Made by a program: the position numbers and the translations under genes. From assembly GCA_964519415.1 (NCBI GenBank), contig CAZFJM010000003.1, positions 5,668-69,667 of the forward strand: a stretch of DNA of 64,000 nt, read 5' to 3'. How positions within the stretch are numbered: position 1 is the stretch's first letter; each line of letters begins with the position of its first letter. Below the pieces are notes generated by a model. The model was given only the letters and a program-made list of their open reading frames with translations. It ran no database searches and was not told where the DNA came from. This stretch comes from Candidatus Woesearchaeota archaeon. GTDB taxonomy: Archaea; Nanobdellota; Nanobdellia; Pacearchaeales; GW2011-AR1. Shown one piece after another: positions 1-64,000 of the stretch.

Positions 1-540
1 CCAGATAACTCCATTTTGACCAACAGTAACATCACAATTTGATGCACCTTTGATTATATTAACCATGCTCCCTTCTTTTCCAATAACTCTAGGAACTTTG
101 TTAGGATTTACGTTTACTAATTGTCCGCCTTGTACTCTTCCAAATCCTCTTAATTTTACAGATAAGTCTACATTTCCGCCATCAGTTCCAAAAACCTTAG
201 CACAAACAGTATCGCCAAAATCAAAATGATCTCTTAATTCTCCTCTTCCAATATATCTTGGAACTTCTGTAACATTCAAAAATCCATTTTGATGAGAACC
301 GAAATCAATTAACCAGCCTTTGAATGTAACTCCAACAACTGTACCAATAATAACATTTCCTCTTCGAGGAACATAAACGCCAGATAATGGTATAACTCTA
401 ACAAGCTTATCATTTACATCAGATAATCCGTATTTACATGCAACAATATCTTGACCCTCTCTTCGTGCTCCATCTCCAGGTAAGAATTCGTCGCCCTGAA
501 CAATAGTTTCGCCGGGAATAATAATCTTTCTTTCTTCCAT
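1..540 (-). CDS. rrp4: exosome RNA-binding subunit Rrp4-like, N-terminal ~180 aa; gene continues past the window start
   Basis: Own translation from ATG at 538-540 (MEERKIIIPGETIVQGDEF...): S1-like region then a KH-type GXXG (IGKEGSMVNIIKG). Frame is open to the window edge. Confidence 0.5.
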   Translation of the reverse strand, partial: MEERKIIIPGETIVQGDEFLPGDGARREGQDIVACKYGLSDVNDKLVRVIPLSGVYVPRRGNVIIGTVVGVTFKGWLIDFGSHQNGFLNVTEVPRYIGRGELRDHFDFGDTVCAKVFGTDGGNVDLSVKLRGFGRVQGGQLVNVNPNKVPRVIGKEGSMVNIIKGASNCDVTVGQNGVIW

Positions 541-639
541 TTTCTTAATCAAAATATTCTACAAATGATGGTTTAAAAAGGTTGCTATTTTTATCAAAGA
601 CCTAGCCTGTTTAAATCAATGCTAAAAGTAAAAAGTTTG

Positions 640-1260
640 CTATTTTTTCCCGAAATTTTTTAATCTAACGGGTTGTTTTTCTAGTATCGCTCTCACATAT
701 TTTTCATCTTTAATAAATGGGTGAATACTTTCAGTCTCACGTATAAATTCATCAATAAGTTTTGCATAAGCTTCTTTAGGTTTTTGATAAGCCGCCCACA
801 TTGCAGTAGACAAAAGATGCCCTACATAAAATGCGCTTTCGCTCGGTAAACTATCTGCAAAAAGTTCATTTGGATCTTCGGGAGGAAGTATTTTCCAACG
901 GCTTCCATGGAAACAATCTGCCATCTCGCTCTCTTCTATTATGGTTGCTTCTTCAAAATATTTTTGCTGTCTCTCTTCTTCTCTTCCCGGTTCGTAAGTT
1001 ACTGCTAACCAAGGATTTGCTCTAAAAGGTATCTTAAAATTTATTGCTCTTTCTCCTTCTTCTACCCCTATATACCAATCACAGAGATGACTAATAAAAG
1101 TATAATAAGCTCTAGACTGTAAATTTATTTTATCAATTAATCCAGATCCTGCTTCAGAAACAACACCTGAAGAGAGGATTTGATTAGTTAATACATGTAC
1201 TATTCCTCTTCTAGAATTAAGTTCACAAAGAGCTTTTGCTATTTCTACTTTATCTTCCAT
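640..1260 (-). CDS. hypothetical protein, 206 aa
   Basis: Long ORF in track, tightly spaced with neighbours. No family recognised. Confidence 0.35.
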   Translation of the reverse strand: MEDKVEIAKALCELNSRRGIVHVLTNQILSSGVVSEAGSGLIDKINLQSRAYYTFISHLCDWYIGVEEGERAINFKIPFRANPWLAVTYEPGREEERQQKYFEEATIIEESEMADCFHGSRWKILPPEDPNELFADSLPSESAFYVGHLLSTAMWAAYQKPKEAYAKLIDEFIRETESIHPFIKDEKYVRAILEKQPVRLKNFGKK

Positions 1261-1381
1261 GCTCTTTTTTCAGAAATTATCTTTTTAAGTATTTATATTG
1301 CCTGTTTTCTAATTAATCGTCGTATTTCAGAATTTTTTAAATCTCCACAATATTTATAAACAAAAATATACTCTCTTAAGT

Positions 1382-1933
1382 ATGGTTGATGGTGAAAAAA
1401 GAGTTGTAGAGGGTGTTTTGGTTCTTAAGGAGAAGAAAACTAAGGAGAAAAAGACTAAAGTAAAAAAAGTTCCTAAGAGTATTATTCCAAAAAAGAAAAA
1501 AATGTCTGCAAGTGAAAGAGAAGAACTTCTAATAGAAAATTTTGTAGGTTTGCAAAGAGCAATGATTAATCTATCGATGAAGTTTGAAAATTTATCTGAT
1601 AATATTTCTAAGTTATTAAATGTATTCGAGGTTTCAGCAAGAGATTACATGGTAAATAAAGGAAGAACAAGCCCTGAAGTAGACAAGGACCTATTGAATA
1701 GAATAAATATGTTGTTAGAGCAAAATAAGACAATTATAAATGGAATACGTTCTCTAGATGATAAAACAAAAAAGCAGGAAGCCATTAAAGCTCCTATGAA
1801 TCCTATGCCTCCTAATATTCCAATAGCACAAACAACACCACAATCTCCTACTATTCCTGCAGGAATGCAACCTTCGCAATATACTCCTTCTATTGCTCAA
1901 GCTAAACCAAAAACAATAGTGCAGACAATATGA
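1382..1933 (+). CDS. hypothetical protein: Lys-rich N-terminus, coiled-coil middle, Pro/Gln-rich C-terminus
   Basis: ORF track. Low-complexity KKTKEKK and PMNPMPPNIP segments. True start may be the internal Met (MSASEREELL). Its stop overlaps the next start (ATGA). Confidence 0.35.
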   Translation: MVDGEKRVVEGVLVLKEKKTKEKKTKVKKVPKSIIPKKKKMSASEREELLIENFVGLQRAMINLSMKFENLSDNISKLLNVFEVSARDYMVNKGRTSPEVDKDLLNRINMLLEQNKTIINGIRSLDDKTKKQEAIKAPMNPMPPNIPIAQTTPQSPTIPAGMQPSQYTPSIAQAKPKTIVQTI

Positions 1934-2487
1934 ACTCTATAGCCAGCAATTCTCCGATAGTTCGCGAGATTGTATTTAACATTATTTCTTACGGAGAAAT
2001 AGAAAATTCTAAAGCCAAACATAGGATTGATAATGAAATTGTTCCAACAGTTTCCACAAAAGTTCACTCATTATCTAGGGGCTTTCAGGAAAGTATGTTA
2101 AAGACTCCTCTTCCATTAAAAACAGAGACTGTTCATCCTGATTTAAGTAAACAACAAACAGTTATTCTAGAGGGATATGGTCGGCTTTCAGGGTTAATTA
2201 AAGATCCCTCTGTTTCTACAATTGAATATGTAGGGGAAAATTTACCAATAAGAATTATGAGAGTTGGACATATTCAAAATACTAATATAATTCTTTCAAA
2301 AGAAGAAACTGATTCTATTTTAAAATACGTTTCTAATAGAACAAGAATTCCTCTTGAAAATAATGTTTTCAAAGTAGCAATAGATAATCTTCTTTTTAAT
2401 GCGGTAATTTCTCCGGTGGTTGGAAATAGATTTTTAATTAAGAAGAATTTTCAGATATCTCCTGATTACAAAGAGGCCTTCAAATGA
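1930..2487 (+). CDS. hypothetical protein resembling the N-terminal domain of FlaI/PilB/VirB11-type secretion ATPases but lacking the ATPase core
   Basis: Segment DPSVSTIEYVGENLPIRIMRVGHIQNTNIILSKEETDSILKYV...VAIDNLLFNAVISP resembles the pre-Walker N-domain of T2SS-E/FlaI ATPases (recalled pattern). No Walker A follows. ATGA-coupled to both neighbours. Confidence 0.35.
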   Translation: MNSIASNSPIVREIVFNIISYGEIENSKAKHRIDNEIVPTVSTKVHSLSRGFQESMLKTPLPLKTETVHPDLSKQQTVILEGYGRLSGLIKDPSVSTIEYVGENLPIRIMRVGHIQNTNIILSKEETDSILKYVSNRTRIPLENNVFKVAIDNLLFNAVISPVVGNRFLIKKNFQISPDYKEAFK

Positions 2488-2771
2488 TAAAAGACAAAAT
2501 AACGGCAGAGAGTTTAGCTAATTATAGGAAGATAACAGATAAAGCATTTGATATAGTTAAGAAGAATATTGTTAAGGAAAGAAAAGAAGATGCAAAAAAA
2601 ATATTTGAAATGGTTGAATGTTATTTGTCTGATTCAAAACATTTTGAAAAAAAAGGAGATTTGATTAATTCTTTTGGTGCAATTTATTATGCTCACGGTT
2701 GGATTGACTGCGGGGTAAGGCTTGGAATATTCGATGTTCATGACGATAAGCTGTTTACAGTGAGAGATTAG
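2484..2771 (+). CDS. small hypothetical protein, 95 aa
   Basis: ORF track. Start overlaps the upstream stop. Motif AIYYAHGWIDCG; no family assigned. Confidence 0.35.
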   Translation: MIKDKITAESLANYRKITDKAFDIVKKNIVKERKEDAKKIFEMVECYLSDSKHFEKKGDLINSFGAIYYAHGWIDCGVRLGIFDVHDDKLFTVRD

Positions 2772-2823
2772 TCACTTAGAAATTAACCAAAACGCTTAAA
2801 ATACCCCATTTTCTTCTATTTAC

Positions 2824-3510
2824 ATGGCAAAGAAAACTTTAGTCATCTCTCTAGGCGGAAGCAAAATAGTTCCCGATAATGTTGATCTCACTTTTCTTCA
2901 AGAATTTAAACATTTAATCTTGAAACATTCTAAAGATACTAAGTTCGTAATTGTTTGTGGCGGCGGAAGCGTTGCTAGAAAATATATCCAAGCATTAAAA
3001 TCTGATAAAAAGTCAGACTATCTTCAAGGCATGATAGGTATTTCTATAACTAGGATGAATGCGAGATTTATGTCTTATCTATTCGGTGTAGATCCTGAAA
3101 AAGGAATCCCTACAGATATGAAAGAAGTAAGTAATCTTATTAAAAAAAATGACTTTGTTTTTTGCGGAGGTCTAAGATATGCTCCTGATCAAACTTCAGA
3201 TACAACTGCAGCTAGACTTGCAAGTTATCTTGGCGCAAATTTCATAAATATTACAAATGTCAAAGGATTGTATACTGCCGATCCTAAAAAAGATAAAACT
3301 GCAGAATTTATTGAAAAAATTACTTGGAAAGAATTTAACACTATAGCAAATAAAATAAAATTCAGTGCAGGTCAACATTTTGTTCTTGACCAAAGCGCAG
3401 CAGAAGAAATTATGAAGCATAAGATAAAAACAACTATCGTAGGAAACTTAAGAGAATTTGAAAAAGTGCTTTCTGGAAAACCATTTGTAGGAACGACAAT
3501 CTCAGACTAA
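2824..3510 (+). CDS. pyrH: UMP kinase (amino-acid kinase family)
   Basis: N-terminus LVISLGGSKIV...FVIVCGGGSVARKYI and ~228 aa length match archaeal UMP kinase. FCGGLRYAPDQTSDTTAARLA resembles the conserved GG..G.TTD.AA segment. Confidence 0.6.
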   Translation: MAKKTLVISLGGSKIVPDNVDLTFLQEFKHLILKHSKDTKFVIVCGGGSVARKYIQALKSDKKSDYLQGMIGISITRMNARFMSYLFGVDPEKGIPTDMKEVSNLIKKNDFVFCGGLRYAPDQTSDTTAARLASYLGANFINITNVKGLYTADPKKDKTAEFIEKITWKEFNTIANKIKFSAGQHFVLDQSAAEEIMKHKIKTTIVGNLREFEKVLSGKPFVGTTISD

Positions 3511-3548
3511 TTGAATAATATTAAATACTCATTTTAACTAATTATACT

Positions 3549-4118
3549 ATGCATCAAGATATAACTCTATTCAAAAATCCAGGAAGTTTTTATTTTCAAT
3601 TAGTTTCTAAAAAAGAAGATATCAAGAACTTTGACTCTGATGGAATTATAATAGATGCAGATGAAAAAGAATGTAGGAGAACTATAGAATTTATCAAAGC
3701 TAAGAATAAGCAAACCAAAATTGGAGTTCTTGGAAGAGATGATGAATTTAATCGTCGTGCTTTGGAAACATTAAAGATAAACTATCTTATCTCTCCAGAG
3801 TTGAATGACCAGAAAGACAGTTTAAAGCAAAGAGCTTCTGGAATGAATCATGTAACTGCAAAAATTGCTAAAGATAAAAATATTGCAATCATAGAAGGTA
3901 TAAATTTTATACAATTACAATCAGACAAAAAAGCAAAAGCACGTTTAATCTCTAGAATAATTCAAAATATTGAAATCTGCAGAAAAGCAAAAGGTGATAT
4001 AAAATTTGCTACTTTTGCAAAATCTGAAGAAGAATTACTAGATGAAAAACAAATTGCAGCAATAGGATTTTCTTTAGGTATGTCTAGTCAACAAGTTAAG
4101 GATTGCTTTGAATTTTAG
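3549..4118 (+). CDS. rnp3: RNase P protein component 3 (Rpp30/Rnp3)-like
   Basis: INYLISPE and RASGMNHVTAKIAKDKNIAIIEGINF resemble the Rpp30 TIM-barrel motifs (recalled). 189 aa is short for this family. Confidence 0.4.
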   Translation: MHQDITLFKNPGSFYFQLVSKKEDIKNFDSDGIIIDADEKECRRTIEFIKAKNKQTKIGVLGRDDEFNRRALETLKINYLISPELNDQKDSLKQRASGMNHVTAKIAKDKNIAIIEGINFIQLQSDKKAKARLISRIIQNIEICRKAKGDIKFATFAKSEEELLDEKQIAAIGFSLGMSSQQVKDCFEF

Positions 4119-4372
4119 TGGGCAAAACAAGCCAGGATACTCTTTGTTCCCAATTCTAACAATTTAGCCCCTAGTGTTAGATTTTCTCTAGAATATATAT
4201 CTTCATTTCTTCTGTGTGCCTCTTCTTGTACTTCCCAAATTTTTCTTTTTTGAGATTTGAAATAATTATCGACTCTTTCAGAAGCATAACCGAAGAAGAA
4301 AGCTCTAGTCTGTACTCCTCTGATTGTTTCTTTCATAACTTCTGTATACTCATCAGTATATTTTCTTTCCAT
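4115..4372 (-). CDS. hypothetical protein, 85 aa
   Basis: ORF track only. Confidence 0.25.
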   Translation of the reverse strand: MERKYTDEYTEVMKETIRGVQTRAFFFGYASERVDNYFKSQKRKIWEVQEEAHRRNEDIYSRENLTLGAKLLELGTKSILACFAH

Positions 4373-4698
4373 AAATGAAAGAAAGCTAGAGACCTATTTT
4401 AATCTTTGCCATATTAATTGCTACCTTTCAGTAACACTTTTAGAAAGCTTTAAATACCCTCATTTCAACGAAAGATTAGGTCTAATAAAAATTTTAGAAA
4501 TTTTAACTATGGTAAATGAACATGACAGCGGTTTAGAAGAATGTATTAGCGACGCTTCTGGGCATGAAAATGGGTTTGCTCATAGAATCGTCAAATATCA
4601 AACAGAAGTTCTAATTCCTGCATTACATAATCTAGGTGGAAATTGTATGTTGCCTCAAAATATTAGATGCTACAAAGAATCTAGTTATAAATCTTAAA

Positions 4699-4890
4699 AT
4701 GTCTACACCTTATCAACCTAAACAAGAAATCTATGCAGATTCAAAAAAAGAGACATGTCCTTATTGTTTAACTGGGAAATGTGCAGAAAGAAGAGCTGCA
4801 GGTTTATGTGCTTGTGAAGGTCTTAAAGAAACAGATGAAAAATTACCTATAAGAAATTCAAAAGAATCCGCACTAGCTACTTCAAATTAA
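4699..4890 (+). CDS. small Cys-rich hypothetical protein (CPYC...C.C.C)
   Basis: In-frame ATG at 4699 within track ORF 4636..4890. Six Cys in 64 aa. Confidence 0.25.
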   Translation: MSTPYQPKQEIYADSKKETCPYCLTGKCAERRAAGLCACEGLKETDEKLPIRNSKESALATSN

Positions 4891-4914
4891 TTAAAATTAT
4901 TTCTTAAAAAAGAA

Positions 4915-5127
4915 TTACTTAGAAGCTTTAACTGTAAATTCAGTATAATGGCACTTACCACAATATACTCTATTATCCGCTATCATTAAGAAAAATCCAG
5001 GACCGCATCTTGGGCAGTACTTAGCTCTAATTACCTTATCGCCTTGGATAGTATATTTAGAACTCTTCTTAGAAGTTGGACTATTCTTATGTTTCTTCTT
5101 ACCTTTTATTTTTGATTTAATAGCCAT
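4915..5127 (-). CDS. rps27ae: ribosomal protein S27ae (eS31)
   Basis: C4 zinc ribbon CPRCG...CGKC, basic N-terminus, 70 aa. Conserved position downstream of S24e. Confidence 0.75.
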   Translation of the reverse strand: MAIKSKIKGKKKHKNSPTSKKSSKYTIQGDKVIRAKYCPRCGPGFFLMIADNRVYCGKCHYTEFTVKASK

Positions 5128-5129
5128 TT

Positions 5130-5444
5130 TTATTTAGCTCCTCCAGCTGCTCTAGCATCTGCTGCAGCTTTCTTAGCTTCTGCAACTGCTTTCTTTCTAA
5201 CTTTTCTTGGTATTGTTTCTACCTTGGTTTTATCTGCTGCAGTGTTATAAACTACTGCATCTACTTTAAAAGTATCTTTACCAAAGCTTCCATCAATTTT
5301 TCTTACAACTGTTAATTCAGCATCGCTTTTTAATAATGTAATAACATCTGTCTTTGAAGGATTCTTTTCAGATTTAATCTCTAAGATATATTCAGTTCTA
5401 TTCAAAGATAGATTCTTATTTTCTTTTATTATTTTTGATTCCAT
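5130..5444 (-). CDS. rps24e: ribosomal protein S24e (eS24)
   Basis: ~100 aa with Ala/Lys-rich C-terminal tail. Sits in the conserved Spt4-S24e-S27ae archaeal arrangement. Confidence 0.7.
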   Translation of the reverse strand: MESKIIKENKNLSLNRTEYILEIKSEKNPSKTDVITLLKSDAELTVVRKIDGSFGKDTFKVDAVVYNTAADKTKVETIPRKVRKKAVAEAKKAAADARAAGGAK

Positions 5445-5445
5445 T

Positions 5446-5634
5446 TTATTTTATTTTTACAGCAAATCTGCCGTTTGATTTAATTCCCAAATTATGAGCA
5501 ATTATTGATTTATCTGAATTAAACACAACCGCTTCCCCTTTAAAGCTATCGATTCCTACATTTTCTCCGCAATTAGTACATTTTTCTCCGAAATATATTG
5601 TTTTACATTTAGCGCAAGCTTTTTCTTTTGCCAT
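5446..5634 (-). CDS. spt4: transcription elongation factor Spt4 / RNAP subunit E''
   Basis: 62 aa with CAKC...CTNC zinc ribbon, immediately downstream of rpoE'. Confidence 0.7.
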   Translation of the reverse strand: MAKEKACAKCKTIYFGEKCTNCGENVGIDSFKGEAVVFNSDKSIIAHNLGIKSNGRFAVKIK

Positions 5635-6242
5635 TATTTCTTTTTCTCCTTCTTAGGTTTAGTTTCTTTTGATTCTCCTTCAGATGATTTCTTTACAGCC
5701 TTTTTAGCTTTATCCTTATCGCCAGATATCCAATCTAGTCTTCCTAATCCTGGTTGTCTCATTGTTAGGCCTACTTTAGGTTCTTCGCCCTTGTAAGAGA
5801 TTGCAACAATTCTTGCCATACATTCATCACCAACATTCAAAGATTTCTTTCCATCTTTTCCTGTAAGATTTCCTGTTTTTGAGAATGAAACGAAGTCATC
5901 CATAGTCTGTGAAATGTGTATCATTCCTCTTAAAACACCCATATCTATGAATGCACCAAAGTTTGTAATTTCTTCAATTTTGCCATATACAATTTCTTGC
6001 AATTCTGGTTTGAAAACAATTATTTTGAATCTTGATTTGTAGTAAGCTGCACCATCGCCTGGAATAATAATACCATCATCGACGGATAAAACTTCTAAAA
6101 CATCAACAACAGTTCCTAATTCTCTGTCTTGAAAATTTGAATAGCTCGCGTGCAACTGTTCTTTTACAGCATCTGCTGTTTTAAGGCCAAACAATTTTGG
6201 CTCTACTCTTACAAAGTCCTCAACTTCAACTAAATAGAACAT
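5634..6242 (-). CDS. rpoE: DNA-directed RNA polymerase subunit E' (Rpo7)
   Basis: Rpo7-type N-domain (MFYLVEVEDFVRVEP) plus S1 domain (GKIEEITNFGAFIDMG). Operon partner of spt4. Confidence 0.8.
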   Translation of the reverse strand: MFYLVEVEDFVRVEPKLFGLKTADAVKEQLHASYSNFQDRELGTVVDVLEVLSVDDGIIIPGDGAAYYKSRFKIIVFKPELQEIVYGKIEEITNFGAFIDMGVLRGMIHISQTMDDFVSFSKTGNLTGKDGKKSLNVGDECMARIVAISYKGEEPKVGLTMRQPGLGRLDWISGDKDKAKKAVKKSSEGESKETKPKKEKKK

Positions 6243-6318
6243 GATTTTAATAGAAAAAGTTCATTTTTAAAGCTTGCGCTTACAAATTTTTTTAAGGAAA
6301 CTCAATTTTACATCGGTG

Positions 6319-6699
6319 TTAATTAATAATCTGAACCTGTCTTTTATCCGAGATAGTAATAATTGTATTATCTACTCTTTTTTTCAAACCTTTATCTAAA
6401 GTAGCAAGTGCAATAAGTTTGCCTCTTATAAAATCTGCAATTCCTACATCAACATTTTTATTATTTACTCTGACTAATTCATAACCCATTTTGTCAGCCA
6501 GCATTAATGCTAGTTTTGCAGCATCTTTATCTATTCCTTTCATTCCCTTTCTTTCGGATAGTTCTGTAAGTTCATCAATAACTTCTTCAGGTACAATCCA
6601 TTCCATTTTCTCATCTACTTGCTCAGCTATTAAAGTTGCAAAATCTACTTTCTGTTTTGCACATGTCAATAAAAAGTTCGTATCAAGTAATACTTTCAT
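6319..6699 (-). CDS. PIN-domain protein
   Basis: MKVLLDTNFLL N-terminus is typical of PIN nucleases. 126 aa. Lies upstream of rpoE' as in many archaea. Confidence 0.55.
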   Translation of the reverse strand: MKVLLDTNFLLTCAKQKVDFATLIAEQVDEKMEWIVPEEVIDELTELSERKGMKGIDKDAAKLALMLADKMGYELVRVNNKNVDVGIADFIRGKLIALATLDKGLKKRVDNTIITISDKRQVQIIN

Positions 6700-6792
6700 A
6701 AATATTCATAGAAAAATAACTTTATATTCGTGTCGGTTACATTCCGTAACACTTATATATCTCCTAGTCCTTTAAAATATTGAGAGGTTAAA

Positions 6793-7356
6793 ATGCTACA
6801 AGAGGCTGAAAATGTTCTTAGAATTATGAAAGAGGCAAGAGTTGCTTTAGAGCAAAATGACTCTTACAAACTAAAGGCATTATCTGATCAAACACTTCAT
6901 ACTGCTACAGTTTATCAAGATGCAGATAGTATTGTCGTTGCTGTTTTAACATATTCTATAGCAAAAATAGTTGAGCGGGAAGGCTATAAAAAAATGGAAG
7001 GTTGGGATATATTTTATAGTTCTTTAGTTAAAAATATGGATTCTGCAATTTTAAATTTAGAAACAGGAAACTATGAAAAATTTATGGATTATATGGGCAA
7101 AATAAGAAATTCAATAAATAAAATAGAAGGAGATTTATCAAACTATATTAGAGATATATTTTACAAAGCACAAGTAAACAAGGCATTCAAACTTTATGAA
7201 CATGGTTTATCTGCTGAACAAACAGCTTCTGTTTTAGGAGTTTCTCTATGGGATTTAGCAAGTTATATTGGTCAAACAACTGTAAGCGAATCGCACTTAA
7301 ATGAAGCAATTCCAGTTAAAGAGAGAATTAAATTAGCGGAAAGTTTTTTCAAATGA
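6793..7356 (+). CDS. hypothetical protein with C-terminal helix-turn-helix
   Basis: C-terminal GLSAEQTASVLGVSLWDLASYIG looks like an HTH. Stop overlaps the next start (ATGA). Confidence 0.4.
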   Translation: MLQEAENVLRIMKEARVALEQNDSYKLKALSDQTLHTATVYQDADSIVVAVLTYSIAKIVEREGYKKMEGWDIFYSSLVKNMDSAILNLETGNYEKFMDYMGKIRNSINKIEGDLSNYIRDIFYKAQVNKAFKLYEHGLSAEQTASVLGVSLWDLASYIGQTTVSESHLNEAIPVKERIKLAESFFK

Positions 7357-8024
7357 AATATGCAATTTTAGATGCTGGCCCTCTTATTTCTTTAACATTA
7401 AATGGAATATTACATACTTTAGAATTATTAAAACAGAAGTATCCAGATGTAGCATTTATACTAACTCCGCAAGTTAAAAAAGAAATAATTGACAAACCAC
7501 TTACAATTAAGAAATATGAATTAGAAGCTGTTAAAGTTCAGACTTTGGTAGCTAAGAAAGTTATTACAATGTCTACTGAATTTGTTCCAAATAATCAATT
7601 AGAAAAAGAAACTCAGAGGATTTTAACTCTTTCAAATTCAGTAGTTAAAGCTGACGGAAAAACAATTCCAATTGTGCAAATAGGTGAAGCTTCTTGTATT
7701 GCTTTTTCAAATCTATGTAAATGTGAAAGTGTTATTGTAATTGATGAAAGAATAACGAGACTTCTTACAGAATCTCCCCAAAATGTAAAAGCAATTATGG
7801 AAAGAAAGCTTCATATGGATATAATTTTGAATCAAAAAAATCTAAAGGAATTCAAAGACTTAAAATATATACGTTCCGCAGAACTGGTATATCTAGCATA
7901 TAAAAATGGGCTTTATGATTACAAAAAAGATAAGACTTTGCTAGATGCTTTACTATACTCTTTAAAGTTCTCTGGAACTTCAATTTCTAGTAAAGAGATT
8001 GACGAAATGAAAAGTATGAATTAA
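7353..8024 (+). CDS. PIN-like domain protein with C-terminal extension
   Basis: ILDAGPLISL N-terminus, later IQIGEASCIA and VIVIDER supply PIN-like acidic residues. 223 aa. Confidence 0.35.
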   Translation: MKYAILDAGPLISLTLNGILHTLELLKQKYPDVAFILTPQVKKEIIDKPLTIKKYELEAVKVQTLVAKKVITMSTEFVPNNQLEKETQRILTLSNSVVKADGKTIPIVQIGEASCIAFSNLCKCESVIVIDERITRLLTESPQNVKAIMERKLHMDIILNQKNLKEFKDLKYIRSAELVYLAYKNGLYDYKKDKTLLDALLYSLKFSGTSISSKEIDEMKSMN

Positions 8025-8025
8025 A

Positions 8026-8096
8026 TGGACCCATAGGGAATCGAACCCTAATCAATCGCTCTGGAGGCGAGCATTCTACCTTTGAACTATGGATCC
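8026..8096 (-). tRNA. tRNA-Trp (anticodon CCA), no encoded CCA, no intron
   Basis: Hand-folded cloverleaf. Acceptor GGATCCA/TGGGTCC; D-stem GTTC/GAAT; anticodon loop CT-CCA-GA; T-arm TAGGG-TTCGATT-CCCTA; 71 nt. One C.U mismatch at the base of the anticodon stem. Confidence 0.7.
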
Positions 8097-8187
8097 ATTA
8101 ATATTCTATAATTTGAATGTTTTTTAAACGTTTGTTCTTGTTCATTTATCTATAAAGATTTATATACATTATTTATCTAATCAAGAT

Positions 8188-8718
8188 ATGGTTTCAGAAC
8201 AGGTGATTGTGATCGGTGTTTTTTCAATAGTTATTCCAATTATATTAATTGCACTAGGTCTTTTTCTATATTCAAAAACAAAAGGAAATATTAAAATCTT
8301 GCTTGAAAGAACTCAATTTTCACCAGGTGAAACAATAAAAGGCAAGATCCATTTACAAGCAAAAAAGCCAATAGAAGTAAAATCTCTAAACGTTACTCTT
8401 CGGGGTGTAATGAAATCATCACCTTCTTCTATTACTATTGGTGGAAGTAATAAGCAAAAGAATAAAGAAAAAGAAATATTTTCTTTTAATCAACAAATCT
8501 TCGGTGTAAAAAATTTCACCATAGGAGAATCTGATCATTCTTTCACGATAAAGATACCTGCAAATGTTTTAAAGAATGCAGAGGGTTTTGCAGGAGCCTT
8601 AGTAAACACTATAAAATTAATAAGTGGAGACACAAGAAGCGTCTACTGGTATGTTGATGCAAGATTGGATATTCCTGGTTTCGATTTATCAGATAGAGTT
8701 CAGATAAATATTGTTTAA
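8188..8718 (+). CDS. membrane-anchored hypothetical protein, possibly Spo0M/arrestin-N-like
   Basis: N-terminal TM helix (IVIGVFSIVIPIILIALGLFLY) then a beta-rich domain. Family assignment is weak. Confidence 0.3.
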   Translation: MVSEQVIVIGVFSIVIPIILIALGLFLYSKTKGNIKILLERTQFSPGETIKGKIHLQAKKPIEVKSLNVTLRGVMKSSPSSITIGGSNKQKNKEKEIFSFNQQIFGVKNFTIGESDHSFTIKIPANVLKNAEGFAGALVNTIKLISGDTRSVYWYVDARLDIPGFDLSDRVQINIV

Positions 8719-8720
8719 TT

Positions 8721-9707
8721 TTACAAAATTCCTTCTTCTAATAATTCTTCCCAAGTTTTTTCACCTAAAGCAACAAGTGCTTCCTTGTAAGTTAAAATTG
8801 GTTTTTCATATTTAGAATAATCATCTACAGCAATTCTTGGACAAGCTAATTCAACAAATGCTTCAATATTATAAAAGTTCATAATCTTCTCAGGAGTCAT
8901 TTCACTCATACTAATCAATAAAACTTTCTTTCCATTTTCTTTAAACTTATCAATAATATTTTTATAATTTCCAAATTTCTGTCCTAATTTAGATTCTGCA
9001 ATTATTCCTACATTATGTGCTCGTTTAAATCTATCAATTGCCATCGCTCTTTCTCTAATTATTTTATCTTTGAATTTAGACATATCAGAAACTTCATTAT
9101 TGTAAACATCTAAAAGATAAACAGGTTTATCGACGGCTAAAGCTGCACCAACAGAATGGAATCTATTTCCAATAATTACAAATGCTTCAACTTTATTTTC
9201 AATAGCTTTAAGTCCCGAGTACTCGCAACCAATAACTTGGCCTTCATAAAATGCGAATCCTGCTTTTTTACTCAAGACAACTTCTTTTTTATTTGTTTTA
9301 TAAAATTCTAAAATCTTCTTCAAATCATGTCTATGTTGCACTGCAAAACTTAATCCTATTTTTTTGTAATCTTTCAAACTATCCAATGATTTTTTCAGAA
9401 TAGGTTCCAAATCTAATTTATCTTTTATTTCAATATATAAAACCGGGAACTTTGTTTTCAAAAATTCAGAATGTCCAAAGTGTACAATCAAATCAACTTT
9501 GAATTGTTTAGCCTCATCAACTGCAACACAACATCCGCCCCAAGCCGTTTCACCAGAAAAAACGACTTCAATTCCAAGTTTCTCAATTTTTTCTTTTATT
9601 GCAAGTGCCTCGGTCTTTATACCCTCGGGTAATTGAACTAAAACCTTTTTCGGCTTTCGTTTCTTTAATTCTGCAATCATAAAATCTTCTTCAAAGTCCA
9701 ATACCAT
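8721..9707 (-). CDS. dph2: diphthamide biosynthesis protein Dph2
   Basis: VLVQLPEGIKTEALAI...GETAWGGCCVAVDEAKQFKVDLIVHFGHS matches Dph2 signatures (recalled). 328 aa. Confidence 0.7.
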   Translation of the reverse strand: MVLDFEEDFMIAELKKRKPKKVLVQLPEGIKTEALAIKEKIEKLGIEVVFSGETAWGGCCVAVDEAKQFKVDLIVHFGHSEFLKTKFPVLYIEIKDKLDLEPILKKSLDSLKDYKKIGLSFAVQHRHDLKKILEFYKTNKKEVVLSKKAGFAFYEGQVIGCEYSGLKAIENKVEAFVIIGNRFHSVGAALAVDKPVYLLDVYNNEVSDMSKFKDKIIRERAMAIDRFKRAHNVGIIAESKLGQKFGNYKNIIDKFKENGKKVLLISMSEMTPEKIMNFYNIEAFVELACPRIAVDDYSKYEKPILTYKEALVALGEKTWEELLEEGIL

Positions 9708-9813
9708 AAATAACCGACTCTTAATCCATATAAAAACTTTTTGAAAGTATATTCTCTAAAATATATATTGCCTGGGTATTTATCCTTTTAAACGGCTTAA
9801 TTTATATAAATCA

Positions 9814-11214
9814 ATGGTTGTAAAAAAGAACAAATCTGGTTTAAGAGTTTTTGACAGATGGACTACCTTTCCTGCTTCTCAATTAACTAGGCCTATGCCT
9901 ACGACTGATGGGGCTTCGCCCTTTCTTCGTGAAAAAATGCGAACTTTTGCAGAAGATTATTGTAAATTTTCTTCTCAAGTTAGAACTGCCTCAGATGTAA
10001 CTGATTATTGTAAAGATTCACTTGAAAGAGCTAGATTTGATTTTAAGAATGGAATTTATATGACTGAAAGTGATGGTAATGCATTTGCAGCCGTCAAATA
10101 TGGAACTCTACCTGTAGAAGAAGGAATAAGAGTTGTTTTTTCTCATAACGATTCTCCGGGTTTGGGGTTAAAAACAAAACCAGCTGTTGTCCCTTGGGAT
10201 CCGGATCAACAATTATTACATTTAGGTATAATTGCAGATTTAAAGGAAGTGGGTAGCGTGCATGCTGGTCAATGGGCGGGGCGTGACTATACTGTAAAAG
10301 GATTCTTTTATCAAGATGGCGTAAAAAAGAAATTAGAATTTCCAGGATATCTTGCAGATGTTAATGTTCATACAGATACCAGAGATGCTGCAGGTCATAC
10401 TATAAATGAAGCATACCCTAAAGACGGACTAGACCTTATTGTTGGTTATAATAACCTTTCAAACTTTTTAAAATCAATTGGGATAAAAAGTGAAACTGAT
10501 TTTCAAACTGCGCAATTACAACTTTATCCTGAAAATCCTACAAGAATATTTGGACAAGGTTTCATAACAGGCCATGCTCATGATGCAAGAATTGGAACAT
10601 ATAGTACTTTGAAGGCATTTGAAAAAACAAAGTCTCCTTACACGACAGTTTTAATTGGATTTGATAGAGAAGAAACAGGTAGCTTCGGCCCTGGAGGAGC
10701 AAACTCTCCTTTCTTAGACGACATAGTAGATAATATTCTTTTAAAGTCAAAGGTAGTTTCAAGTAGAAAAGAGTTAACTGAATCTCTAAAAAGAGAAATT
10801 TATAGAAGTTCTTTTGCGATAAACGGAGATGTTGATGTATCTGCCAGTCCGAAGGATTCTGAAGAGGGTCGTATTGATCCCATGTCGATTGCAAAAATGG
10901 CCTTTGGTCCGTTCTTATTAACTGAAGATGGAAATTATACTGCAGATCAATCAAGAAGAGAGCATGTTGCTCGTTTAATGAAAATTTTAGGCGAATCAAA
11001 TATTATTTTTTATCCTGTTGGAAGTGCAATGACCCAAGAAAATTCACAATTAGAAACCTGCAGTTTTGATATCAACAAAAAAGGTTTACCTACTTTTGCA
11101 TTTGGCGTTCCAGTAGTTGGGACTCATAGTGTAATTGAATTAGCTCATGAAGGAGATTTATATTATTCTTTCTTAGGCCATAAAGCATTCTTAAAAGCAG
11201 ATTGGAAACCTTAA
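9814..11214 (+). CDS. M18-family aminopeptidase-like
   Basis: VVFSHNDSPGL, GHAHDARIGTYSTL and IGFDREETGSFGPGGANSPFL resemble M18 metal-ligand motifs. GC looks higher than neighbours. Confidence 0.55.
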   Translation: MVVKKNKSGLRVFDRWTTFPASQLTRPMPTTDGASPFLREKMRTFAEDYCKFSSQVRTASDVTDYCKDSLERARFDFKNGIYMTESDGNAFAAVKYGTLPVEEGIRVVFSHNDSPGLGLKTKPAVVPWDPDQQLLHLGIIADLKEVGSVHAGQWAGRDYTVKGFFYQDGVKKKLEFPGYLADVNVHTDTRDAAGHTINEAYPKDGLDLIVGYNNLSNFLKSIGIKSETDFQTAQLQLYPENPTRIFGQGFITGHAHDARIGTYSTLKAFEKTKSPYTTVLIGFDREETGSFGPGGANSPFLDDIVDNILLKSKVVSSRKELTESLKREIYRSSFAINGDVDVSASPKDSEEGRIDPMSIAKMAFGPFLLTEDGNYTADQSRREHVARLMKILGESNIIFYPVGSAMTQENSQLETCSFDINKKGLPTFAFGVPVVGTHSVIELAHEGDLYYSFLGHKAFLKADWKP

Positions 11215-11216
11215 GT

Positions 11217-11813
11217 TTATATTAAACTTAAAATACCGTAAAGCCCATAATATCCAATAAGGCCTGTTGCAATAAATCCTAATGTTCTAGGTATAACTCC
11301 CCATAAAATAAATTGTAATTTATTCATTCTCAATGCGCCAAATATTAGGGGGAAATAAGGGATTGGTAAAGGAAGAACTCCAGCAGAAAGTACAAACCAT
11401 TTACCGTGTTTGTTCCAAAATCTTACTGTTCTATCAACTGTTTTTTGTTTAAAGAAAGGAGCTATTGCGTGAAATCCATAGTGGTACCCAATAAGAAAAG
11501 CAGTCATTGAACCTATAATTGAGGCAACCATTGTAACTAGAACTGCTGAATAAATGTTAACTCCAAACCCCATTCCCCAAAGAAGGATAAAATCTGGGCT
11601 AAGTAACTGTGGTAAAAATTCTATTATTAAAACAAAAATAAATATTGCTATTAGACCATAATTAATAATATTATTTGTCATATATTCGCTTGTTTCTTCA
11701 TAATTCCAAACAAGGTAAATACTAACTGTAACAATAATCATCAAAAGAATAACACTTGCAATTCTAATTTCTTTACGAATTTTTTTCCTTCTAAGATCTA
11801 GTTCCTCTCCCAT
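11217..11813 (-). CDS. DedA/VTT-domain membrane protein
   Basis: Multi-TM. Segment LLWGMGFGVNIYSAVLVTMVASIIGSMTAFLIGYHYG resembles the DedA motif. Confidence 0.5.
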   Translation of the reverse strand: MGEELDLRRKKIRKEIRIASVILLMIIVTVSIYLVWNYEETSEYMTNNIINYGLIAIFIFVLIIEFLPQLLSPDFILLWGMGFGVNIYSAVLVTMVASIIGSMTAFLIGYHYGFHAIAPFFKQKTVDRTVRFWNKHGKWFVLSAGVLPLPIPYFPLIFGALRMNKLQFILWGVIPRTLGFIATGLIGYYGLYGILSLI

Positions 11814-11891
11814 ACCTAATTTATTTCTACTAACTTAAAAAATCTATGCTTTCTTAAGTAAACTTATAAACCAGTATAAATAAGCTAAATA

Positions 11892-12731
11892 ATGGCAGAT
11901 ATAAAGACACTATTAAATTTTGGAATTATAATAGTTGATAAACCAACGGGCCCGACTTCTTTTTCCATTTCAGATTATGTAAGAAAAAAATTAAACTTAT
12001 CAAAAACTTCTCATTTTGGGACTCTTGATCCACAGGTTACAGGTGTTCTACCTATAGCTTTAGGAAGGGCCTGCAAACTAACAGGAACTTTTTTAGGACA
12101 CGATAAAATATACATGGGCATAATGCATACTCATAAAGAACAGGATGTAAAAGAACTTCAAAAAATAATCAATGAAAGTTTTATTGGAACTATTAAGCAA
12201 ACCCCTCCAAAAAAATCAAGAGTAAAAAGACAGGAAAGAGAAAGAGATATTATTAGATTCGAACTTTTAGAAGTTGGAGAAAATAAGAAAGATTTTCTAT
12301 TTATTTCGGAAGTACAGGGCGGAACATACATAAGAAAACTTTGTTCTGATTTAGGAGAGAAAATCGGTGGGGCACATATGCTTGAATTAAGAAGAACTCA
12401 AGCAGGGATTTTCGATGAAAGTCAAGCTGTAAAACTATATGACTTTGAAAAAGCAGTTGATGAATATAAAAATGGAAATCCAAAACTTCTAGAAAAGATG
12501 ATTATTCCAGCAGAAGAAGCTATAAAAAAAGTAATAAAATGTTACGAGGCAAAACCAGAGTCAATTCGTCAACTTAAAACAGGAAAGCCCATTTTTAGAG
12601 GGGAATTAGAGGGTCTAGCACCTGATGAAGCAGAATTTGCTGTTTTCCACAAAGATTCTTTTATTGGTCTATACAAATTAACAAACGAATCTATTGAAAT
12701 AATCGCAAGACCGACTTTCGTTTTTAACTAA
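11892..12731 (+). CDS. cbf5: tRNA/rRNA pseudouridine synthase Cbf5 (TruB family)
   Basis: IIIVDKPTGPTSFSIS...SHFGTLDPQVTGVLPIALGRA is the TruB catalytic motif. PUA-like C-terminus. Confidence 0.7.
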   Translation: MADIKTLLNFGIIIVDKPTGPTSFSISDYVRKKLNLSKTSHFGTLDPQVTGVLPIALGRACKLTGTFLGHDKIYMGIMHTHKEQDVKELQKIINESFIGTIKQTPPKKSRVKRQERERDIIRFELLEVGENKKDFLFISEVQGGTYIRKLCSDLGEKIGGAHMLELRRTQAGIFDESQAVKLYDFEKAVDEYKNGNPKLLEKMIIPAEEAIKKVIKCYEAKPESIRQLKTGKPIFRGELEGLAPDEAEFAVFHKDSFIGLYKLTNESIEIIARPTFVFN

Positions 12732-12763
12732 ATCTTTAAAAACTCTATTATTGCAGGATTTAT

Positions 12764-13087
12764 ATGGTAAACAAAGTAATTTCACTAACCGAACGTTTGA
12801 ATCTAGAGGAATCTGAAGCTCTAATGTCTATGTTAGATGAAAAAAGAAAAGACACTATGCAGATAAAACTTCTTCTACCTTACAATGGACCGAGAAAAAT
12901 TATTAGATATGCAGTAGGAGAAAAGTCTGTTCTTTCATTTGATTATGGGGAACGTAATGAAGATATCTTGTCTGGAATACCTGTAACATTAGTTTCTCCA
13001 AATAAAAGAGCATATTCTCTGGCAAAAAGCCTTCTTGAAAAGCCCCTAGAACTTCTACCATTAACAGAAGAAGCCTATGACCGGTAA
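12764..13087 (+). CDS. hypothetical protein, 107 aa
   Basis: ORF track only. Confidence 0.3.
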   Translation: MVNKVISLTERLNLEESEALMSMLDEKRKDTMQIKLLLPYNGPRKIIRYAVGEKSVLSFDYGERNEDILSGIPVTLVSPNKRAYSLAKSLLEKPLELLPLTEEAYDR

Positions 13088-13146
13088 TTCTAATCTATAC
13101 TTTCTAAAATAGTAATAGTTATAAAGAAAATAAGCTCCTCGAATTT

Positions 13147-15219
13147 ATGGATGAAGACTTCGGAAATGAGGAAATAGAGGAAGATGATGAACTGCCTGCA
13201 AGTAAGCCAGATACGCTAAATCAAGAAGATTTGATTATGGAGGCTAAGAGTTTTTTTAGCACTCAAAAAAAGCAATTAGGTGAATCTGCAAAACAAGCAG
13301 ATAAAGTAGTAAAACTAGATTTTAACGAACTTTCAGAACAGTCTCCTGAACTTGCGGAAAGATTAATTACAAAACCAGATGAGACTTTAGAAATTTTAGA
13401 ACTTGCTTTACATGAATCTGGTTTAGTTTTAGAACCGCGAGTACGTCTTATTAATTTATCAAATTCTCAAGTAATGAAAATAAGAAATATAAGATCGAAA
13501 AATCTTAATACTATGATTTCTATTGAAGGGATTGTTCGTCAAGCTTCTGAAGTTCGTCCGCGAGTTGTAAACGCAAAATTTGAGTGTCCTGCTTGTGGAA
13601 CTATTTTAAGTGTTTTGCAAATTGATGAAAAATTTAGAGAACCTTCAAGATGTTCTTGTGGAAGACGGGGTGGATTTAAAGAATTGGATAAAGAAATGGT
13701 TGACGCTCAAAGATTAGTTATTGAAGAATCTCCAGATGCATTAACTGGTGGAGAGCAGGCAAAAAGAATGACTGTATTTTTGAAAGAAGATTTAGTAGAG
13801 CCGAAAATGGAAGAAAAAACAACCCCTGGTGCAAGAGTAAATATTATTGGTGTTTTGAAAGAAGTTCCTTTACCTGCAAAAACTGGTGGAATTTTAACTC
13901 GTTTTGATTTAGCAGTTGAAGCAAATAGCATTACTCCTATGGAAGAGAGTTTTGACGATATTCAAGTCTCTGAAGAAGATGAGCAGGAAATTAGAGAGCT
14001 TGCAGCAGATCCTAAAATTATGGAGAAACTTGCAGCAAGTATAGCGCCTTCTGTTTGGGGTTATCCAGAAATTAAGACCTCTTTAGCTTTACAATTATTT
14101 GGAGGAGTTCAGAAATCACGTTCAGATGGAACAAAGACAAGAGGCGACTTACACGTTTTGTTAGTCGGTGATCCTGGTGTAGCAAAATCCGTTATGTTAA
14201 AATTCATTTCAGGAATTGCTCCCAAGGGACGTTATGTATCTGGTAAATCTACTTCCGGTGCAGGTCTTACTGCGACTGTAGTTAAAGATGAATTCTTAAG
14301 AGGTTGGGCATTGGAAGCCGGTGCGATGGTTTTATCCAATAAGGGTTTAGTTTGTATTGACGAGTTAGAAAAAATGGATGAGAATGATAGATCAACTATG
14401 CACGAAGCTATGGAACAGCAATCCGTTACAATTTCTAAAGCAAATGTTCAGGCAAGCTTAAGAGCACAGACAGCCGTTCTTGCAGCAGCGAATCCGAAAT
14501 TTGGTAGATTTGATCCTCATGAAATGATTGCAAAGCAAGTTAATTTAGCTCCCTCATTATTAAACAGATTTGACGTATTATTTATTTTAAGAGATCTCCC
14601 AGATAAAACTCGTGATGAAAGTATTGCAGCGCACGTTTTAAGAGAGCACAAGCAAGAAACACATAATGCGGATATAATTAGTAAAGAGCTTTTAAGAAAA
14701 TACATTGCATTCGCAAAACAACATTGTAGCCCTACTTTATCAGATGAAGCAATAAAGAGAATAAAAACTTTCTACGTTAATTTAAGAAATCAACCAACTA
14801 TTGCGAATGAAGGAATAAAACCTATTCCAATATCTGCTAGACAGTTAGAGGCTTTAGTAAGATTAGCAGAAGCAACTGCAAAAGCTCGTTTAGGTAAACA
14901 AGTTACAGAAGAAGATGCAATAAAAGCAATAGCTTTAATGAAATTCTACATGATGCAAGTAGGTTATGACGAAGAAACTAAGAGTTTCGATATTGATAAG
15001 ATTTCAGGTAATCCTGCATCAAAGAGAAATAAGATTTATATTTTAAAAGAGATTTTAGAAGAGCTTGAAGCTAGACTTGGAAAATTAATTCCTATGGAAG
15101 AAGTTGAGAAGTTGGCAGACGGCAAATTAAAAACTGACGAATTAGAAGAGGCGTTAGATAAGTTAGTTCGTGCAGGAGATTTATTCAGACCTAGAAAGGG
15201 TTATGTTCAAAGAATGTAA
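13147..15219 (+). CDS. mcm: MCM replicative helicase
   Basis: Zn finger CPACG...CSCG, Walker A GDPGVAKS, Walker B VCIDELEKMD, arginine-finger region SVLAAANP. 690 aa. Confidence 0.9.
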   Translation: MDEDFGNEEIEEDDELPASKPDTLNQEDLIMEAKSFFSTQKKQLGESAKQADKVVKLDFNELSEQSPELAERLITKPDETLEILELALHESGLVLEPRVRLINLSNSQVMKIRNIRSKNLNTMISIEGIVRQASEVRPRVVNAKFECPACGTILSVLQIDEKFREPSRCSCGRRGGFKELDKEMVDAQRLVIEESPDALTGGEQAKRMTVFLKEDLVEPKMEEKTTPGARVNIIGVLKEVPLPAKTGGILTRFDLAVEANSITPMEESFDDIQVSEEDEQEIRELAADPKIMEKLAASIAPSVWGYPEIKTSLALQLFGGVQKSRSDGTKTRGDLHVLLVGDPGVAKSVMLKFISGIAPKGRYVSGKSTSGAGLTATVVKDEFLRGWALEAGAMVLSNKGLVCIDELEKMDENDRSTMHEAMEQQSVTISKANVQASLRAQTAVLAAANPKFGRFDPHEMIAKQVNLAPSLLNRFDVLFILRDLPDKTRDESIAAHVLREHKQETHNADIISKELLRKYIAFAKQHCSPTLSDEAIKRIKTFYVNLRNQPTIANEGIKPIPISARQLEALVRLAEATAKARLGKQVTEEDAIKAIALMKFYMMQVGYDEETKSFDIDKISGNPASKRNKIYILKEILEELEARLGKLIPMEEVEKLADGKLKTDELEEALDKLVRAGDLFRPRKGYVQRM

Positions 15220-15445
15220 TATGGTAAAAAATTATTTTGCAACAATAAACAATCTTGCACATAAAGCAAGAAAAGATAATTCTAATAAAGACGGTTTGTA
15301 TTTAATTGGAATAGAATTTAAAGATCTTGTTTATGGTTTCTCAGAAAGAGCAAGTTTATTAGAGGCTTTTGCAGAGTTAGAGAGCAAGGGTTATTCTGGC
15401 AGAAATTTACGGGCTACTTTTCTGGATAGTTTAGAAATTAACTAA
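15170..15445 (+). CDS. hypothetical small protein
   Basis: ORF track. 5' end overlaps the mcm 3' end by 50 nt, so the true start is probably the internal Met at 15221. Confidence 0.25.
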   Translation: MQEIYSDLERVMFKECNMVKNYFATINNLAHKARKDNSNKDGLYLIGIEFKDLVYGFSERASLLEAFAELESKGYSGRNLRATFLDSLEIN

Positions 15446-15489
15446 TCTAACATCTAAATATTTTTAAACACAAAAATTAACTAATATTT

Positions 15490-15837
15490 ATGTCTTATCA
15501 TCCAAGTAAATTAGAAGTTCCTCTAAAAGAAGTTTTAATTTCAGAAAAAAGAAACAGTAGTGGTTTGGTTGAAAAAATAGTTTTAGTTTCTCCAATTGAG
15601 GCTGCAAAAGCTATTGCAAATATGGATTATAATTCACAGAGGGAATTCTTTGATAAATATACTCTAGAAATAAAAGCGCAAGAAGAAGCAGATAGAAATA
15701 AAGGAAGAGCGCAACTTCCAACAATGCTAAAATCTGTTGCACACTATTCTTCTAAAGTTTCTCACTCTCTTTCTCACGCTTGGGGATTGTGTGAAAGATA
15801 TATGTCCAAAACAAAAGGCGGATATAGAGGTACTTAA
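15490..15837 (+). CDS. hypothetical protein, 115 aa
   Basis: ORF track. Confidence 0.3.
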   Translation: MSYHPSKLEVPLKEVLISEKRNSSGLVEKIVLVSPIEAAKAIANMDYNSQREFFDKYTLEIKAQEEADRNKGRAQLPTMLKSVAHYSSKVSHSLSHAWGLCERYMSKTKGGYRGT

Positions 15838-15847
15838 TCCTATAAAA

Positions 15848-16318
15848 ATGAATGAACAATTTTATAATCGTGGAAGATCTGATTCGTTAAGAAAGCTTCC
15901 TGCAAATCCGTGCAGTTCAACACCAGACCAATACAATCATTACATGAACGGATACAATTCTATTCAACAAAAAAATCCGGGATATGATCAAGCGTTTGAA
16001 GGAATTTGTGGAATTATAACTAGATCGCAAAATTTAGGAAAAATAAAAGATATTACTTTGCGATTAGCAGAACTATTAGTAGCTTCAATAAATGAACCTG
16101 CAGATATAAAAACAAATTTAGATGAGGAATTTGCTAAACAACTTTGTGAATTAAGAATATATGATTCAAAGTTAGAAGATGGAATCATGCAGTTATATAA
16201 TTCCGTTCAAAAATCAAAATGTTTTGGCAGAGAAGATTTATCTAAAGTGAAGTATTTAAGTCACAAACCTCAAGAAGTACAGAAGAAAAACACCAAAAAG
16301 AAACCTAAAAAAAGTTGA
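15848..16318 (+). CDS. hypothetical protein, ~156 aa
   Basis: In-frame ATG (MNEQFYNRG) of track ORF 15737..16318, placed after the upstream stop. Confidence 0.3.
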   Translation: MNEQFYNRGRSDSLRKLPANPCSSTPDQYNHYMNGYNSIQQKNPGYDQAFEGICGIITRSQNLGKIKDITLRLAELLVASINEPADIKTNLDEEFAKQLCELRIYDSKLEDGIMQLYNSVQKSKCFGREDLSKVKYLSHKPQEVQKKNTKKKPKKS

Positions 16319-16366
16319 TTTTTTTATCATATAAATCCTTAAAAACCCTATATTATTTCAGAGCTT

Positions 16367-16990
16367 ATGGAAGGTGTAATGGATAACGAGCAAAGAAAGA
16401 GGAATATAGCTTACAAGCTAAGGATTGGTGACGTAATGAAATCTAAACCAGTTTCAAACGAAGGTAAACTTCTATTCTTGGAACTTGGCGACAAAAAAAT
16501 AATAAGAGTTAACTTAATTGCAAATGCAGTTGACAAATTCATAAATGATGGTGATAAAAAATACGCTTCTATAACAGTTGATGATGCTTCAGGACAAATA
16601 AAACTAAAGGCTTTCGGTGATGATATTGCTCCATTAAAAGATATTTCTCAAGGAGACACACTTCAAATTATTGGTTTAATGAGAGAATACAATAGCGAAA
16701 TTTACATTACTCCAGAAGTTGTAAAAAAGGTAGATCCTAAATGGTTACTTGTAAGAAAATTAGAAATTCAAAAATCTCACAAAGATGCTCCTCTTCCAAC
16801 AAACGCTTCTTTAAGAGAAATAATTTTAGAAAAGATAAAGAAGTCTGATTCAACAGGCGGCTTAGACAAGGAACAGTTAATCTTAGACACAGAAGCATCT
16901 CCAGAGGTCATTAATGCTGAAATCAAGCACCTTTTAGAAGAAGGAATGATATATGAACCAAGACCTGGAATTTTGAGGTATTTAGGATAA
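16367..16990 (+). CDS. OB-fold plus C-terminal winged-helix protein, possibly RPA32-like
   Basis: OB-like core (ASITVDDASGQIKLKAFGDD...LQIIGLMREY) and wH-like tail (EQLILDTEASPEVINAEIKHLLEEGMIY). Confidence 0.3.
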   Translation: MEGVMDNEQRKRNIAYKLRIGDVMKSKPVSNEGKLLFLELGDKKIIRVNLIANAVDKFINDGDKKYASITVDDASGQIKLKAFGDDIAPLKDISQGDTLQIIGLMREYNSEIYITPEVVKKVDPKWLLVRKLEIQKSHKDAPLPTNASLREIILEKIKKSDSTGGLDKEQLILDTEASPEVINAEIKHLLEEGMIYEPRPGILRYLG

Positions 16991-16991
16991 A

Positions 16992-17321
16992 ATGGCAAAA
17001 AAACAAATAGCTATTGAGTACGATATTCCAACTATAGGTTGGGTAGGTATAATTCATGCTCCCGGTTGTGAAAATGGCCCATATTATGCTAGAGTTGACG
17101 GTTATGGTATTGTTGCATCAGAAAGTGGAAGCGAAGATGAAGCAAGAGTAAGAACTGGAAAAAGTATTGAGTTATTTCTTGGCTCAAGAAAAACAGAATT
17201 AGAGGCCCAATCAAAAGATGAAAATTATGGAAAGATAACTTTAATCAAGCTTATTTTATCCGGAATACAGTCAAGTCAAACTTCGCTTGGAGCTTTGAGT
17301 CAATACGAAACTAAAAATTAA
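16992..17321 (+). CDS. hypothetical protein, 109 aa
   Basis: ORF track; starts 2 nt after the upstream stop. Confidence 0.3.
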   Translation: MAKKQIAIEYDIPTIGWVGIIHAPGCENGPYYARVDGYGIVASESGSEDEARVRTGKSIELFLGSRKTELEAQSKDENYGKITLIKLILSGIQSSQTSLGALSQYETKN

Positions 17322-17536
17322 TTTTTTTTATCACTCAAATCAACCATTAATCCTTCAATCTTTGAAGAAGCGTATTCTTTTTGAAAATCTTCGAAAGTTC
17401 TAAAATATTTTTCCTGTACAACTCCATCCCCGTCTCTGTGAAAATGCAAAACTCCTTGATGGCCATAGACTTTAAAACGACTATCCGATACCGAATTCCA
17501 AACATTCACTAAACTTTGTAGTCCTTCATTACTCAT
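17318..17536 (-). CDS. hypothetical protein, 72 aa
   Basis: ORF track. Confidence 0.25.
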   Translation of the reverse strand: MSNEGLQSLVNVWNSVSDSRFKVYGHQGVLHFHRDGDGVVQEKYFRTFEDFQKEYASSKIEGLMVDLSDKKN

Positions 17537-18395
17537 TTTCTTTAGAATCTAAATCTTCTTTTTCTTTCTTTAACTTCTTTAAATTTGCAAGATCTTGTAA
17601 TGTAATATTATTTAAGTTTTCTTTTCTAGAAAAGTCAAACTTATCTGATTCAATTTCATTTGCAAGTTGATCATATCTTTTTTTCTTTTCTTCATTCTTT
17701 TGCATAACGATTTCATCAACATCAATTTTATCATGTTGTGTTTCAACATCGCCATTATAATAATCTACTCCATCTTCCTTTGCTTTTTTAACAAGGAAAA
17801 AATGTTTCTTCATTTTCTGTCTTACTGAATCTAAAATACCTTGTTCAACAGTTTTCTTTTCTTCTATCTTCTTAGTTTCCATAGGTAACATAACAATTTC
17901 TCTTCTTGCAATCTTCAATATTTTAACTTCAAGAACTCTTTCAACTGCAGCTGCAACAGCTTGGAATCCAGGGAATAACTGTCCTGCTTCTAAAGACTCA
18001 TATTGTTTTTGATCAACGCCAGCAAGTTGTGCGATTTTAGTAGTAGTTATTTTAGCATGTCTTCTTGCTTGTTTTAGAATCCAGTCGTAATTTTCTATTA
18101 AATCACCATGCTCTTGTTTCATTCCTGGAAATTTCAATTTAGCCAAATTTTTATGTGCAATCATTTGGTCTTTAACCATAAATTTCTTTTGAGGATTAGA
18201 CATATGTTCCATAACTTCTCGAACACTTCTTCTTTTTTCAGCCTGTTCTAGTTGCTCTCTTGTTGGTTTTTTAATCAAAGTAATGCCTTCTCTTTCAGAA
18301 CATTTATAGCAAACTTTTCTGACTCCTCTTTCGCTTATACCGTCAAATAATAAAACTTCCTCTTCTGGTTTTCCACATGCGAAACATTTAGCCAT
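17529..18395 (-). CDS. Zn-ribbon plus HTH (XRE-like) protein with Lys/Glu-rich tail, MBF1-like
   Basis: N-terminal CFACG...CYKC ribbon. HTH-like KITTTKIAQLAGVDQKQYESLEAGQ. Confidence 0.35.
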   Translation of the reverse strand: MAKCFACGKPEEEVLLFDGISERGVRKVCYKCSEREGITLIKKPTREQLEQAEKRRSVREVMEHMSNPQKKFMVKDQMIAHKNLAKLKFPGMKQEHGDLIENYDWILKQARRHAKITTTKIAQLAGVDQKQYESLEAGQLFPGFQAVAAAVERVLEVKILKIARREIVMLPMETKKIEEKKTVEQGILDSVRQKMKKHFFLVKKAKEDGVDYYNGDVETQHDKIDVDEIVMQKNEEKKKRYDQLANEIESDKFDFSRKENLNNITLQDLANLKKLKKEKEDLDSKENE

Positions 18396-18469
18396 AAGAA
18401 ACGAATTAATCGTGTCTTTTTAAGCATTTATATAATAAAATATATTTCTTAAAAAGGCTAAAATACTAT

Positions 18470-19141
18470 TTAAAAATTGATCTCAAAGTAGTCTCTAATC
18501 TCTTCAGTTTGGTTATACAGGAATTCTTTGTCTTCATTAACAATCATCAGGGCGCTCTCATTTGTATTTTTATAGTCCTGTAGTAATGCGTTCAAAGAAC
18601 TTATATTAAGATTTTTAGCGATTGGAATCAAGATTACTTTGTTTTGCGAATTCTCTTTTATTTCACTAGCTATTCTAGCCATTACTTTTTGTTTTGCTAC
18701 ATTCTCTACTTCTTCAGCTTGATAGTCATAAAGATAAACTACTGTATAAAAGATATCATTACCGCATCTCTTTTTAATATTAATACTATTAATCCAGAAT
18801 AAAGTTCTAAGGACATCAAATTTTCTATGCTCTCTTATAAGTTGGTATTTTGTTAGAATTGCGGAATTCTCATATTCTTCAAAGATAGATGCTTGTTGAT
18901 ATATACGGTCACCTATGTAAAAATTTCTTTCTATTAATTCAGAACAAGCATATTTTCCAAGATTAGATATGTCTAGTTGGTCTGCCAAACCGCTTATTTC
19001 ATCCTCTGTGCTAATATAATAATTAGCTAGTTCTAAATTTCTACTTTTTTCGATACTTAAACCTATGAGAAATCCCCCAATAAAGAGTAAAATAGTTAAC
19101 ACAAGTGCTTCTAAAAAATAATATCTATATCTCATCTCCAT
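18470..19141 (-). CDS. single-pass membrane protein, 223 aa
   Basis: N-terminal TM. Start overlaps the stop of the GT2 gene. Confidence 0.4.
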   Translation of the reverse strand: MEMRYRYYFLEALVLTILLFIGGFLIGLSIEKSRNLELANYYISTEDEISGLADQLDISNLGKYACSELIERNFYIGDRIYQQASIFEEYENSAILTKYQLIREHRKFDVLRTLFWINSINIKKRCGNDIFYTVVYLYDYQAEEVENVAKQKVMARIASEIKENSQNKVILIPIAKNLNISSLNALLQDYKNTNESALMIVNEDKEFLYNQTEEIRDYFEINF

Positions 19142-20373
19142 CTGAATTCTCCCCTAGACCATTTGTATATGGACCATATTATCATAAAAGGATATACAAT
19201 CAAGTATAAAGTCATATAAAATATCACTTCAAATAAATTCTCATTTTTCAAAAACTTGTCTTTCATTCCAATTAAAACAAGGAAAGTAAATAATAAGAAT
19301 AGTAAAAATAAAACTATTCCAAAATAATTTAGTAGGGTGGGAGTTATATTAAAATCGGCTATTGAAATAACATTAACATTTGCATTCATTTTGTATAATA
19401 ATATTTCCGCTTGATTAAACAGTCTACCTAGCAATAAATAAAAGAAAATGCCTACGCCAATTAAACCAATAGATAAGCCGAAAGCAAAGAATGGGATAAC
19501 AAAATAACCAAACATATTTCTTTGAAAAACATATCTAAAATATTTCTTCAAAACTTGGAAGCCCCCGATTGTCCACCTAACTCTTTGTATCCACCAGACT
19601 CTAATTTTTTCAGGAACAACTGTTTTTACTTTAGCTGCTAAGGACATTTTAACTTTCCATCCATTCTTTAGAATGTGCCAGGTTGATTCAATATCTTCAG
19701 TCATATTTGTTTTATCGAATCCTCCTATTTCATCAAGAGCTACTTTTCTATAAACAGATAAAGACCCGGGAGCAACATAAATCGAATCAATATATCCTAA
19801 TAATTTTCTTGTAAATGCAATAACTTTGTATTCTATTGATTGAAGTCTTCCTAAGAAAGTTTCTCTGTTTAAGGGAGTACAGGCTGCAGTAACTGCGCCG
19901 ACTTTTGTGTCTGAAAAATAACCCATCATATGTGAAAAAGCACTTTTTTCTGGATAACTATCTGCATCAATAATCGCTACAAAATCTCCTTTAACAAATT
20001 TTAAAGCATAATTTAAACTATCTGCCTTTCCAGAATTTTTCTTATCAATAACAATCAGTTTAGAATACTTTTTCTGTAGGCTTTTAGCAATTTTTAAAGT
20101 GTTATCTTTACTTCCATCATTAATTACAATAACTTCTTTTATTCCTTTATAGTCTGAAGCAAAAACATGTTCGATAGTTCCTGCGATTGTTTCTTCTTCA
20201 TTGTATGCTGGAATTAAAATACTTAATGAGTAATTATTCTCTAAAGAAGGCACATGCATTAGTTTATGTCTATTATGGAAATATAAAATTAAGCTAAGTA
20301 GTAGGAAGTATAAAGATACAAACATATAGAAAAAGTAAATTCCTTCAATTACTTCCATTATCTTCTCCCACAC
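19132..20373 (-). CDS. processive family-2 glycosyltransferase (polysaccharide synthase-like)
   Basis: GT2 motifs (SILIPAYNEE...VINDGSKDNT, IIDADS), QRVRW (the QxxRW motif of processive synthases), N- and C-terminal TM helices. Confidence 0.65.
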   Translation of the reverse strand: MWEKIMEVIEGIYFFYMFVSLYFLLLSLILYFHNRHKLMHVPSLENNYSLSILIPAYNEEETIAGTIEHVFASDYKGIKEVIVINDGSKDNTLKIAKSLQKKYSKLIVIDKKNSGKADSLNYALKFVKGDFVAIIDADSYPEKSAFSHMMGYFSDTKVGAVTAACTPLNRETFLGRLQSIEYKVIAFTRKLLGYIDSIYVAPGSLSVYRKVALDEIGGFDKTNMTEDIESTWHILKNGWKVKMSLAAKVKTVVPEKIRVWWIQRVRWTIGGFQVLKKYFRYVFQRNMFGYFVIPFFAFGLSIGLIGVGIFFYLLLGRLFNQAEILLYKMNANVNVISIADFNITPTLLNYFGIVLFLLFLLFTFLVLIGMKDKFLKNENLFEVIFYMTLYLIVYPFMIIWSIYKWSRGEFRWR

Positions 20374-20998
20374 TCTCCGCTTCTTCTATCTCTTCTTTTT
20401 CACTTTCCCCTTCTCCCTTCAAAATATTTCTTTTTTGTACATTAAAATACTCATAAAATTCTTCAGTAAGCATTAAATCGTTTGTATGTCCTGCTTTTTT
20501 AGATTGTAATAATCCCAACTCAATAAATTTTGCAATATGGTCGTATGCTTTATTACCTCTAATCTTAATAACGACAGATTGTTTGATAGGTTGTTTATAT
20601 GCAATAACTGCCAATGTTTCTTGTTCTGCTTTTGTAAATTCAGTATTTCCAGTAGCTAACTTATTTACCATATAAGTATATTTTTCAGAAACATCCATCT
20701 TCCAAGAATTATTTCTATTTACTAGAACAATAGCTCCTTTAGAATATCTTCTTTCAAGTTTTGTAAGTACTTCCTTTAACATAATAGGATTAATGTCTGT
20801 AAGCATGATTAGGTCTTGAATATTCAAGAATCTTCCAGCAATAAACAATGCAGCTTCAACCTTTTCTTCATTTTCTTTTTCTCTTTCTTCATACAAGTTA
20901 TCCATTTCATCTGCAGTTTCATGTGTAATAACCTTTTCAGAAACCTTCTGTTGTTCAGTTGTAGCCGGAACCTCTTCCATTTTGATCTCTTCTTCCAT
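20345..20998 (-). CDS. scpB: segregation and condensation protein B
   Basis: AALFIAGRFLNIQDL, LAVIAYKQPIKQSVVIKIRG and LTEEFYEYFNV match ScpB winged-helix motifs. No scpA seen in the window. Confidence 0.6.
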   Translation of the reverse strand: MEEEIKMEEVPATTEQQKVSEKVITHETADEMDNLYEEREKENEEKVEAALFIAGRFLNIQDLIMLTDINPIMLKEVLTKLERRYSKGAIVLVNRNNSWKMDVSEKYTYMVNKLATGNTEFTKAEQETLAVIAYKQPIKQSVVIKIRGNKAYDHIAKFIELGLLQSKKAGHTNDLMLTEEFYEYFNVQKRNILKGEGESEKEEIEEAESVGEDNGSN

Positions 20999-21043
20999 AA
21001 ATTACTAATGAATAGAGGGTTTTAAAGGGTTTTTATTGTAGAA

Positions 21044-22138
21044 TTAATTCACAGCGTATCTTAAAATTCCGCCAACGCCACCAATATTCAAAAATTGAAC
21101 GCCTTCCTGTGTTTCTGCGGTAACGATATGAACTTCAACAGATGTTGTTTTTGCAAGTTCTTCAAGTTGCTTGATTTTTTCTCTTGGTAATTCCTTGGAA
21201 ATAACTAATTTTCCAACTGCTCCCATACTTAATCTTTCTTCAACTTCAGCCATACCATACGCAATCTTTTCTGGTTGTTTTGCAAGCATCATAAAAAATT
21301 CATCCAAAATCTCTCTCTGTTTTGTAACTTCTTGCTCTGCTAAAATATCTTTTGAAGATTCAACTAGCGCTCGTAATCCGGGATAATCGCTATCACCTAT
21401 ATCTCTAACTCCTATAATTTTATCTTTTAGCTGAGTTGCCAGATTTCCCATTTCAATATATTCTTCTTTTGTTGGAATTGGTCCGCCTATTAAAATTCCC
21501 TTTAATTTTTTATTTTCAAAAAAACATTCTTTCATAACTTCTGAAACTCTTCTATAGAATTCTTTAGCTGCACCTTCAGTAGCTCTTTCAAATCTTTGTG
21601 CAGACTGTCCGCCAGATCTTTGTTTTGAAGGAACCCCAGAAGTCATGCTATGTAGCATCTTAATAGATTTTCCTTCTAAAATACCAATAGCTGCTTCTTT
21701 TCTATCAATAACTAATAAACCATAAACTTCATCTGTCTCAAGCATCTCTCTTAAGGGTTCTACCACAAAAGTTTGGTCACATCTATAGACTCTAACTTTC
21801 AATGGTTTTGGAGGTTCAATATTCCAAATTCTAACGTCTTCTTGTCCTTCAACTTCTGAAACATTTCCCGCGTACATTGCAAGACCATTCTCAGGTAATT
21901 TTTGTCCAATTAATTTTAACTGTCTGGAAATTCTTTCTAAAGCATCCAATACTGCCTTTCTTACATTCTTGGATTTAATATTTTCAGCAGTTCCCTTTTC
22001 AGTATCTATTTGTTTAACTACGTTGTTTATGTTAAACTCTGCCGGAATTAAAACACTAATAAGTTCAGTGTGTCTTCCACGGTAGCTTTCAAGTTCTTTT
22101 ACGGTTTCTTCAAACTCGTACTTTTCTGCATCATTCAT
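21044..22138 (-). CDS. prf1: peptide chain release factor aRF1
   Basis: NIKS motif (ENIKSKN), GGQ motif (SGGQSAQRF), 364 aa. Confidence 0.9.
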   Translation of the reverse strand: MNDAEKYEFEETVKELESYRGRHTELISVLIPAEFNINNVVKQIDTEKGTAENIKSKNVRKAVLDALERISRQLKLIGQKLPENGLAMYAGNVSEVEGQEDVRIWNIEPPKPLKVRVYRCDQTFVVEPLREMLETDEVYGLLVIDRKEAAIGILEGKSIKMLHSMTSGVPSKQRSGGQSAQRFERATEGAAKEFYRRVSEVMKECFFENKKLKGILIGGPIPTKEEYIEMGNLATQLKDKIIGVRDIGDSDYPGLRALVESSKDILAEQEVTKQREILDEFFMMLAKQPEKIAYGMAEVEERLSMGAVGKLVISKELPREKIKQLEELAKTTSVEVHIVTAETQEGVQFLNIGGVGGILRYAVN

Positions 22139-22189
22139 AATTAGGTCAGTTATTGAGGATTTATAAAGGTTAAGACATATTTATTTAGC

Positions 22190-22441
22190 ATGGTAGAAAA
22201 ACCTTGGTGCGTTTATATTCTAGAATGTCTTGACGGTTCTTATTATACTGGTGTCACAAACGATGTTGAAAAAAGGATGAAAGCTCATAAGTCTAAAAAA
22301 GGTAGTAAGTACGTAATGCGACACGGATTTAGTCATCTAATTGCAACAAAACCCTGCAAAGATAAATCAGATGCCTGTAAAGCAGAATACTGGATTAAAC
22401 AATTACCTAGGAATGAGAAGTTAAACGCGTTCAAAGAATAG
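22190..22441 (+). CDS. GIY-YIG nuclease-domain protein (stand-alone)
   Basis: CVYILECLDGSYYTGVTNDVEKRMKAH is a canonical GIY-YIG motif. 83 aa. Confidence 0.75.
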   Translation: MVEKPWCVYILECLDGSYYTGVTNDVEKRMKAHKSKKGSKYVMRHGFSHLIATKPCKDKSDACKAEYWIKQLPRNEKLNAFKE

Positions 22442-22471
22442 GTTTAAAAGACTAGATTTTTAAGAATTTTT

Positions 22472-22882
22472 ATGGAAAGACCAAAAGAAACTGAAAAGCA
22501 TGATGTTCCGGAAATAAGTATATTGGAACAAACACTTTACGAACCTCAAACCATGGGTTCATGTTCTAGTTCATCTAGAAGTTCGGGCATGATGACATAT
22601 ACTATGTGTAGAGAAAAGAATTATTCTTTCGTTGCTTATCCTGGTCCAGACGTAGTTATGGCAGGTTCACGTGCAGAGCACCTTCCATTACACTTTCACG
22701 TAAAAGGTAAGCAAGGTAGAGAGTTAAGAATTTTAACAGAAGACTTCAGTGAGTACGATGGATATCCAATTCCTAGAGAATTAAGAGTCTATTTTAGAGA
22801 AGAAACTGTAGCCCAATTTTTAAGAGATAACACAAAAAGCGTATTTGAAACTGGAAAACCTAAAGAGCAAGAGTCTAAATAA
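22472..22882 (+). CDS. hypothetical protein, 136 aa
   Basis: ORF track. GC looks higher than neighbours. No family recognised. Confidence 0.3.
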   Translation: MERPKETEKHDVPEISILEQTLYEPQTMGSCSSSSRSSGMMTYTMCREKNYSFVAYPGPDVVMAGSRAEHLPLHFHVKGKQGRELRILTEDFSEYDGYPIPRELRVYFREETVAQFLRDNTKSVFETGKPKEQESK

Positions 22883-25217
22883 ATTCTACCTTAAAATTTC
22901 CTTCTTTGATTTCTTTAGCACAGGTTACTGCTTTCAAATCTTCTAAAATATCTTCAATCTTTTTCATTTTCTCTTTTTCAAGAGTCAAAATAATTTCTGC
23001 TTTCATAGACTTCTGAGCTTTAGATTTTTCATGTCTTATCGCAGTCAATATTTCATACAAGATATCTAGCTCATCAGATATTTTTTCTTTAGAAAATTCT
23101 GGCCATTCTGAAATATGGATTGATTCACTCTTCTCAGCTTTCTTAAAATATTCTTGATATATTTCCTCGCTAATAAATGGCATAATTGGAGCAATCAATT
23201 TCAAAATAGTTAAAAGAGAAGTATGTAAAGCGTATTGTGCAGATTTTTTCTTATCTCCTTCAGCATTATAAATTCTATTCTTAACAATCTCTAAATAATT
23301 ATCACAGAAACTTTGCCAGAAGAATTTCTCAACATCCATCTTTACTCTGCTATATTCATAATTTTCAAAACTTTCTGTACAAGACTTAACAAGCGAGTTC
23401 AATTTATCTAAAAATAATTCGTCAACCTTTTCAAACTTCTTAGGTTTTTTACCATCGAAATCTTGTAAGCCCATGAAAACGAACTTTGTAGCATTCCATA
23501 GTTTTGTAATAAATTTCTTTCCATTCAATAAATCTTTTTCCTGATAATCTAGGTCTTCTCCAAGTTTAGAACCTGCAGCCCAGAATCTTAAAGCATCTGC
23601 ACCATAATTATCTAAAATAAATCTTGGCTCAATAACATTTCCTTTGGATTTTGACATTTTTTCGCCACCTAAAGAAACGACTCCGGAAATCATTATATTT
23701 TCCCAAGGGATTGTTTTTTCATGGAAATAAGATTTTACAATTGTATAAAATGCCCAAGTTCTAATTATATCATGTGCATTTGGTCTTAAGGAGAACGGAA
23801 TCGCTTTCTTTCCTAATAAAGATTCTACAAGCTGCGGAGTTAATGAGGATGTTGCCCAAGTATCTAAAACTTTTTTCTCAGGAACTGCAACAACATTACA
23901 TTTTTTACATTTCTTTTCAATCATAGTTGGGTCAATAGGCAGTTCTTTTTCTTCTGCTAAAATTACTTCCTTACATTTAGGACATTCCCAAACAGGAATC
24001 GGGATACCAAAATGTCTGTCTCTTGAAATATTCCAATCCCACTCTAGTCCATTAACCCAAGAATCATATCTTTTATGCATAAATTCTGGATACCACTTTA
24101 TTTTATTTCCGAGTTTAATCCAATCTTCTTTATTTTCTAAAATTTTAATAAACCATTGTTCTGTTGCTAAAAATTCAACTTCTGTTCCGCACTTATCATG
24201 AACATTAACATTATGTGTAATTGACTTTTGTTCAGTTATTAATCCTGCTTCTTTCAAATCAGCCAATATTTTTTTTCTTGCTTCTCTTATTTTCATTCCA
24301 GCATAATTTCCAAAATTTAAAGTTCCGTTCAGATTTAGAACTATTTTTGCCTTTAGGTTATGTCTTCTAATTGCATCAGCGTCGTATTTATCTCCATAAG
24401 AACAAATCATCAAAACACCGGTTCCTTTGTCTATTTGAGCAGATTCATCTGCAATTATTGGAACTTCAACATTAAACAAGGGAGTTTTTGCTTTCTTTCC
24501 GATTAATTTTTTATATCTTTCATCAGTAGGATTTACAAAAACCGCAACACACGCTGGAATTAATTCAGGTCTTGTTGTACCAATTAACAAATCTTTTCCT
24601 TCACATGAAAATTTAATAGTTGTAAATAAACTTGGCAATTCTTTATCTTCTAATTCTGCCTGAGCAATAGCAGTTTGACATTCTGGACACCACATAGAAG
24701 GAAATTCTTTCTTATAAGCTATTTTTCTTTTATACAAATCAATAAAACTTTGCTGAGATATTTTTCTAGAGTTATCATCAATTGTAGAATATCTTAATTC
24801 AAAATCACAGGAAGATCCTATATCTTTCCAATCTTGCATAAATTGAGGGGTAATTTCCTTGATAGTTTCAAGACAGAGTTTAATAAAAGCTTCACGACTC
24901 ATTTCTTTGCTTTTTACGCCCTTTAATTTTTCAACAAGTCTTTCAGTTGGCAATCCGTTATCATCTGTTCCAAAAGGATAAACAACATTTCCGTTAAACA
25001 TTCTTCTAAATCTTACAATAAAGTCTTGCTGAGAATACGAGAACGCATGTCCTAAATGCATCTTACCCGAAACTGTTGGCGGAGGAGTATCAACATAATA
25101 GGCTTTCTTTCCAGGTTTAGCTGCATAAATTTTCCTAGCTTCCCAGAATTTCTTTAGTTTTTCTTCTGATTCTTTAAAATTGTACTGTTTATTTTCTTGT
25201 GCATCTGCCATACACAT
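22875..25217 (-). CDS. valS: valyl-tRNA synthetase (class I aaRS)
   Basis: DTPPPTVSGKMHLGHA (PPP.V.G HIGH region), FGTDDNGLPTE, KMSKSKGN. 780 aa is short for ValRS, so IleRS/LeuRS cannot be excluded by eye. Confidence 0.65.
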   Translation of the reverse strand: MCMADAQENKQYNFKESEEKLKKFWEARKIYAAKPGKKAYYVDTPPPTVSGKMHLGHAFSYSQQDFIVRFRRMFNGNVVYPFGTDDNGLPTERLVEKLKGVKSKEMSREAFIKLCLETIKEITPQFMQDWKDIGSSCDFELRYSTIDDNSRKISQQSFIDLYKRKIAYKKEFPSMWCPECQTAIAQAELEDKELPSLFTTIKFSCEGKDLLIGTTRPELIPACVAVFVNPTDERYKKLIGKKAKTPLFNVEVPIIADESAQIDKGTGVLMICSYGDKYDADAIRRHNLKAKIVLNLNGTLNFGNYAGMKIREARKKILADLKEAGLITEQKSITHNVNVHDKCGTEVEFLATEQWFIKILENKEDWIKLGNKIKWYPEFMHKRYDSWVNGLEWDWNISRDRHFGIPIPVWECPKCKEVILAEEKELPIDPTMIEKKCKKCNVVAVPEKKVLDTWATSSLTPQLVESLLGKKAIPFSLRPNAHDIIRTWAFYTIVKSYFHEKTIPWENIMISGVVSLGGEKMSKSKGNVIEPRFILDNYGADALRFWAAGSKLGEDLDYQEKDLLNGKKFITKLWNATKFVFMGLQDFDGKKPKKFEKVDELFLDKLNSLVKSCTESFENYEYSRVKMDVEKFFWQSFCDNYLEIVKNRIYNAEGDKKKSAQYALHTSLLTILKLIAPIMPFISEEIYQEYFKKAEKSESIHISEWPEFSKEKISDELDILYEILTAIRHEKSKAQKSMKAEIILTLEKEKMKKIEDILEDLKAVTCAKEIKEGNFKVEFI

Positions 25218-25250
25218 TACATAAATTTACTATATAAAAAGATAACTATC

Positions 25251-25493
25251 TTAGGCGCCTCTTTTTTCTAACCAACGGCTTGCCTGATTATAGACATCCA
25301 AAGCATATGCAGCCGAATTAAAATCGCCGTCTATACATGCTTGTTCAATAGTTTGGTAAAATGGAACCATACGTTCTTGGACCCATTCGGTCTCATTAAG
25401 ACCTATCCTGGCCCTTATTCTTACAGCAGCAGTTCTCAAACAATGAGAATACCATAATTCCTTGTTTTCAGACACTATTTGTGCATTAACCAT
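25251..25493 (-). CDS. hypothetical protein, 80 aa, compositionally atypical
   Basis: ORF track. Noticeably GC-richer (~40-45% by eye) than surroundings. Confidence 0.3.
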   Translation of the reverse strand: MVNAQIVSENKELWYSHCLRTAAVRIRARIGLNETEWVQERMVPFYQTIEQACIDGDFNSAAYALDVYNQASRWLEKRGA

Positions 25494-25531
25494 TAAAAGG
25501 CAAACTATAGCTTATATATAAACTTTTCCCT

Positions 25532-25969
25532 TTAGCTATTCAAAATCTGCATAGAAAATTGGTTATATTTATGGCCTTCATAAATTTCAGTACCTACTAT
25601 TCTAAAACCACATGAGCTATAAAATTTTTCCAGACCATATTTCTGAAAAGAGTCCACGCACAAAAATCTTATATCTTTTTCTATTGCATAATTCTTAGCA
25701 AAATTAACCATTGCTTTGCCGATGCCTTTGCCATGAAGTAATCTTTCAACTGCAATTGCTTCGATGCACAATCGGTCTTTCAAGGTCTTTAGGCACATTG
25801 CAGAAACAAGTTTGTCTCCTTCCATTCCTTTGAAATAACTTTTTTTATAAGTTTCCTCTAAAACCCACTCAGGAGTATCCCACTTAAAGTTAGGTATATC
25901 AATATGAAACAAACGATTTAACTCGACAATCCTATCTGCATCATTCGGTATTGCTCGTAGTATCTCCAT
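25532..25969 (-). CDS. GNAT-family N-acetyltransferase
   Basis: IEAIAVERLLHGKGIGKAMVNFA is the acetyl-CoA-binding motif (Q/R..G.G). Confidence 0.7.
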   Translation of the reverse strand: MEILRAIPNDADRIVELNRLFHIDIPNFKWDTPEWVLEETYKKSYFKGMEGDKLVSAMCLKTLKDRLCIEAIAVERLLHGKGIGKAMVNFAKNYAIEKDIRFLCVDSFQKYGLEKFYSSCGFRIVGTEIYEGHKYNQFSMQILNS

Positions 25970-26037
25970 ATTTTTTGAGACTTTAGCAGATTTATATAAT
26001 TAATTATCTTTAAATATCTAAAGAGGCTAAACTAAAC

Positions 26038-26658
26038 ATGACAAAAGAGCAAAAAAAAGGCCTAAAGATTTTAGCCGCAGCAGATTTTCAAGGTAGCTCG
26101 GCCGTAGCAGAGTCATTAGCAGCTAAAGCTGAAAAAGAAAAAGTCGACTTAGTAATTTTAGCAGGTGATATTCATGGTCATCAACCAACAAGAAATCTAA
26201 TTGCACCATTCATAAAAAGACATCAGAAAGTAATCTTCGTTCCAGGAAATTGGGACACTACTGTAGACTCTAATATGATTAAAGACATCTACAAGATAAA
26301 TAATATAGATGGAAGTTATACGCATTACAATGGCGTAGACATTATTGGTATAGGTAGTCCTGATTTTGCCCTAGACATTGACACTGAAAAGAACTTAGAC
26401 AAATTGATTAACAATTTTGAAAAAGTAAGCACTAAAGATTCTAAGAAAATATTAGTTTCTCATATTCACGCAAGAAACACTTTAGCAGAATTCTCCGGAA
26501 TTCCAGGTAGTGAAATTGTAAGGCATGTTATTGATCATTTCCAGCCAGATATTTTTATTTCTTCCCATATACACGAAGCAGAGGGATTAGAACAGAAAAT
26601 CGGAAAAACGAAAGTTTTCCAAGTTGGTAAAAAAGGTAAAATAATTCAAATTGATTAA
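26038..26658 (+). CDS. metallophosphoesterase (calcineurin-like)
   Basis: ILAAADFQGS, LAGDIHGH, VPGNWD and SHIHAR phosphoesterase motifs. Confidence 0.65.
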   Translation: MTKEQKKGLKILAAADFQGSSAVAESLAAKAEKEKVDLVILAGDIHGHQPTRNLIAPFIKRHQKVIFVPGNWDTTVDSNMIKDIYKINNIDGSYTHYNGVDIIGIGSPDFALDIDTEKNLDKLINNFEKVSTKDSKKILVSHIHARNTLAEFSGIPGSEIVRHVIDHFQPDIFISSHIHEAEGLEQKIGKTKVFQVGKKGKIIQID

Positions 26659-27662
26659 TTATTACTCACTAATTCTTTAACAAGTCTTATTGTATAAACC
26701 AAAATTAAAGGTCCGATTATAAATCCAAATATTCCGAATATGGTCGTCCCACCTAAAATTCCAATAATCATAATTAATGGGTGTATTTTTGCCCTACCAG
26801 ACAGGACTTTTGAGACTAAAATTGTTTCTATAAATAATGCAATTATTACCCAAGTAGCAAGAATAATTCCGAACGCATACCAATTATTCATTAAAGCATA
26901 ATAAATCAAAAGAGGGATGTTAACTATTGAAGGACCCAATCCCGGGATAAATACAAAAATCGCAACAAGGAAAGATAAAAGTAAATAGAATTTAACTCCT
27001 GCAATATAAAGTCCAATAGCTGAAATAATAAAGTCTAATATTGCAATTAAAAAATATCCAAAGACAATTCCATGTGTAGCTAGATTAATTTCATGTGTAA
27101 CTCTCTCTTTATCTTTGAAAGGTATGAATTTTTTAACTTGCTTTACAATTGAATTCCAACCAACCAATATGTAAAAAAATGAAAAAAGGAAAACCAATGC
27201 AGAAAGCAATACCGAAGGTAAACTTGAAGCAATAGTTCCAACGAGTGAGAATACAATCATTCCAACCTGATTAACTCCCTTCTCCCAATCAAAATTAATT
27301 TTATTTATTATAGGCAAAGAGGTTAATTCATTAACTACATCCATTACATTTGTATTTCTAATAGTATCGCTGGCTTGATTAGCTAAAGTTGTAATTGCAA
27401 GAGTTGCGGGAACAATAATTATAGTTAAAATTAATATTAGACAAATAACTGCTGAAATATTTTCTCCAAATCTTTTTTTAAGAAAATCGAAAACAGGTTT
27501 GCATAAATAAGCAAGAACAAAAGAAGAAATTAAAACAATCATATAAGGTTTGATAATCTGATATGAGAGGAATATAAGAAGAATAATTATTCCCAGTAAA
27601 ATATACTTACCAGAACTCTTTTCTTCTGTATTTACAGAAACCTTACCTCTTCTCTTTTTCAT
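26655..27662 (-). CDS. AI-2E/UPF0118-type membrane transporter
   Basis: 335 aa, ~8 TM helices, G-rich C-terminal segments typical of the family. Confidence 0.45.
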   Translation of the reverse strand: MKKRRGKVSVNTEEKSSGKYILLGIIILLIFLSYQIIKPYMIVLISSFVLAYLCKPVFDFLKKRFGENISAVICLILILTIIIVPATLAITTLANQASDTIRNTNVMDVVNELTSLPIINKINFDWEKGVNQVGMIVFSLVGTIASSLPSVLLSALVFLFSFFYILVGWNSIVKQVKKFIPFKDKERVTHEINLATHGIVFGYFLIAILDFIISAIGLYIAGVKFYLLLSFLVAIFVFIPGLGPSIVNIPLLIYYALMNNWYAFGIILATWVIIALFIETILVSKVLSGRAKIHPLIMIIGILGGTTIFGIFGFIIGPLILVYTIRLVKELVSNN

Positions 27663-27791
27663 AAATGAGAAAGGTTAATGCTATTTATAAAACTTCTTCA
27701 AAACTTGATTTTATATTAATGCTTCAGAAAAACAAAATAGATCGTCCACAAGAAGTTAAGAATGCACATGTTGTTGTAAATTTGTTTAAAA

Positions 27792-28361
27792 TTAATTTCC
27801 TTGTCTGTTATTAGCTCTTAAGCTCGGTCTAACTTTAGGAACTTTGAAAGGAGAATTTCTTAATCCTCTAGCCTTTGCAGCAGCAGATGTTAATCCTCTA
27901 AAGATTCTCTTCTTGTTTGCTGGTTTAGCTATAAAACTTAATTGTTTGTCAGTCTTGATTTCTGGAGCTTCCCTGTCTACCATAATAACTTCATAAAAAT
28001 AATGCATTCCGTCTCTTCCAATCCAATAAGAATTCAAAGCTTCACAGTTAGGATATTTTCTAGCTGCTCTTTGCTCACAGATTTGTTGATAATTCATTTT
28101 CAAATTAAGATGTGTGTGCATTCTTCTACCCATTCTACCTTTCTTTGGTCTAGGTCTTCTATGTCCGCCTCTAAGAACTTTAACTCTAACTACAAAAACG
28201 CCTTTCTTTGCTTTGTATCCTAATGAATGTGCTCTGTCTAATCTTAATGGAGTATCTACTCTAACAACGGAACCGCCAGCTCTCCACTCAATCATTCTTT
28301 GTCTAAGTGCTTCAGCATCTGGTTTCTTCCATGCTTCTCTCAAATATTTTGCTAATCCCAT
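27792..28361 (-). CDS. rpl15e: ribosomal protein L15e (eL15)
   Basis: MGLAKYLREAWKKP...VRVKVLRGGHRRPRPKKGR is canonical L15e. 189 aa. Confidence 0.85.
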   Translation of the reverse strand: MGLAKYLREAWKKPDAEALRQRMIEWRAGGSVVRVDTPLRLDRAHSLGYKAKKGVFVVRVKVLRGGHRRPRPKKGRMGRRMHTHLNLKMNYQQICEQRAARKYPNCEALNSYWIGRDGMHYFYEVIMVDREAPEIKTDKQLSFIAKPANKKRIFRGLTSAAAKARGLRNSPFKVPKVRPSLRANNRQGN

Positions 28362-28431
28362 ATTTCTCTTATCAAAAGTGGGTTTAAAAAGATTACTATT
28401 GAGAAATTTAAAATTTTAATCAAAACTTCTT

Positions 28432-28920
28432 CTATTGTGAATGAACACATAATGCCACAAAATAATAACTATCTGTTTTTCCACGTTCCAAAACCTTTCC
28501 TTTTCCATCAACTATCCTAAATCCATAAGCCAAATCTGGATAGTCGGGTACGGTAGTAGCTGACCAAAAACCATGAATTTCAAGTTCATTAGTCCAAAAA
28601 GAATTATTTTTAGCAGAATCATACACGAGTTCTAATTCCTCTAAATTAGGTAATCTCCAATCCTCAAATTCTTCTAAATTCAAAGAATTGCAATATGCAA
28701 TAGAATCATTCCAATTAGTCCTTTCTTGACCAGAGCTTCTTTGCCACATTAAATTGTTAGCTTTATCGATAACAATATCTCCATTTTGATTTAAGGAGTA
28801 GTCTGGATCTTTCAGTTTACCGTTGACTTCTGAACCATTATTATAAAAAATAAATAAAAACAAAATTATTCCAAAAAATAGCAAGAGAAGTAATAGCAAA
28901 ATAATCCATCTTTTTTTCAT
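28432..28920 (-). CDS. membrane-anchored DUF1566 (Lcl C-terminal domain)-like protein
   Basis: N-terminal TM then NLMWQRSSG...WNDSIAYCNSL...WRLPNLEEL, the DUF1566 signature (recalled). Mostly a bacterial family. Confidence 0.45.
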   Translation of the reverse strand: MKKRWIILLLLLLLFFGIILFLFIFYNNGSEVNGKLKDPDYSLNQNGDIVIDKANNLMWQRSSGQERTNWNDSIAYCNSLNLEEFEDWRLPNLEELELVYDSAKNNSFWTNELEIHGFWSATTVPDYPDLAYGFRIVDGKGKVLERGKTDSYYFVALCVHSQ

Positions 28921-28935
28921 AATAAGGATATATAT

Positions 28936-29586
28936 TTATCTTATATAAATCTTTTCCAATTCTTTTGCATCTTCATCAAATCCTCTTAATCTTAGAAATT
29001 TTATAAACGGAACTTGATCATATTTAATCAGATCTTTTTCTTCAATTTCTTTTAGTCTAAAATCGCCTGCAATGTCATGTTTCTTTATTATTTCTAAAAT
29101 CTTTCTTCCGATTGTATTGCTCAAAACAGCAGAATCAAAACAGTCTCCGTAAGTTTCTTTTAGATAGTTATCTATTTCTTCTTTTTGTATTTCATCTATG
29201 GGAAACTTGTCATCAAATTCTTTTTTACAATTAAATTTTGGACACTCTGAAAAACAACTTGCTCCGAAATTATCTCCGATGTGTAACTTTGCAGTCCATA
29301 AAAGAGGGAACTGTCTGCATATAATTGCTCTATCTTCATAGACGGAACATTTTTTATTTTCTAAGAAAGGGCATGGCTCTGTAGTCATTCCATATAAATA
29401 TACAAAAACAATTCCAGATTTTTTATCTAACAAATATTTAACAGGTTTAAAACCTATTTTAACATTTTTAGTTTTAGCAATTTTCTTATAGCTATCGACT
29501 TCAGATTCAAAAATAGGCAAATATTTATGATCTGCATCTCCAAAATTACTGCAACATACTCCGCAACACTTACATTCAAATTTCAT
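28936..29586 (-). CDS. YkgJ/UPF0153-type Cys-cluster protein (CxxCGxCC)
   Basis: CKCCGVCC near the N-terminus and further Cys motifs. Paralog at 61654..62337. Confidence 0.5.
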   Translation of the reverse strand: MKFECKCCGVCCSNFGDADHKYLPIFESEVDSYKKIAKTKNVKIGFKPVKYLLDKKSGIVFVYLYGMTTEPCPFLENKKCSVYEDRAIICRQFPLLWTAKLHIGDNFGASCFSECPKFNCKKEFDDKFPIDEIQKEEIDNYLKETYGDCFDSAVLSNTIGRKILEIIKKHDIAGDFRLKEIEEKDLIKYDQVPFIKFLRLRGFDEDAKELEKIYIR

Positions 29587-29627
29587 AAAATTGAGTATTT
29601 AATTGAGTTCAAATAGCTATGTTTTAT

Positions 29628-30032
29628 TTACGTTCTTTGAAAAATATGTTTACGTTCTATAAAAATTTTTTCAGCTTCTTCGACAACATCTACTACACTG
29701 TGCGCAGTTATTAGTTTACAATTTTGAGGACATCTATTTTTATCTAAAAATTCAAGAGTGTCTTTATCCTCCTCTAAATTTACTGCCCAAACATAAAAAA
29801 GAGTATTCGGGTTTGCATTTATGTGCTCGCCAATTTTTGGATAACACTGTTCATGGTTCTTTCTTATTCCATGCACTATTGCTACAGGACGATTTATTTG
29901 ATAAGGGGAAGAGTATTGGCAAAGGCAAGGGAGTTCTATAATTTTGGCACCTAATACGCTAAAAACCATACTTACTGATTTTCCAGTTTCACTACTATTA
30001 AAATGATGGTTATAAAATGGAATTGTTATCAT
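29628..30032 (-). CDS. hypothetical protein, 134 aa
   Basis: ORF track; overlaps the next gene by 4 nt. Confidence 0.3.
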   Translation of the reverse strand: MITIPFYNHHFNSSETGKSVSMVFSVLGAKIIELPCLCQYSSPYQINRPVAIVHGIRKNHEQCYPKIGEHINANPNTLFYVWAVNLEEDKDTLEFLDKNRCPQNCKLITAHSVVDVVEEAEKIFIERKHIFQRT

Positions 30033-30328
30033 TTTTGTTTTTCTCCATCCAAGGCATCTAATTTTTTTTGAAGTAATCCTAGGATATATTCTTTTTCAGA
30101 TTGTCTTATTTTTTTAGAACTTATTGTAGAAATCTCAAGCTTATCGTTTTCTTTTTTATATTCTTTAAAACTAAATACTCTTAAACCATGATACTTATCC
30201 TTGGTTGCCATTACGTGCCTTATTCCTCCATGTGTTTGGATACCTAAATATATGTATGAGTCTTTGTCCCTATTTATTTGATAAATTTCTCCATAAACAA
30301 GTTTATCTTCTATACTCATAATCTCCAC
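30029..30328 (-). CDS. hypothetical protein
   Basis: Track start at 30328 is a GTG inside the overlap with the upstream gene. Likely real start is the ATG (MSIEDK...) at 30317-30319, ATGA-overlapped with the M29 stop. Confidence 0.3.
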   Translation of the reverse strand: MEIMSIEDKLVYGEIYQINRDKDSYIYLGIQTHGGIRHVMATKDKYHGLRVFSFKEYKKENDKLEISTISSKKIRQSEKEYILGLLQKKLDALDGEKQK

Positions 30329-31467
30329 TCTCCATCTTTTTGTACTAGTTTATCATCTAAATAAATCTCTCCGCCAGGAAAATTAGCTAGATCTCTAGCA
30401 TCTCTTCTTAAATCACAAACAATATCCCAATGTAAAGAAGATTTATTTAAGCTTCCGCCACTCTGTAAATTAGAAGAACAGCCGTTTCCAAGAGCTAAAT
30501 GAATGGTGCCTCCAATTTTTTCATCAAATAATAAATTCTTAGCATATTTTTTAATTCCGCGATTATATCCTATTCCAAACTCTCCAACAGTTCTTGCTCC
30601 TGGAATATTTAACATTTCTTCTAAAAAAGATTTATTTTCTCTTGCATCAAAGTCTAAAACTTTTCCATTTTCAAACCTTAATCTTATACCTGAAATTTCT
30701 TGTCCATTTTCAAGAGCGGGGTGCTGAAAGAAAACAGTTCCATTCATAGAATCCTCGACCGGGCCATAAAATAATTCTCCATCCGGCATATTAAATTTTC
30801 CAGCACAAATTTCTCCAGCTCTTGCTTCAATACTAAAACTTAAATCTGTCTGACCGGGGACATATAGTCTAACTCTTTTAGCCTTATCAAAAATTGCTTT
30901 CATATGCTTCATCTCTTCTCCAGTTTTTTCCCAATCAACTCCTAATGTGGCAGAATAAACAAAATCACTATAATCTTTAAATGACATTTTCATATCTTTT
31001 GCTTCTGCAATTCCTGGGAATCCGACAATATTCCATCTAACAATATAGTTGTGCTTTTCATCCTCTCGATATAAAACGTCCTTGTATGGGCCTATAACTT
31101 CTGAGTTAAATTCAGAGATTAATTGGGGATTTTCATTAGCTAATTGTAATGGATTTTCAGTGCAATCAATTAAACATCTAGAAGTACACTGCGCAGCAAG
31201 CCCTTTTCTTCTTTCCAATTCAGCAGCCCATTCTTCTCTATGATGTAATAAATGCTGAGTTCTTTTAAGATTCCAGCTTCCAAAATCCTGCAGAACTTTA
31301 GCTCCTCTTTTTTCTGCAACACTTGTAAATAACTCCGCGTAACCTTTGTAAAAAGGATCTACTTGCAATAAAAATACATCTCCTTCTCTAATTGAACAAG
31401 AATAATCTACTACTAACTCTGCTAGTTTTTTAGCACGAATATTATTAGAAAGACTCATAATTTCCAC
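30316..31467 (-). CDS. M29-family aminopeptidase (AmpS/PepS-like), copy A
   Basis: C-terminal EKIGGTIHLALG...SSLHWDIV...GGEIYLDDKLVQKDGEWRL matches M29. Paralog of the upstream gene. Real start probably ATG 31456-31458 (MSLSNN). Confidence 0.55.
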   Translation of the reverse strand: MEIMSLSNNIRAKKLAELVVDYSCSIREGDVFLLQVDPFYKGYAELFTSVAEKRGAKVLQDFGSWNLKRTQHLLHHREEWAAELERRKGLAAQCTSRCLIDCTENPLQLANENPQLISEFNSEVIGPYKDVLYREDEKHNYIVRWNIVGFPGIAEAKDMKMSFKDYSDFVYSATLGVDWEKTGEEMKHMKAIFDKAKRVRLYVPGQTDLSFSIEARAGEICAGKFNMPDGELFYGPVEDSMNGTVFFQHPALENGQEISGIRLRFENGKVLDFDARENKSFLEEMLNIPGARTVGEFGIGYNRGIKKYAKNLLFDEKIGGTIHLALGNGCSSNLQSGGSLNKSSLHWDIVCDLRRDARDLANFPGGEIYLDDKLVQKDGEWRL

Positions 31468-32525
31468 TCTCCATTTTCTTGAATAACATTCCCATCTACA
31501 ATCATCTTTGCTTTTTTCATAGATTTAACAATGTCCCAGTGTATAGCAGAATCATTTCCACCACCATTATCTTTGTAAGCCATTCCTAATGCAAGGTGTA
31601 TGGTTCCTCCAATTTTCTCGTCGAATAAAAGATTGTTTGTATATTTTGTAACTTTTGGATTGCATCCAATTCCTAATTCTCCAACATAAGATGCGTTTTC
31701 ATCTGTTGCCAATAGCTCTTTTAATAAATCTTCATTTTTACTTGCTTTGGATTCAACAACTTTTCCATTTTCAAATCTTAAGAAAATATCAGAAACTTCT
31801 TTTCCATTTTTGATTGAGTTATAATCAAATTTAATCCAGCCGTTCAAGCTTTCTCTAACTGGTGCCATAAAAATTTCTCCTGCCGGCATATTATCAAAAT
31901 CTAAATCAGATTTAGCAAGTTTTCCATGAACTTTCATTTTCAAATCAACTCCTTCGCCAATTAAATGAACAGATGAATTTTCTTTAAATTTAGATAAAGC
32001 TTTTGTCATTATTCTTTTCAATTTATTCCAATCTTGTAAGCATGCAGAATAAACAAAATTTTCATATTCAGTAAAAGACATTTCTGCTTCTTGTGCTAAT
32101 GCTAAACAAGGATAAGCAATTGTACATCTTTTTATTTTATCTTTTTCATTACAAACATAATCAGATATTTTATGTGTGATTTTTCCACGAGTAGCCATTT
32201 TCTTAGAATCACAACTTGATAACTCTCTAGTGTTTAATTCAGTATCAATTCCAATATATCCATCAGCTTGTTTTACTGTATCAAACCAATATTCTGGAAA
32301 ATGTTCTAGTTGTTCTTTAGTTGCATATTTATAAAAAAAGTCATTAACTTCTGGAAGACCGACTTTAACAATTGGAATTGCTTTTTGTAAAATAATTTCT
32401 TTGTATAATTCGACTAAAAAAGGAACTGCTTCAGTGCCGCCCGATATGATTATTTTATGTCCTGGTTTTACATTTACTCCTTCTCTTACTGCAAGTTGTG
32501 CAAGTTTTCTAGTTCTAGGATCCAT
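31455..32525 (-). CDS. M29-family aminopeptidase, copy B
   Basis: Same C-terminal motif block (EKIGGTIHLALG...SAIHWDIV...NGEWKL). 356 aa. Confidence 0.55.
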   Translation of the reverse strand: MDPRTRKLAQLAVREGVNVKPGHKIIISGGTEAVPFLVELYKEIILQKAIPIVKVGLPEVNDFFYKYATKEQLEHFPEYWFDTVKQADGYIGIDTELNTRELSSCDSKKMATRGKITHKISDYVCNEKDKIKRCTIAYPCLALAQEAEMSFTEYENFVYSACLQDWNKLKRIMTKALSKFKENSSVHLIGEGVDLKMKVHGKLAKSDLDFDNMPAGEIFMAPVRESLNGWIKFDYNSIKNGKEVSDIFLRFENGKVVESKASKNEDLLKELLATDENASYVGELGIGCNPKVTKYTNNLLFDEKIGGTIHLALGMAYKDNGGGNDSAIHWDIVKSMKKAKMIVDGNVIQENGEWKL

Positions 32526-32526
32526 T

Positions 32527-32814
32527 TTATTCTTTTCCTCTCATAGCTTCAAGTCTTGCCATAAAATCATCTACTTGAAATTTGTCTGCTAATTCTTTCA
32601 ATGTTGAATCTACCTCTTCTCTAGGGGATTGTCCATAAAAATACATGTCTTTTCCTCTTTCTTCAATTAATCTAAAATTGTTCTTACCTGGGACAGCTCT
32701 AAAAACTGTAAGGCACTCCATAACGTTATTTGGGAGAACTATGTTAAGCTCGTAACGAATTTCACCGTTAGTTCTTAGCAATCTTCTTGTAAGGTATTCG
32801 TAGTCAGTTTTCAT
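32527..32814 (-). CDS. hypothetical protein, 95 aa
   Basis: ORF track. Confidence 0.3.
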   Translation of the reverse strand: MKTDYEYLTRRLLRTNGEIRYELNIVLPNNVMECLTVFRAVPGKNNFRLIEERGKDMYFYGQSPREEVDSTLKELADKFQVDDFMARLEAMRGKE

Positions 32815-32916
32815 TTTTATTTAGAATTCCTAGGCGAATTCAACCAGCACTTTGCCAATCAATCACCTTAATTATATCCATTATTCTGACTTTAAAAACT
32901 TATAGAATACTTAAAA

Positions 32917-32990
32917 TGAGCCCGCCAGGATTTGAACCTGGGACCCCCGCCGTATCAGGACGATGCGCTACCGGGCTGCGCTACGGGCTC
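32917..32990 (-). tRNA. tRNA-Ile (anticodon GAT)
   Basis: Hand-folded. Acceptor GAGCCCG/CGGGCTC; D-arm GCGC-AGCCCGGTA-GCGC; anticodon loop CT-GAT-AC; T-arm CCAGG-TTCAAAT-CCTGG; 74 nt. Two G.U pairs in the anticodon stem. Confidence 0.7.
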
Positions 32991-33147
32991 AGTTATATGC
33001 AGAACTATTAGACAATAATCCTGAACGATTAGAGGTGATACCCTCAAAATATTCTAATTTAATTGGTTTTTAAAAGTTGGTATTTACCTATTTTGACAAA
33101 AGAGTATTCATCCAAACCCTTATATATGTAATCTCGTTTACTAGTAT

Positions 33148-33387
33148 ATGGATAATCATTTACAAATTAGAAATAAAACTGCAATTTCTTTCAGAAAATC
33201 AAAAAAAAGTATTCAAGGTTTCAAAACTTTAGGAATAACAACAAGAAAATACTATTCTGAAAACGATAGAACTAGAGAGAGATATAAAAAAGCAGGCGAC
33301 AGAATGCGTGAAAGATTTAGAAAATCAAAAGGACTTAGAGCAGATGGAAGGCTAAAACGACGTGTTAAGCATAGAAAAAGAAGATAG
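33148..33387 (+). CDS. small highly basic hypothetical protein, 79 aa
   Basis: ORF track. TATA-like TTATATAT ~30 nt upstream. Arg/Lys-rich tail. Could be spurious. Confidence 0.25.
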   Translation: MDNHLQIRNKTAISFRKSKKSIQGFKTLGITTRKYYSENDRTRERYKKAGDRMRERFRKSKGLRADGRLKRRVKHRKRR

Positions 33388-33401
33388 TTTTACAAAATTT
33401 T

Positions 33402-34457
33402 TTATTCGTCCAATTCTCTTAATTCTTCAAATAACTTTGTTTGAGCTTTACTTAACTTAGTGGGTGTTTTTACAGTAATTTTGACAAATTGATCTCCATG
33501 ATGGCTTGAGCTATTCAAAACAGGAATTCCTCTTCCCTTAAGTCTTAAAACACTTCCAGATTGTGTTCCGCTAGCTACCTTAATCTTTATTTCTTCAGAA
33601 TTTAATGTTGGAATTGAAATCTCCGCACCCAAAGCCGCCTGTGCAAAACTTATGGTTAGGTCCATATAAATATCAAATTTATCTCTACTGAAAATTTTAT
33701 GTGGTTTAACTTTAACCAACAAATATAAATCTCCATCATCTCCGTTTTTAGTTGCGTTTCCGCCACCTGGAACTCTTAATGTTTGGCCATTATCAATTCC
33801 CTTTGGAATTTTTACCTTAACTTTCTCTCTACTTTCAAAAACTCCTTGCCCGTCACAATGTGGACATGCGTTTTCAGGAATTTGTCCTTCACCATTACAG
33901 TTGTCACATCTTCCTACTTGACTAATCATTCCAAAAGGAGTTCTTTGATTAATTTTTATTCTACCTTGACCATTACACTTAGAACATTTTCTAAATACTT
34001 TATCTTCTGCACCGGTTCCATCACATAATTCGCAAGGGATATTCTTTTTAATTAAAATTTCTTTCTCAACTCCAAAAACTGCCTCATTAAATTCAATTGT
34101 TATTTCATAACGTAAATCTGGATCAACTTCCTCATCATCGTAATCTCCTCCAAATCCTCCTCTAAATAAATCTCCAAAAATATCTGAAAATCCGCCGCCA
34201 TGAGAACCAGAAGAACGACCACTGAAAGGACTTTCTCCGCCCATATCATATTTTCTTCTTTTTTCAGGATTCTCAATCGTACTGTAAGCTTCATTTATTT
34301 CTTTAAATTTATCCTCATATTCTTTTTTCTTGTCAGCTGCCGCTTTGTCTGGATGATACTTCAAAGCTAGTTTCTTGTAAGCTTTCTTAATAGTATCTTC
34401 AGAATCGGTCTTCTTCACGCCGAGAATTTCATAATAGTCTTTCCTTATTGCTGTCAT
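33402..34457 (-). CDS. dnaJ: chaperone DnaJ (type I Hsp40)
   Basis: J domain with HPD (DYYEILGV...YHPDK), G/F region, four CxxCxG Zn repeats, C-terminal domain. Confidence 0.9.
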   Translation of the reverse strand: MTAIRKDYYEILGVKKTDSEDTIKKAYKKLALKYHPDKAAADKKKEYEDKFKEINEAYSTIENPEKRRKYDMGGESPFSGRSSGSHGGGFSDIFGDLFRGGFGGDYDDEEVDPDLRYEITIEFNEAVFGVEKEILIKKNIPCELCDGTGAEDKVFRKCSKCNGQGRIKINQRTPFGMISQVGRCDNCNGEGQIPENACPHCDGQGVFESREKVKVKIPKGIDNGQTLRVPGGGNATKNGDDGDLYLLVKVKPHKIFSRDKFDIYMDLTISFAQAALGAEISIPTLNSEEIKIKVASGTQSGSVLRLKGRGIPVLNSSSHHGDQFVKITVKTPTKLSKAQTKLFEELRELDE

Positions 34458-34499
34458 ATTGAATTAGAAACGTTTGCTTTTTTAAAGGCATCTATAGAA

Positions 34500-36305
34500 T
34501 TACTTCTTTTCGTCAACAACTTCTGCATCAACTACTTTAGACTCGTTCTTAGCTTCAGCTTGTGCAGCTTGTTCTTTAGCAGATTGTTCGTAGATTTTTA
34601 CACCAAGTTCTTGTGAAATTCTCTTTGTATTTTCTAATTCTGCTTTAATAGTTTGGATATTAGTACCGCTTAATGCTTTCTTCAATTCTTCCATTTGCTT
34701 TTGTATCTTATTGATTACGTCTTTAAGTTGTGCATTATCCTTATATTCTTCCATCATTTTTTCAGTGGAATAAATCAAAGATTCAGCTTCGTTTCTAGCC
34801 AAGATTAAATCTCTCTTCTTGATATCTTCTTCTTTGAATTTAGCAGAATCCTTAACCATTTTCTCGATTTCTTCTTCAGTTAAAGCTCCACCAGTAACAA
34901 CAATCTTCTGTTCTTTACCAGTTCCTAAATCTTTAGCAGAAACTTTAACGATACCGTTTGTATCAATATCAAATGTAACTTCAATTTGAGGTATTCCTCT
35001 TGGTGCTGGAGGTATTCCAACTAAGTCGAATTTACCTAAAGATTTATTGTCTTCAGCCATTTCTCTTTCGCCTTGTAAAACATTGATTGTTACAGCTTGT
35101 TGACCATCAGCAGCAGTTGTGAAAACTTCGCTCTTCTTTGTAGGGATAGTTGTATTTCTATCAATTAAAGCTACTCTGATTCCGCCCATTGTTTCAATAC
35201 CTAATGTTAAAGGTGTAACGTCTAAAAGTAAGATATCTGTAATGTCTCCGCCGATAATTGCGCCTTGGATTGCAGCTCCTAATGAAACAGCTTCATCTGG
35301 ATTAACAGACTTGTCTGGAACTAAACCTGTAAGGTCTTGAACTATCTTTTGAACCATAGGGATTCTTGTAGAACCGCCAACTAAAATAACTTTATCGATT
35401 TTTGGATTTTTAGCGTCTTTGATTGCTTGTTTTACTGGATTCTTTAATTTTTCAAAGATAGGATCACAGATTTTTTCAAAGTTTGATCTTGTTATTGTAA
35501 CATCTAAGTGCTTTGGTCCATCAGCAGCTGCAGCAATATATGGGATTGTTACCTTTGTTTGTTGAGCTGAGCTTAATTCAATCTTTGCCTTTTCAGAAGC
35601 ATCTCTAAGTCTTTGTAAAGCAACTAAATCAGTTTTCAAATCGATTCCATTGTCTTTCTTGAATTCAGCAGCTAAATAATCAATTAATAAGTTATCAATA
35701 TCGTCTCCACCTAAGAAGTTATCTCCGCTTGTAGATTTAACTTCGAAAATTCCGCCGCCAAGTTCTAAGATAGAAACATCAAAAGTTCCGCCACCAAAGT
35801 CGAAAACTAAGATTGTGTGATCATGAGATTTTTCTAAACCATATGCTAATGAAGCTGCAGTTGGTTCGTTAATAATTCTTTTTACATTTAATCCAGCAAT
35901 AACACCTGCATCCTTTGTTGCGTTTCTTTGAGCGTCTCCAAAATAAGCTGGAACTGTGATAACAGCATCAGTTACTTCATGACCTAAATATGCTTCAGCA
36001 TCTTTCTTTAATTTTCCTAAAATCATAGCAGAAATTTGTTCAGGAGAATATTCTTTGTCTCCAATTTGAGTCATTTTCTTTGTACCCATTAATCTTTTAA
36101 TACTTCTAACTGTATTTTTTGTGTTTGCAACTGCGCCTCTTTTAGCGACGTCACCAACTAAAATTTCATTTCCAGTTATAGAAACTACGCTAGGTGTTGT
36201 ATTGTTACCTTCTGTATTTGGAATGATCTTTGCTCTTCCACCTTCCATGATGCTTACAGCTGAGAATGTTGTTCCTAAATCAATTCCGATAATTTTGCTA
36301 CTCAT
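34500..36305 (-). CDS. dnaK: chaperone DnaK (Hsp70)
   Basis: [24 protein letters not shown] and other Hsp70 signatures. 601 aa. Confidence 0.95.
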
Positions 36306-36859
36306 TTTGTATCCTTTAACCTACTAACTTTGACTTTTGATGCCCTTAAAAGCTTTTCGTTTATTAAATATCCTTTCTGAATCTCTTCCACGATGACGTT
36401 TTCTTTTTCACCCTCAACTCTAACAACTGCTTCATGTATATTCGGATTAAAATTTCCTTTAGAATTAACTACTCTCAAACCAAATTTTGTTAATGTTTCT
36501 TTTAGCTCGTCGTAAATCATTTGAACTCCGGGATCTTTATTATGTTTTAAAGCTAATTCAAAATGATCTAATGTTGGTAATAATTCTGAAATTAAATTTG
36601 CATTTGCATTAACTAAAATTTCTTGCTTTTCTTTATCCATTCTTTTTCTGGAATTATCAAATTCTGCTTGTAATCTTGCAATTTTATCCATATATTCTGC
36701 TTCTTTGCTTACTTCTTCTTGAGGAACTTCTGTTGCTGCTTCTTTGAATGCATTTAATATTTTATTCATCATTTCATTACCTTCAGCATCTGACATTTCT
36801 GGAACTTCGTCTGTAACAGGAACTTCCTTTTTGTCTTTTGAATTTTTATTTTCTACCAT
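36302..36859 (-). CDS. grpE: nucleotide exchange factor GrpE
   Basis: Coiled-coil then beta domain. Stop overlaps the dnaK start. Completes a grpE-dnaK-dnaJ operon. Confidence 0.8.
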
Positions 36860-36953
36860 AAATATAGTTCACAATAATGCCTTTTAAAGGATTTGGTTTT
36901 GGGTTTTTTCCTCAGAGGCTCAGATTTATAAGGGCACATTTAGATATATTTTT

Positions 36954-37487
36954 ATGGTAAAAATCAAAGGAAACGAAATAGCACTTCCAAGCATTACAAA
37001 TTCATTTGAACGTAGATCTGTTCAAATTCAAAATAGTATTATGTCTACATTAAAACAATTAGGAATAGATCGAGATAATGTTAGAATGCCTATGGAAAGA
37101 ATTGCACAAAAAAAAGCACCAGCTTCTGTAGAATGGTGGTTCCAAGGAAGAAACTTAAAATATAGTTATTCTTTAATGCCTCGGTTTATTGAAAATCTTT
37201 GTGTTATTGATAAAGTTTTGAAAATAGAAGTTGATAAGTTAGTTTCTAAAGAAATAACATTCGACCAATTTGCTCGTGAATTTTCAGAAGATGATGATTT
37301 GTCTGAACAACGTGCAGAAGCAAGAAAAACATTAGGCGTAGATGTTAATGAAAAAGATTTTGATTTAATTAGTAAGAAATACAAAGATTTAGCTAGAAAG
37401 CATCACCCAGATATGCCTGAGGGAGATCACGATCTTTTCCAAAAAGTTAATGCTGCACACAAGTTAATAGCTAAAGAATTAACTTAA
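36954..37487 (+). CDS. accessory J-domain protein (C-terminal truncated J domain with HPD)
   Basis: C-terminus DLISKKYKDLARKHHPDMPEGDHDLFQKVNAAHKLI is helix II-HPD-helix III of a J domain. No G/F or Zn-finger region. Confidence 0.5.
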   Translation: MVKIKGNEIALPSITNSFERRSVQIQNSIMSTLKQLGIDRDNVRMPMERIAQKKAPASVEWWFQGRNLKYSYSLMPRFIENLCVIDKVLKIEVDKLVSKEITFDQFAREFSEDDDLSEQRAEARKTLGVDVNEKDFDLISKKYKDLARKHHPDMPEGDHDLFQKVNAAHKLIAKELT

Positions 37488-37489
37488 AA

Positions 37490-38131
37490 TTATCCTTTTA
37501 ATCTTAAAAATATTTTATCGCCCTTTATAGCCATTCCAAGAATTTCTACTTTTGAAGGAAGTTTCTTCACATAACATTTGTCTTTGGTATAAGCTTTCAA
37601 TTCTAAACTCTGTTCGAGTTTTGTTAAAGTAATATCTTTTTTAGCTGTAACTCCTGGTGTTTCAATTTCATAAATCAATCCCTCTGGTAATCTTCTAATA
37701 GTTGACTTCGCAGGAACTTGCTTTAATTTAGCTCTTCTTTCTCTTTCTTCATCTGGAACTCTTTCATTAAATGTTTCAATAGAACTAATGCTCTTTGTTT
37801 GTTCAGCTGGTTGAGGATTCATAGCCTGCATTTTTGGCATTCCAGTAGAAATTTGTATCTTGAAACCTTTAGGTTTTGGTCCGTTCATATTATCAATATT
37901 AGACATCTCTTTCTCAATCTGCTTCATTAAAGAATTAACAATACCGTTAAAACCGAAAGGTAACTTCAAATCATTGACTGCTTGCTGTAATTCAACTTGA
38001 TCATTATTGCCTAGCATTCCGTAATCTTCTTGAAGATTCTTTTTAGCTTTTAGTGGAACTCCGCACCACGGGCAGTATAGAAACTTTCTCTCTACTTTCT
38101 CTTTACATGAATGGCATTTTTTCTTAAACAT
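37490..38131 (-). CDS. Zn-ribbon protein with C-terminal Hsp20/alpha-crystallin-like domain
   Basis: N-terminal CHSC...CPWC. C-terminus IYEIETPGVTAKKDITL...YVKKLPSKVEILGMAIKGDKIFLRL resembles the ACD pattern. Confidence 0.35.
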   Translation of the reverse strand: MFKKKCHSCKEKVERKFLYCPWCGVPLKAKKNLQEDYGMLGNNDQVELQQAVNDLKLPFGFNGIVNSLMKQIEKEMSNIDNMNGPKPKGFKIQISTGMPKMQAMNPQPAEQTKSISSIETFNERVPDEERERRAKLKQVPAKSTIRRLPEGLIYEIETPGVTAKKDITLTKLEQSLELKAYTKDKCYVKKLPSKVEILGMAIKGDKIFLRLKG

Positions 38132-38169
38132 AAAATTAAACCCTCTTAAAATATTAAATTAGTGAGTAT

Positions 38170-38820
38170 TTAAATAACTTTGTTTAACTTGTTTACACTT
38201 TCAATAACATACTTTGCACCTGCCTTTCGCAAATCTTTTGAAGAAGTATATCCTGTTAAAACTCCAACAGAATCTATTTTTGCTCTTTTTGCTGCAATCT
38301 GATCAAAGACAGAATCTCCAACCATTAAGCATTCAGAAGGTTCAACTTTCAATTTTTTTATTACTTTTAATAATTCATCTGGTGCAGGTTTTGCTCTTTC
38401 AACTTCATCAACACATACAACATAATTAAATTCTTTTTGGAATTCTTTGTCTGTTGAACCTAAGTATGATTTTCTAGAAGAGCCAGTAACAATTGCAGTT
38501 TTGTAATTTTTCTTAATCATTTGAACCGTTTTTCTTACGCCTTTTATTGCAATATCTCTGTTCTTAATAAGTTCAAAGAAGTATTTTCTTCTTTCATCTC
38601 GCATTTTTAAGATATTGTCCTTAATTTTGTACTTTTTATTCAAAAAATTAATAATTTCTGCAGCAGGTAAACCCATTAGAGACTTAAGTTCACTAATATT
38701 TAATTTTTCCCCTCTAGATAAATATAATTTCTCAAAAGCTTTTATATGATAAGGGGTAGAATCAATTAAAGTGCCATCTAAATCAAAGATAATTACAGAA
38801 TACTTTCTAGCCTCTTTCAT
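38170..38820 (-). CDS. HAD-superfamily hydrolase (beta-phosphoglucomutase-like)
   Basis: VIIFDLDGTLIDS motif I, later TGSSR and GDSVFD motifs. Confidence 0.75.
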   Translation of the reverse strand: MKEARKYSVIIFDLDGTLIDSTPYHIKAFEKLYLSRGEKLNISELKSLMGLPAAEIINFLNKKYKIKDNILKMRDERRKYFFELIKNRDIAIKGVRKTVQMIKKNYKTAIVTGSSRKSYLGSTDKEFQKEFNYVVCVDEVERAKPAPDELLKVIKKLKVEPSECLMVGDSVFDQIAAKRAKIDSVGVLTGYTSSKDLRKAGAKYVIESVNKLNKVI

Positions 38821-38850
38821 ATGATAAAATGTTATTCTTTGTTTATAATT

Positions 38851-39216
38851 TTATCTAAATGTATATACTTTATTTTCAAGACTACTAGAGCTTAACCTTG
38901 GGGGGGCTTCGCCCGCAGCAATTTTATATGTAGCTGGAGCTAGTACTTGTGTAAAAGAAGGGTTTTGCCATTCCGAAATTTTGTTTTCTAATCTTACTAG
39001 GCCATATCCTGAGCATTCCAAAACAATTATGTTATTTTCTATCTTGTATCTTTTTGGAGATAAATTTGCAATCTTAAAAGCCTCTTTTAATTGAGTTTCA
39101 TATTCTTTTTCATGAGACCTATCGCTAGAAAATAAAAGATACATAGCATTATAGTAAAATTCCTCTGGCTTCAAGAATTCCATAACTTTCAAAATTGGAT
39201 CATTATTTCCAAGCAT
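38851..39216 (-). CDS. hypothetical protein, 121 aa
   Basis: ORF track. Confidence 0.3.
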   Translation of the reverse strand: MLGNNDPILKVMEFLKPEEFYYNAMYLLFSSDRSHEKEYETQLKEAFKIANLSPKRYKIENNIIVLECSGYGLVRLENKISEWQNPSFTQVLAPATYKIAAGEAPPRLSSSSLENKVYTFR

Positions 39217-39250
39217 ATTATAAAAAGTTAAATAGGATTTATATTGTTTG

Positions 39251-40153
39251 TTATTTAGTCTCTTTAATCATCATAGCTAAATGATTTAAATCAGCTGCGT
39301 CTTCCACGATTTTAATAGCATGTCTAGCAAAATCAAAAGATTCTTGCTTGGATAAGAGCTCTGCATTTTTTCTGACTTTTTCTTTTATTCTATATATTTT
39401 TTCCATTGTTTCAAAATTATTTGTATAGTAAAAATCAAAAGATAATCCTAGTCCTTCTTTTGAAAGAAGAAGTAACTCTTTTAACTTTTCAGTTTTTTTA
39501 GTTTTTGATCTAATATTTGTTCTCCAAAGACGATGTATTTCATCTCCTATTTTTTCAAGTGAGAAAGAATATGTAAATAAGGCTCTGCCCTTTATAGGGT
39601 CTGAATAAGACATTTTATTTATTGCTCTTTCTAAAAACAAACAGAATTTATTTATTTCCATGTCTCGATTATCCAAACTTTCTTGGGTTTCGCATTCCTT
39701 TCCAAATAGATCTTCAATTGCATAATCATAAAACATCAAAACCATTTGAAAAACTCTTTTGAATATTTCGTCTAAATCAGAATAGTTTCCTCCGCCAATA
39801 TCTTTGATAACATAATTATTTTTGTTTTGAGAAACAAGCGCATATCCGATAAGTTCGGTCATGATGTCTATAATCTTTGAACTAATATCTTCCTTAGATG
39901 TAATTTCAATTTCGTCAATTCCCTTAGCATATAAGGCATGTATTCTCCTGGCCAAGACAATTCGATCCTCATTTTCAAAAACTATATGAGACTTCTTTAT
40001 AGAAACTTCTTTATTGTTTGTAATAATTAAAGACTTGTCTTGCAATAGGACATCTATCTCTGGATTTTTATCAATAGCATTCTGCCTAACCCATTCAATT
40101 GGAAGAGTTATTGTATATGCTTGGTTGGCTTGTTTTATTACTTTTCTTATCAT
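39251..40153 (-). CDS. AbrB-like N-domain plus PhoU-like helical domain regulator
   Basis: N-terminus AYTITLPIEWVRQNAIDKNPEIDVLLQDKSLIIT is swapped-hairpin AbrB/SpoVT-like. The remainder is helical. Confidence 0.4.
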   Translation of the reverse strand: MIRKVIKQANQAYTITLPIEWVRQNAIDKNPEIDVLLQDKSLIITNNKEVSIKKSHIVFENEDRIVLARRIHALYAKGIDEIEITSKEDISSKIIDIMTELIGYALVSQNKNNYVIKDIGGGNYSDLDEIFKRVFQMVLMFYDYAIEDLFGKECETQESLDNRDMEINKFCLFLERAINKMSYSDPIKGRALFTYSFSLEKIGDEIHRLWRTNIRSKTKKTEKLKELLLLSKEGLGLSFDFYYTNNFETMEKIYRIKEKVRKNAELLSKQESFDFARHAIKIVEDAADLNHLAMMIKETK

Positions 40154-40233
40154 TTTATATCAATTATATCATTTATATAAGAAATATATAAATGTTTCTG
40201 TGGCTTCAAGATATTGAAAAGGACAAAAACAAC

Positions 40234-41067
40234 ATGAAAAAACACATCGACTTTCATACACACACAATATATTCGGACGGAATAGGTACACCGGAGTTTA
40301 ACGTACGGCTTGCGAGGCTTTCTGCTTTAGATTATTTAGCTATTACAGATCACGATAAAATAGATGGTTACTATGAAGCTAAAGCTGCAGGAGAAAAATG
40401 GCAACTAGGTATAATTCCTGGAGTTGAAGTAAGTACTGATAGATATCACATTCTAGGTTTAGGAATAGATGTAGAATCGAAGAGTTTCAAAGAATTTTTA
40501 AGATTCTCGGCTGATGAACAAGAAAAAGTATGTCTCGGAAGAGTTAATTTCTTTAGAGGACTTGGTGTGCCAATAACATATGATAAAGTAAAAACAGCAT
40601 TTCCACACGCGAGACTCGGTAAGTTTAATGTACTTATGGCTCTTGATCAAGATAAAGAATGTCAGAAATTCTTTATGAATAAATATGGGGCTGTGCTAAC
40701 GAAAGAGTTTTATGATGAGTTAATAAAAACTGGAAAAGAATCTGACAAGATGACTGCTGTAACTGCAGACATGGCAATCCAACAAATACATTTGGCAAAA
40801 GGGTTAGCATTAATTGCTCATCCATTCAAAGATATTGAAAGTCTGGTAGAACTAGATGAGCTTAAAAAATTAGGGCTTGACGGATTAGAAGTTCAACCAA
40901 ACTACAATGGTAGAAATGCAGAAACAAGAGAATATGCTTTAAGAAATAATATGCTAATAACATATGGTTCTGATTTCCACGGAGGATTATTTGGAAGACA
41001 AATACTAACCAACGAAGGGGAAAATGTTCTAACTAAAAGATTAGCAGAAGCATTAGGAATAAACTAA
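40234..41067 (+). CDS. PHP-domain phosphoesterase
   Basis: IDFHTHTIYSDG, AITDHD and later His/Asp motifs. ATG at 40234 chosen within track ORF 40192..41067. Confidence 0.7.
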   Translation: MKKHIDFHTHTIYSDGIGTPEFNVRLARLSALDYLAITDHDKIDGYYEAKAAGEKWQLGIIPGVEVSTDRYHILGLGIDVESKSFKEFLRFSADEQEKVCLGRVNFFRGLGVPITYDKVKTAFPHARLGKFNVLMALDQDKECQKFFMNKYGAVLTKEFYDELIKTGKESDKMTAVTADMAIQQIHLAKGLALIAHPFKDIESLVELDELKKLGLDGLEVQPNYNGRNAETREYALRNNMLITYGSDFHGGLFGRQILTNEGENVLTKRLAEALGIN

Positions 41068-41837
41068 CTTTTAGCGCTTTTCCAAATCATTTCAAAATGC
41101 TTTCTATAACCGTCAGCAATTTCTTTTTGTCTTACAACTATTGCAAACGGAGAAACCTTATTCCATAGGATAATTGCGATTTTATCTCCATATATATTAA
41201 CAGCCATGGGAGAAGAATACTTTTCAGGAAGATATCTTACTTCTGACAAAGGAATTTTTGGATTTTTTCCTTCAACATCCTTGTTAAAAATAATTTTTGT
41301 TTTTATTTTTTCTTTAACTCTTCTTTTATCAAACCAATGAAAATAAAATTCAAGACCTTCATAAGCTACTTCCGAAGCGCCAATAATTAATATTTCTTTT
41401 TTCTCAGAAAGTTGGTCTTCAAATACGGATTTTAAACCTTCTTTTCCTTTGAAAAATAATGTGTCTCCTCCATTTTTTTCTTTGGCAGAATTAAAAAGTT
41501 CAATCATTTCTGGCAAAATTTCATTCATCTTATTTTCTCTTTCTTCTTCTATTTCTTTAAACCTGGCAGGATTAGCAGCACTAAAAATCTTTTTACCATT
41601 TTCTACCATATATCCAATAAGTCCCTTGCCGATTAGTCTTTCTGTAGTATCATAAATAACTCTTCTGTGAAGTTTTGTTTTCCTAGAGATTGTTCCAGCA
41701 GGGCGCGGCCCAATTTCTAATAATGTTGAATAAACTAGTGCTTCATTTTCTGTCAGCCCAAGAGCCTTTAATTTAGATGCTTCCATACTATAATTTAATA
41801 TTTTTTTCTTTATATATCTTGTGGTGATAATAGTCAC
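41064..41837 (-). CDS. TrmB-family transcriptional regulator
   Basis: LGLTENEALVYSTLLEIGPRPAGTISRKTKLHRRVIYDTTERLIGKGLI is a wHTH plus TrmB-like C-domain. True start may be the internal Met (MEASKL). Confidence 0.6.
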   Translation of the reverse strand: MTIITTRYIKKKILNYSMEASKLKALGLTENEALVYSTLLEIGPRPAGTISRKTKLHRRVIYDTTERLIGKGLIGYMVENGKKIFSAANPARFKEIEEERENKMNEILPEMIELFNSAKEKNGGDTLFFKGKEGLKSVFEDQLSEKKEILIIGASEVAYEGLEFYFHWFDKRRVKEKIKTKIIFNKDVEGKNPKIPLSEVRYLPEKYSSPMAVNIYGDKIAIILWNKVSPFAIVVRQKEIADGYRKHFEMIWKSAKS

Positions 41838-41874
41838 CTCACAAATTCATATAGGTTCACAAGTTAGTCAAAAT

Positions 41875-43014
41875 ATGGTAAACAAAAAACAAACACAAAG
41901 AATTCAAATTGGGAAACCAATTGAATCTATGAATCCAATCTTCATGCGAGCACCGGATGAGAAAATATATGGAGAAATAATTACAACTCATGGCGGAAGA
42001 ACACTTGCAGAAATAAAGCAAGATGGTTATAGATTACAAATTCATAAGAAAGACGGAATTGTTAGAGCATTCACTAGAAGTTTAAATGAAGTTAATCTAG
42101 GTATTTTCCCAGAATTAAATTCTTCTTTAGTAGGTTTGCCAGATTGCATACTTGACACAGAGGTGACTGGATATGGTTTGATAGGTTATGATGGATTTCA
42201 ATCAATAAAAAAGAGATTTAGAAATAAAGTTTCTTCTGAAAGTTTAAAGAAATATTTAGAGTCTAGTTTAACTTCTGAATTTCCGGTAGGCCTTACTGCA
42301 TTCGATACTTTATACTGGGAAGATAAAAAATTAATTAATTTACCTCTAATTGAAAGAAGAAAATTTACTGAAGGAATTTTAGAGCCAAGAATAAATCCAA
42401 GTGTCCAAAGAAGTTTCACGGAAGCCTCAAAATTAGAAGATTGGTTTGTAGAATTAACAGATAGTAAATACGAAGGATTAGTTTGTAAAAATCCAAATTC
42501 ATTATATTTACCCGGAAAAGAAACAACCGAATGGTTAAAACTCAAAAGAGCAGAAACTCTTGATTTAGCAATACTGGGCGTTTATTTAGATGGAGATTCA
42601 ATTTCTCAAGTTCTATGTGGAACTTATAATCAAGTAGAAGGAAGATTTGAAACACTTGCAAAAGTTAATGCAAAACGTGAAGGAGCAAATAAGTCCTTAG
42701 ATAAGCTATTAGATGGAAAATTATGTGAAGTAAAACCTGCAAATTTATTTTTAAATCCAACAATAGAAAAGCATCAAGATCAAATTCCTACTTATTTTAT
42801 TAAACCAGAAAATTCTGCAGTTTTAGAAGTTGCATCTATGAACTGTCATTATGGAAATAATACTTGGCACTCTTGTGGTTATGATGGCACAAACGCTTAT
42901 TCATTAAGAATTGCTTGGCTAAAAAGAATAAGAGAAGATAAAGGCATAGCTGATGTATCAACAACTGAAAAAGTAAGAAAAATGTATTCTGCATTCGGAG
43001 GACAAAATGAGTAA
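41875..43014 (+). CDS. ATP-dependent DNA ligase (minimal, nucleotidyltransferase plus OB)
   Basis: Motif I EIKQDGYR (KxDGxR), motif IV YEGLVCK, motif V EWLKLK. ATG at 41875 within track ORF 41821..43014. Confidence 0.7.
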   Translation: MVNKKQTQRIQIGKPIESMNPIFMRAPDEKIYGEIITTHGGRTLAEIKQDGYRLQIHKKDGIVRAFTRSLNEVNLGIFPELNSSLVGLPDCILDTEVTGYGLIGYDGFQSIKKRFRNKVSSESLKKYLESSLTSEFPVGLTAFDTLYWEDKKLINLPLIERRKFTEGILEPRINPSVQRSFTEASKLEDWFVELTDSKYEGLVCKNPNSLYLPGKETTEWLKLKRAETLDLAILGVYLDGDSISQVLCGTYNQVEGRFETLAKVNAKREGANKSLDKLLDGKLCEVKPANLFLNPTIEKHQDQIPTYFIKPENSAVLEVASMNCHYGNNTWHSCGYDGTNAYSLRIAWLKRIREDKGIADVSTTEKVRKMYSAFGGQNE

Positions 43015-43576
43015 ACTCCTAACTGAATTGCAAATTGAGAAGAACAAGAAAGAAATGTTAAGTTTAGTAAGAGGAATTAAAAGAGAAGGAATTGAAGGCT
43101 TATGCGACTGGCTAAACGAAAGTGATTTCTTTTACGCTCCGGCTAGCACTAGACATCACGGAAATTTTAGGGGCGGTTTAGCGGCACATAGTTACGAAAT
43201 ATACAAAGAATTTGATCGACAATTAGATCATTATGGATTAGAAGTTCCAAAAGAATCAAGAGTTTTAGCTTCTTTTCTACATGATGCTTGTAAAATAGAT
43301 CTATATGTTGAAAACACCTTGAAAGGTGGAAAGACTTCGGAAGCAAAACCATACAAAATAGAAGAAACTTTTCCATTCGGTCATGGTGAACGTTCTGCAC
43401 TTATCGCTCAAAGACACATAAATCTCACTGATCAAGAAGCAATGCTCATAAGATGGCACATGGGTTCCTACGATAAAAGTTTTGAAGCTTATCAAGATGC
43501 AATAGAAAAGACTCATCCAGAATGTGTTTTATTTTATCATATTGATCATGAAGTTTCTCTTTACAGAGGACTTTAA
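43007..43576 (+). CDS. HD-domain phosphohydrolase
   Basis: TRHHGNFRGGLAAHS ... FLHDACK (H..H ... HD..K). Start overlaps the ligase stop. Confidence 0.6.
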   Translation: MSKLLTELQIEKNKKEMLSLVRGIKREGIEGLCDWLNESDFFYAPASTRHHGNFRGGLAAHSYEIYKEFDRQLDHYGLEVPKESRVLASFLHDACKIDLYVENTLKGGKTSEAKPYKIEETFPFGHGERSALIAQRHINLTDQEAMLIRWHMGSYDKSFEAYQDAIEKTHPECVLFYHIDHEVSLYRGL

Positions 43577-43605
43577 CATTAAATAAAATACAATGGAGGA
43601 AAAAA

Positions 43606-44076
43606 ATGACAGAACAACTTGAAAAACAGCTTGTAAGTTTAATCGCAGCAGATAGAATTGAGATACCAATTTCTAGCATGTCTGGTAAACTTAAAAGAAT
43701 GAAACCAAAATTAGCAAATGCTATTGAATTACCTGGAGCTGATTACTCTGGAGAAAGAGTTTATGCAAGAGTTGAAGTAGAAGATAAGCTTAAGGCAAGA
43801 ACAATGTCTGAAGCAGTAAGTGATTTTTGTACGGAATATCCAAAATATGGACAAGTTCTTACTCAAATGATTGAGGACAAACGTGCACAAAAAGAAACAC
43901 ATCTTTACTTCGGAATGAATGATGGTTGCAGATTAACTGCAGATGACTATCTTGGCGTTATGGCTAATTTAGGATTCACAGAAGCACAAGCAAGAAATTT
44001 ATACGAACCTTTAATCGTGACAAGCAGATCTATCTCTAAGAAAAGAGACGAAGAAAGAAGTATACTTATTGCTTAA
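43606..44076 (+). CDS. hypothetical protein, 156 aa
   Basis: ORF track. Followed by a hairpin plus T-tract. Confidence 0.3.
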   Translation: MTEQLEKQLVSLIAADRIEIPISSMSGKLKRMKPKLANAIELPGADYSGERVYARVEVEDKLKARTMSEAVSDFCTEYPKYGQVLTQMIEDKRAQKETHLYFGMNDGCRLTADDYLGVMANLGFTEAQARNLYEPLIVTSRSISKKRDEERSILIA

Positions 44077-44087
44077 AAAAATTATTT

Positions 44088-44117
44088 GAGCCGAAAAACC
44101 GGCTCTTATTTATTTTA
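44088..44117 (+). terminator. stem-loop GAGCCG-aaaaa-CCGGCTC followed by a T-rich run
   Basis: Perfect 7-bp inverted repeat at 44088-44105 then TTATTTATTTTAT, directly 3' of the 43606..44076 ORF. Confidence 0.4.
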
Positions 44118-44154
44118 TATAAATCCTTAAATACTCTTTTTTTGATATTTATTT

Positions 44155-44763
44155 ATGGAACCCGCACAATATTGCATTGAATCAAAAGAGAATATTGTGA
44201 GATTTATCCAAGACATTTGGACTTCTACTACCTATCCTTCTATGACTGGCGCGCACGATTCTAAATTTCTAGGATTAAAAAAAGAAATTTGGGGAGAGGA
44301 ACTACTAAAAAAGTCTTTATTTGCTGTTGCAATTATGCCAATAGTAAGAGAGTCACAAAGAAAATTCAACTCAGAATATGAGTCAGATGCAAATTCTATT
44401 CATTCTGAATATGAAAACTTGACCTCAGAGTTTCCTATTTATGTAAAGTCAGAATTTTTCCCGAGGTTTAAAATGTCTCAAACTAAACATCTTTCTATTG
44501 GGAATATGACTATTCCTACTTACAAAGTGAATCCTCTTGAAATTGCTACAGATTTATGCGATTATATTGGCGATCTTGAAAGTCTTGCTCTAAAAGGAGT
44601 ATCTGCGCCTATTGTTCCTGAGGTTTTTGATATTTTTTATAGATTTAACAAGTTAATGGAAACAAAATATAAAGAACATGTTCATTTTTTAGATGATCCT
44701 ATTAAAAAAGAGTTATTAGATCATTTTAAGGCAAGATACCCGAACAACACTATTATTTGCTAA
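44155..44763 (+). CDS. hypothetical protein, paralog 1 of a tandem pair, C-terminal Cys
   Basis: MEPAQYCIESKENIV... ~40% identical to the next ORF. First ~45 nt nearly identical at DNA level. Confidence 0.45.
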   Translation: MEPAQYCIESKENIVRFIQDIWTSTTYPSMTGAHDSKFLGLKKEIWGEELLKKSLFAVAIMPIVRESQRKFNSEYESDANSIHSEYENLTSEFPIYVKSEFFPRFKMSQTKHLSIGNMTIPTYKVNPLEIATDLCDYIGDLESLALKGVSAPIVPEVFDIFYRFNKLMETKYKEHVHFLDDPIKKELLDHFKARYPNNTIIC

Positions 44764-44826
44764 CTTTATTTTTTTAATATCTTTTATTGTAATAATACTT
44801 AAATACCTTCTAAAGTAGGTATTTTT

Positions 44827-45420
44827 ATGGAACCTGCACAATATTGCATTAAATCGAAAGAGAATATAGTAAAATTTATCCATGATGTTTGGCCTTATAA
44901 GGCATATCCTTATGTAGTAGAGGCTTATGATTCTAAATATTTAGGATTTAAACGAGAACCTTGGGATGATCTAGCGATAAGAAGTACATTATTTACTATT
45001 GCAGCCGTACCTATTACTCGAGAAAAATTTAGGGTAAAAAGAACAAGTGGCAGCCTAGAAGACTCAGAATTATTCTCTTTCGGAATCCATACTTTAAATG
45101 TAAAACCTGGAAACTTTAAAAGATTTGATACATTTAAGAGAGATGAAATGAAACTAGGGCACAAGACTATTCCTAACTTCGAAACATATCCTCTTGAAAT
45201 TGCTACAGATCTTTATAGCTACATAGAGAATCTTGAGGACCTTGCAAAAAAAGGCGTATGTGCTCCAATATCTCCAGATGTATTTAATATTTTTAATGTA
45301 TTCAATAAGGCAGTAGAAGAGATTCCTAGCGAGCTTGCACATTTCTTAGATGAAAAATATAAGCGCGCTGCTTTGGATTGTTTAAAAGAGACTTTTAAGG
45401 ATTCTCGAGTTATTTGTTAA
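44827..45420 (+). CDS. hypothetical protein, paralog 2 of a tandem pair, C-terminal Cys
   Basis: MEPAQYCIKSKENIV...; shares the PLEIATDL, KGV.API.P.VF.IF block with paralog 1. Confidence 0.45.
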   Translation: MEPAQYCIKSKENIVKFIHDVWPYKAYPYVVEAYDSKYLGFKREPWDDLAIRSTLFTIAAVPITREKFRVKRTSGSLEDSELFSFGIHTLNVKPGNFKRFDTFKRDEMKLGHKTIPNFETYPLEIATDLYSYIENLEDLAKKGVCAPISPDVFNIFNVFNKAVEEIPSELAHFLDEKYKRAALDCLKETFKDSRVIC

Positions 45421-45422
45421 TT

Positions 45423-46580
45423 TTATTTTTTTAATATTTTCTTTGCGTTTCTAACCATTTGTAATTCTTCATTTGTTGGAATTACAAAAACTTTTACTTT
45501 AGATTTTTTATCTGAAATATCTAATTCATTCTTCTTATTTTTAGCTTCATCTAGCTTTAATCCTAAAAATTCTAAATTATCTGCAACATATTTTCTTATA
45601 ACTGCGCTCTTTTCTCCAGCTCCACCAGTAAATACAATAGCATCAACTCCATTCAAAACAGCAACATAAGATCCAACTATTTTTAATAGACTATACAAAT
45701 AAACTTTCATCGCTCTGCCTGATTTTTCACAAGTCATCATGTTCTCTTCCAAGGGTCTCATGTCGCTTGTCAATTCGCTAATTCCTTTCAAGCCAGACTC
45801 TTTATTCAAGATCTTTTCAATTTCTTTGTGTGAAATCTTTTTTTCGTTCATTATATGAAAAATAATTCCAGGGTCAATGGAACCTGAACGAGTTCCCATG
45901 ACATTTCCTTCAAGAGGAGTCATTCCCATAGAAGTATCTAAAGACTTTCCAGCTTTCGTTGCACAAACACTTGCACCATTTCCTAAATGACAAGTAATTA
46001 TTTTTGCTTTTGGATTATCTAAAAGTTTAATCGCTTCTTTCATAACATACTCATGTGAAGAACCGTGAAATCCGTATCTTCTAACTCCGTGTTCTTTATA
46101 CCAAGAGTAAGGAACTCCGTATAGATAAGCTTCTTCGGGTAAATCTGAATGAAAAGAAGTATCAAAAATTGCAACCTGCGGAACTTTTGGAAGTAATTCT
46201 TCCATTATTTCAATTCCCTCAATGTTTGCAGGATTATGAAGTGGTGCAAGTGGAATTAATTTTTTAAGTTCCGCAATTACTTCTTTATTGATTAAAGTAG
46301 GTTTCTTGAATTTCTCTCCGCCATGTACGGTTCGATGAACAATCTGGCCTAAATCAGAGACCATATCTCTTTCTTGTAAAATTTCTATAATTTTTTCAAA
46401 AGATTGTTTATGGTTTTCTAACTTAACAATGATTTCTTTTTTATCTCCATTCTCTTTGATTTTTATCTTAGAGTTCGCACTTCCAATCTCTTCACATAAT
46501 CCAGAAAGAACTGTATCTTCATTCTCAAATACTTGAAACTTTACTGAACTTGAACCCGCATTAATTACTAATGATTTCAT
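45423..46580 (-). CDS. ackA: acetate kinase
   Basis: MKSLVINAGSSSVKFQVFE N-terminus and HLGNGASV motifs. 385 aa. Confidence 0.8.
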   Translation of the reverse strand: MKSLVINAGSSSVKFQVFENEDTVLSGLCEEIGSANSKIKIKENGDKKEIIVKLENHKQSFEKIIEILQERDMVSDLGQIVHRTVHGGEKFKKPTLINKEVIAELKKLIPLAPLHNPANIEGIEIMEELLPKVPQVAIFDTSFHSDLPEEAYLYGVPYSWYKEHGVRRYGFHGSSHEYVMKEAIKLLDNPKAKIITCHLGNGASVCATKAGKSLDTSMGMTPLEGNVMGTRSGSIDPGIIFHIMNEKKISHKEIEKILNKESGLKGISELTSDMRPLEENMMTCEKSGRAMKVYLYSLLKIVGSYVAVLNGVDAIVFTGGAGEKSAVIRKYVADNLEFLGLKLDEAKNKKNELDISDKKSKVKVFVIPTNEELQMVRNAKKILKK

Positions 46581-46658
46581 ATTAAAAATAAATTTAGTTG
46601 GTTTTTAAATCAAACTGTCTATAGTTATATTTTTATACGCTTCTTTCTTTAGTAAAAT

Positions 46659-48530
46659 ATGGAGAAAAAAACCAAAACTAGCTTGAAAAAGAAATTTTAT
46701 GTAACAACGCCTATTTATTATCCTAATGATATTCCGCACATCGGGCATGCATATACTACTGTTGCTGCAGATATTTTATCACGATGGCATAAACTATTAG
46801 GTGAAGATGTATTTTTTTTAACAGGAACAGATGAACATGGTAAAAAGTTGGAAAAAACAGCACTTGCAAAAGGCAAGAAGCCGAAAGAATTTATAGACGC
46901 ATTAATTCCTGAGTTTAAATCTGCATGGAAGAAGTTAAATGTAGAGTACGATTATTTTATAAGAACAACAGACAAAGCGCATGAAAAAGTAATACAAGAA
47001 GTTTTACAAAAATGTTTTGATAATGGAGATATCTATCTTGGAAGCTATAAAGGGTTATATTGTGTGGGTTGTGAAACATATTACACTGAAAAAGATTTAA
47101 TAGAGGGTTGTTGTCCAATCCATAAAAAACCGGTAGAAACTCTAAACGAAGCAAGTTATTTTTTTAAGTTGTCTAAATATCAAGACAAACTTCTTAAATT
47201 TTATAAAGACAATCCAAAGTTTATATTACCGGAAGAGAGAGCAAGTCAAGTAATTAATTCTGTAAAGGAAGGACTTCAAGATTTAAGTATTTCTAGAACA
47301 AGTTTCGACTGGGGAATCCCTTTACCATTTGATAAAAAACATATCTGTTTCGTTTGGTTTGACGCATTGTTTAATTATTACTCTGCGACAAGAGAAAAAG
47401 GAAAAAGTAAATATTGGCCAGCGGATGTTCATCTAGTTGGAAAAGATATTATTTGGTTTCATACTGTTTACTGGCCTGCTTTCTTGATGTCTGTAGGATT
47501 AGATTTACCAAAGAGTGTTTTTGCTCATGGGTGGTGGACATTTGATAAAGAAAAGATCTCTAAATCAGTTGGGAAAGTTATAAATGTAGACGAATTAATC
47601 TCAATTGCCGGCGTAGACTCTGCTAGATATTTTTTATTTAGAAACACAGCATTTGGTCAAGACGGAGATTTTTCAGAAAAAGCTCTAGTAGAAAGACACA
47701 ATAATGAACTAGCTAACAAATTAGGTAATCTGGTCTCAAGAGTTTCAGCATTAGTAGAAAAATATGGGTTAATTAAATGTGAAAACAAACTTTTGAAAAA
47801 ATTAAATCTTAAGAAAATAGAAACTCATTTTGAAAACTATGAAATTGATAAGGCATTGAATGAAATATTCTCTTTTATAGATAAAACAAATGAATATGTT
47901 CAAGAAACAGAGCCTTGGAAAACGGGAGATAAAAAAGCTCTTTACGAATTATCAGATTCAATAAAAGCTATTGCAATTTTACTCTCTCCTTTTATGCCTA
48001 AAACATGTGAGGATATCTCAAAAGTTTTTAATTTCAAGATAGACTACAAAGAAATAAGTAAACCTCTAAAAGTTTCAAAGATTAAGAAAGCAGATATACT
48101 ATTTACAAAAATAGAAGTAGAAGAAAAACCTGTTGAAACAAAACTTAATAAACCAGTTGAACCTAAAAAAATAGAAGGCATAGCAACAATGGCAGACATG
48201 ATTAAATACGATGATTTTGCAAAATTAGATTTAAGAGTTGGAACTATAAAAAACGTTGAAGACTTAGAAGGCGCAGACAAACTTTGGAAATTAACTGTTG
48301 ATTTAGGTTCAGAAATAGGTCAAAGAACAATTTTAGCTGGAATCAAGAAATACTATTCTAAAGAACAATTAACTGAAAAACAAATTATTGTAATAGTAAA
48401 CTTAGAACCTAGAAAAATGAAAGGCTCTGAGTCTCAAGGAATGTTATTAGCAGCAGGAACTGCAGGATCCGATACTTGCATATTAATTTCTCCAGAAAAG
48501 AATGTTGAAAACGGAACTAAGATTGGTTAA
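46659..48530 (+). CDS. metG: methionyl-tRNA synthetase with C-terminal tRNA-binding (EMAP-like) domain
   Basis: TTPIYYPNDIPHIGHAYT (HIGH), TGTDEHG, KISKS (EKISKSVGK), C-terminal OB (DLRVGTIKNVE). Confidence 0.9.
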   Translation: MEKKTKTSLKKKFYVTTPIYYPNDIPHIGHAYTTVAADILSRWHKLLGEDVFFLTGTDEHGKKLEKTALAKGKKPKEFIDALIPEFKSAWKKLNVEYDYFIRTTDKAHEKVIQEVLQKCFDNGDIYLGSYKGLYCVGCETYYTEKDLIEGCCPIHKKPVETLNEASYFFKLSKYQDKLLKFYKDNPKFILPEERASQVINSVKEGLQDLSISRTSFDWGIPLPFDKKHICFVWFDALFNYYSATREKGKSKYWPADVHLVGKDIIWFHTVYWPAFLMSVGLDLPKSVFAHGWWTFDKEKISKSVGKVINVDELISIAGVDSARYFLFRNTAFGQDGDFSEKALVERHNNELANKLGNLVSRVSALVEKYGLIKCENKLLKKLNLKKIETHFENYEIDKALNEIFSFIDKTNEYVQETEPWKTGDKKALYELSDSIKAIAILLSPFMPKTCEDISKVFNFKIDYKEISKPLKVSKIKKADILFTKIEVEEKPVETKLNKPVEPKKIEGIATMADMIKYDDFAKLDLRVGTIKNVEDLEGADKLWKLTVDLGSEIGQRTILAGIKKYYSKEQLTEKQIIVIVNLEPRKMKGSESQGMLLAAGTAGSDTCILISPEKNVENGTKIG

Positions 48531-48933
48531 TATGGTAGATTTAGAACCATTAGATCCTTATTTTAAAGAAGGCCAGGGAAGATGCAACCTTACTCATTTT
48601 GCATGGCGATTCCCTTCGTATATTCTAACTAATAATTGTAGAGTTGATCAAGGTTATTCAAAGTTGTCTCACCAATTATTAAGTAGAATTCAATTTTCAA
48701 CAGAAAGAATTGCTAGAGATGATTTACTTAGGGCATGTTTAGACATTGATGAATATTTAGAAAGTAAACAAATTACCTTAGAAAAAGTAGACGAAGCAAT
48801 AGCAGAATTTAGAAAAACAGACTTTCAAAGTGAGAATCCTGCTGACTACTTACCATTTTCAAAGTTTTGCGAACCAATATATCTTTATTTAATTAATAAG
48901 AAAGAACATAATATTGACAATTTAATAGGATAG
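48502..48933 (+). CDS. hypothetical protein, 143 aa
   Basis: ORF track; 5' end overlaps the metG 3' end. Confidence 0.3.
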   Translation: MLKTELRLVNMVDLEPLDPYFKEGQGRCNLTHFAWRFPSYILTNNCRVDQGYSKLSHQLLSRIQFSTERIARDDLLRACLDIDEYLESKQITLEKVDEAIAEFRKTDFQSENPADYLPFSKFCEPIYLYLINKKEHNIDNLIG

Positions 48934-48990
48934 TCTCTTATATTTTTTCATATCCACAACCTTTAAATATCTCAATCCTTTTAATCAGTT

Positions 48991-51264
48991 ATGGAAAAGA
49001 GGTATATAGCGTGGCTATCGGAGATTTCTAAAACAGACGTTCCAATTGCCGGCGGTAAAGGTGCTAATCTAGGTGAAATGTATAATTCTGGTTTCCCAGT
49101 TCCTCCTGCATTTGTTGTAACAACAAACGCGCATCATTATTTCATGGAAGCTACTGGCTTAAAAGAAAAAATTAATCATCTTCTTTCAAAAATTAATATT
49201 GAAGATACAAAGCAACTAACTGACAAAGCAAAAGAAGTTAGAGATTTAGTTATAGAAACAAAAATGCCTGAAGATTTAAAGCAAGAAATAACAGAAGCAT
49301 ACGATAATTTTAATGTAGACTTAAACGAAATGAAAGCAGCACCTGATGCACTTGCAATTATGAAAACAGCAAGAGAATCTATTTTTGTTGCGGTTCGTTC
49401 ATCTGCAACAGCAGAAGACTTAGCAGAAGCTTCATTTGCAGGACAACAGGACAGTTTTATTAATGTAAAAGGAAATGATGAATTAATTCAAAAAGTTAAA
49501 GCAGTTTTCGCTTCAGCATTTACAGCAAGAGCAATTTACTACCGATTGAAAAAAGGTTATGATGCCTATGTTGGAATTGCTGCAGTAGTTCAAAGAATGA
49601 TCAACTCTGATAAATCAGGAGTTATGTTTTCAAGAGATCCTGTAAAGCAAGAACACATTTTAATCGAAGCTGTTTTTGGCCAGGGTGAAGGTATTGTTTC
49701 CGGTAGAATCAAACCAGATAGTTATGTAGTTTCAAATGATTTTGACATTGTTAGCGAATCAGTTTCAGAAAAGAAAATAGCAATCGTTAGAGACTCTTCT
49801 GGTATAACAAAATCCGTAACATTAAGTCCTGAAAAAGCTAAGCAAAAAGTTTTGAAAACATTTGAAGTTAAACAATTAGCAGAGTTCGCTGTAAAATTAG
49901 AAAAACATTACGGACATCCACAAGATATTGAATTTGCAATGGAAGATGGTGCAATCTTTATCGTACAAACAAGAGCAGTTACAACTTTAGTTGATAAACG
50001 TGGAGATGCAGAGCTATCCGGAAAGATTTTAGTTTCTGGTCTAGGTGCAAGTCCTGGAGTAGGTTCTGGTCCAGTAAGAATTATTAGATTAATGGAAGAT
50101 TTGGATAAGATAAAAGAAGGCGATGTTTTAGTAACTCAAATGACAAACCCTGATATGGTTGTCTCTATGCAAAAAGCTTCTGCAATTGTAACTGATGAGG
50201 GCGGAGTAACTGCTCATGCTGCAATCGTTTCAAGAGAAATGGGTATTCCTGCTGTTGTTGGAACTGATAATGCAACTTCCGTTTTAGAAGACGGTCAAGA
50301 AGTAACTGTTGATGGTACAAATGGTAAAGTATACTTAGGTAAAGCTGAAAATAAGAAAGTAGAAGTTCTTCCTATCGTTGAAACAAAGACAAAGGTAAAG
50401 GTTTTAGTTGACTTGCCAGAATTTGCTGAGAGAGCTGCAAAAACAAACGCTGCTGGTGTAGGTTTAGTTAGAATGGAAGGTATTATTGCAACAAATGGAA
50501 AGCATCCTTTATACTATGAAGATAATGAGAAAATTAATGAGTACCAAGAAGTACTTAGAGCAGGATTTGAAAAAATCGCACATAATTTCATTGGAAAAGA
50601 AATCTGGGTAAGAACTTCAGACATTAGAACAGATGAATATTCTCATTTGGAAGGTGCTCCAAAAGAAATAGAAAAGAACCCTATGCTTGGTTTACACGGA
50701 ATTAGATTCTCATTGAAACATCCCAAGATTTTCAAAGCTGAATTACTAGCAATGAAAGAATTAGCAGACAAAGGACATAAGTTTGGTGTAATGTTCCCTC
50801 AAATTATTTCTTTAGAAGAAGTTAAAGCAGCAAAGAAGATTTTAGAAGAGTTAGGAATGATTGGTCATCCAAATATTAAATGGGGATTGATGATTGAAAC
50901 TCCTGCAGCTGTAATTTTAATTAAAGACTTCTGCCAACAGGGAATTAATTTCATCTCTTTCGGTACAAATGACTTAACACAATACACATTAGCAATCGAC
51001 AGAGGAAATGAATCTGTTCAATATTTATACAATGAATTGGGTTGGGCTGTATTGAAACAACTTTCAAAAGTCATAAGAGAATGTAAGCAATTCAAAGTCG
51101 AAACTTCTATCTGCGGTCAAGCTGCATCCAAAAAAGAGATGGTTGAGTTTTTAGTTGGACAAGGAATTGATTCTTTATCTGTAAATGCAGACGCTGCAAG
51201 AGAAGTTTCTGAATTAGTAAAGAAATTAGAAGACAATCCACCAGCGAAAAAAGTTGAGATGTAA
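48991..51264 (+). CDS. ppsA: phosphoenolpyruvate synthase (pyruvate, water dikinase)
   Basis: GGKGANLGEM, phospho-His segment GGVTAHAAIVSREMGIPAVVG, C-terminal PEP-utilising TIM barrel. 757 aa. Confidence 0.85.
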   Translation: MEKRYIAWLSEISKTDVPIAGGKGANLGEMYNSGFPVPPAFVVTTNAHHYFMEATGLKEKINHLLSKINIEDTKQLTDKAKEVRDLVIETKMPEDLKQEITEAYDNFNVDLNEMKAAPDALAIMKTARESIFVAVRSSATAEDLAEASFAGQQDSFINVKGNDELIQKVKAVFASAFTARAIYYRLKKGYDAYVGIAAVVQRMINSDKSGVMFSRDPVKQEHILIEAVFGQGEGIVSGRIKPDSYVVSNDFDIVSESVSEKKIAIVRDSSGITKSVTLSPEKAKQKVLKTFEVKQLAEFAVKLEKHYGHPQDIEFAMEDGAIFIVQTRAVTTLVDKRGDAELSGKILVSGLGASPGVGSGPVRIIRLMEDLDKIKEGDVLVTQMTNPDMVVSMQKASAIVTDEGGVTAHAAIVSREMGIPAVVGTDNATSVLEDGQEVTVDGTNGKVYLGKAENKKVEVLPIVETKTKVKVLVDLPEFAERAAKTNAAGVGLVRMEGIIATNGKHPLYYEDNEKINEYQEVLRAGFEKIAHNFIGKEIWVRTSDIRTDEYSHLEGAPKEIEKNPMLGLHGIRFSLKHPKIFKAELLAMKELADKGHKFGVMFPQIISLEEVKAAKKILEELGMIGHPNIKWGLMIETPAAVILIKDFCQQGINFISFGTNDLTQYTLAIDRGNESVQYLYNELGWAVLKQLSKVIRECKQFKVETSICGQAASKKEMVEFLVGQGIDSLSVNADAAREVSELVKKLEDNPPAKKVEM

Positions 51265-51282
51265 AAAAATTAATTCTAATTC

Positions 51283-51810
51283 TCAAATCTCAACTGCAAC
51301 TTCATTTCTTCTGAGAAATGGAACTGTCCAAGGGGAATTGTATCTCATCAAAAAGGGGTAAGACTTTGGCTTTATCTTATTTTCTTTTAAGGTGCCTATC
51401 AACTCATTTTGTAAATTTATTACTTTGCTATCTGAAGCAAAACCAGAAAATCTCAGTACAGCAAGATTTCTTGACTTTAGAGTTTCTATCTTAACATTGC
51501 CAGAATTTGGCTTAGGAAGTGTCTTGAGAGTATAACTTGATGGCATTACAAAAGACATCTTCATCTTATTCTTAGAATTACTAGTTATTACTGGTGCAGT
51601 CATAGGAATTTTTTCAGAAGTTATCACGGGAGCAGTCATAGGGATTTTTTTGCTTGAAGTATTGTCTCCAAAGATATAATTTGCAATTCTCATAAAAGCT
51701 TCATTATCATTTAAATCTCCTTCCGTAGATGCTAGAATCATACTGCCATATTTTCTTAACTCAATATTACCTATCTTCTTTACTACCTCATATTTTGGTG
51801 TTTCTACCAT
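51283..51810 (-). CDS. SOUL/heme-binding-protein-family protein with an internal 12-aa tandem duplication
   Basis: N-terminus VETPKYEVVKKIGNIELRKY and KIPMTAPV motif resemble SOUL family (recalled). KIPMTAPVITS occurs twice in tandem. Confidence 0.45.
   Translation of the reverse strand: MVETPKYEVVKKIGNIELRKYGSMILASTEGDLNDNEAFMRIANYIFGDNTSSKKIPMTAPVITSEKIPMTAPVITSNSKNKMKMSFVMPSSYTLKTLPKPNSGNVKIETLKSRNLAVLRFSGFASDSKVINLQNELIGTLKENKIKPKSYPFLMRYNSPWTVPFLRRNEVAVEI
51583..51654. repeat. two diverged 36-bp in-frame tandem repeat units inside the SOUL-like CDS
   Basis: Unit 1 51583-51618 and unit 2 51619-51654 are ~27/36 identical. Confidence 0.7.
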
Positions 51811-51866
51811 CCTTATTCTAGGTATTATCCAAATTTAAATCTATCTTCTCTCACTCGAAACTCTGG

Positions 51867-51891
51867 TTTACTCTAAAATTATTATGTCTCT
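51867..51891. repeat. 25-bp direct repeat, copy A (intergenic); copy B at 52642-52666
   Basis: tttactctaaaattattatgtctct vs tttactctaaaattataatatctct (23/25). Copy B is the last 8 codons plus stop (RDIIILE*) of the 52643..53758 gene, read on the minus strand. Confidence 0.75.
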
Positions 51892-51966
51892 AGAAAAAAA
51901 TAACTAAATTATATTTTGTTTAGTCGCAACGAGATGAAATCGAGTTACACAGAAAAAAGTTGAGAA

Positions 51967-52602
51967 TTAACGTCTTTTGTAATTATCTATATCGTCTGCC
52001 CACAGGCATTTAATAAGACTGCTTCCCTGTTTTTCTTCAGGCAAAATAGGCGGTTCTGGTTTTAGGTGTGAAAAATCTCCAAGTTGTTTAAGTGCTCCAA
52101 GAGTTTCTCTCCTAAATACTTGATAAAGTTCTTTTCGTGTCTTTACTGGAAAATATTCTTCCATTTGGTCCTTCACATAAGAACCTTTCTCGTCTATTTT
52201 AGTTGGATCAACTAGTTCTCGGATAACTAAAACGGCGTTTTCTCCGGGTCTAACTCCAATTGTCCAATCAAACCATCCTCCATAAGGACAAACTCTTTCA
52301 CCACGTTTTTTCACCATAATACTTTGAGGTACCATTCTATGTAAACTGAGACTTGCTTCATAACCTCCATTTGTTTCTTGATTTTGAGAAAGAAACGGTG
52401 AAAATCCCCAGCCTCGCTCATGAATCCGATCATAGGTTTCATCAAGACGTTTTTGATAGTCTAGACCTACCCATTCTCTCAAAGCTTTAACTTGTATAAT
52501 ATGGATTATTTTAGTTATGTCCATTCCATTCTCTTCTAAATAGTCTTCTAATTCTTCTTGGTTCATTTTTAATAGAATTCTAAGGTTATTCTTTACCAAC
52601 AC
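51967..52602 (-). CDS. hypothetical protein, 211 aa, bracketed by the 25-bp direct repeats
   Basis: ORF track. GC slightly above background by eye. No family recognised. Confidence 0.4.
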   Translation of the reverse strand: MLVKNNLRILLKMNQEELEDYLEENGMDITKIIHIIQVKALREWVGLDYQKRLDETYDRIHERGWGFSPFLSQNQETNGGYEASLSLHRMVPQSIMVKKRGERVCPYGGWFDWTIGVRPGENAVLVIRELVDPTKIDEKGSYVKDQMEEYFPVKTRKELYQVFRRETLGALKQLGDFSHLKPEPPILPEEKQGSSLIKCLWADDIDNYKRR

Positions 52603-52641
52603 CTCTAAACACTTCTAATACTTGTGGATTTTAAATCTTTC

Positions 52642-52666
52642 TTTACTCTAAAATTATAATATCTCT
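52642..52666. repeat. 25-bp direct repeat, copy B (3' end of the methyltransferase gene)
   Basis: See copy A at 51867-51891. Confidence 0.75.
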
Positions 52667-53758
52667 TCCAATATACTGTTTCTCTCTAGATTCCTTTATA
52701 GGCATTGGAACTTTTTCATCTAATTCATAAACTCTCAATCCTGTTGCAGTTACAATTCTATGAACACTAACACAATATTTTCTAATAAAAGGCATTGTTA
52801 AAACAATCTTTGCATTTGGTGTTTTCAATTCTTTCATTCTTTTTAAAATTGGAATAATTAGTTTTTCAAATTCAGCTATATATTCCGGAGCATCTCGTTC
52901 TCTCATTTTTTTTCTAACAAGTTCTCCCAGTGCTGGTTCTGTTGCAACGCCATTAATTCTAGCGGAAGGGAATCTAATAGAATCTCCAATATTCAATCTA
53001 GCTCTTCCTTTTACATCATACTTGGATTTTAACCATTCAATGTTTTGTTTAGCGCCAGTAATTGCATATCTGTCTTTATCTCCTCCAATGCAATTTATCC
53101 CCCTCAAAATAGCTTCCTGAACAATTACTCCAATTCCACAGAATGGGTCTGCAAGTAATTCTCCTTCTCTAACTTGAGACAGATTAATCAAAATTTTAGC
53201 AAGTCTAGGTGAAATAGCTAAAGCCTCTCTTCTAACTGGTTTATGCATATCTCTTTCTTTAACGTCTTTGTAAGAATAATTTTGTTCTATTACTCCAAAA
53301 TAAATTGTTTTTTGATTATTATAGTAAAAGAATTCAACATCTGCATGAGTAAATTCAAAGTCATCTCCTTCTTGCATTTTTATTCTACCTCTGCTATGTC
53401 TAACTTGTGCTTTAAGTTTTTCTGCTTTGAATTTTTTCTGAAACATCTCTTCAATTTCCTCAACAGTTTCTTCGTCGCCATTTCCAATAACAGTATAGTT
53501 AAATTTTCTTTCAGGAGCAAAATAATTTTCAATATAGCTTTTCAAATCTTTATTTGTTTTGATAGTATTAGCTTTTGCAATTTTCAAAACCCCTCCAAAT
53601 TCTTGTACATTAAATTTTATAGCATCTGCAACAGAAAGGACTAGGTAATTAGTCTCAAAAGATAAAATTTCATACGCAATTCCGTGGCTTTTCAAGTAAG
53701 ATATGACTTCCGCATACGATAAAGTAGGGTTTCTACCTAACAGAAAAAAGTATTCCAT
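52643..53758 (-). CDS. putative RNA (tRNA guanine-N2) methyltransferase, UPF0020/Trm11-like
   Basis: LADPFCGIGVIVQEAILRGINCIGGDKD is the SAM-binding motif of the Trm11/UPF0020 RNA methylase family. N-terminal THUMP-like region. 371 aa. Confidence 0.45.
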   Translation of the reverse strand: MEYFFLLGRNPTLSYAEVISYLKSHGIAYEILSFETNYLVLSVADAIKFNVQEFGGVLKIAKANTIKTNKDLKSYIENYFAPERKFNYTVIGNGDEETVEEIEEMFQKKFKAEKLKAQVRHSRGRIKMQEGDDFEFTHADVEFFYYNNQKTIYFGVIEQNYSYKDVKERDMHKPVRREALAISPRLAKILINLSQVREGELLADPFCGIGVIVQEAILRGINCIGGDKDRYAITGAKQNIEWLKSKYDVKGRARLNIGDSIRFPSARINGVATEPALGELVRKKMRERDAPEYIAEFEKLIIPILKRMKELKTPNAKIVLTMPFIRKYCVSVHRIVTATGLRVYELDEKVPMPIKESREKQYIGRDIIILE

Positions 53759-53823
53759 ATTTTATCCAATAATTCAATGGTTATAAACATTTTGAATAGT
53801 TTTTTAAATCAACCTTTCATGAA

Positions 53824-53985
53824 ATGTTTATGATAAAGAAAAGATTATGTCCTGATTGCAAGAAAGAATTTGATTTTGACACTTTAGCCCATTTCAAAAA
53901 GAAATACTGCCCTGCTTGTTCTAAGGAAAGAAAAAAGGCATACGAGAGTATTCATGAAATTTCTATTGAAGATTGCGACGATTAA
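53824..53985 (+). CDS. small Zn-ribbon protein, 53 aa (absent from the ORF track)
   Basis: Own translation MFMIKKRLCPDCKKEFDFDTLAHFKKKYCPACSKERKKAYESIHEISIEDCDD. C4 ribbon. Overlaps the 3' end of the MATE gene by 4 nt. Confidence 0.3.
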   Translation: MFMIKKRLCPDCKKEFDFDTLAHFKKKYCPACSKERKKAYESIHEISIEDCDD

Positions 53986-55400
53986 ATAATTTTTTTATCT
54001 TTCCACTTTCCATCTCTTATATATAGCCAGGAAACTACTGCAGTAAGAACATTAGATATTGGATACGCCCACCAAATTCCATTTATTCCCATTGAAGTAT
54101 ATTTAGAAAGAATGAGTGCAAACCCAAACAAGAAAACAAGAGATATAATTGACAAGTCCATAGACTTCTTCATATTTCCTGAACCATTCAGCGTTCCATT
54201 TATTGCCATCTGAAGACCTATAAAACCAAATGTTAATGCCATTGCTTTTACATAATAAACACACTCAGCAATTACTTCTATCTGTCCAGGAACAAATACA
54301 GTTACCATTTCTTTGGCATAAACAAAAAACAACACTCCGAGCAAGGTCAATGCAGTAAAGGAAATCCATATTCCTGCGTTGGATATTTTTTCCGCTCTTT
54401 CTAATTTTCCAGCACCAATATTTTGCCCAACCATTGTGGAGATAGCTGCAGAAAAACCTACTGCCGGAACAATAACCAATGCTAGCACTCTGACGCCAAG
54501 CCCGTAAGCTGCAATTGAAACTGTGCCAAAACCAGCAACTAAAAAAGTTAAAACAAGCATATTTACTGAACGCATAGATTGGCTAATTGCAGGAGGGATG
54601 CCTAAGTGAATTATTTTTTTGAAAATTGACCATATAGGTTTTATTTCTGCTAGATGCATCTTAATTCCTTTCTTTCCATCTAACAAAATAGCAATTCCAA
54701 TAAAACATGAGATTGCTTGTGAAATAACTGTAGTCCATGCTGCTCCTGCAACACCAAATTTAGGAATGATTCCCCAACCTAGAATAAATATTGGATCTAA
54801 AAAGAAATTCAAAATGACTGAACCTAGGACTAAATACAGTGGAATTTTGACCTCTCCAACACCCCTCATTAAAGATTGAAAGGCCAAATAAACATACGTA
54901 AAAACTAAACCTATAAAAGAAATTTGTAAATATTTTACTGCATCGGGAATAATCTCTGCGGAAGCACCCATTATAGAAATCATAAAATTAGAGGTATAAT
55001 ATCCGACTATACTCATAAAAATAGAAAATAAAAAAATTATTGAAATTGTTTGTGTGGAAATAAAATTAACTTTTTCGTGATCTTCTCTACCTTTATGTTG
55101 GGAAATAAGTGTTGACCCTGCAATAGCCAAACCTCCTCCAAAAGAAGTAATCAGAAAAAGAACCGGCCAGCTTAAAGAAATAGAAGCTACAGCATTCGCA
55201 CCCAAACGACCAACCCAGAAAGTATCTGTTAAACTGTAAATCATTTGTAAAAGCATTGCAAAAATTATTGGCAAAGATAAGAAAGTTAATGTTCTTAAAA
55301 TAGGCCTATGTAAGAGATGATTTTGCTCTGCAATTTTTTCTCCGATTTCGCCAGCAATTTTTGGAGGAACATTGCTATCTGTTAGAATCTCTTTTTTCAT
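53982..55400 (-). CDS. MATE-family efflux transporter
   Basis: 12-TM-type profile, 472 aa, N-terminal RPILRTLTFLSLPIIFAMLLQMIYSLTDTFWVGRLG typical of NorM/MATE. Confidence 0.75.
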   Translation of the reverse strand: MKKEILTDSNVPPKIAGEIGEKIAEQNHLLHRPILRTLTFLSLPIIFAMLLQMIYSLTDTFWVGRLGANAVASISLSWPVLFLITSFGGGLAIAGSTLISQHKGREDHEKVNFISTQTISIIFLFSIFMSIVGYYTSNFMISIMGASAEIIPDAVKYLQISFIGLVFTYVYLAFQSLMRGVGEVKIPLYLVLGSVILNFFLDPIFILGWGIIPKFGVAGAAWTTVISQAISCFIGIAILLDGKKGIKMHLAEIKPIWSIFKKIIHLGIPPAISQSMRSVNMLVLTFLVAGFGTVSIAAYGLGVRVLALVIVPAVGFSAAISTMVGQNIGAGKLERAEKISNAGIWISFTALTLLGVLFFVYAKEMVTVFVPGQIEVIAECVYYVKAMALTFGFIGLQMAINGTLNGSGNMKKSMDLSIISLVFLFGFALILSKYTSMGINGIWWAYPISNVLTAVVSWLYIRDGKWKDKKII

Positions 55401-55487
55401 TATAGCATTTGCTTTAGAAGGTTAATAAAGGTTTAGAGAAGAATTAGTTTTAGAAGAAGATATAAACTCATTCTAATATTTGATTGT

Positions 55488-56363
55488 ATGGAAATTCATT
55501 TAGCTTCAATGGAGAATATCACTTGCTGGGCATTTAGAAAACTATGTCTTCCTGCAACAGATTCTTATACAGGCGTATTAAGTTTGACTAATCTAATAAA
55601 GAGATCAAATATATGGGAAGAAATAGATACTTTCAAAATAGAAGGACAAAAACAATGGATTCAAGTTGCAACTTCAAAAGAAACCGAATGTTTTTCATTT
55701 ATTAAAAAATTAGAAGAGGAAATAAAAAACCATCCCGAGAAAGATAATGTTTACGGAATTCAACTAAACGCAAGCTGCCCTTCACCAAATTTAATTAGAA
55801 TTGGACAGGGCCCTGCTTTGATAAAGCGAGTAACTAAAGTTTGTAATCTAGTAAAAGAATTGTTAAAGCAAGATAAGTTTAAAGTAGGAATAAAATTAAG
55901 GTTAGGTTTAAATGAAATGGAAGTAAGGCAAGGCAAAGTCATTACTTTGTTAGGAGAATTAGAGAAGATTGCTAAAGATAACTCTAATTTTACAAATGTA
56001 ACTATTCATTTTAAACATGCTCAAGAATCTTCTTCTGCAAAATACGACTATTCTATGATTAATGAAGTAGCTTCCTTCAACTTACCTCTAGTTCTTAATG
56101 GTGGAATAAACAATTCTGAAGATGCAAAAAAATTAATGGAAATGATTTCTCCTGAAAATAGAAAAAACATCAAAGGAATAATGATTGGTAGGGAAGCTCT
56201 TAGAAATCCTGATTGCTTTTCAGAAATAGATTCTGAAATTAATAACTCTTCAAATAAGAATAGAACTCAAAAAGAAATTTCTTCAGAATTTGAAAATCTT
56301 TGTAAAGAACATAATCCAAAACCAATTTATTTATCTACGATTAAAGAACGAGTTAACGTCTAA
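55488..56363 (+). CDS. tRNA-dihydrouridine synthase-like TIM-barrel protein
   Basis: LASMENITCWAFRKLC (LAPM..vTD..FR.LC-like) and IQLNASCPSPNLIRIGQGPALI (iDiNmGCP...G.GaaLl-like). Confidence 0.5.
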   Translation: MEIHLASMENITCWAFRKLCLPATDSYTGVLSLTNLIKRSNIWEEIDTFKIEGQKQWIQVATSKETECFSFIKKLEEEIKNHPEKDNVYGIQLNASCPSPNLIRIGQGPALIKRVTKVCNLVKELLKQDKFKVGIKLRLGLNEMEVRQGKVITLLGELEKIAKDNSNFTNVTIHFKHAQESSSAKYDYSMINEVASFNLPLVLNGGINNSEDAKKLMEMISPENRKNIKGIMIGREALRNPDCFSEIDSEINNSSNKNRTQKEISSEFENLCKEHNPKPIYLSTIKERVNV

Positions 56364-56412
56364 AAGTTAAATTCCAAATCTTTAAAAACCGACAGAAACA
56401 TTAAGATTCAAC

Positions 56413-56563
56413 CCCCTCATAGCTCAATGGTAGAGCACGCGGCTGTAGGTTACTAGCATGGACATACCCTTTCGGGTTAGGATGAGATGCGATAAGATTG
56501 TATTCGCTAGAATATGATGTCAGCAGGACCCGTGTTACCCCGGTTCGATTCCTGGTGAGGGGA
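56413..56563 (+). tRNA. tRNA-Tyr (anticodon GTA) with ~80-nt intron at the canonical 37/38 position (intron ~56449-56528)
   Basis: Hand-folded. Acceptor CCCCTCA/TGAGGGG with archaeal/eukaryal Tyr-type C1-G72; D-arm GCTC-AATGGTA-GAGC; anticodon stem CGCGG/CCGTG; loop CT-GTA-G then intron; T-arm CCCGG-TTCGATT-CCTGG (one C.U mismatch); discriminator A. Confidence 0.7.
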
Positions 56564-56564
56564 T

Positions 56565-56579
56565 GTCAGTTTTTCTGAC
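56565..56579 (+). other. perfect hairpin GTCAG-TTTTT-CTGAC two nt after the tRNA-Tyr 3' end
   Basis: Read directly from sequence. Possible terminator or att-associated structure. Confidence 0.5.
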
Positions 56580-56689
56580 AATTCCCTAATTTTGGAGAGT
56601 TAGAGCAGAAAAAACTCCTTCCAACACCTAGAAAATTTCTTTTTAAACCCTCCACTTTGCTTATAAGGATTTTATGCCAAAAAGGTAAA

Positions 56690-57892
56690 ATGGAAGATAC
56701 ACTACTGGCAACTTGGAAGGAAACAAAGAAAGAATTAGAAATGAGGCAAGGCCAACATTGGAAATTGCTTTATGGTTTTCTACTAGATATGGAACTAGGT
56801 CTAAATGTACCAAAAGGTTCTTCTGGATCTAGAAGACCTGCAACACTTTTAAGACTTTCAAGATGTCTAACAACTGTTTTTAATTTAATGAATGGCAGAG
56901 TTTTAGAAATTACACAAAGAGAAATCCATGAGCTATTCAAGAAAATGAAAGATGGAGACATTAGAAAATCAAATGGCACACCCTACCAAGACGTATCTGA
57001 GTTTATTAAAAATGCTAAAGTATTTTATGGCTGGATGAAAAGAACTAAGCAAATTCCTGAAGACATAACTCAAGATCTTTCTATGTCTGCACATAAAGGA
57101 GGAAAACCCAACTGGGTTTATTTAGGAAATGATAAAATGAAAGTACTAATAGATAACGCAAGAGGAGACTATCGGGCTTTAATGTTATTCTTATATGATT
57201 CGGGACTTAGACCTCAAGAAGCTTGGAAAATAAAGGTAGAAGACTTTTCAGAAGACTATACTATTCTGACAGTTTTAGAAAAAAGAAACGGAGAAAGAGT
57301 CAGCAAGACATTTGCAAGAACAATAAAATTAATGCAGTCTTCACAACTGATAAAAGAATTTGTAAAGTCTAAAAAACTAAAGCCGGAAGATTATCTAATA
57401 GATATTGAGCAACATGCTTTTAATTCTTACTTAAAAACAATAGCTCTTAGATATTTTGGGAATCCACAGATAGGAGATAGGGGAAAAATAACATATGACG
57501 ATACTTCAACAAAAGCCAGAGCAAAATTATCAAACTTTAAACTTTATGATATAAGACACAACTCAGTTTGTTATTGGCTAGACAAATACAAAACAAATAA
57601 AGATTTGATGTATAGATTCGGTTGGATAAGAGAAGATAAAATATTCTACTATTCAGAGTTCTTAGGCAAGAGAGATACTATCGGCGAAGATGATATGTTC
57701 ACAAAAGAGGACAAAACAAAGCTAGAGTTAGAAATAGAAAGAATGAAAAAAGAGAATGAACTCATAAAGAAATATCTACTAACCGTAATTCAAGAAACCG
57801 AAAAACAAAACCAGATATTTAACTCGCAAAAGACTCCTGTTCTCCTTTATAAAAAAATAGAAGGGCAGGAGGGGGAGAATTCTTTTTCTTGA
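56690..57892 (+). CDS. tyrosine recombinase / phage-type integrase
   Basis: Catalytic-domain-like motifs GLRPQEAW (Arg I), YDIRHNSVCYWL (R-H box), C-terminal Tyr-rich segment (IFYYSEF). ATG at 56690 chosen; track start 56657 is TTG. Confidence 0.55.
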   Translation: MEDTLLATWKETKKELEMRQGQHWKLLYGFLLDMELGLNVPKGSSGSRRPATLLRLSRCLTTVFNLMNGRVLEITQREIHELFKKMKDGDIRKSNGTPYQDVSEFIKNAKVFYGWMKRTKQIPEDITQDLSMSAHKGGKPNWVYLGNDKMKVLIDNARGDYRALMLFLYDSGLRPQEAWKIKVEDFSEDYTILTVLEKRNGERVSKTFARTIKLMQSSQLIKEFVKSKKLKPEDYLIDIEQHAFNSYLKTIALRYFGNPQIGDRGKITYDDTSTKARAKLSNFKLYDIRHNSVCYWLDKYKTNKDLMYRFGWIREDKIFYYSEFLGKRDTIGEDDMFTKEDKTKLELEIERMKKENELIKKYLLTVIQETEKQNQIFNSQKTPVLLYKKIEGQEGENSFS

Positions 57893-58109
57893 GTTCTTTA
57901 ATCAATCTCTCTAGTTCTTCGTATTCATGGTAATAGCTAAGCTTATACTGAAATTTTGCTTGTTTTTCTTTTAGTTGATAAAAGCTAGTATAGAAATCAG
58001 ATTTTAATCTTAACACGCTCCATGCTCCAACTTTTTCATCATAAGCGAGTTTGCCAGTCGCCTCTATTACTTTTCTAGGAACTAATGCTTTGTTTGTTTC
58101 CAAGGTCAT
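57819..58109 (-). CDS. hypothetical protein, 96 aa
   Basis: ORF track; 3' end overlaps the integrase 3' end by ~74 nt. Confidence 0.25.
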   Translation of the reverse strand: MTLETNKALVPRKVIEATGKLAYDEKVGAWSVLRLKSDFYTSFYQLKEKQAKFQYKLSYYHEYEELERLIKELKKKNSPPPALLFFYKGEQESFAS

Positions 58110-58151
58110 TGTGTGTGAATCAACTCTTTTTCACATCACCACTTATTATTT

Positions 58152-58778
58152 TTAGAAAAAATCTTTATATTCGCTTTTTATATCTTGAAAATCTTGCTTA
58201 TTTAAATCAAATTTTGCACCAGGAGCATTATTCATATTATTAACCGCTTCTGTAAATTGCTCGTCAGTGAATGGAGTAAATCCTACTTCTTTGCAAATCT
58301 CTTTAATCTCTTGAGTTATTTTTTCTGCTTGTGATTTATCATCTGTTATTTTTTCTGCTTCAAAATAATTAAGAGATTTTGATTTTACTAAAGCAAATTC
58401 TATTCCTTTATAATCAAATACAAACGTTTTTGTTGCCATAACTACTCCGCAATTCCAGTCTAAACATTTCAAAAAGTCAACAGATTTGTCAAAATCTTCT
58501 AATCTAATAGGGATAAGAATTTCTTTTCTACTATCACTACTTCCCCATTCCCCATATTTCATAACTAATTCTGCTTTTTTGTTAGTAACTCTTATTCGTA
58601 AGTCTACTTTTTCAGATTTTATGTCCGAAACATCATTACTAACACTTCCCCTAAAATAAATTAAAGAGAATCTATCTTTTTCTTTTTCAAAAGTAGATAT
58701 TTTATGGAATCTTTCTAATACCTTATCAAAATCTCCATTAATCTTGCCACGAACTTCAACCTCTATTTGATCTACCAT
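58152..58778 (-). CDS. CYTH-domain (triphosphate tunnel metalloenzyme)-like protein
   Basis: N-terminus IEVEVRGKI and alternating charged beta-strand pattern (DLRIRV, ILIPIRLED) resemble CYTH/CyaB-like domains. 208 aa. Confidence 0.4.
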   Translation of the reverse strand: MVDQIEVEVRGKINGDFDKVLERFHKISTFEKEKDRFSLIYFRGSVSNDVSDIKSEKVDLRIRVTNKKAELVMKYGEWGSSDSRKEILIPIRLEDFDKSVDFLKCLDWNCGVVMATKTFVFDYKGIEFALVKSKSLNYFEAEKITDDKSQAEKITQEIKEICKEVGFTPFTDEQFTEAVNNMNNAPGAKFDLNKQDFQDIKSEYKDFF

Positions 58779-58841
58779 ATTTACACTAAAACTCCCGCAT
58801 TTAAAAATCCTGTGAATTCCTCAGAAATGGAACATATATTG

Positions 58842-59537
58842 CTATTTGGCATTGTTTTCTTTCTCCAATTTTCTTAAGGGTATTCTTGTTAATCCCCAGA
58901 TGTCCTGATATTCTTTTGGAACGTCTTTTTGTTTCCTTAAATAATTAATAGCTTTTTTTAAAATAGGCAAGGACTTGCCCCTCTCTGCGCAAATTCTATA
59001 TGCTTGTAAATTGCAAGGACGAATATTACAATTTTGATCTACGTGCAAAAAGTTAGTTTTATGACAGAGGTCACATTTTCTGTCAAAACAAATGCATCTA
59101 AGTGTTTCAAATTTACCATGTTTAGAAGTATATTTGTTAATGCCCCACAAATAAGAACTTTCTAGCTTAATTTCTCCTAAACTTTTCTTTATTAAATCTT
59201 CAAAGAGGATCTGTGGTTTTCCTTTAAATTGCATTGTTGGCATAGATTCAATAAATCTAGGAGTAATCCCTATTTTGTTAAAATATTTCACAAAATCAGG
59301 AATTTCTAAATCATTTTCGCCGACAAATATAGGAACATTGATTTTAATTATTTCAAAATAATCTTTATATTTATTTATGGCGTTTAAAACTTTAGTAAGA
59401 TCTGCTTGTCCTTTCATTAATTTTTTATTACGAGCATCTAAAGACACTATCAGGGATTTAGGAGATATAATTTTACAGCCTTGGGGAAATAAATTAATAA
59501 ACGGTACTTCGCGAGAGGTGGTTTTAACGGAAAATCA
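58842..59537 (-). pseudogene. C-terminal fragment of a MoaA-like radical-SAM enzyme (N-terminal CxxxCxxC half absent)
   Basis: GITPRFIESMP and C-terminal CDLCHKTNFLHVDQNCNIRPC resemble the MoaA-type C-terminal half. Own extension of the frame upstream of 59447 hits a stop at 59535-59537 after 29 codons with no Cys triad. Track start is GTG. Confidence 0.4.
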
Positions 59538-60078
59538 AGCTCGTAAATTTGAACAAAGATTTACTCAAATGTGTGAAGAGGTATATAGAGAAAGATGCGA
59601 TGCTATTGATAAGTATGGAGTGCAGTCTAATCAAAATTTTTCTTTGCTTAAAATAGAAAAAAATGTTGAAGCGATAGGTAATTTCTTTAAGCAATATCAG
59701 CACTTCTCAAGAAATTCTTTAATAATTGATTTACATGGAGGAGCTTTAGGATTTACAAAAAGAGAATCACAAAGAAAAGATTTTTGTAGTATTGCTGATG
59801 GGTTAGTTACTATTTTTTCAGCAGGAGTAAATGAGGTAGATACCGAAAGTGAAACTTGGCAAGGAAAAATTTCTTGGACAGATAACATTGAAGATGTAAA
59901 TACTATCGATTCTTGGGTTGCTCACAAACTTCCTACAAAAATTGCTGAAGGATCTATGAAGCCTTACGTTAGACCTACTGAATTATCTTTTACTGGAGGT
60001 TATCATTTTACTTTATCTTCTGAAATGAACGAAGGGTTAAGGGCTTACATTGAACCTCTTTTATCTCTTCCAAAATAA
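59377..60078 (+). CDS. hypothetical protein
   Basis: ORF track. 5' portion overlaps the radical-SAM fragment on the opposite strand, so the true start is probably an internal Met. Confidence 0.3.
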   Translation: MAFKTLVRSACPFINFLLRASKDTIRDLGDIILQPWGNKLINGTSREVVLTENQARKFEQRFTQMCEEVYRERCDAIDKYGVQSNQNFSLLKIEKNVEAIGNFFKQYQHFSRNSLIIDLHGGALGFTKRESQRKDFCSIADGLVTIFSAGVNEVDTESETWQGKISWTDNIEDVNTIDSWVAHKLPTKIAEGSMKPYVRPTELSFTGGYHFTLSSEMNEGLRAYIEPLLSLPK

Positions 60079-60161
60079 GAATAGAAAAGGATTTCTTATC
60101 TTCAAAGATATATTTATTGGATTATACAAATGTATTTATATCTAAAAAAAGGCCTATTTTT

Positions 60162-61622
60162 ATGTCAATTAGTACAAGAACTAGTATTGAAGATTTGGAA
60201 AAAATAAAGATAATTCAAGGCGGAATGGGTTTAGGAGTTTCTGGATGGAGACTTGCAAAAAAAGTTTCTAGTTATATTCCTACAGGTTACGATTCTTCGC
60301 CATGTTTGGGACTTATATCTGCTACAGCTCCAGATGTTTTGTTAACTAGAGGATTGCAAAACGGGGATAAAAACGGGGAATTGCGTGAAGCTCTTTCACA
60401 CTTTCCAAATCAGGAGATTGCAAAAAAGATTTATGATAAATTCTTTATTGAAGGAGGTAAGTCTTCTGAGAAACCTTATCGTCTTAATCCCTTCCCCACA
60501 TTTGAAAAAACAGGAGATTTAGAATTTACATTAGCGAGTACAGATTTAGAAGATGTTCTTGTTACGGGTGCATTTACTGAAGTATATCTAGCAAAGAAAG
60601 GGCATACAAATCCTATTGGTGCAAATTTTTTAAATAAAATAGGATTTGCTCAACTTCCAACATTATATGGTGCAATGCTTGCAGGTTTAGATGTTGCATG
60701 TATTGGTGCAGGTTTTCCTAGAAATATTCCAGAAGCAATTTCTGCTTTTGTATCGGGCGAAACAGCTAGGATGGCTCTTCCAGTCAGTGGAAAACCATAC
60801 AGCATAGTTTTTGATCCAAAACGTTTTGGTAAACCTCAACTTCCCAAGCCTATATTTTTAGCAATAATTGGAAATCATTTAGGATTGAGAGGAGTGTCCA
60901 ACGCAGATGGATATGTTTTTGAAGGAGAATTGGCCGGAGGACATAATTTTCCCCCAAGAAGCAAGTCACTTAATGATATTGGAGAACCTTTATTCGGTGA
61001 AGAAGATAAAATAAATTTTGGAATAGTTAATTCAACGCTTTCAAGACGAGTAACTGTTCCTCCATTCTGGTTAGGTGGAAATTATTCCACTAGATTACAA
61101 GAAGCACTTTCACAAGGCGCAGCAGGTGTACAGGTTGGAACTCCCTTTGCACTGTGTAATGATTCCAATGCTCTTCCAGAGCTAAAGCAACAAGCAATAG
61201 AAGAAATATTTAGGGGAACAAAAGTATACACGAGTGCACGAGCTTCGCCAACAGGATTTCCATTTAAAGAATTACCCGTTCCAGGAACAATCTGTACTCA
61301 AGAAGTTTATGAAGCAAGAGAAAGAGTTTGCAATCTGGGATTTTTAGTATCTATTCATGAAGATTCAAATGGTAAATTATACACTAGATGTCCTGCAGAG
61401 CCTGTAAATGCATTCGTTCGCAAAGGTGGTTCACTCGAAGAAACCGTAGGTAGACAATGTTTATGCAATGGTTTATGTTCCACAATAGGGTTGGGTATGC
61501 CTGGAGAAAAACCAATAGTAACTTTAGGTGCTAATGTAGATGCTGTAAAGGATTTAGTCAATAAACATGGAACCGAATACTCTGCCGAGAATGTTATAGA
61601 CTATGTTTTAGGTCATAATTAG
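60162..61622 (+). CDS. nitronate monooxygenase (NMO/2-nitropropane dioxygenase)-family FMN oxidoreductase
   Basis: IIQGGMGLGVSGWRLAKKVS is the NMO N-terminal motif. Later GAAGVQVGT. ATG 60162 chosen within the track ORF. Confidence 0.45.
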   Translation: MSISTRTSIEDLEKIKIIQGGMGLGVSGWRLAKKVSSYIPTGYDSSPCLGLISATAPDVLLTRGLQNGDKNGELREALSHFPNQEIAKKIYDKFFIEGGKSSEKPYRLNPFPTFEKTGDLEFTLASTDLEDVLVTGAFTEVYLAKKGHTNPIGANFLNKIGFAQLPTLYGAMLAGLDVACIGAGFPRNIPEAISAFVSGETARMALPVSGKPYSIVFDPKRFGKPQLPKPIFLAIIGNHLGLRGVSNADGYVFEGELAGGHNFPPRSKSLNDIGEPLFGEEDKINFGIVNSTLSRRVTVPPFWLGGNYSTRLQEALSQGAAGVQVGTPFALCNDSNALPELKQQAIEEIFRGTKVYTSARASPTGFPFKELPVPGTICTQEVYEARERVCNLGFLVSIHEDSNGKLYTRCPAEPVNAFVRKGGSLEETVGRQCLCNGLCSTIGLGMPGEKPIVTLGANVDAVKDLVNKHGTEYSAENVIDYVLGHN

Positions 61623-61653
61623 ATTCAGAATACGCAAGTGGAAAAACAAGTAA

Positions 61654-62337
61654 TTAATTCTTCCAATCCTCAATCAACTTATCTTTCTCTTTTTCGCCAA
61701 TAAACTTTTCTTCAACTAGAAATTGTAAAAACGGAATAACTTTAGTATTTTCAGGAACCTTATCAACCAATTCAATATCAATTAAATCTTCTTCTGAAAG
61801 TGCAGCCATCGTTTCATCAAAAAAGCTCAAAACACTGTCTCTCGTAAAAGAATTCTTCATTATTTCTTCATCGAATGTTTTAGCATATTCTTCGTTTATT
61901 TTCTTTCTAGGCAAATTGAAGTCCTTTCCATCTTTCAAGCCCAAAGAGTCGCTCAAAAATGCCTTAAAATCGAAATTAGGGCAGTTAGAGAAGCAACTTA
62001 TATCCGGAACATCGTCTAAAAACTCCGGATTTCTTGCAACCGGGAAAGCTCGGCAAACAATAGGTCTTTCTTTATGTATAGAGCATTTATTATCTTTCAA
62101 AAAAGGACACGGTTCTTTAGTTAAAACATAACCCGTACAAAAATACTTTCCGCTTTTCTTATCCAAAACAAAATCAATAGGTTCAATTTTAATCTTTTTA
62201 TCGATACCTAATTTCTTAATTTTTTCAACTTCCCATTCAAATAATGGCAAACCTTTAGTGTTGCTATCTTCATCAGAAATCTTTCGACAACATTCTCCGC
62301 AACAAATACACTTAAATTTTAGCCCCATCTCCAACAA
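61654..62337 (-). CDS. YkgJ/UPF0153-type Cys-cluster protein, paralog of 28936..29586
   Basis: CICCGECC N-terminal motif. The EPCPFL and C..FP Cys blocks align with the other paralog. Confidence 0.5.
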   Translation of the reverse strand: MLEMGLKFKCICCGECCRKISDEDSNTKGLPLFEWEVEKIKKLGIDKKIKIEPIDFVLDKKSGKYFCTGYVLTKEPCPFLKDNKCSIHKERPIVCRAFPVARNPEFLDDVPDISCFSNCPNFDFKAFLSDSLGLKDGKDFNLPRKKINEEYAKTFDEEIMKNSFTRDSVLSFFDETMAALSEEDLIDIELVDKVPENTKVIPFLQFLVEEKFIGEKEKDKLIEDWKN

Positions 62338-62543
62338 GGTTTCTCTCCTTTCTTATAGCAAACCCATATTAAAATTATTGTAAATATAGAAATAACTATT
62401 AAATTCTTAAGCCATTCATGATCTAATGTGTTAATACTTATCATAAAAAGAACAACCCAAATTAATAGAGCTAACCAACCTTCCCAACTGCAAGGATACC
62501 AGCCCCAACCATAATGTTTAGCCTTAAACCACAACTTTTTCAT
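62319..62543 (-). CDS. small membrane protein, 74 aa
   Basis: Two hydrophobic helices, Trp-rich. Confidence 0.3.
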   Translation of the reverse strand: MKKLWFKAKHYGWGWYPCSWEGWLALLIWVVLFMISINTLDHEWLKNLIVISIFTIILIWVCYKKGEKPCWRWG

Positions 62544-62616
62544 AATAGATTAAAGAGAAACAGCATTATAAACCTATCATAAATATCCTTATAAACTTCT
62601 AATACTTTATTTATTT

Positions 62617-62937
62617 ATGGAATTGGAAAATATAGACTACATCTCCAAACAATCCAACCCTTCAGAAAGAATTAATCTCAATAAACTTACTCACTATCAT
62701 GGAAAGATCCTCCCTCCTAATTTTTCAAGAGACAAGTTTCTAGAAATTATTCCTGTACAGATTCCTAGTTGTACTTATGGATCTATTCAGCATCATCTCC
62801 CGTTTGGAGGAATTCATCCTAGCTTCGGAAAATATGCAATAGTTCTCAAAGATAAAACTATACAAGTTTTTTCAGATTCAGAATTGGGTGGACAACATTT
62901 AGTAGACTTACTTTATACTCTAGCAGAAAAATCCTGA
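62617..62937 (+). CDS. hypothetical protein, 106 aa
   Basis: ORF track. Confidence 0.3.
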   Translation: MELENIDYISKQSNPSERINLNKLTHYHGKILPPNFSRDKFLEIIPVQIPSCTYGSIQHHLPFGGIHPSFGKYAIVLKDKTIQVFSDSELGGQHLVDLLYTLAEKS

Positions 62938-63033
62938 AAATAATAAGCCTGTTCTTTACGTAAATTCGGGAAAGATTTAAAAAGCAAAAGATTCTAAAGT
63001 GTTCAAAGAAGAGTTCTGTGATAATTTAGAAAA

Positions 63034-63390
63034 ATGAACAACGAAAAATTAATATTATCCGAAATATTGGCAGACGGCGTTTCAGGGAATAAATGGGAAT
63101 TAGAAGCGGGGGGCATAAATGCAAGTTACCAATTAGGAAGACTGGATGATGGTTCTGGAAACAAAATTGTAATTAATAATGAATCTCTCTCTGACACACA
63201 AGGGCGTTTTATGCATTCAGAAGGATCATGGAGATATGAGGATTATGGAACAATTAAAGCGAGATTAGATCCAAGAGCTCCAAAGGATCGCCGTCCGGAT
63301 ATGCTTTTACAGGGTAACTCCGTTTCTCTCTATAAGGGAGACACATTAAGATTTGGAGATGGGTTACGTTTAAATGTAACTTACTTTTAA
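63034..63390 (+). CDS. hypothetical protein, 118 aa
   Basis: ORF track. Confidence 0.3.
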   Translation: MNNEKLILSEILADGVSGNKWELEAGGINASYQLGRLDDGSGNKIVINNESLSDTQGRFMHSEGSWRYEDYGTIKARLDPRAPKDRRPDMLLQGNSVSLYKGDTLRFGDGLRLNVTYF

Positions 63391-63421
63391 TTATTTTCTA
63401 AAATCTTCTAAAGATGAACGT

Positions 63422-63967
63422 CTACTCTTTCAATTCTTTTCTTCTTTTCTTAATATGGGAAATAATATAAGGTAATGAAAACATTAATGCTCCTAGTCCT
63501 GCCATTTGAACAGAAGTTATCAGTCCAATATTAAAATATCCCGAAATATTATCTGTTCTAGCAGTATATTGCGCTACTTCGGGTCTTGTCTCTTCTATTT
63601 CCCTTTTTCTAATTTCAAGTCTTTCCATTAAACCGCTTAAGTTTCCTAGCTGTTCATTTTGAGATGCAACATTCTCTAACTGTACTCTTTCTAGCTTAGA
63701 AACTACCGCTTCAGATCTAAAATTATTTCTATCGAAGTTAAATAAGTAATTTTTTTTAGAATGTTCTATTGCTTCACTTAATTCCTTTGATGCCGGACCT
63801 ATATCCCAATACTCTTTTACAATTTCAGGGGCATTTTTAGCTCTATATCCTACATAATTAAAATGACCCGCAGCTAATGTTGTTGCAGCAATAATGCTAG
63901 CTATTGAAATGCGCGTTCCACACTTACTCATTCTCTCGCCAAATGAAAGCTCTGATTTTTTAATCAT
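63422..63967 (-). CDS. hypothetical protein with C-terminal TM helix, 181 aa
   Basis: ORF track. Coiled-coil-like middle, hydrophobic C-terminus. Confidence 0.3.
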   Translation of the reverse strand: MIKKSELSFGERMSKCGTRISIASIIAATTLAAGHFNYVGYRAKNAPEIVKEYWDIGPASKELSEAIEHSKKNYLFNFDRNNFRSEAVVSKLERVQLENVASQNEQLGNLSGLMERLEIRKREIEETRPEVAQYTARTDNISGYFNIGLITSVQMAGLGALMFSLPYIISHIKKRRKELKE

Positions 63968-64000
63968 TAATTCTTGCGCTTCAGTAGAATGTCCTTTAGA

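Follow-up and report, generated by a model that had tools for sequence, protein, structure and literature searches.

How did the last codons of a tRNA methyltransferase gene come to stand, as a non-coding copy, in front of another gene? On a contig of an uncultured DPANN archaeon (Woesearchaeota), a 25-nt sequence forms the live 3' end of a Trm11-like gene and recurs as an orphaned copy on the far side of a single ORF, ORF211. Here we describe the two copies, a second repeat that is interleaved with them, and the corresponding interval in related genomes, and we weigh the events that could have produced the arrangement.

All coordinates refer to the window, the whole stretch of 64,000 nucleotides (64 kb) that was analysed. 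Loci of relatives carry L numbers; L025 is a sister lineage with ~93% DNA identity to the window. The interval between the Trm11-like gene and the PEPS gene is called the slot. The features of the locus are as follows:

48991..51264, plus strand: PEP-utilising enzyme, PEP synthase-like (PEPS), 757 aa; conserved right flank of the slot, convergent with the Trm11-like gene
50545..51264, plus strand: identical PEPS tract, 720 nt, 100% identical to L025; its end coincides with the slot boundary
51246..51264, plus strand: P1, GAAAAAAGTTGAGATGTAA; genuine last 5 codons and stop of PEPS
51283..51810, minus strand: SOUL heme-binding-family gene, 175 aa; Pfam SOUL, E = 2.9e-49
51811..51866, minus strand: SOUL leader and promoter, 56 nt; 50/56 against the Trm11–SOUL spacer of L025
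51867..51891, minus strand: T1 (copy A), TTTACTCTAAAATTATTATGTCTCT; orphaned, non-coding copy of the Trm11 end (last 7 codons, stop and 1 nt)
51892..51951, no strand: seam spacer, 60 nt, between P2 and T1, joining two units
51952..51970, plus strand: P2, GAAAAAAGTTGAGAATTAA; stranded copy of the PEPS 3' end, overlapping the ORF211 stop codon
51967..52566, minus strand: ORF211, 199 aa from ATG 52566 (211 aa if from GTG 52602)
52567..52641, minus strand: ORF211 leader, 75 nt; homologous to leaders 3' of Trm11 in L005 and L017
52642..52666, minus strand: T2 (copy B), TTTACTCTAAAATTATAATATCTCT; live 3' end of the Trm11-like gene
52643..53758, minus strand: Trm11-like tRNA methyltransferase, 371 aa; Pfam UPF0020; conserved left flank of the slot

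The 25-nt repeat and the flanking genes

Read on the minus strand, copy B comprises the last 7 codons, the stop codon and 1 nt of the Trm11-like ORF, and the C-terminus that it encodes (GRDIIILE, followed by the stop) is common to homologues. Copy A matches copy B at 23/25 positions, and no in-frame start codon was seen upstream of it when the sequence was read. Reading frames and homologue C-termini thus agree with the first-pass annotation, which had taken copy B for the genuine gene end and copy A for a stranded duplicate; the ORF listing likewise shows only one ORF, 51967..52602, between the two.

A search for the 25-nt pattern at up to 3 mismatches returned exactly these two matches within the 64-kb window and none in 100 dinucleotide-preserving shuffles. 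The T1/T2 pair is among the 9 exact direct-repeat pairs of at least 14 nt, lying within 1.5 kb of each other, that the whole window contains. Six contigs from independent samples and assemblies were 100% identical to the window across the arrangement, and four of them span T1 and P2. With different samples and assemblers agreeing in this way, an assembly chimera or a strain mixture was ruled out, and the repeat, first noticed from the sequence alone, stands as real and non-random. Metagenomes in which this population is present are JGI 3300045131 and 3300044991, SRR35365923, SRR12261224, SRR12261227 and SRR35365870.

The Trm11-like protein matched the UPF0020/RMKL-like SAM methyltransferase domain (PF01170) at E = 1.1e-8, above the curated cut-off, and had 518 homologues at E < 1e-40, many of them named "tRNA G10 N-methylase Trm11" by JGI. 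Both the domain and the full-length homology found for this anchor gene are those of Trm11 (tRNA G10 N2-methyltransferase), which is its predicted specificity. On the opposite side of the slot, orthologues of PEPS carry PPDK_N, PEP-utilizers and PEP-utilizers_C domains, and the amino-acid identity of PEPS to its relatives is 94–99%.

A second repeat and the seam

The T repeat is not the only one at this locus. P1 and P2, which the first-pass annotation did not record, match at 17/19 positions with an exact core of 14 nt and are interleaved with the T repeat. The boundary of the T repeat is the Trm11 stop codon plus 1 nt, and that of the P repeat is the PEPS stop codon; P1 is 19/19 identical to the PEPS end of L025. 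A P2-type match with up to 3 mismatches is expected 0.2 times per window, and ~3 chance 14-mer pairs are expected per window. Taken alone, P2, which is short, matches at 17/19 and contains CTCAACTTTTTTC, could be a chance or terminator-related similarity. T1 and P2 are read as orphaned ends of the two flanking genes and probably play no independent role.

The 60 nt between P2 and T1 gave no significant blastn-short match in the window or in any fetched locus, and by eye they bear no resemblance to PEPS or Trm11 coding sequence. A T7 run on the minus strand of this seam may signal the end of ORF211 transcription, as such runs do in archaeal terminators.

The empty site and the content of the slot

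The first-pass annotation had proposed that, after an insertion, related genomes should lack ORF211 together with one repeat copy, and this is what L025 displays. Its Trm11 gene ends in AGAGACATAATAATTTTAGAGTAAA, identical to T1 at 25/25 positions, and directly precedes the orthologous 56-nt leader (50/56) and SOUL, with no ORF211. The Trm11 3' end, T1 with the leader, and SOUL are each 92.6–93.5% identical in DNA between the window and L025 (93.3% for SOUL), and are therefore orthologous. T1 and P1 are identical to their counterparts in L025, whereas T2 and P2 each differ at 2 positions. Relative to this empty site, the window holds a 775-bp unit between Trm11 and SOUL, which consists of the 75-nt leader, ORF211, the 19-nt copy of the PEPS end, the 60-nt spacer and one repeat copy. 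SOUL is the older, resident cargo of the slot and ORF211 the newer one. A native linkage of SOUL to Trm11 was not found in deeper relatives, where SOUL homologues with 75% and 67% identity lie in other contexts. Trm11 (P0003) and SOUL (P0124) are both carried by a 3,816-nt JGI contig of sample 3300059473.

Across the relatives, the Trm11–PEPS interval measures between 39 nt and 6.2 kb and holds 0–9 genes, with the following content:

L001: 39-nt spacer, no cargo
L017: leader and one unrelated gene; the stop of the cargo abuts the PEPS stop
L018: NDK
L008 and L014: TrmB
L025: SOUL, TrmB and 2 genes
L005: leader, ORF211 homologue, 3 genes, TrmB and 4 more genes, then PEPS

The interval is a hypervariable slot whose cargo differs by lineage. 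The L017 cargo gene (175 aa) has a homologue in the L005 island, where it is the second gene (85%); its identity with SOUL was considered and ruled out (BLASTP E = 13).

The ORF211 protein and its leader

Alignment with homologues places the start of ORF211 at ATG 52566, which is likely the true start rather than GTG 52602. The product is an orphan-family protein. Its family is tiny, with 6 representatives at E < 1e-10 among 1.84 billion, and no match to Pfam, PHROG or PADLOC was obtained. The AF2 model has a pLDDT of 84.6, a confident predicted fold, and a Foldseek search of this model against PDB and BFVD gave no fold match (TM ≤ 0.32, E > 0.01).

The slightly elevated GC content remarked on in the first-pass annotation was reproduced (36.7% versus a mean of 32.2%, sd 2.3), but the excess sits in codon position 1 and does not hold up as a mark of foreign DNA. 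Since GC3 is ordinary (22.0 versus 20.6, sd 2.9), composition gives no foreign-DNA signal for ORF211, and a foreign composition was ruled out.

The leader of ORF211 carries a TATA-like TTTAAAAT located 6 nt past the Trm11 stop, an SD-like GAGGTG with a 9-codon upstream ORF, and a palindrome, TAGAATTCTA, 10 nt upstream of the ATG; the 5' UTR predicted for ORF211 is ~40 nt long and includes the upstream ORF. In L005 and L017 the leader likewise stands directly 3' of the Trm11 stop, each time with a single T copy. Its 3' core recurs in L028 and, in more degenerate form, in L032, both of them unrelated loci; the ORF211-family protein of L028 is 43% identical, yet the 34-nt leader core is near-identical. 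A structured RNA in the leader is not supported: no Rfam match was found across 51000-54000, and the RNAalifold consensus of four leaders reached -2.5 kcal/mol and contained no compensatory pairs.

A recent recombination tract at the slot boundary

Counted from its stop codon, PEPS shows its first mismatch to L025 only after 720 nt. Identity per 150-nt bin is 100, 100, 100, 100 and 99%, then 86–93%; beyond the tract it is ~89%, and the gene as a whole, a mosaic, averages 93.3%. The tract shows a recent exchange at the slot boundary, which is not necessarily the event that made T1. On the other flank, the last 107 nt of Trm11 in the window are 93.5% identical to L025, like their surroundings. 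Because this 3' end bears no sign of foreign origin, either the donor was closely related or the anchor lay elsewhere. Amino-acid differences between Trm11 of the window and that of all relatives cluster in residues 1–166; the cluster looks like rate heterogeneity and gives no more than a weak hint of mosaicism.

Origin of the tandem arrangement

We consider it fairly probable that the repeat is a recombination scar, left where two alternative alleles of the hypervariable slot were joined in tandem. The ancestor of the window lineage would have carried Trm11, the 56-nt leader and SOUL, as L025 still does. A second allele, resembling those of L005 and L017, with the Trm11 end followed by the conserved leader and by ORF211 abutting the PEPS end, would then have been joined in tandem with the resident allele rather than replacing it. 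This may have occurred by homology-facilitated illegitimate recombination (HFIR), with a homologous anchor in a flanking core gene and an illegitimate join at the other end, or by one unequal illegitimate crossover between two co-existing haplotypes. On the minus strand the product would read Trm11...T2 – leader – ORF211 – P2 – 60-nt seam – T1 – leader – SOUL – P1...PEPS, and the duplicated 25 nt would represent the shared flank homology of the two recombined alleles.

Several observations agree with the joining of two slot alleles. The boundaries of both T and P at the stops of the flanking genes are where the similarity of diverged alleles is expected to end. T1 derives from the 3' end of the upstream anchor gene, which is conserved, and adjoins the older module that was displaced (leader 50/56, SOUL 93.3%); other lineages hold different cargo behind Trm11; and the homologous-recombination tract in the flanking PEPS gene (720 nt) ends at the variable region. 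The empty site, the orthology of T1 with its leader and SOUL, the second repeat, the variability of the slot and the recent tract ending there are shown directly; the precise mechanism, the origin of the 60-nt seam and the direction of the event (insertion here versus precise loss in L025) are inferred. Direction rests on parsimony, as L025 could have lost ORF211 via T1 x T2 recombination. A simple single crossover leaves the seam unaccounted for, and the model has to invoke filler DNA or a further event. None of the relatives examined has a haplotype in which ORF211 stands directly next to PEPS, and we infer the donor allele from P2 and the analogous arrangement in L017. HFIR would call for DNA uptake and RadA-dependent anchoring in this organism; neither natural DNA uptake nor HFIR is known from DPANN archaea.

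The interleaved T and P repeats are also exactly what an intragenomic tandem duplication from T to P would give, with cargo replacement or loss in one copy of the slot unit, and two motifs recur in both leaders, the TATA-like GA(A/T)AGATTTAAA and CCT(T)AGAAT. Such a history needs extra events, however, and the two cargos are unrelated proteins. Moreover, T and P are ~90% identical while the adjoining leaders are far more diverged, which fits alleles diverging in separate genomes, with T and P under coding constraint. In a variant of this history the tandem state would be ancestral, and L025 would have lost ORF211 via the 25-nt repeats. Short direct repeats are known to mediate deletions (PMC5426353); but the T copy of L025 has both T1-type bases, and a T2 x T1 crossover would then have to fall in the first 5 nt. 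We leave a small chance to these two histories taken together.

The first-pass annotation had read the locus as an insertion with target duplication. A gene-sized insertion at the Trm11 3' end, a stranded copy and an empty site in L025 are all supported. Duplication of the transposition type is not supported, in view of the stop-codon boundary, the P repeat, the native leader, the lack of terminal inverted repeats and the lack of a recombinase or other Pfam domain in the only ORF of the insert. A slim chance goes to site-specific integration of a small cassette, with the 25 nt as an att site in the Trm11 3' end, the gene end restored and a recombinase acting in trans. It would account for direct repeats at both ends and a regenerated gene end; ORF211 relatives lie right 3' of Trm11 in two lineages, the window and L005, and the unit of leader and ORF211 is also present at the unrelated loci L028 and L032. 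Against it, the 775-bp insert encodes no recombinase, its single ORF having no Pfam match; in L005 an ORF211 gene occupies this site although T is present just once; L028, L032 and L033 contain no T-like sequence at up to 6 mismatches; and an att model predicts neither a stop-codon boundary nor a second repeat from the other flanking gene. A transposon-like insertion, the literal reading of the first-pass annotation, with staggered cleavage producing a 25-bp target-site duplication, would equally leave a gene-sized insert between direct repeats and an empty site in a relative, and is nevertheless very improbable. There are no terminal inverted repeats (none with arms at 51892 and 52641) and no transposase, and the insert is single-copy within the window. 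Although the orphan copy matches the sister lineage perfectly, the two copies differ from each other at 2/25 positions. The leader, which makes up the left part of the supposed insert, occurs natively at this site in other lineages, and a repeat bounded by a stop codon would be a coincidence.

Just as improbable is the view that the 25 nt have a regulatory function, as promoter, upstream activating site or operator, and were duplicated to drive the two genes downstream; the first-pass annotation had offered it as a duplicated promoter. Both copies do lie upstream of minus-strand genes, and the TATA-like box of ORF211 stands 6 nt past copy B. Of the proposed spacing of 40–57 nt between repeat and start, however, the value for copy B gives way: it lies 75 nt, not 40, upstream of the likely ATG 52566. 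TATA-like hexamers of this genome show a sharp peak at -29/-27 relative to the ATG (20/57 ORFs). That of SOUL, TTTAAA at 51839-51834 on the minus strand, begins at the canonical -29; it lies outside the repeat, 24 nt past copy A in the downstream direction. The two copies differ by 21 nt in their distance to the TATA, the pattern is present nowhere else in the window, and in L005, L008 and L025 this sequence is simply where the Trm11 coding region ends, in L025 as a live gene end. Neither a target duplication of the transposase or integrase type nor a duplicated promoter is likely at this locus.

A broader proposal concerns the leader itself. The leader 3' of Trm11 may act as an integrase-free platform for gene capture and expression, in which the promoter and leader are kept and the cargo is swapped at the start codon. 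Leader and cargo would then form a small module, both regulatory and cargo-bearing, that moves among DPANN archaea. The leader runs into the 175-aa gene in L017, and into the ORF211 homologue and then the homologue of that gene in L005, a pattern that would fit swapping at the start codon; the leader core also accompanies ORF211-family genes at the unrelated loci L028 and L032. We hold this proposal to be improbable; if it were true, the T1 and P2 scars would be by-products of module exchange.

Implications and comparison with known systems

With two slot alleles joined in tandem as the favoured reading, the locus provides a clean, datable case of recombination-driven gene gain in an uncultured DPANN archaeon. 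The empty site, the occupied site, the stubs of both flanks and the identical tract point to reduced genomes exchanging DNA with close relatives, with small slots between convergent core genes acting as landing pads. For annotation, the stranded 25 nt are not a gene fragment of functional interest. Minor targets for follow-up are the ORF211 orphan family, with its confident but unmatched predicted fold, and the unusually conserved leader.

Displacement arrays of the HFIR type have been documented, with orphan immunity genes in Vibrio T6SS clusters and orphaned 3' regions at Rhs/CDI loci (Kirchberger et al. 2017, PMC5361080, citing Jackson et al. 2009 and de Vries & Wackernagel 2002). As in those arrays, a conserved upstream anchor is shared by the incoming module and the resident locus, the resident module is pushed downstream with a stub of the 3' end of the old upstream gene, other strains have alternative modules at this position, and there is no integrase. 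Unlike there, a tRNA methyltransferase with a housekeeping role takes the place of a polymorphic toxin as anchor, and the cargos are unrelated single genes (SOUL and an orphan protein) instead of effector–immunity pairs. A stub of the other flank, PEPS, is also present, the host is a DPANN archaeon, and HFIR is here a proposed mechanism.

Island replacement by recombination in conserved flanks has been described as well (Lopez-Perez et al. 2014, PMC4033161). The slot resembles such replacement flexible genomic islands in its conserved flanks, its variable content among close relatives and its signature of flank recombination, the 720-nt PEPS tract. It differs from them in its tiny scale (39 nt to ~6 kb, 0–9 genes) and in that, in place of a clean double-crossover replacement, two alleles stand in tandem and the flank ends are left orphaned. 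A third comparison is with integrative elements whose att sites lie in the 3' ends of tRNA or protein genes and which duplicate that part of their target, with direct repeats of a gene 3' end around an insert and the gene left intact; here, by contrast, the insert lacks an integrase, the repeat is bounded by a stop codon, a second repeat derives from PEPS, and a related lineage (L005) has the same gene at the same site with no second repeat. Overall, the arrangement is an ordinary footprint of gene swapping, an event of a kind already known from bacteria, and it leaves current understanding unchanged.

The 25-nt repeat and its neighborhood

The two copies of the 25-nt repeat match at 23 of 25 positions and lie at 51867-51891 and 52642-52666, where the first-pass annotation had placed them. 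They are the sole matches at up to 3 mismatches in the window, with zero in shuffled sequences, and exact direct-repeat pairs of at least 14 nt at most 1.5 kb apart number only nine in the 64-kb window, several of them tandem paralogues.

Features of the locus
52643..53758, minus: Trm11-like ORF, 371 aa, UPF0020/RMKL methyltransferase domain
52642-52666, minus: T2 (copy B), last seven codons, stop and one base of the 371-aa Trm11-like ORF
51967..52602 as listed, minus: ORF211, sole ORF between T1 and T2
51867-51891, minus: T1 (copy A), non-coding
51283..51810, minus: SOUL-family (heme-binding) gene, Pfam E=2.9e-49, downstream of T1
48991..51264, plus: PEPS, 757-aa PEP-utilising enzyme, convergent, next after the SOUL gene

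Hundreds of full-length homologues of the Trm11-like ORF are annotated as tRNA G10 methylase Trm11, and T2 is its genuine end, since close homologues share the C-terminus ...GRDIIILE*. The closest genome record with this gene is a Candidatus Woesearchaeota MAG (L001, 92% amino acid identity). The GC content of the window is 32%, and there is a sharp maximum of TATA-like TTTA[AT]A hexamers at -29/-27 relative to the start codon (20/57 ORFs), which fits an archaeon having mostly leaderless mRNAs. Six contigs (two JGI, four Logan), which come from independent samples and assemblers, are 100% identical to the window here and rule out a chimeric assembly; four of the six span T1 and the adjoining 60-nt seam (51892-51951).

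Other repeats were also observed. The SOUL gene carries a 36-nt tandem duplication at 51583-51650 (32 nt compared, 88% identical), doubling 12 amino acids (KIPMTAPVITSE/N) that are single-copy in the orthologue (163 aa) of the sister lineage L025. Diverged direct repeats at 30314-32102 (55-94 nt at 73-76%, spacing about 1100) and 44152-45440 (180 nt at 73% and 31 nt at 90%, spacing 657-672) suggest tandemly duplicated paralogous genes.

An empty site in the sister lineage

A search for a relative without ORF211 and one repeat copy gave the outcome predicted for an insertion. A SOUL relative, P0124 (88% identical to the window SOUL; 94.5% outside the 12-aa indel), lies directly after Trm11 (P0003, 92% identical) on a 3.8-kb JGI contig and is also present on NCBI contig CAZCGJ010000036.1 (L025). 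The L025 Trm11 frame ends ...GGA AGAGACATAATAATTTTAGAGTAAA, which is T1 at 25/25, and the following 56 nt match window 51866-51811 at 50/56 before SOUL begins.

DNA identity between the window and L025
Last 107 nt of Trm11: 93.5%
T1 and leader: 92.6%
SOUL: 93.3%
PEPS overall, mosaic: 93.3%

Given these identities, T1, its leader and SOUL together are the orthologue of a live Trm11 end-SOUL junction, and 775 bp now separate the Trm11 body from that old junction in the window.

The 3'-most 720 nt of PEPS (window 50545-51264; L025 2346-3065) are 100% identical between the two, as compared to 86-93% in 150-nt bins for the remainder of the gene and about 87-93% for neighboring genes. The identity stops where the contents diverge, at SOUL in the window and a 75-aa gene in L025. 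The stretch is a tract of recent recombination that runs up to the variable slot, the interval between the convergent Trm11-like and PEPS genes. Homologous exchange that is anchored in the flanking core gene and ends at the slot therefore occurs in these lineages, although this exchange need not be the event that made T1.

A second repeat at the PEPS end

The last 19 nt of PEPS (P1, 51246-51264, GAAAAAAGTTGAGATGTAA) recur as P2 at 51952-51970, overlapping the ORF211 stop, with 17/19 matches and a 14-nt exact core. By chance, about 0.2 P-type matches at up to 3 mismatches and about 3 exact 14-mer pairs within 1.5 kb are expected per window; we estimate the chance of such a pair with both copies at gene ends of this locus to be of the order of 1e-3 or less. 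T1 and P1 are identical to L025, and T2 and P2 each differ from it at two positions.

The minus-strand order is Trm11..T2 - leader - ORF211 - P2 - 60 nt - T1 - leader - SOUL - P1..PEPS. The T and P repeats interleave, and the locus amounts to a tandem pair of units, each with a Trm11 end, a cargo and a PEPS end. On the cargo side, T stops 1 nt past, and P exactly at, the stop codon of its flanking core gene, which would follow if the copies represent the final bases under selective constraint in orthologous flanks of two diverged alleles; for a staggered-cut duplication, a boundary at the stop codon would be a coincidence. Sequence comparison of the 60-nt seam with the window and the fetched loci identified no source.

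The slot and its leader among relatives

Content of the slot in relatives
L001: 39 nt between the Trm11 and PEPS stops
L017: leader and one gene, whose stop abuts the PEPS stop
L018: NDK
L025: SOUL, TrmB and two small genes
L008: TrmB plus other genes, with 4.5 kb to the PEPS end
L014: TrmB adjoining Trm11; the fetched locus shows no PEPS end
L005: ORF211 homologue followed by three genes, TrmB and another four genes, with 6.2 kb to the PEPS end

The SOUL relatives with 75% and 67% identity occur in contexts unrelated to this one, so SOUL in the slot is a derived state common to the window and L025. The window's own slot is without TrmB; a TrmB-family gene at 41070-41786 is 39% identical to the slot TrmB of L025, L008, L014 and L005.

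The 75 nt of leader that separate T2 from the ORF211 ATG directly follow the Trm11 stop in L005 too, ahead of a 56%-identical ORF211 homologue, and in L017, ahead of an unrelated 175-aa gene; both loci have a single T copy. Between them the leader is 85% identical, although identity of the Trm11 proteins is only 65%. The native place of the leader is the position after the Trm11 stop.

The same two loci differ by a gene-precise indel (L005 1108-1800 versus L017 3106-3200). In L017 nothing separates the conserved leader from the ATG of gene X; exactly between leader and that ATG lies the 597-nt ORF211 homologue in L005 (…GATTAATATGACAGAAAAATAC…). Gene X is 85% identical between the loci, again compared with 65% for Trm11.

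About 35 nt before the ORF211 ATG are far more conserved than the protein.

Positions of the conserved leader element
Window: 52567-52603 (minus)
L005: 1150-1188
L017: 3152-3190, preceding a gene other than the ORF211 family
L028: 2841-2874, near-identical in an unrelated locus with a protein only 43% identical
L032: about 255-297, more degenerate

The consensus is (A/G)GAAT(C/A)xCCyyAGAATTCT(A/G)TAAAAATAAAATG, and a perfect palindrome, TAGAATTCTA, lies some 10 nt ahead of the ATG. No structure was supported by RNAalifold, and Rfam had zero matches; the element may act as an operator or in translation. An SD-like GAGGT(G) precedes a TAA-terminated 9-codon upstream ORF ending 8 nt before the main ATG in L005 (1152-1181, MVWNRLRIL*) and L017 (3154-3183, MVRNHPRIL*). 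In the window (52566-52602, minus) its stop is lost (TAA to TTA), fusing it in frame with ORF211; hence the 211-aa (GTG) or 210-aa annotation, whose TTG/GTG extension is the upstream ORF.

The ORF211 protein

Alignment with homologues most probably places the ORF211 start at ATG 52566, giving 199 aa. The family is tiny (two clusters in a 5.8-billion-sequence search; six representatives with E<1e-10 among 1.84 billion) and has an invariant P-Y-G-x-W-F motif. The AlphaFold2 model is confident (pLDDT 84.6, pTM 0.82) and predicts two N-terminal helices, a five-stranded antiparallel sheet and a long helix; Foldseek against PDB and BFVD returned nothing convincing (best E about 0.01, TM at most 0.32). 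Pfam, PHROG and PADLOC gave zero matches, with no recombinase and no sign of a mobility or defence gene. Its GC content is indeed elevated, but in codon position 1, not position 3.

Origin of the arrangement

The locus is a neat, well-documented scar of recombination in a hypervariable slot that two convergent core genes enclose in a Woesearchaeota-like genome, and T1 is very probably the orphaned end of a gene, left behind when recombination inserted the ORF211 unit. Gain in the window, as opposed to precise loss in L025, is favored by parsimony and by L025 having T1-type bases at both positions. The original proposal of insertion with target duplication thus holds for the insertion, given the L025 empty site, but not for a literal target duplication, against which P2, the stop-codon boundaries and the native leader argue.

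As the mechanism, we somewhat favor the joining in tandem, instead of exchange, of two alternative slot alleles: a resident Trm11-leader-SOUL-PEPS and an incoming Trm11-leader-ORF211-PEPS. One possible route is homology-facilitated illegitimate recombination, in which a flanking gene anchors one end while the join at the other is illegitimate; another is one unequal illegitimate crossover between haplotypes that co-existed. The older module would have been displaced downstream with a 25-nt Trm11 stub, the incoming one retaining a 19-nt PEPS stub. The weak points are the short P2, the direction of the event, the seam without identifiable source and the predicted donor allele, which was not found among the loci examined.

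The interleaved repeats could also arise from intragenomic tandem duplication with later cargo replacement, or from an ancestral tandem state with loss in L025; this is rather unlikely, as it needs more events and does not account for the roughly 90% identity of T and P next to leaders that have diverged much further. Integrase-mediated cassette insertion would account for the direct repeats and the regenerated gene end, but it leaves P2, the stop-codon boundaries and the lone T copy of L005 without explanation, and we consider it improbable. A transposon-type duplication is very unlikely: the direct repeat is its only hallmark present, there are no terminal inverted repeats, the insert's only ORF encodes no recombinase, and the insert is single-copy in the window. 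Equally implausible is the duplicated promoter element suggested in the first-pass annotation, since the SOUL TATA lies outside T1, the repeat-to-TATA spacing differs by 21 nt between copies, and relatives have the same 25 nt as plain coding sequence.

Overall, the locus is a new example of a kind of event already known. The proposed tandem joining is a variant of island replacement via recombination in conserved flanks (PMC4033161), and the same logic has been put forward to explain both the orphan immunity-gene arrays of Vibrio T6SS clusters and the "orphaned" 3' regions of Rhs loci (PMC5361080).

Follow-up and report, generated by a model that had tools for sequence, protein, structure and literature searches.

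A tRNA-Tyr(GUA) gene as a probable integration hot-spot with a putative decayed element in a DPANN archaeon

Introduction

Does the recombinase gene that follows an intron-containing tRNA gene in a Candidatus Woesearchaeota genome mark the site of an integrated element, and if so, is that element still complete? We examined this in a 64,000-nt stretch of contig CAZFJM010000003.1 (assembly GCA_964519415.1), referred to here as the window, to which all coordinates below refer, and in a set of related loci (L001, L004 and so on). It is textbook knowledge that elements integrate at tRNA genes, and for that reason the finding is mostly confirmatory. Its modest value comes in part from giving uncultivated DPANN archaea, for which genetic tools are lacking, a concrete pair of integrase and att site. 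The reading that we favor, and consider likely, is that the 3' end of tRNA-Tyr(GUA) serves here as an integration hot-spot, which holds a decayed and probably immobilised element, in a DPANN archaeon of Woese-/Pace-/Nanoarchaeota-like affinity. The element type itself is ordinary, being small and inserting at a tRNA 3' end.

The tRNA-Tyr gene and its intron

The tRNA gene is matched by Rfam RF00005 at 56413-56563 (+) with 44.9 bits against a gathering score of 29, in an alignment that covers the full model (1-71) and has an insertion of ~80 nt within the anticodon loop. It is made up of the following parts:

56413..56448, + strand: tRNA-Tyr(GUA) 5' exon, positions 1-37, with C1 (Rfam and sequence parse)
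56445-56447, + strand: anticodon GTA (sequence parse)
56449..56528, + strand: tRNA-Tyr intron, 80 nt, at canonical position 37/38 (sequence parse)
56529..56563, + strand: tRNA-Tyr 3' exon, positions 38-73, with G72 and discriminator A73 (Rfam and sequence parse)

The CCA end is not encoded in the gene. The determinants of archaeal tRNA-Tyr in recognition by TyrRS and HisRS are C1-G72, A73, the GUA anticodon, a short variable loop and the lack of G-1. In the window C1-G72, A73 and a C at base -1 (no G-1) are read directly, the variable loop is short (4 nt), and the T stem has a single C.U mismatch. The putative BHB motif has a 4-bp central helix, in which C32-U35 (CUGU) are paired with GCAG of the intron, and this helix is flanked by 3-nt bulges, A36 G37|G on the 5' side and G A|C38 on the 3' side. 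The BHB is of the relaxed kind because its inner helix h' is weak, consisting of U-A, A-U and C-G pairs plus a mismatch. The bulge geometry fits a canonical archaeal 37/38 intron, and splicing is predicted. The anticodon stem, both bulges and the 4-bp CUGU/GCAG helix are conserved in L001 and L004, and the intron is homologous across nine tRNA-Tyr genes of relatives, its internal hairpin showing compensatory changes.

Default ARAGORN did not detect the window tRNA-Tyr, and with introns allowed it gave identical coordinates and called the gene His(gtg) i(35,80). We reject the His identity on the basis of C1-G72, A73, the lack of G-1 and the bulge geometry; ARAGORN labels the homologous genes of L001 and L004 Tyr. 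As judged from its sequence, the gene is tRNA-Tyr(GUA) with a 37/38 intron, which is what the first-pass annotation had proposed when it folded an intron-bearing tRNA-Tyr(GTA) with C1-G72 and an ~80-nt intron, ending at 56563. Rfam and the sequence parse agree on a tRNA interrupted in the anticodon loop, and the boundaries that the annotation had marked for checking are given as 56413-56563 by both Rfam and ARAGORN with introns allowed, with position 37/38 read from the letters.

A divergent tyrosine recombinase downstream of the tRNA

The gene that follows, together with its putative promoter, lies as follows:

56661..56666, + strand: TATA-like box TTATAA, 24-29 nt upstream of the integrase ATG
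56690..57892, + strand: integrase, a tyrosine recombinase of 400 aa, ATG 56690, TGA 57892 (homologues, PHROG, fold)

The integrase ATG lies 126 nt past the end of tRNA-Tyr on the same strand, close to the ~125 nt first estimated for a same-strand recombinase ORF, and the PHROG match, the homologues and the fold agree on what it encodes. The catalytic residues occur in order (R174, K206, Y286-x-x-R289, H290, W312 and Y320/Y321), giving the motif R174...Y286-D-I-R289...Y321, that is R...YxxR...Y. Among 32 homologues R174, K206, R289, W312 and Y320/Y321 are invariant and Y286 is near-invariant. The motifs by which the ORF had first been noticed, GLRPQE, IRHNS and YY, are all found in it, but the YY pair, thought to be C-terminal, is residues 320-321 of 400 and a long C-terminal helix comes after it. 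In the profile searches, Pfam Phage_integrase (PF00589), which had been suggested, scored below threshold (24.8 bits versus a gathering score of 27.1) and over the first half of the domain only, but PHROG integrase families match with an E value of 3.6e-9. This weak PF00589 hit was the sole Pfam match at E <= 10, with no Phage_int_SAM domain detected. There are more than 190 homologues of the integrase, most of which carry a precomputed PF00589 match.

The AlphaFold model of the integrase (pLDDT 85) is matched by Foldseek to XerA, Cre, Tn1549 Int, lambda Int and XerH with a probability of 1.0 over 310-370 columns, and the modeled fold is a two-domain one, core-binding plus catalytic. On sequence and model together, ORF 56690-57892 is a very divergent, complete tyrosine recombinase whose activity is predicted. 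Relative to the 91%-identical homologue of L005 its dN/dS is 0.06, with a dS of ~0.8-1.2 in the comparisons of the integrase and of ORF96 (below). The position of the TATA-like box relative to the integrase ATG is identical in nine relatives, and the integrase mRNA is probably leaderless.

This combination of genes makes an annotation trap, as default tRNA finders miss the tRNA gene or say His and the integrase falls under the Pfam threshold; automated pipelines would for these reasons miss the island.

The tRNA-integrase interval and the remainder of the block

Between the tRNA and the integrase gene, and downstream of the latter, we recognize the following features:

56549..56564, + strand: putative attL core TTCCTGGTGAGGGGAT, comprising the final 15 nt of the tRNA and the nucleotide that follows
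56565-56579, + strand: hairpin GTCAG-T5-CTGAC (sequence)
56565..56589, + strand: post-tRNA segment, the hairpin and then ATTCCCTAA at 56581-56589
57819..58109, - strand: ORF96, a small protein, convergent with the integrase gene with a 74-nt overlap
58135..58139, no strand: inner boundary of the module of integrase and ORF96; L005 homology stops at 58139 and the L037 contig ends at 58135
58152..58778, - strand: CYTH-domain protein, class IV adenylate cyclase/triphosphatase-like, in the strain-specific block
58842..59447, - strand: MoaA-like fragment, a truncated gene matching MoaA ~120-270
59377..60078, + strand: ORF of 233 aa that matches no family, the final gene of the strain-specific block
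60079..60097, no strand: right junction; L028/L029 homology resumes at ~60090-60097

The perfect hairpin that had been singled out after the tRNA is present but is no special feature. It is unremarkable, occurring at chance frequency and not conserved, because the window contains 111 perfect hairpins with a 5-bp stem and 5-nt loop, a terminator scan of the window did not include it among its calls, and L004 and L001 lack it, keeping the T-run. The T-run plus ATTCCCTAA (TTTTTCT..ATTCCCTAA) is common to the window and the element that att repeats bound at tRNA-Tyr in L004, and is missing after the tRNA at integrase-less loci. We propose that the post-tRNA segment comprises the tRNA terminator and an arm that would be derived from the element.

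ORF96 is very conserved (84% mean column identity; dN/dS 0.04 versus L005). It gave no Pfam, PHROG or NCBIfam match, its structure model has a pLDDT of 42.8, and its homologues were found only on contigs that are apparently shared with the closest tRNA-Tyr-linked integrases, with P0122/L037 in addition. Downstream of the module L005 has NDK in place of CYTH. The MoaA-like fragment is without the N-terminal radical-SAM cluster region. Profile searches of the block found no replication, partition, transfer or virion genes, the integrase gene being its sole mobility gene, and the GC/skew profile has no shift across it, with GC flat at 0.31-0.35.

Comparison with related loci

Of 12 archaeal-type loci, counting that of the window, 10 have a tRNA gene on the same strand that ends 55-126 nt ahead of the integrase start codon. 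These tRNAs are of six identities (Tyr three times, Met and Asp twice each, and Gln, His and Glu), and the spacing is 55-78 nt in nine relatives versus 126 nt in the window. Three of the related loci have a direct repeat of the tRNA 3' end, of 15 nt with copies 5.7 kb apart in L004 (tRNA-Tyr), of 20 nt spanning 8.3 kb in L011 and of 14 nt spanning 7.8 kb in L016; these repeats flank the integrase gene and never cut through it. The L011 element encodes an AEP primase and a resolvase, that of L016 an MCM-like helicase and a resolvase, and that of L004 has an HNH match only. The initial suggestion that a tRNA 3' end next to an integrase gene here marks a candidate integration hot-spot is borne out by these relatives, which lie after six tRNA identities with att repeats. 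No homologue of the integrase was found in IMG/VR viral contigs or, by tblastn, in PLSDB plasmids or INPHARED phages, so that these sets offer no free form of the element.

The first-pass annotation had also called for a comparison of related genomes for presence or absence of the block, and this comparison favors a variable block. L028 and L029 pass from tRNA-Tyr to the sequence found at 60097-60171 of the window (promoter at ~60097) within 258-600 nt, and window 56565-~60090 has no counterpart in either; by this alignment it is strain-specific sequence. The integrase is encoded by none of seven metagenome contigs that share the identical 22-mer of the tRNA 3' end. Other genes come after the tRNA in L031 and L032. 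In L037, the DNA of which is 94% identical, a 100-nt deletion removes residues 313-346 and the catalytic Tyr and shifts the frame. The block is polymorphic between strains of 80-94% DNA identity. The integrase gene lies beside tRNA-Tyr even in L001 (60% amino acid identity), where the upstream genes are syntenic. Both flanks of the tRNA are strain-variable, Dus being missing in L029 and the NMO gene just 25% identical. Insertion versus deletion as the origin of the strain difference is something that we infer, and long vertical residence beside tRNA-Tyr would give the same pattern as repeated integration.

att sites

L028 duplicates the attL core with 1 mismatch in 16 (CGATTCCTGGTGAGGGGATAGGATTT and CGCTTCCTGGTGAGAGGATAGGAATTT, 568 nt apart), with the att-like repeat a few tens of nt ahead of the right-junction homology, and L004 duplicates the equivalent stretch, 15/15. 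All compared loci part ways 1-4 nt beyond the attL core. A degenerate att in L029, CACTGGTGAGGAGC (11/16), is by estimate within chance and we discount it as evidence.

The direct repeat that was expected to mark attR, present in L004, L011, L016 and the L028 remnant, was not found here. No attR was detected when both strands of the 64-kb window were searched for exact k-mers as short as 11 nt, nor by a repeat search of 50000-64000, and no direct repeat of at least 12 nt of the tRNA 3' region occurs in the window or in the next 4.8 kb (to 68778, the extension being the identical contig L020). With 3 mismatches allowed the attL 16-mer matches nowhere else in the window, local alignments at 58139 and 60090 gave nothing att-like, the right junction included, and no inverted att copy was found in the window. 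The site is a defective island at a hot-spot and not a demonstrably complete element, because there is no attR and there are no replication or mobility genes besides that of the integrase.

Comparison with known systems

The integrases of pNOB8-type (type II) remain whole after integration, with att outside the ORF and the motif R...YxxR...Y (She et al. 2002/2004, as reviewed in PMC8371274). The window integrase shares with them the intact ORF, an att that is in a tRNA gene and not within the ORF, and R...YxxR...Y, and LYDxR occurs both in it and in pNOB8 Int. There is, however, no significant similarity to pNOB8 Int (NC_006493, 20720-22039), with a BLASTP E value of 0.67 and an hhalign probability of 19%. 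We reject membership in the pNOB8 sequence family, which requires 30% identity or more to family members across no less than 60% of the length (Badel et al. 2021, PMC8371274), as the integrase is far under these values and no Phage_int_SAM domain was detected in it. pNOB8 is, moreover, a 41-kb conjugative plasmid of Sulfolobales, in contrast to the relatives' elements of 5.7-8.3 kb with a DPANN host. Hence the early assignment to the pNOB8 type as opposed to the SSV type holds operationally (intact ORF, YxxR) but not by sequence: the integrase is pNOB8-like in its operation only. In SSV1-type (type I, 'suicidal') integrases attP is inside the integrase ORF, the gene is split at integration and the motif is R..KxxR..Y (PMC8371274), and we reject this type, since the gene here is unsplit, carries YxxR and has att upstream of it. 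Small integrative plasmids of Thermococcales and Methanococcales include pT26-2 and pTN3 (PMC7253208, PMC6972569), and the locus and its relatives share with SSV1-type and pT26-2/pTN3-like plasmids the tRNA targets and, in L011 and L016, small elements with primase/MCM genes.

Thaumarchaeal elements also target tRNA genes, intron-bearing ones included (Krupovic et al. 2019, as cited in PMC8371274). They share with the window attB in tRNA genes and the use of intron-containing targets, and they differ in phylum and integrase family and in that the window intron lies outside the att core. For the tRNA-Thr locus of Caldiarchaeum, intron gain through integration of an element has been modeled (Sugahara et al. 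2012, PMC3293823). There too a recombinase-bearing insertion adjoins an intron-containing tRNA, with tRNA-derived fragments near, to be compared with the intron-like fragment downstream of tRNA-Tyr in L031 and L032. We looked for signs that the window intron was carried by the element, as in that model, and found none; integrase-less loci hold the same intron and att spans the 3' exon only.

Proposed mechanism of integration and decay

By analogy with the lambda and pNOB8-type systems, we propose that the 400-aa recombinase joins attP of a small circular element to an attB formed by the terminal ~15-24 nt of the tRNA gene, comprising the T-arm and acceptor-stem 3' strand, the discriminator and 1-9 nt beyond. 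Crossover would occur within the 3' exon, downstream of the intron, and the element would supply a replacement 3' end such that the tRNA and its intron remain intact. The integrase gene would then land directly past the tRNA under its own TATA box. We suggest that the copy in the window arrived through such an integration, that attR and the replication genes were lost afterwards, and that the integrase and ORF96 genes remained functional in this lineage, in accordance with the strong purifying selection, with decay apparently beginning in a sister strain. If so, the att core used by this integrase would be ~15-24 nt of the tRNA 3' end with a fixed promoter layout, and an intron-containing tRNA would serve as target with its intron untouched.

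Alternative explanations

It is distinctly unlikely that the window contains a complete, still mobile element, the attR of which is shorter than 11 nt, diverged or outside the known sequence. Such an element would account for an intact integrase under strong purifying selection, for the attL-side arm like that of the att-bounded element of L004 and for the polymorphism of the block among strains at 80-94% DNA identity, and the att cores of relatives are as short as 14-15 nt. However, L028 and L029 put the right junction at ~60090, where there is nothing att-like, the 16-mer is without a second match even at 3 mismatches, no repeat of at least 12 nt occurs up to 68778, core genes such as that of the thermosome lie past 64 kb, and replication genes, which the L011 and L016 elements carry, are missing from the block. 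At the other extreme, the recombinase could be a core XerA-like resolvase of chromosome dimers whose tRNA neighborhood is fortuitous. XerA (5hxy) is its best PDB match in both sequence and fold, the two share the two-domain tyrosine-recombinase fold, and the integrase gene has been kept after tRNA-Tyr in three lineages. Nevertheless, the identity is only 15-16%, the XerA equivalog NCBIfam NF040815 scores 37 bits versus a cut-off of 220, no Phage_int_SAM domain was detected, homologues lie after six different tRNAs with att repeats, and this strain-variable, tRNA-linked gene is missing from the seven contigs that share the tRNA 3' end and has an internal deletion in L037. We consider this origin extremely improbable, and it is already contradicted by the presence/absence data on the sequences compared. 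The core XerA-like recombinase that the first-pass annotation had held in reserve against an integrated element thus did not materialize, given 37 versus 220 bits and the strain-variable presence.

The host might instead keep the integrase and ORF96 for a cellular role, in gene capture and shuffling or segment inversion, that is no longer the element's. The dN/dS values of 0.04-0.06 agree with such a role, as does retention of the pair in the window, L005, L037 and L001 lineages, in which the downstream genes differ. Relative to L001, ORF96 (87% identity) is also better conserved than the housekeeping PPDK (78.5%), the thermosome block has opposite orientations, with respect to tRNA-Tyr, in the window and in L004, and integrase-driven chromosomal inversions in archaea are discussed in PMC8371274. 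This is countered by several close relatives in which the tRNA is present but the module is not, by the inactivation of the integrase gene in L037, by the lack of an inverted att copy in the window and by other family members in att-bounded elements, two of three of which have a replicase (primase or MCM-like), and we regard it as quite improbable. The defective island at a tRNA-Tyr hot-spot is thus the reading that we retain.

A broader proposal, unlikely as we judge it, is that of an undescribed, DPANN-wide family of tRNA-targeting integrases belonging to 6-8-kb primase/MCM mini-plasmids, of which the integrase and ORF96 in the tRNA-Tyr lineage would be retained without attR and domesticated. 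We found no description of this integrase family in the literature searched, and a prior description is possible. The rigid family layout would run from the tRNA 3' end through ~57 nt that include the TATA box to a leaderless integrase gene. The role of the module might be to allow genes to turn over at a tRNA-Tyr flank kept open, or to carry out inversions such as that of the flipped thermosome block. As a side branch of the same proposal, the K-turn-like core of the intron, for which, as for its downstream copy, Rfam has no family match, occurs free-standing beside the tRNA in some strains, and recombination at the tRNA flank may move intron RNA modules.

The tRNA-Tyr gene and its intron

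Positions 56413-56563 (+) match the Rfam tRNA model end to end (44.9 bits; gathering score 29), with ~80 additional bases within the anticodon loop. This intron-bearing tRNA was missed by default ARAGORN, whose only calls in the window were tRNA-Trp and tRNA-Ile; with introns allowed, the program returned the same 151 bases, but as His(gtg) with the 80 nt of intron placed after position 35. The Tyr/His ambiguity arises because AG/G at the 5' junction and GA/C at the 3' junction (slash, cut) permit two 80-nt excisions. Base -1 is C, hence there is no G-1, and C1-G72 with A73 and without G-1 are archaeal Tyr features, the opposite of those of tRNA-His. When the gene is read as Tyr, its C32-U35 (CUGU) and the GCAG of the intron form a 4-bp central helix directly adjoining the anticodon stem, with 3-nt bulges on either side (A36-G37/G and G-A/C38), a geometry that is said to be canonical for archaeal introns in the work of Thompson & Daniels and of Marck & Grosjean. 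The homologous genes of the related loci L001 and L004 are called Tyr by ARAGORN, and both retain the central helix (ACAG or GCAG). The His identity is ruled out by C1-G72, A73, the lack of G-1, the junction geometry and the Tyr-called homologues, and the gene is resolved as tRNA-Tyr(GUA) with a predicted 37/38 intron, bearing out the first-pass annotation, which had folded it with C1-G72 and an ~80-nt intron, ending at 56563:

56413-56448, +, tRNA-Tyr(GUA) 5' exon (sequence parse)
56449-56528, +, predicted 37/38 intron (sequence parse)
56529-56563, +, tRNA-Tyr(GUA) 3' exon (sequence parse)

The BHB motif is relaxed, its inner helix being weak; such a motif would suit the endonucleases of ultrasmall archaea, whose broad specificity is described in PMC3239211. 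Nine tRNA-Tyr introns share a conserved core, GCAUGGAC-[variable hairpin]-UAGGAUGAGAUGCGAUAAGAUU (56456-56503 in the window), whose hairpin shows compensatory changes; the core matches no Rfam family, and its GCAU/AUGC helix, with tandem G.A/A.G on its flanks, resembles a K-turn. L031 and L032, which lack the integrase, have free-standing copies of the core just 3' of the tRNA (in L032 on the reverse strand, ~50-105 nt past the tRNA; L031 likewise). The T arm (56541-56557) has a C.U stem mismatch (CCCGG/CCTGG) common to all tRNA-Tyr genes of the clade; the T stems of L004 and L030 are perfect (CCAGG/CCTGG).

A divergent tyrosine recombinase

The same-strand ORF downstream, annotated from its motifs as a tyrosine recombinase, proved to be one:

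56690-57892, +, int, 400 aa, ATG to TGA

PHROG integrase families match int (E 3.6e-9), Pfam Phage_integrase scores 24.8 bits, below the 27.1 threshold, and the NCBIfam XerA/XerC/XerD models score 31-37 bits against cut-offs of 220-335. There are >190 homologues, and in an alignment of 32 of them R174 (GLRPQE), K206, R289-H290 (DIRHN), W312 and Y320/Y321 are invariant and Y286 nearly so. The AlphaFold model (pLDDT 85) matches XerA, Cre, Tn1549 Int, lambda Int and XerH with Foldseek probability 1.0 at 9-16% identity. Int is a complete, very divergent tyrosine recombinase in which YxxR replaces HxxR.

The type II 'pNOB8-type' class is defined by an intact gene, an att site outside the ORF and the motif R..YxxR..Y (PMC8371274), all of which the window's int has; these features rule out the SSV-type. 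The annotated preference for pNOB8-type thus holds in operation and fails for sequence-family membership, which is ruled out by BLASTP (E 0.67) and hhalign (19% probability) against pNOB8 Int (NC_006493): the LYDxR box alone is visibly common to the two, and a Phage_int_SAM domain was not detected in int by Pfam. A literature search outside which the DPANN mobile-element survey of Wu et al. 2024 lay found no published description of the family.

Int is convergent with ORF96 (57819-58109, -), the two overlapping by 74 nt (57819-57892), and the integrase tail from the overlap (…LLYKKIEGQEGENSFS) is conserved among the closest homologues only. In L001 a DUF1284 gene lies between int and ORF96.

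tRNA-linked elements of the integrase family

Loci of the family were scanned with ARAGORN -i and Rfam for a same-strand tRNA preceding the integrase. Such a tRNA ends just upstream in 10/12 archaeal-type loci with upstream sequence, the window counted, and none was found at L008, L018 or five bacterial-labelled MAG loci. Archaeal genomes with integrase relatives are labelled Woesearchaeota, Pacearchaeota and Nanoarchaeota/Nanoarchaeia; these labels, the thermosome gene and the archaeal-type tRNA-Tyr point to a DPANN archaeon as the source of the window, whose sequence is identical to that of contig Ga0485169_0000092 of JGI 3300045131.

tRNA genes preceding the integrase
tRNA-Tyr: window; L001-3 (60% identity); L004 (57%)
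tRNA-Met: L011, L016
tRNA-Gln: L012
tRNA-His: L013
tRNA-Glu: L015
tRNA-Asp: L034, L036

In 8/9 relatives (L001, L004, L011, L012, L015, L016, L034, L036) the tRNA ends 55-58 nt before the integrase ATG, independent of tRNA identity; in one the distance is 78 nt. The window has 126 nt, owing to an additional insert of ~69 nt that is also present in L005. A TATA-like box stands at a fixed distance in the relatives, 24-33 nt before the ATG; in the window TTATAA lies 24-29 nt upstream of ATG 56690, a position that is evidence against an upstream TTG start.

Three relatives carry a second, downstream copy of the final 14-20 nt of the tRNA.

Repeats of the tRNA 3' end (length; interval; DNA between repeats)
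L004: 15 nt; 5.7 kb; HNH and unknown ORFs
L011: 20 nt; 8.3 kb; 848-aa AEP primase and resolvase
L016: 14 nt; 7.8 kb; MCM-like helicase and resolvase

These three are small, plasmid-like integrative elements that use the 3' end of a tRNA as attB.

Contigs binned as bacteria (L009, L010, L014, L017, L019, L035; Actinomycetes, Kuenenia, Planctomycetota and others) carry distant homologues (25-47% identity) with no adjoining same-strand tRNA, which could reflect cross-domain spread or mis-binning; L035 is dense in transposases and has three other integrases.

Strain-specific DNA at the tRNA-Tyr site

A metagenome scan with the last 22 nt of the tRNA gave seven contigs, none with an integrase by tblastn. 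The comparison of relatives proposed in the annotation revealed that the block is absent from L028 and L029 and that other genes follow the tRNA in L031 and L032 (tRNA 98.7% identical), among them a Fic-like ORF in L032, from reading of the sequence. L029, which shares the gene order of the window's left side (MTase and MatE, 79-81% DNA identity), has 258 nt between tRNA-Tyr and its counterpart of 60135-60171, with the CxxCxxCC gene (85% aa) following. In L028, whose tRNA is identical and whose flanks are 92% identical, 600 nt separate the tRNA from the sequence of 60097-60164, and TTCCTGGTGAGAGGAT lies 568 nt past the tRNA's TTCCTGGTGAGGGGAT (similarity reaches ~24 nt; estimated chance ~1e-5), probably the footprint of an earlier integration followed by decay. 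Divergence of all compared loci begins 1-4 nt past the discriminator base; the stretch 56565-~60090 is therefore a strain-specific insertion that starts precisely where the tRNA ends. It holds int, ORF96 and:

58152-58778, -, CYTH protein
58842-59447, -, truncated MoaA gene
59377-60078, +, 233-aa ORF

TTTTTCT..ATTCCCTAA directly follows the tRNA in both the window and L004 and is absent from integrase-less loci, which suggests an element-derived arm. The annotated hairpin GTCAG-T5-CTGAC is present at 56565-56579 and is ordinary, perfect hairpins of this size numbering 111 in the window; relatives retain its T-run alone.

The 201-aa MoaA fragment covers only MoaA positions ~120-270, the N-terminal radical-SAM cluster part being absent, and the unrelated 233-aa ORF overlaps its break on the opposite strand.

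A probable defective island at an integration hot-spot

The locus is best read as an integration hot-spot in which a defective island sits, a further example of the well-known integration at tRNA genes. We propose that an element of this family integrated by recombination inside the final ~15-24 nt of the tRNA gene, on the 3' side of the intron, and restored the tRNA; its attR and replication genes would have been lost later, and the int and ORF96 module would have persisted. The annotated integrated element is thus upheld by the strain-specific insertion and the att repeats of relatives, and is here a remnant with no detectable attR. A rival is a still active element whose attR has escaped detection. 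The repeat of the tRNA 3' segment expected beyond the window end was not found up to 68778, reached through L020, a contig identical to the window, nor at the right junction; the 64 kb hold no repeat of the tRNA 3' region of at least 12 nt on either strand, and the 16-mer matches there only once even when 3 mismatches are allowed. No replication or virion genes were found in the block, and its GC profile is flat, with no shift. In L005 (integrase 91% aa) homology spans 56597-58139 and then ends, with NDK there instead of CYTH, and the L037 contig stops at 58135; the block is composite.

Another rival is a domesticated int and ORF96 module. Both genes are under strong purifying selection (dN/dS: int 0.06, ORF96 0.04, at dS 0.8-1.2), and ORF96 homologues (75-93% identity) were seen only on contigs apparently matching those of the closest, Tyr-linked integrase homologues. 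In L037 (94% DNA identity) a 100-nt deletion causes a frameshift and takes out residues 313-346, Y320/Y321 among them; int is therefore dispensable. A core Xer-like enzyme is contradicted by both the presence/absence data and the XerA equivalog score.

The surroundings of the site vary as well. Between MatE and tRNA-Tyr, the window, L037 and L032 carry Dus, the gene for tRNA dihydrouridine synthase (55488-56363 in the window); L029 has no Dus at this place, and in L001 an unrelated ORF of 173 aa occupies it. Variation therefore extends to the DNA upstream of the tRNA. On the right, the position of an NMO-like gene (486 aa from 60162) is taken in L029 by a shorter NMO gene with only 25% identity to it. 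Within 60097-61622, by contrast, a promoter and start region of ~75 nt keeps 89-91% identity to its counterparts in L028 and L029, which looks like gene replacement behind a conserved promoter. A block of thermosome, 167-aa and 461-aa genes (64088-68239, from L020) lies 7.5 kb downstream of tRNA-Tyr; in L004 (5414-9853) it is directly upstream in opposite orientation, consistent with an inversion, in either direction of change, with one breakpoint at the tRNA/int locus.
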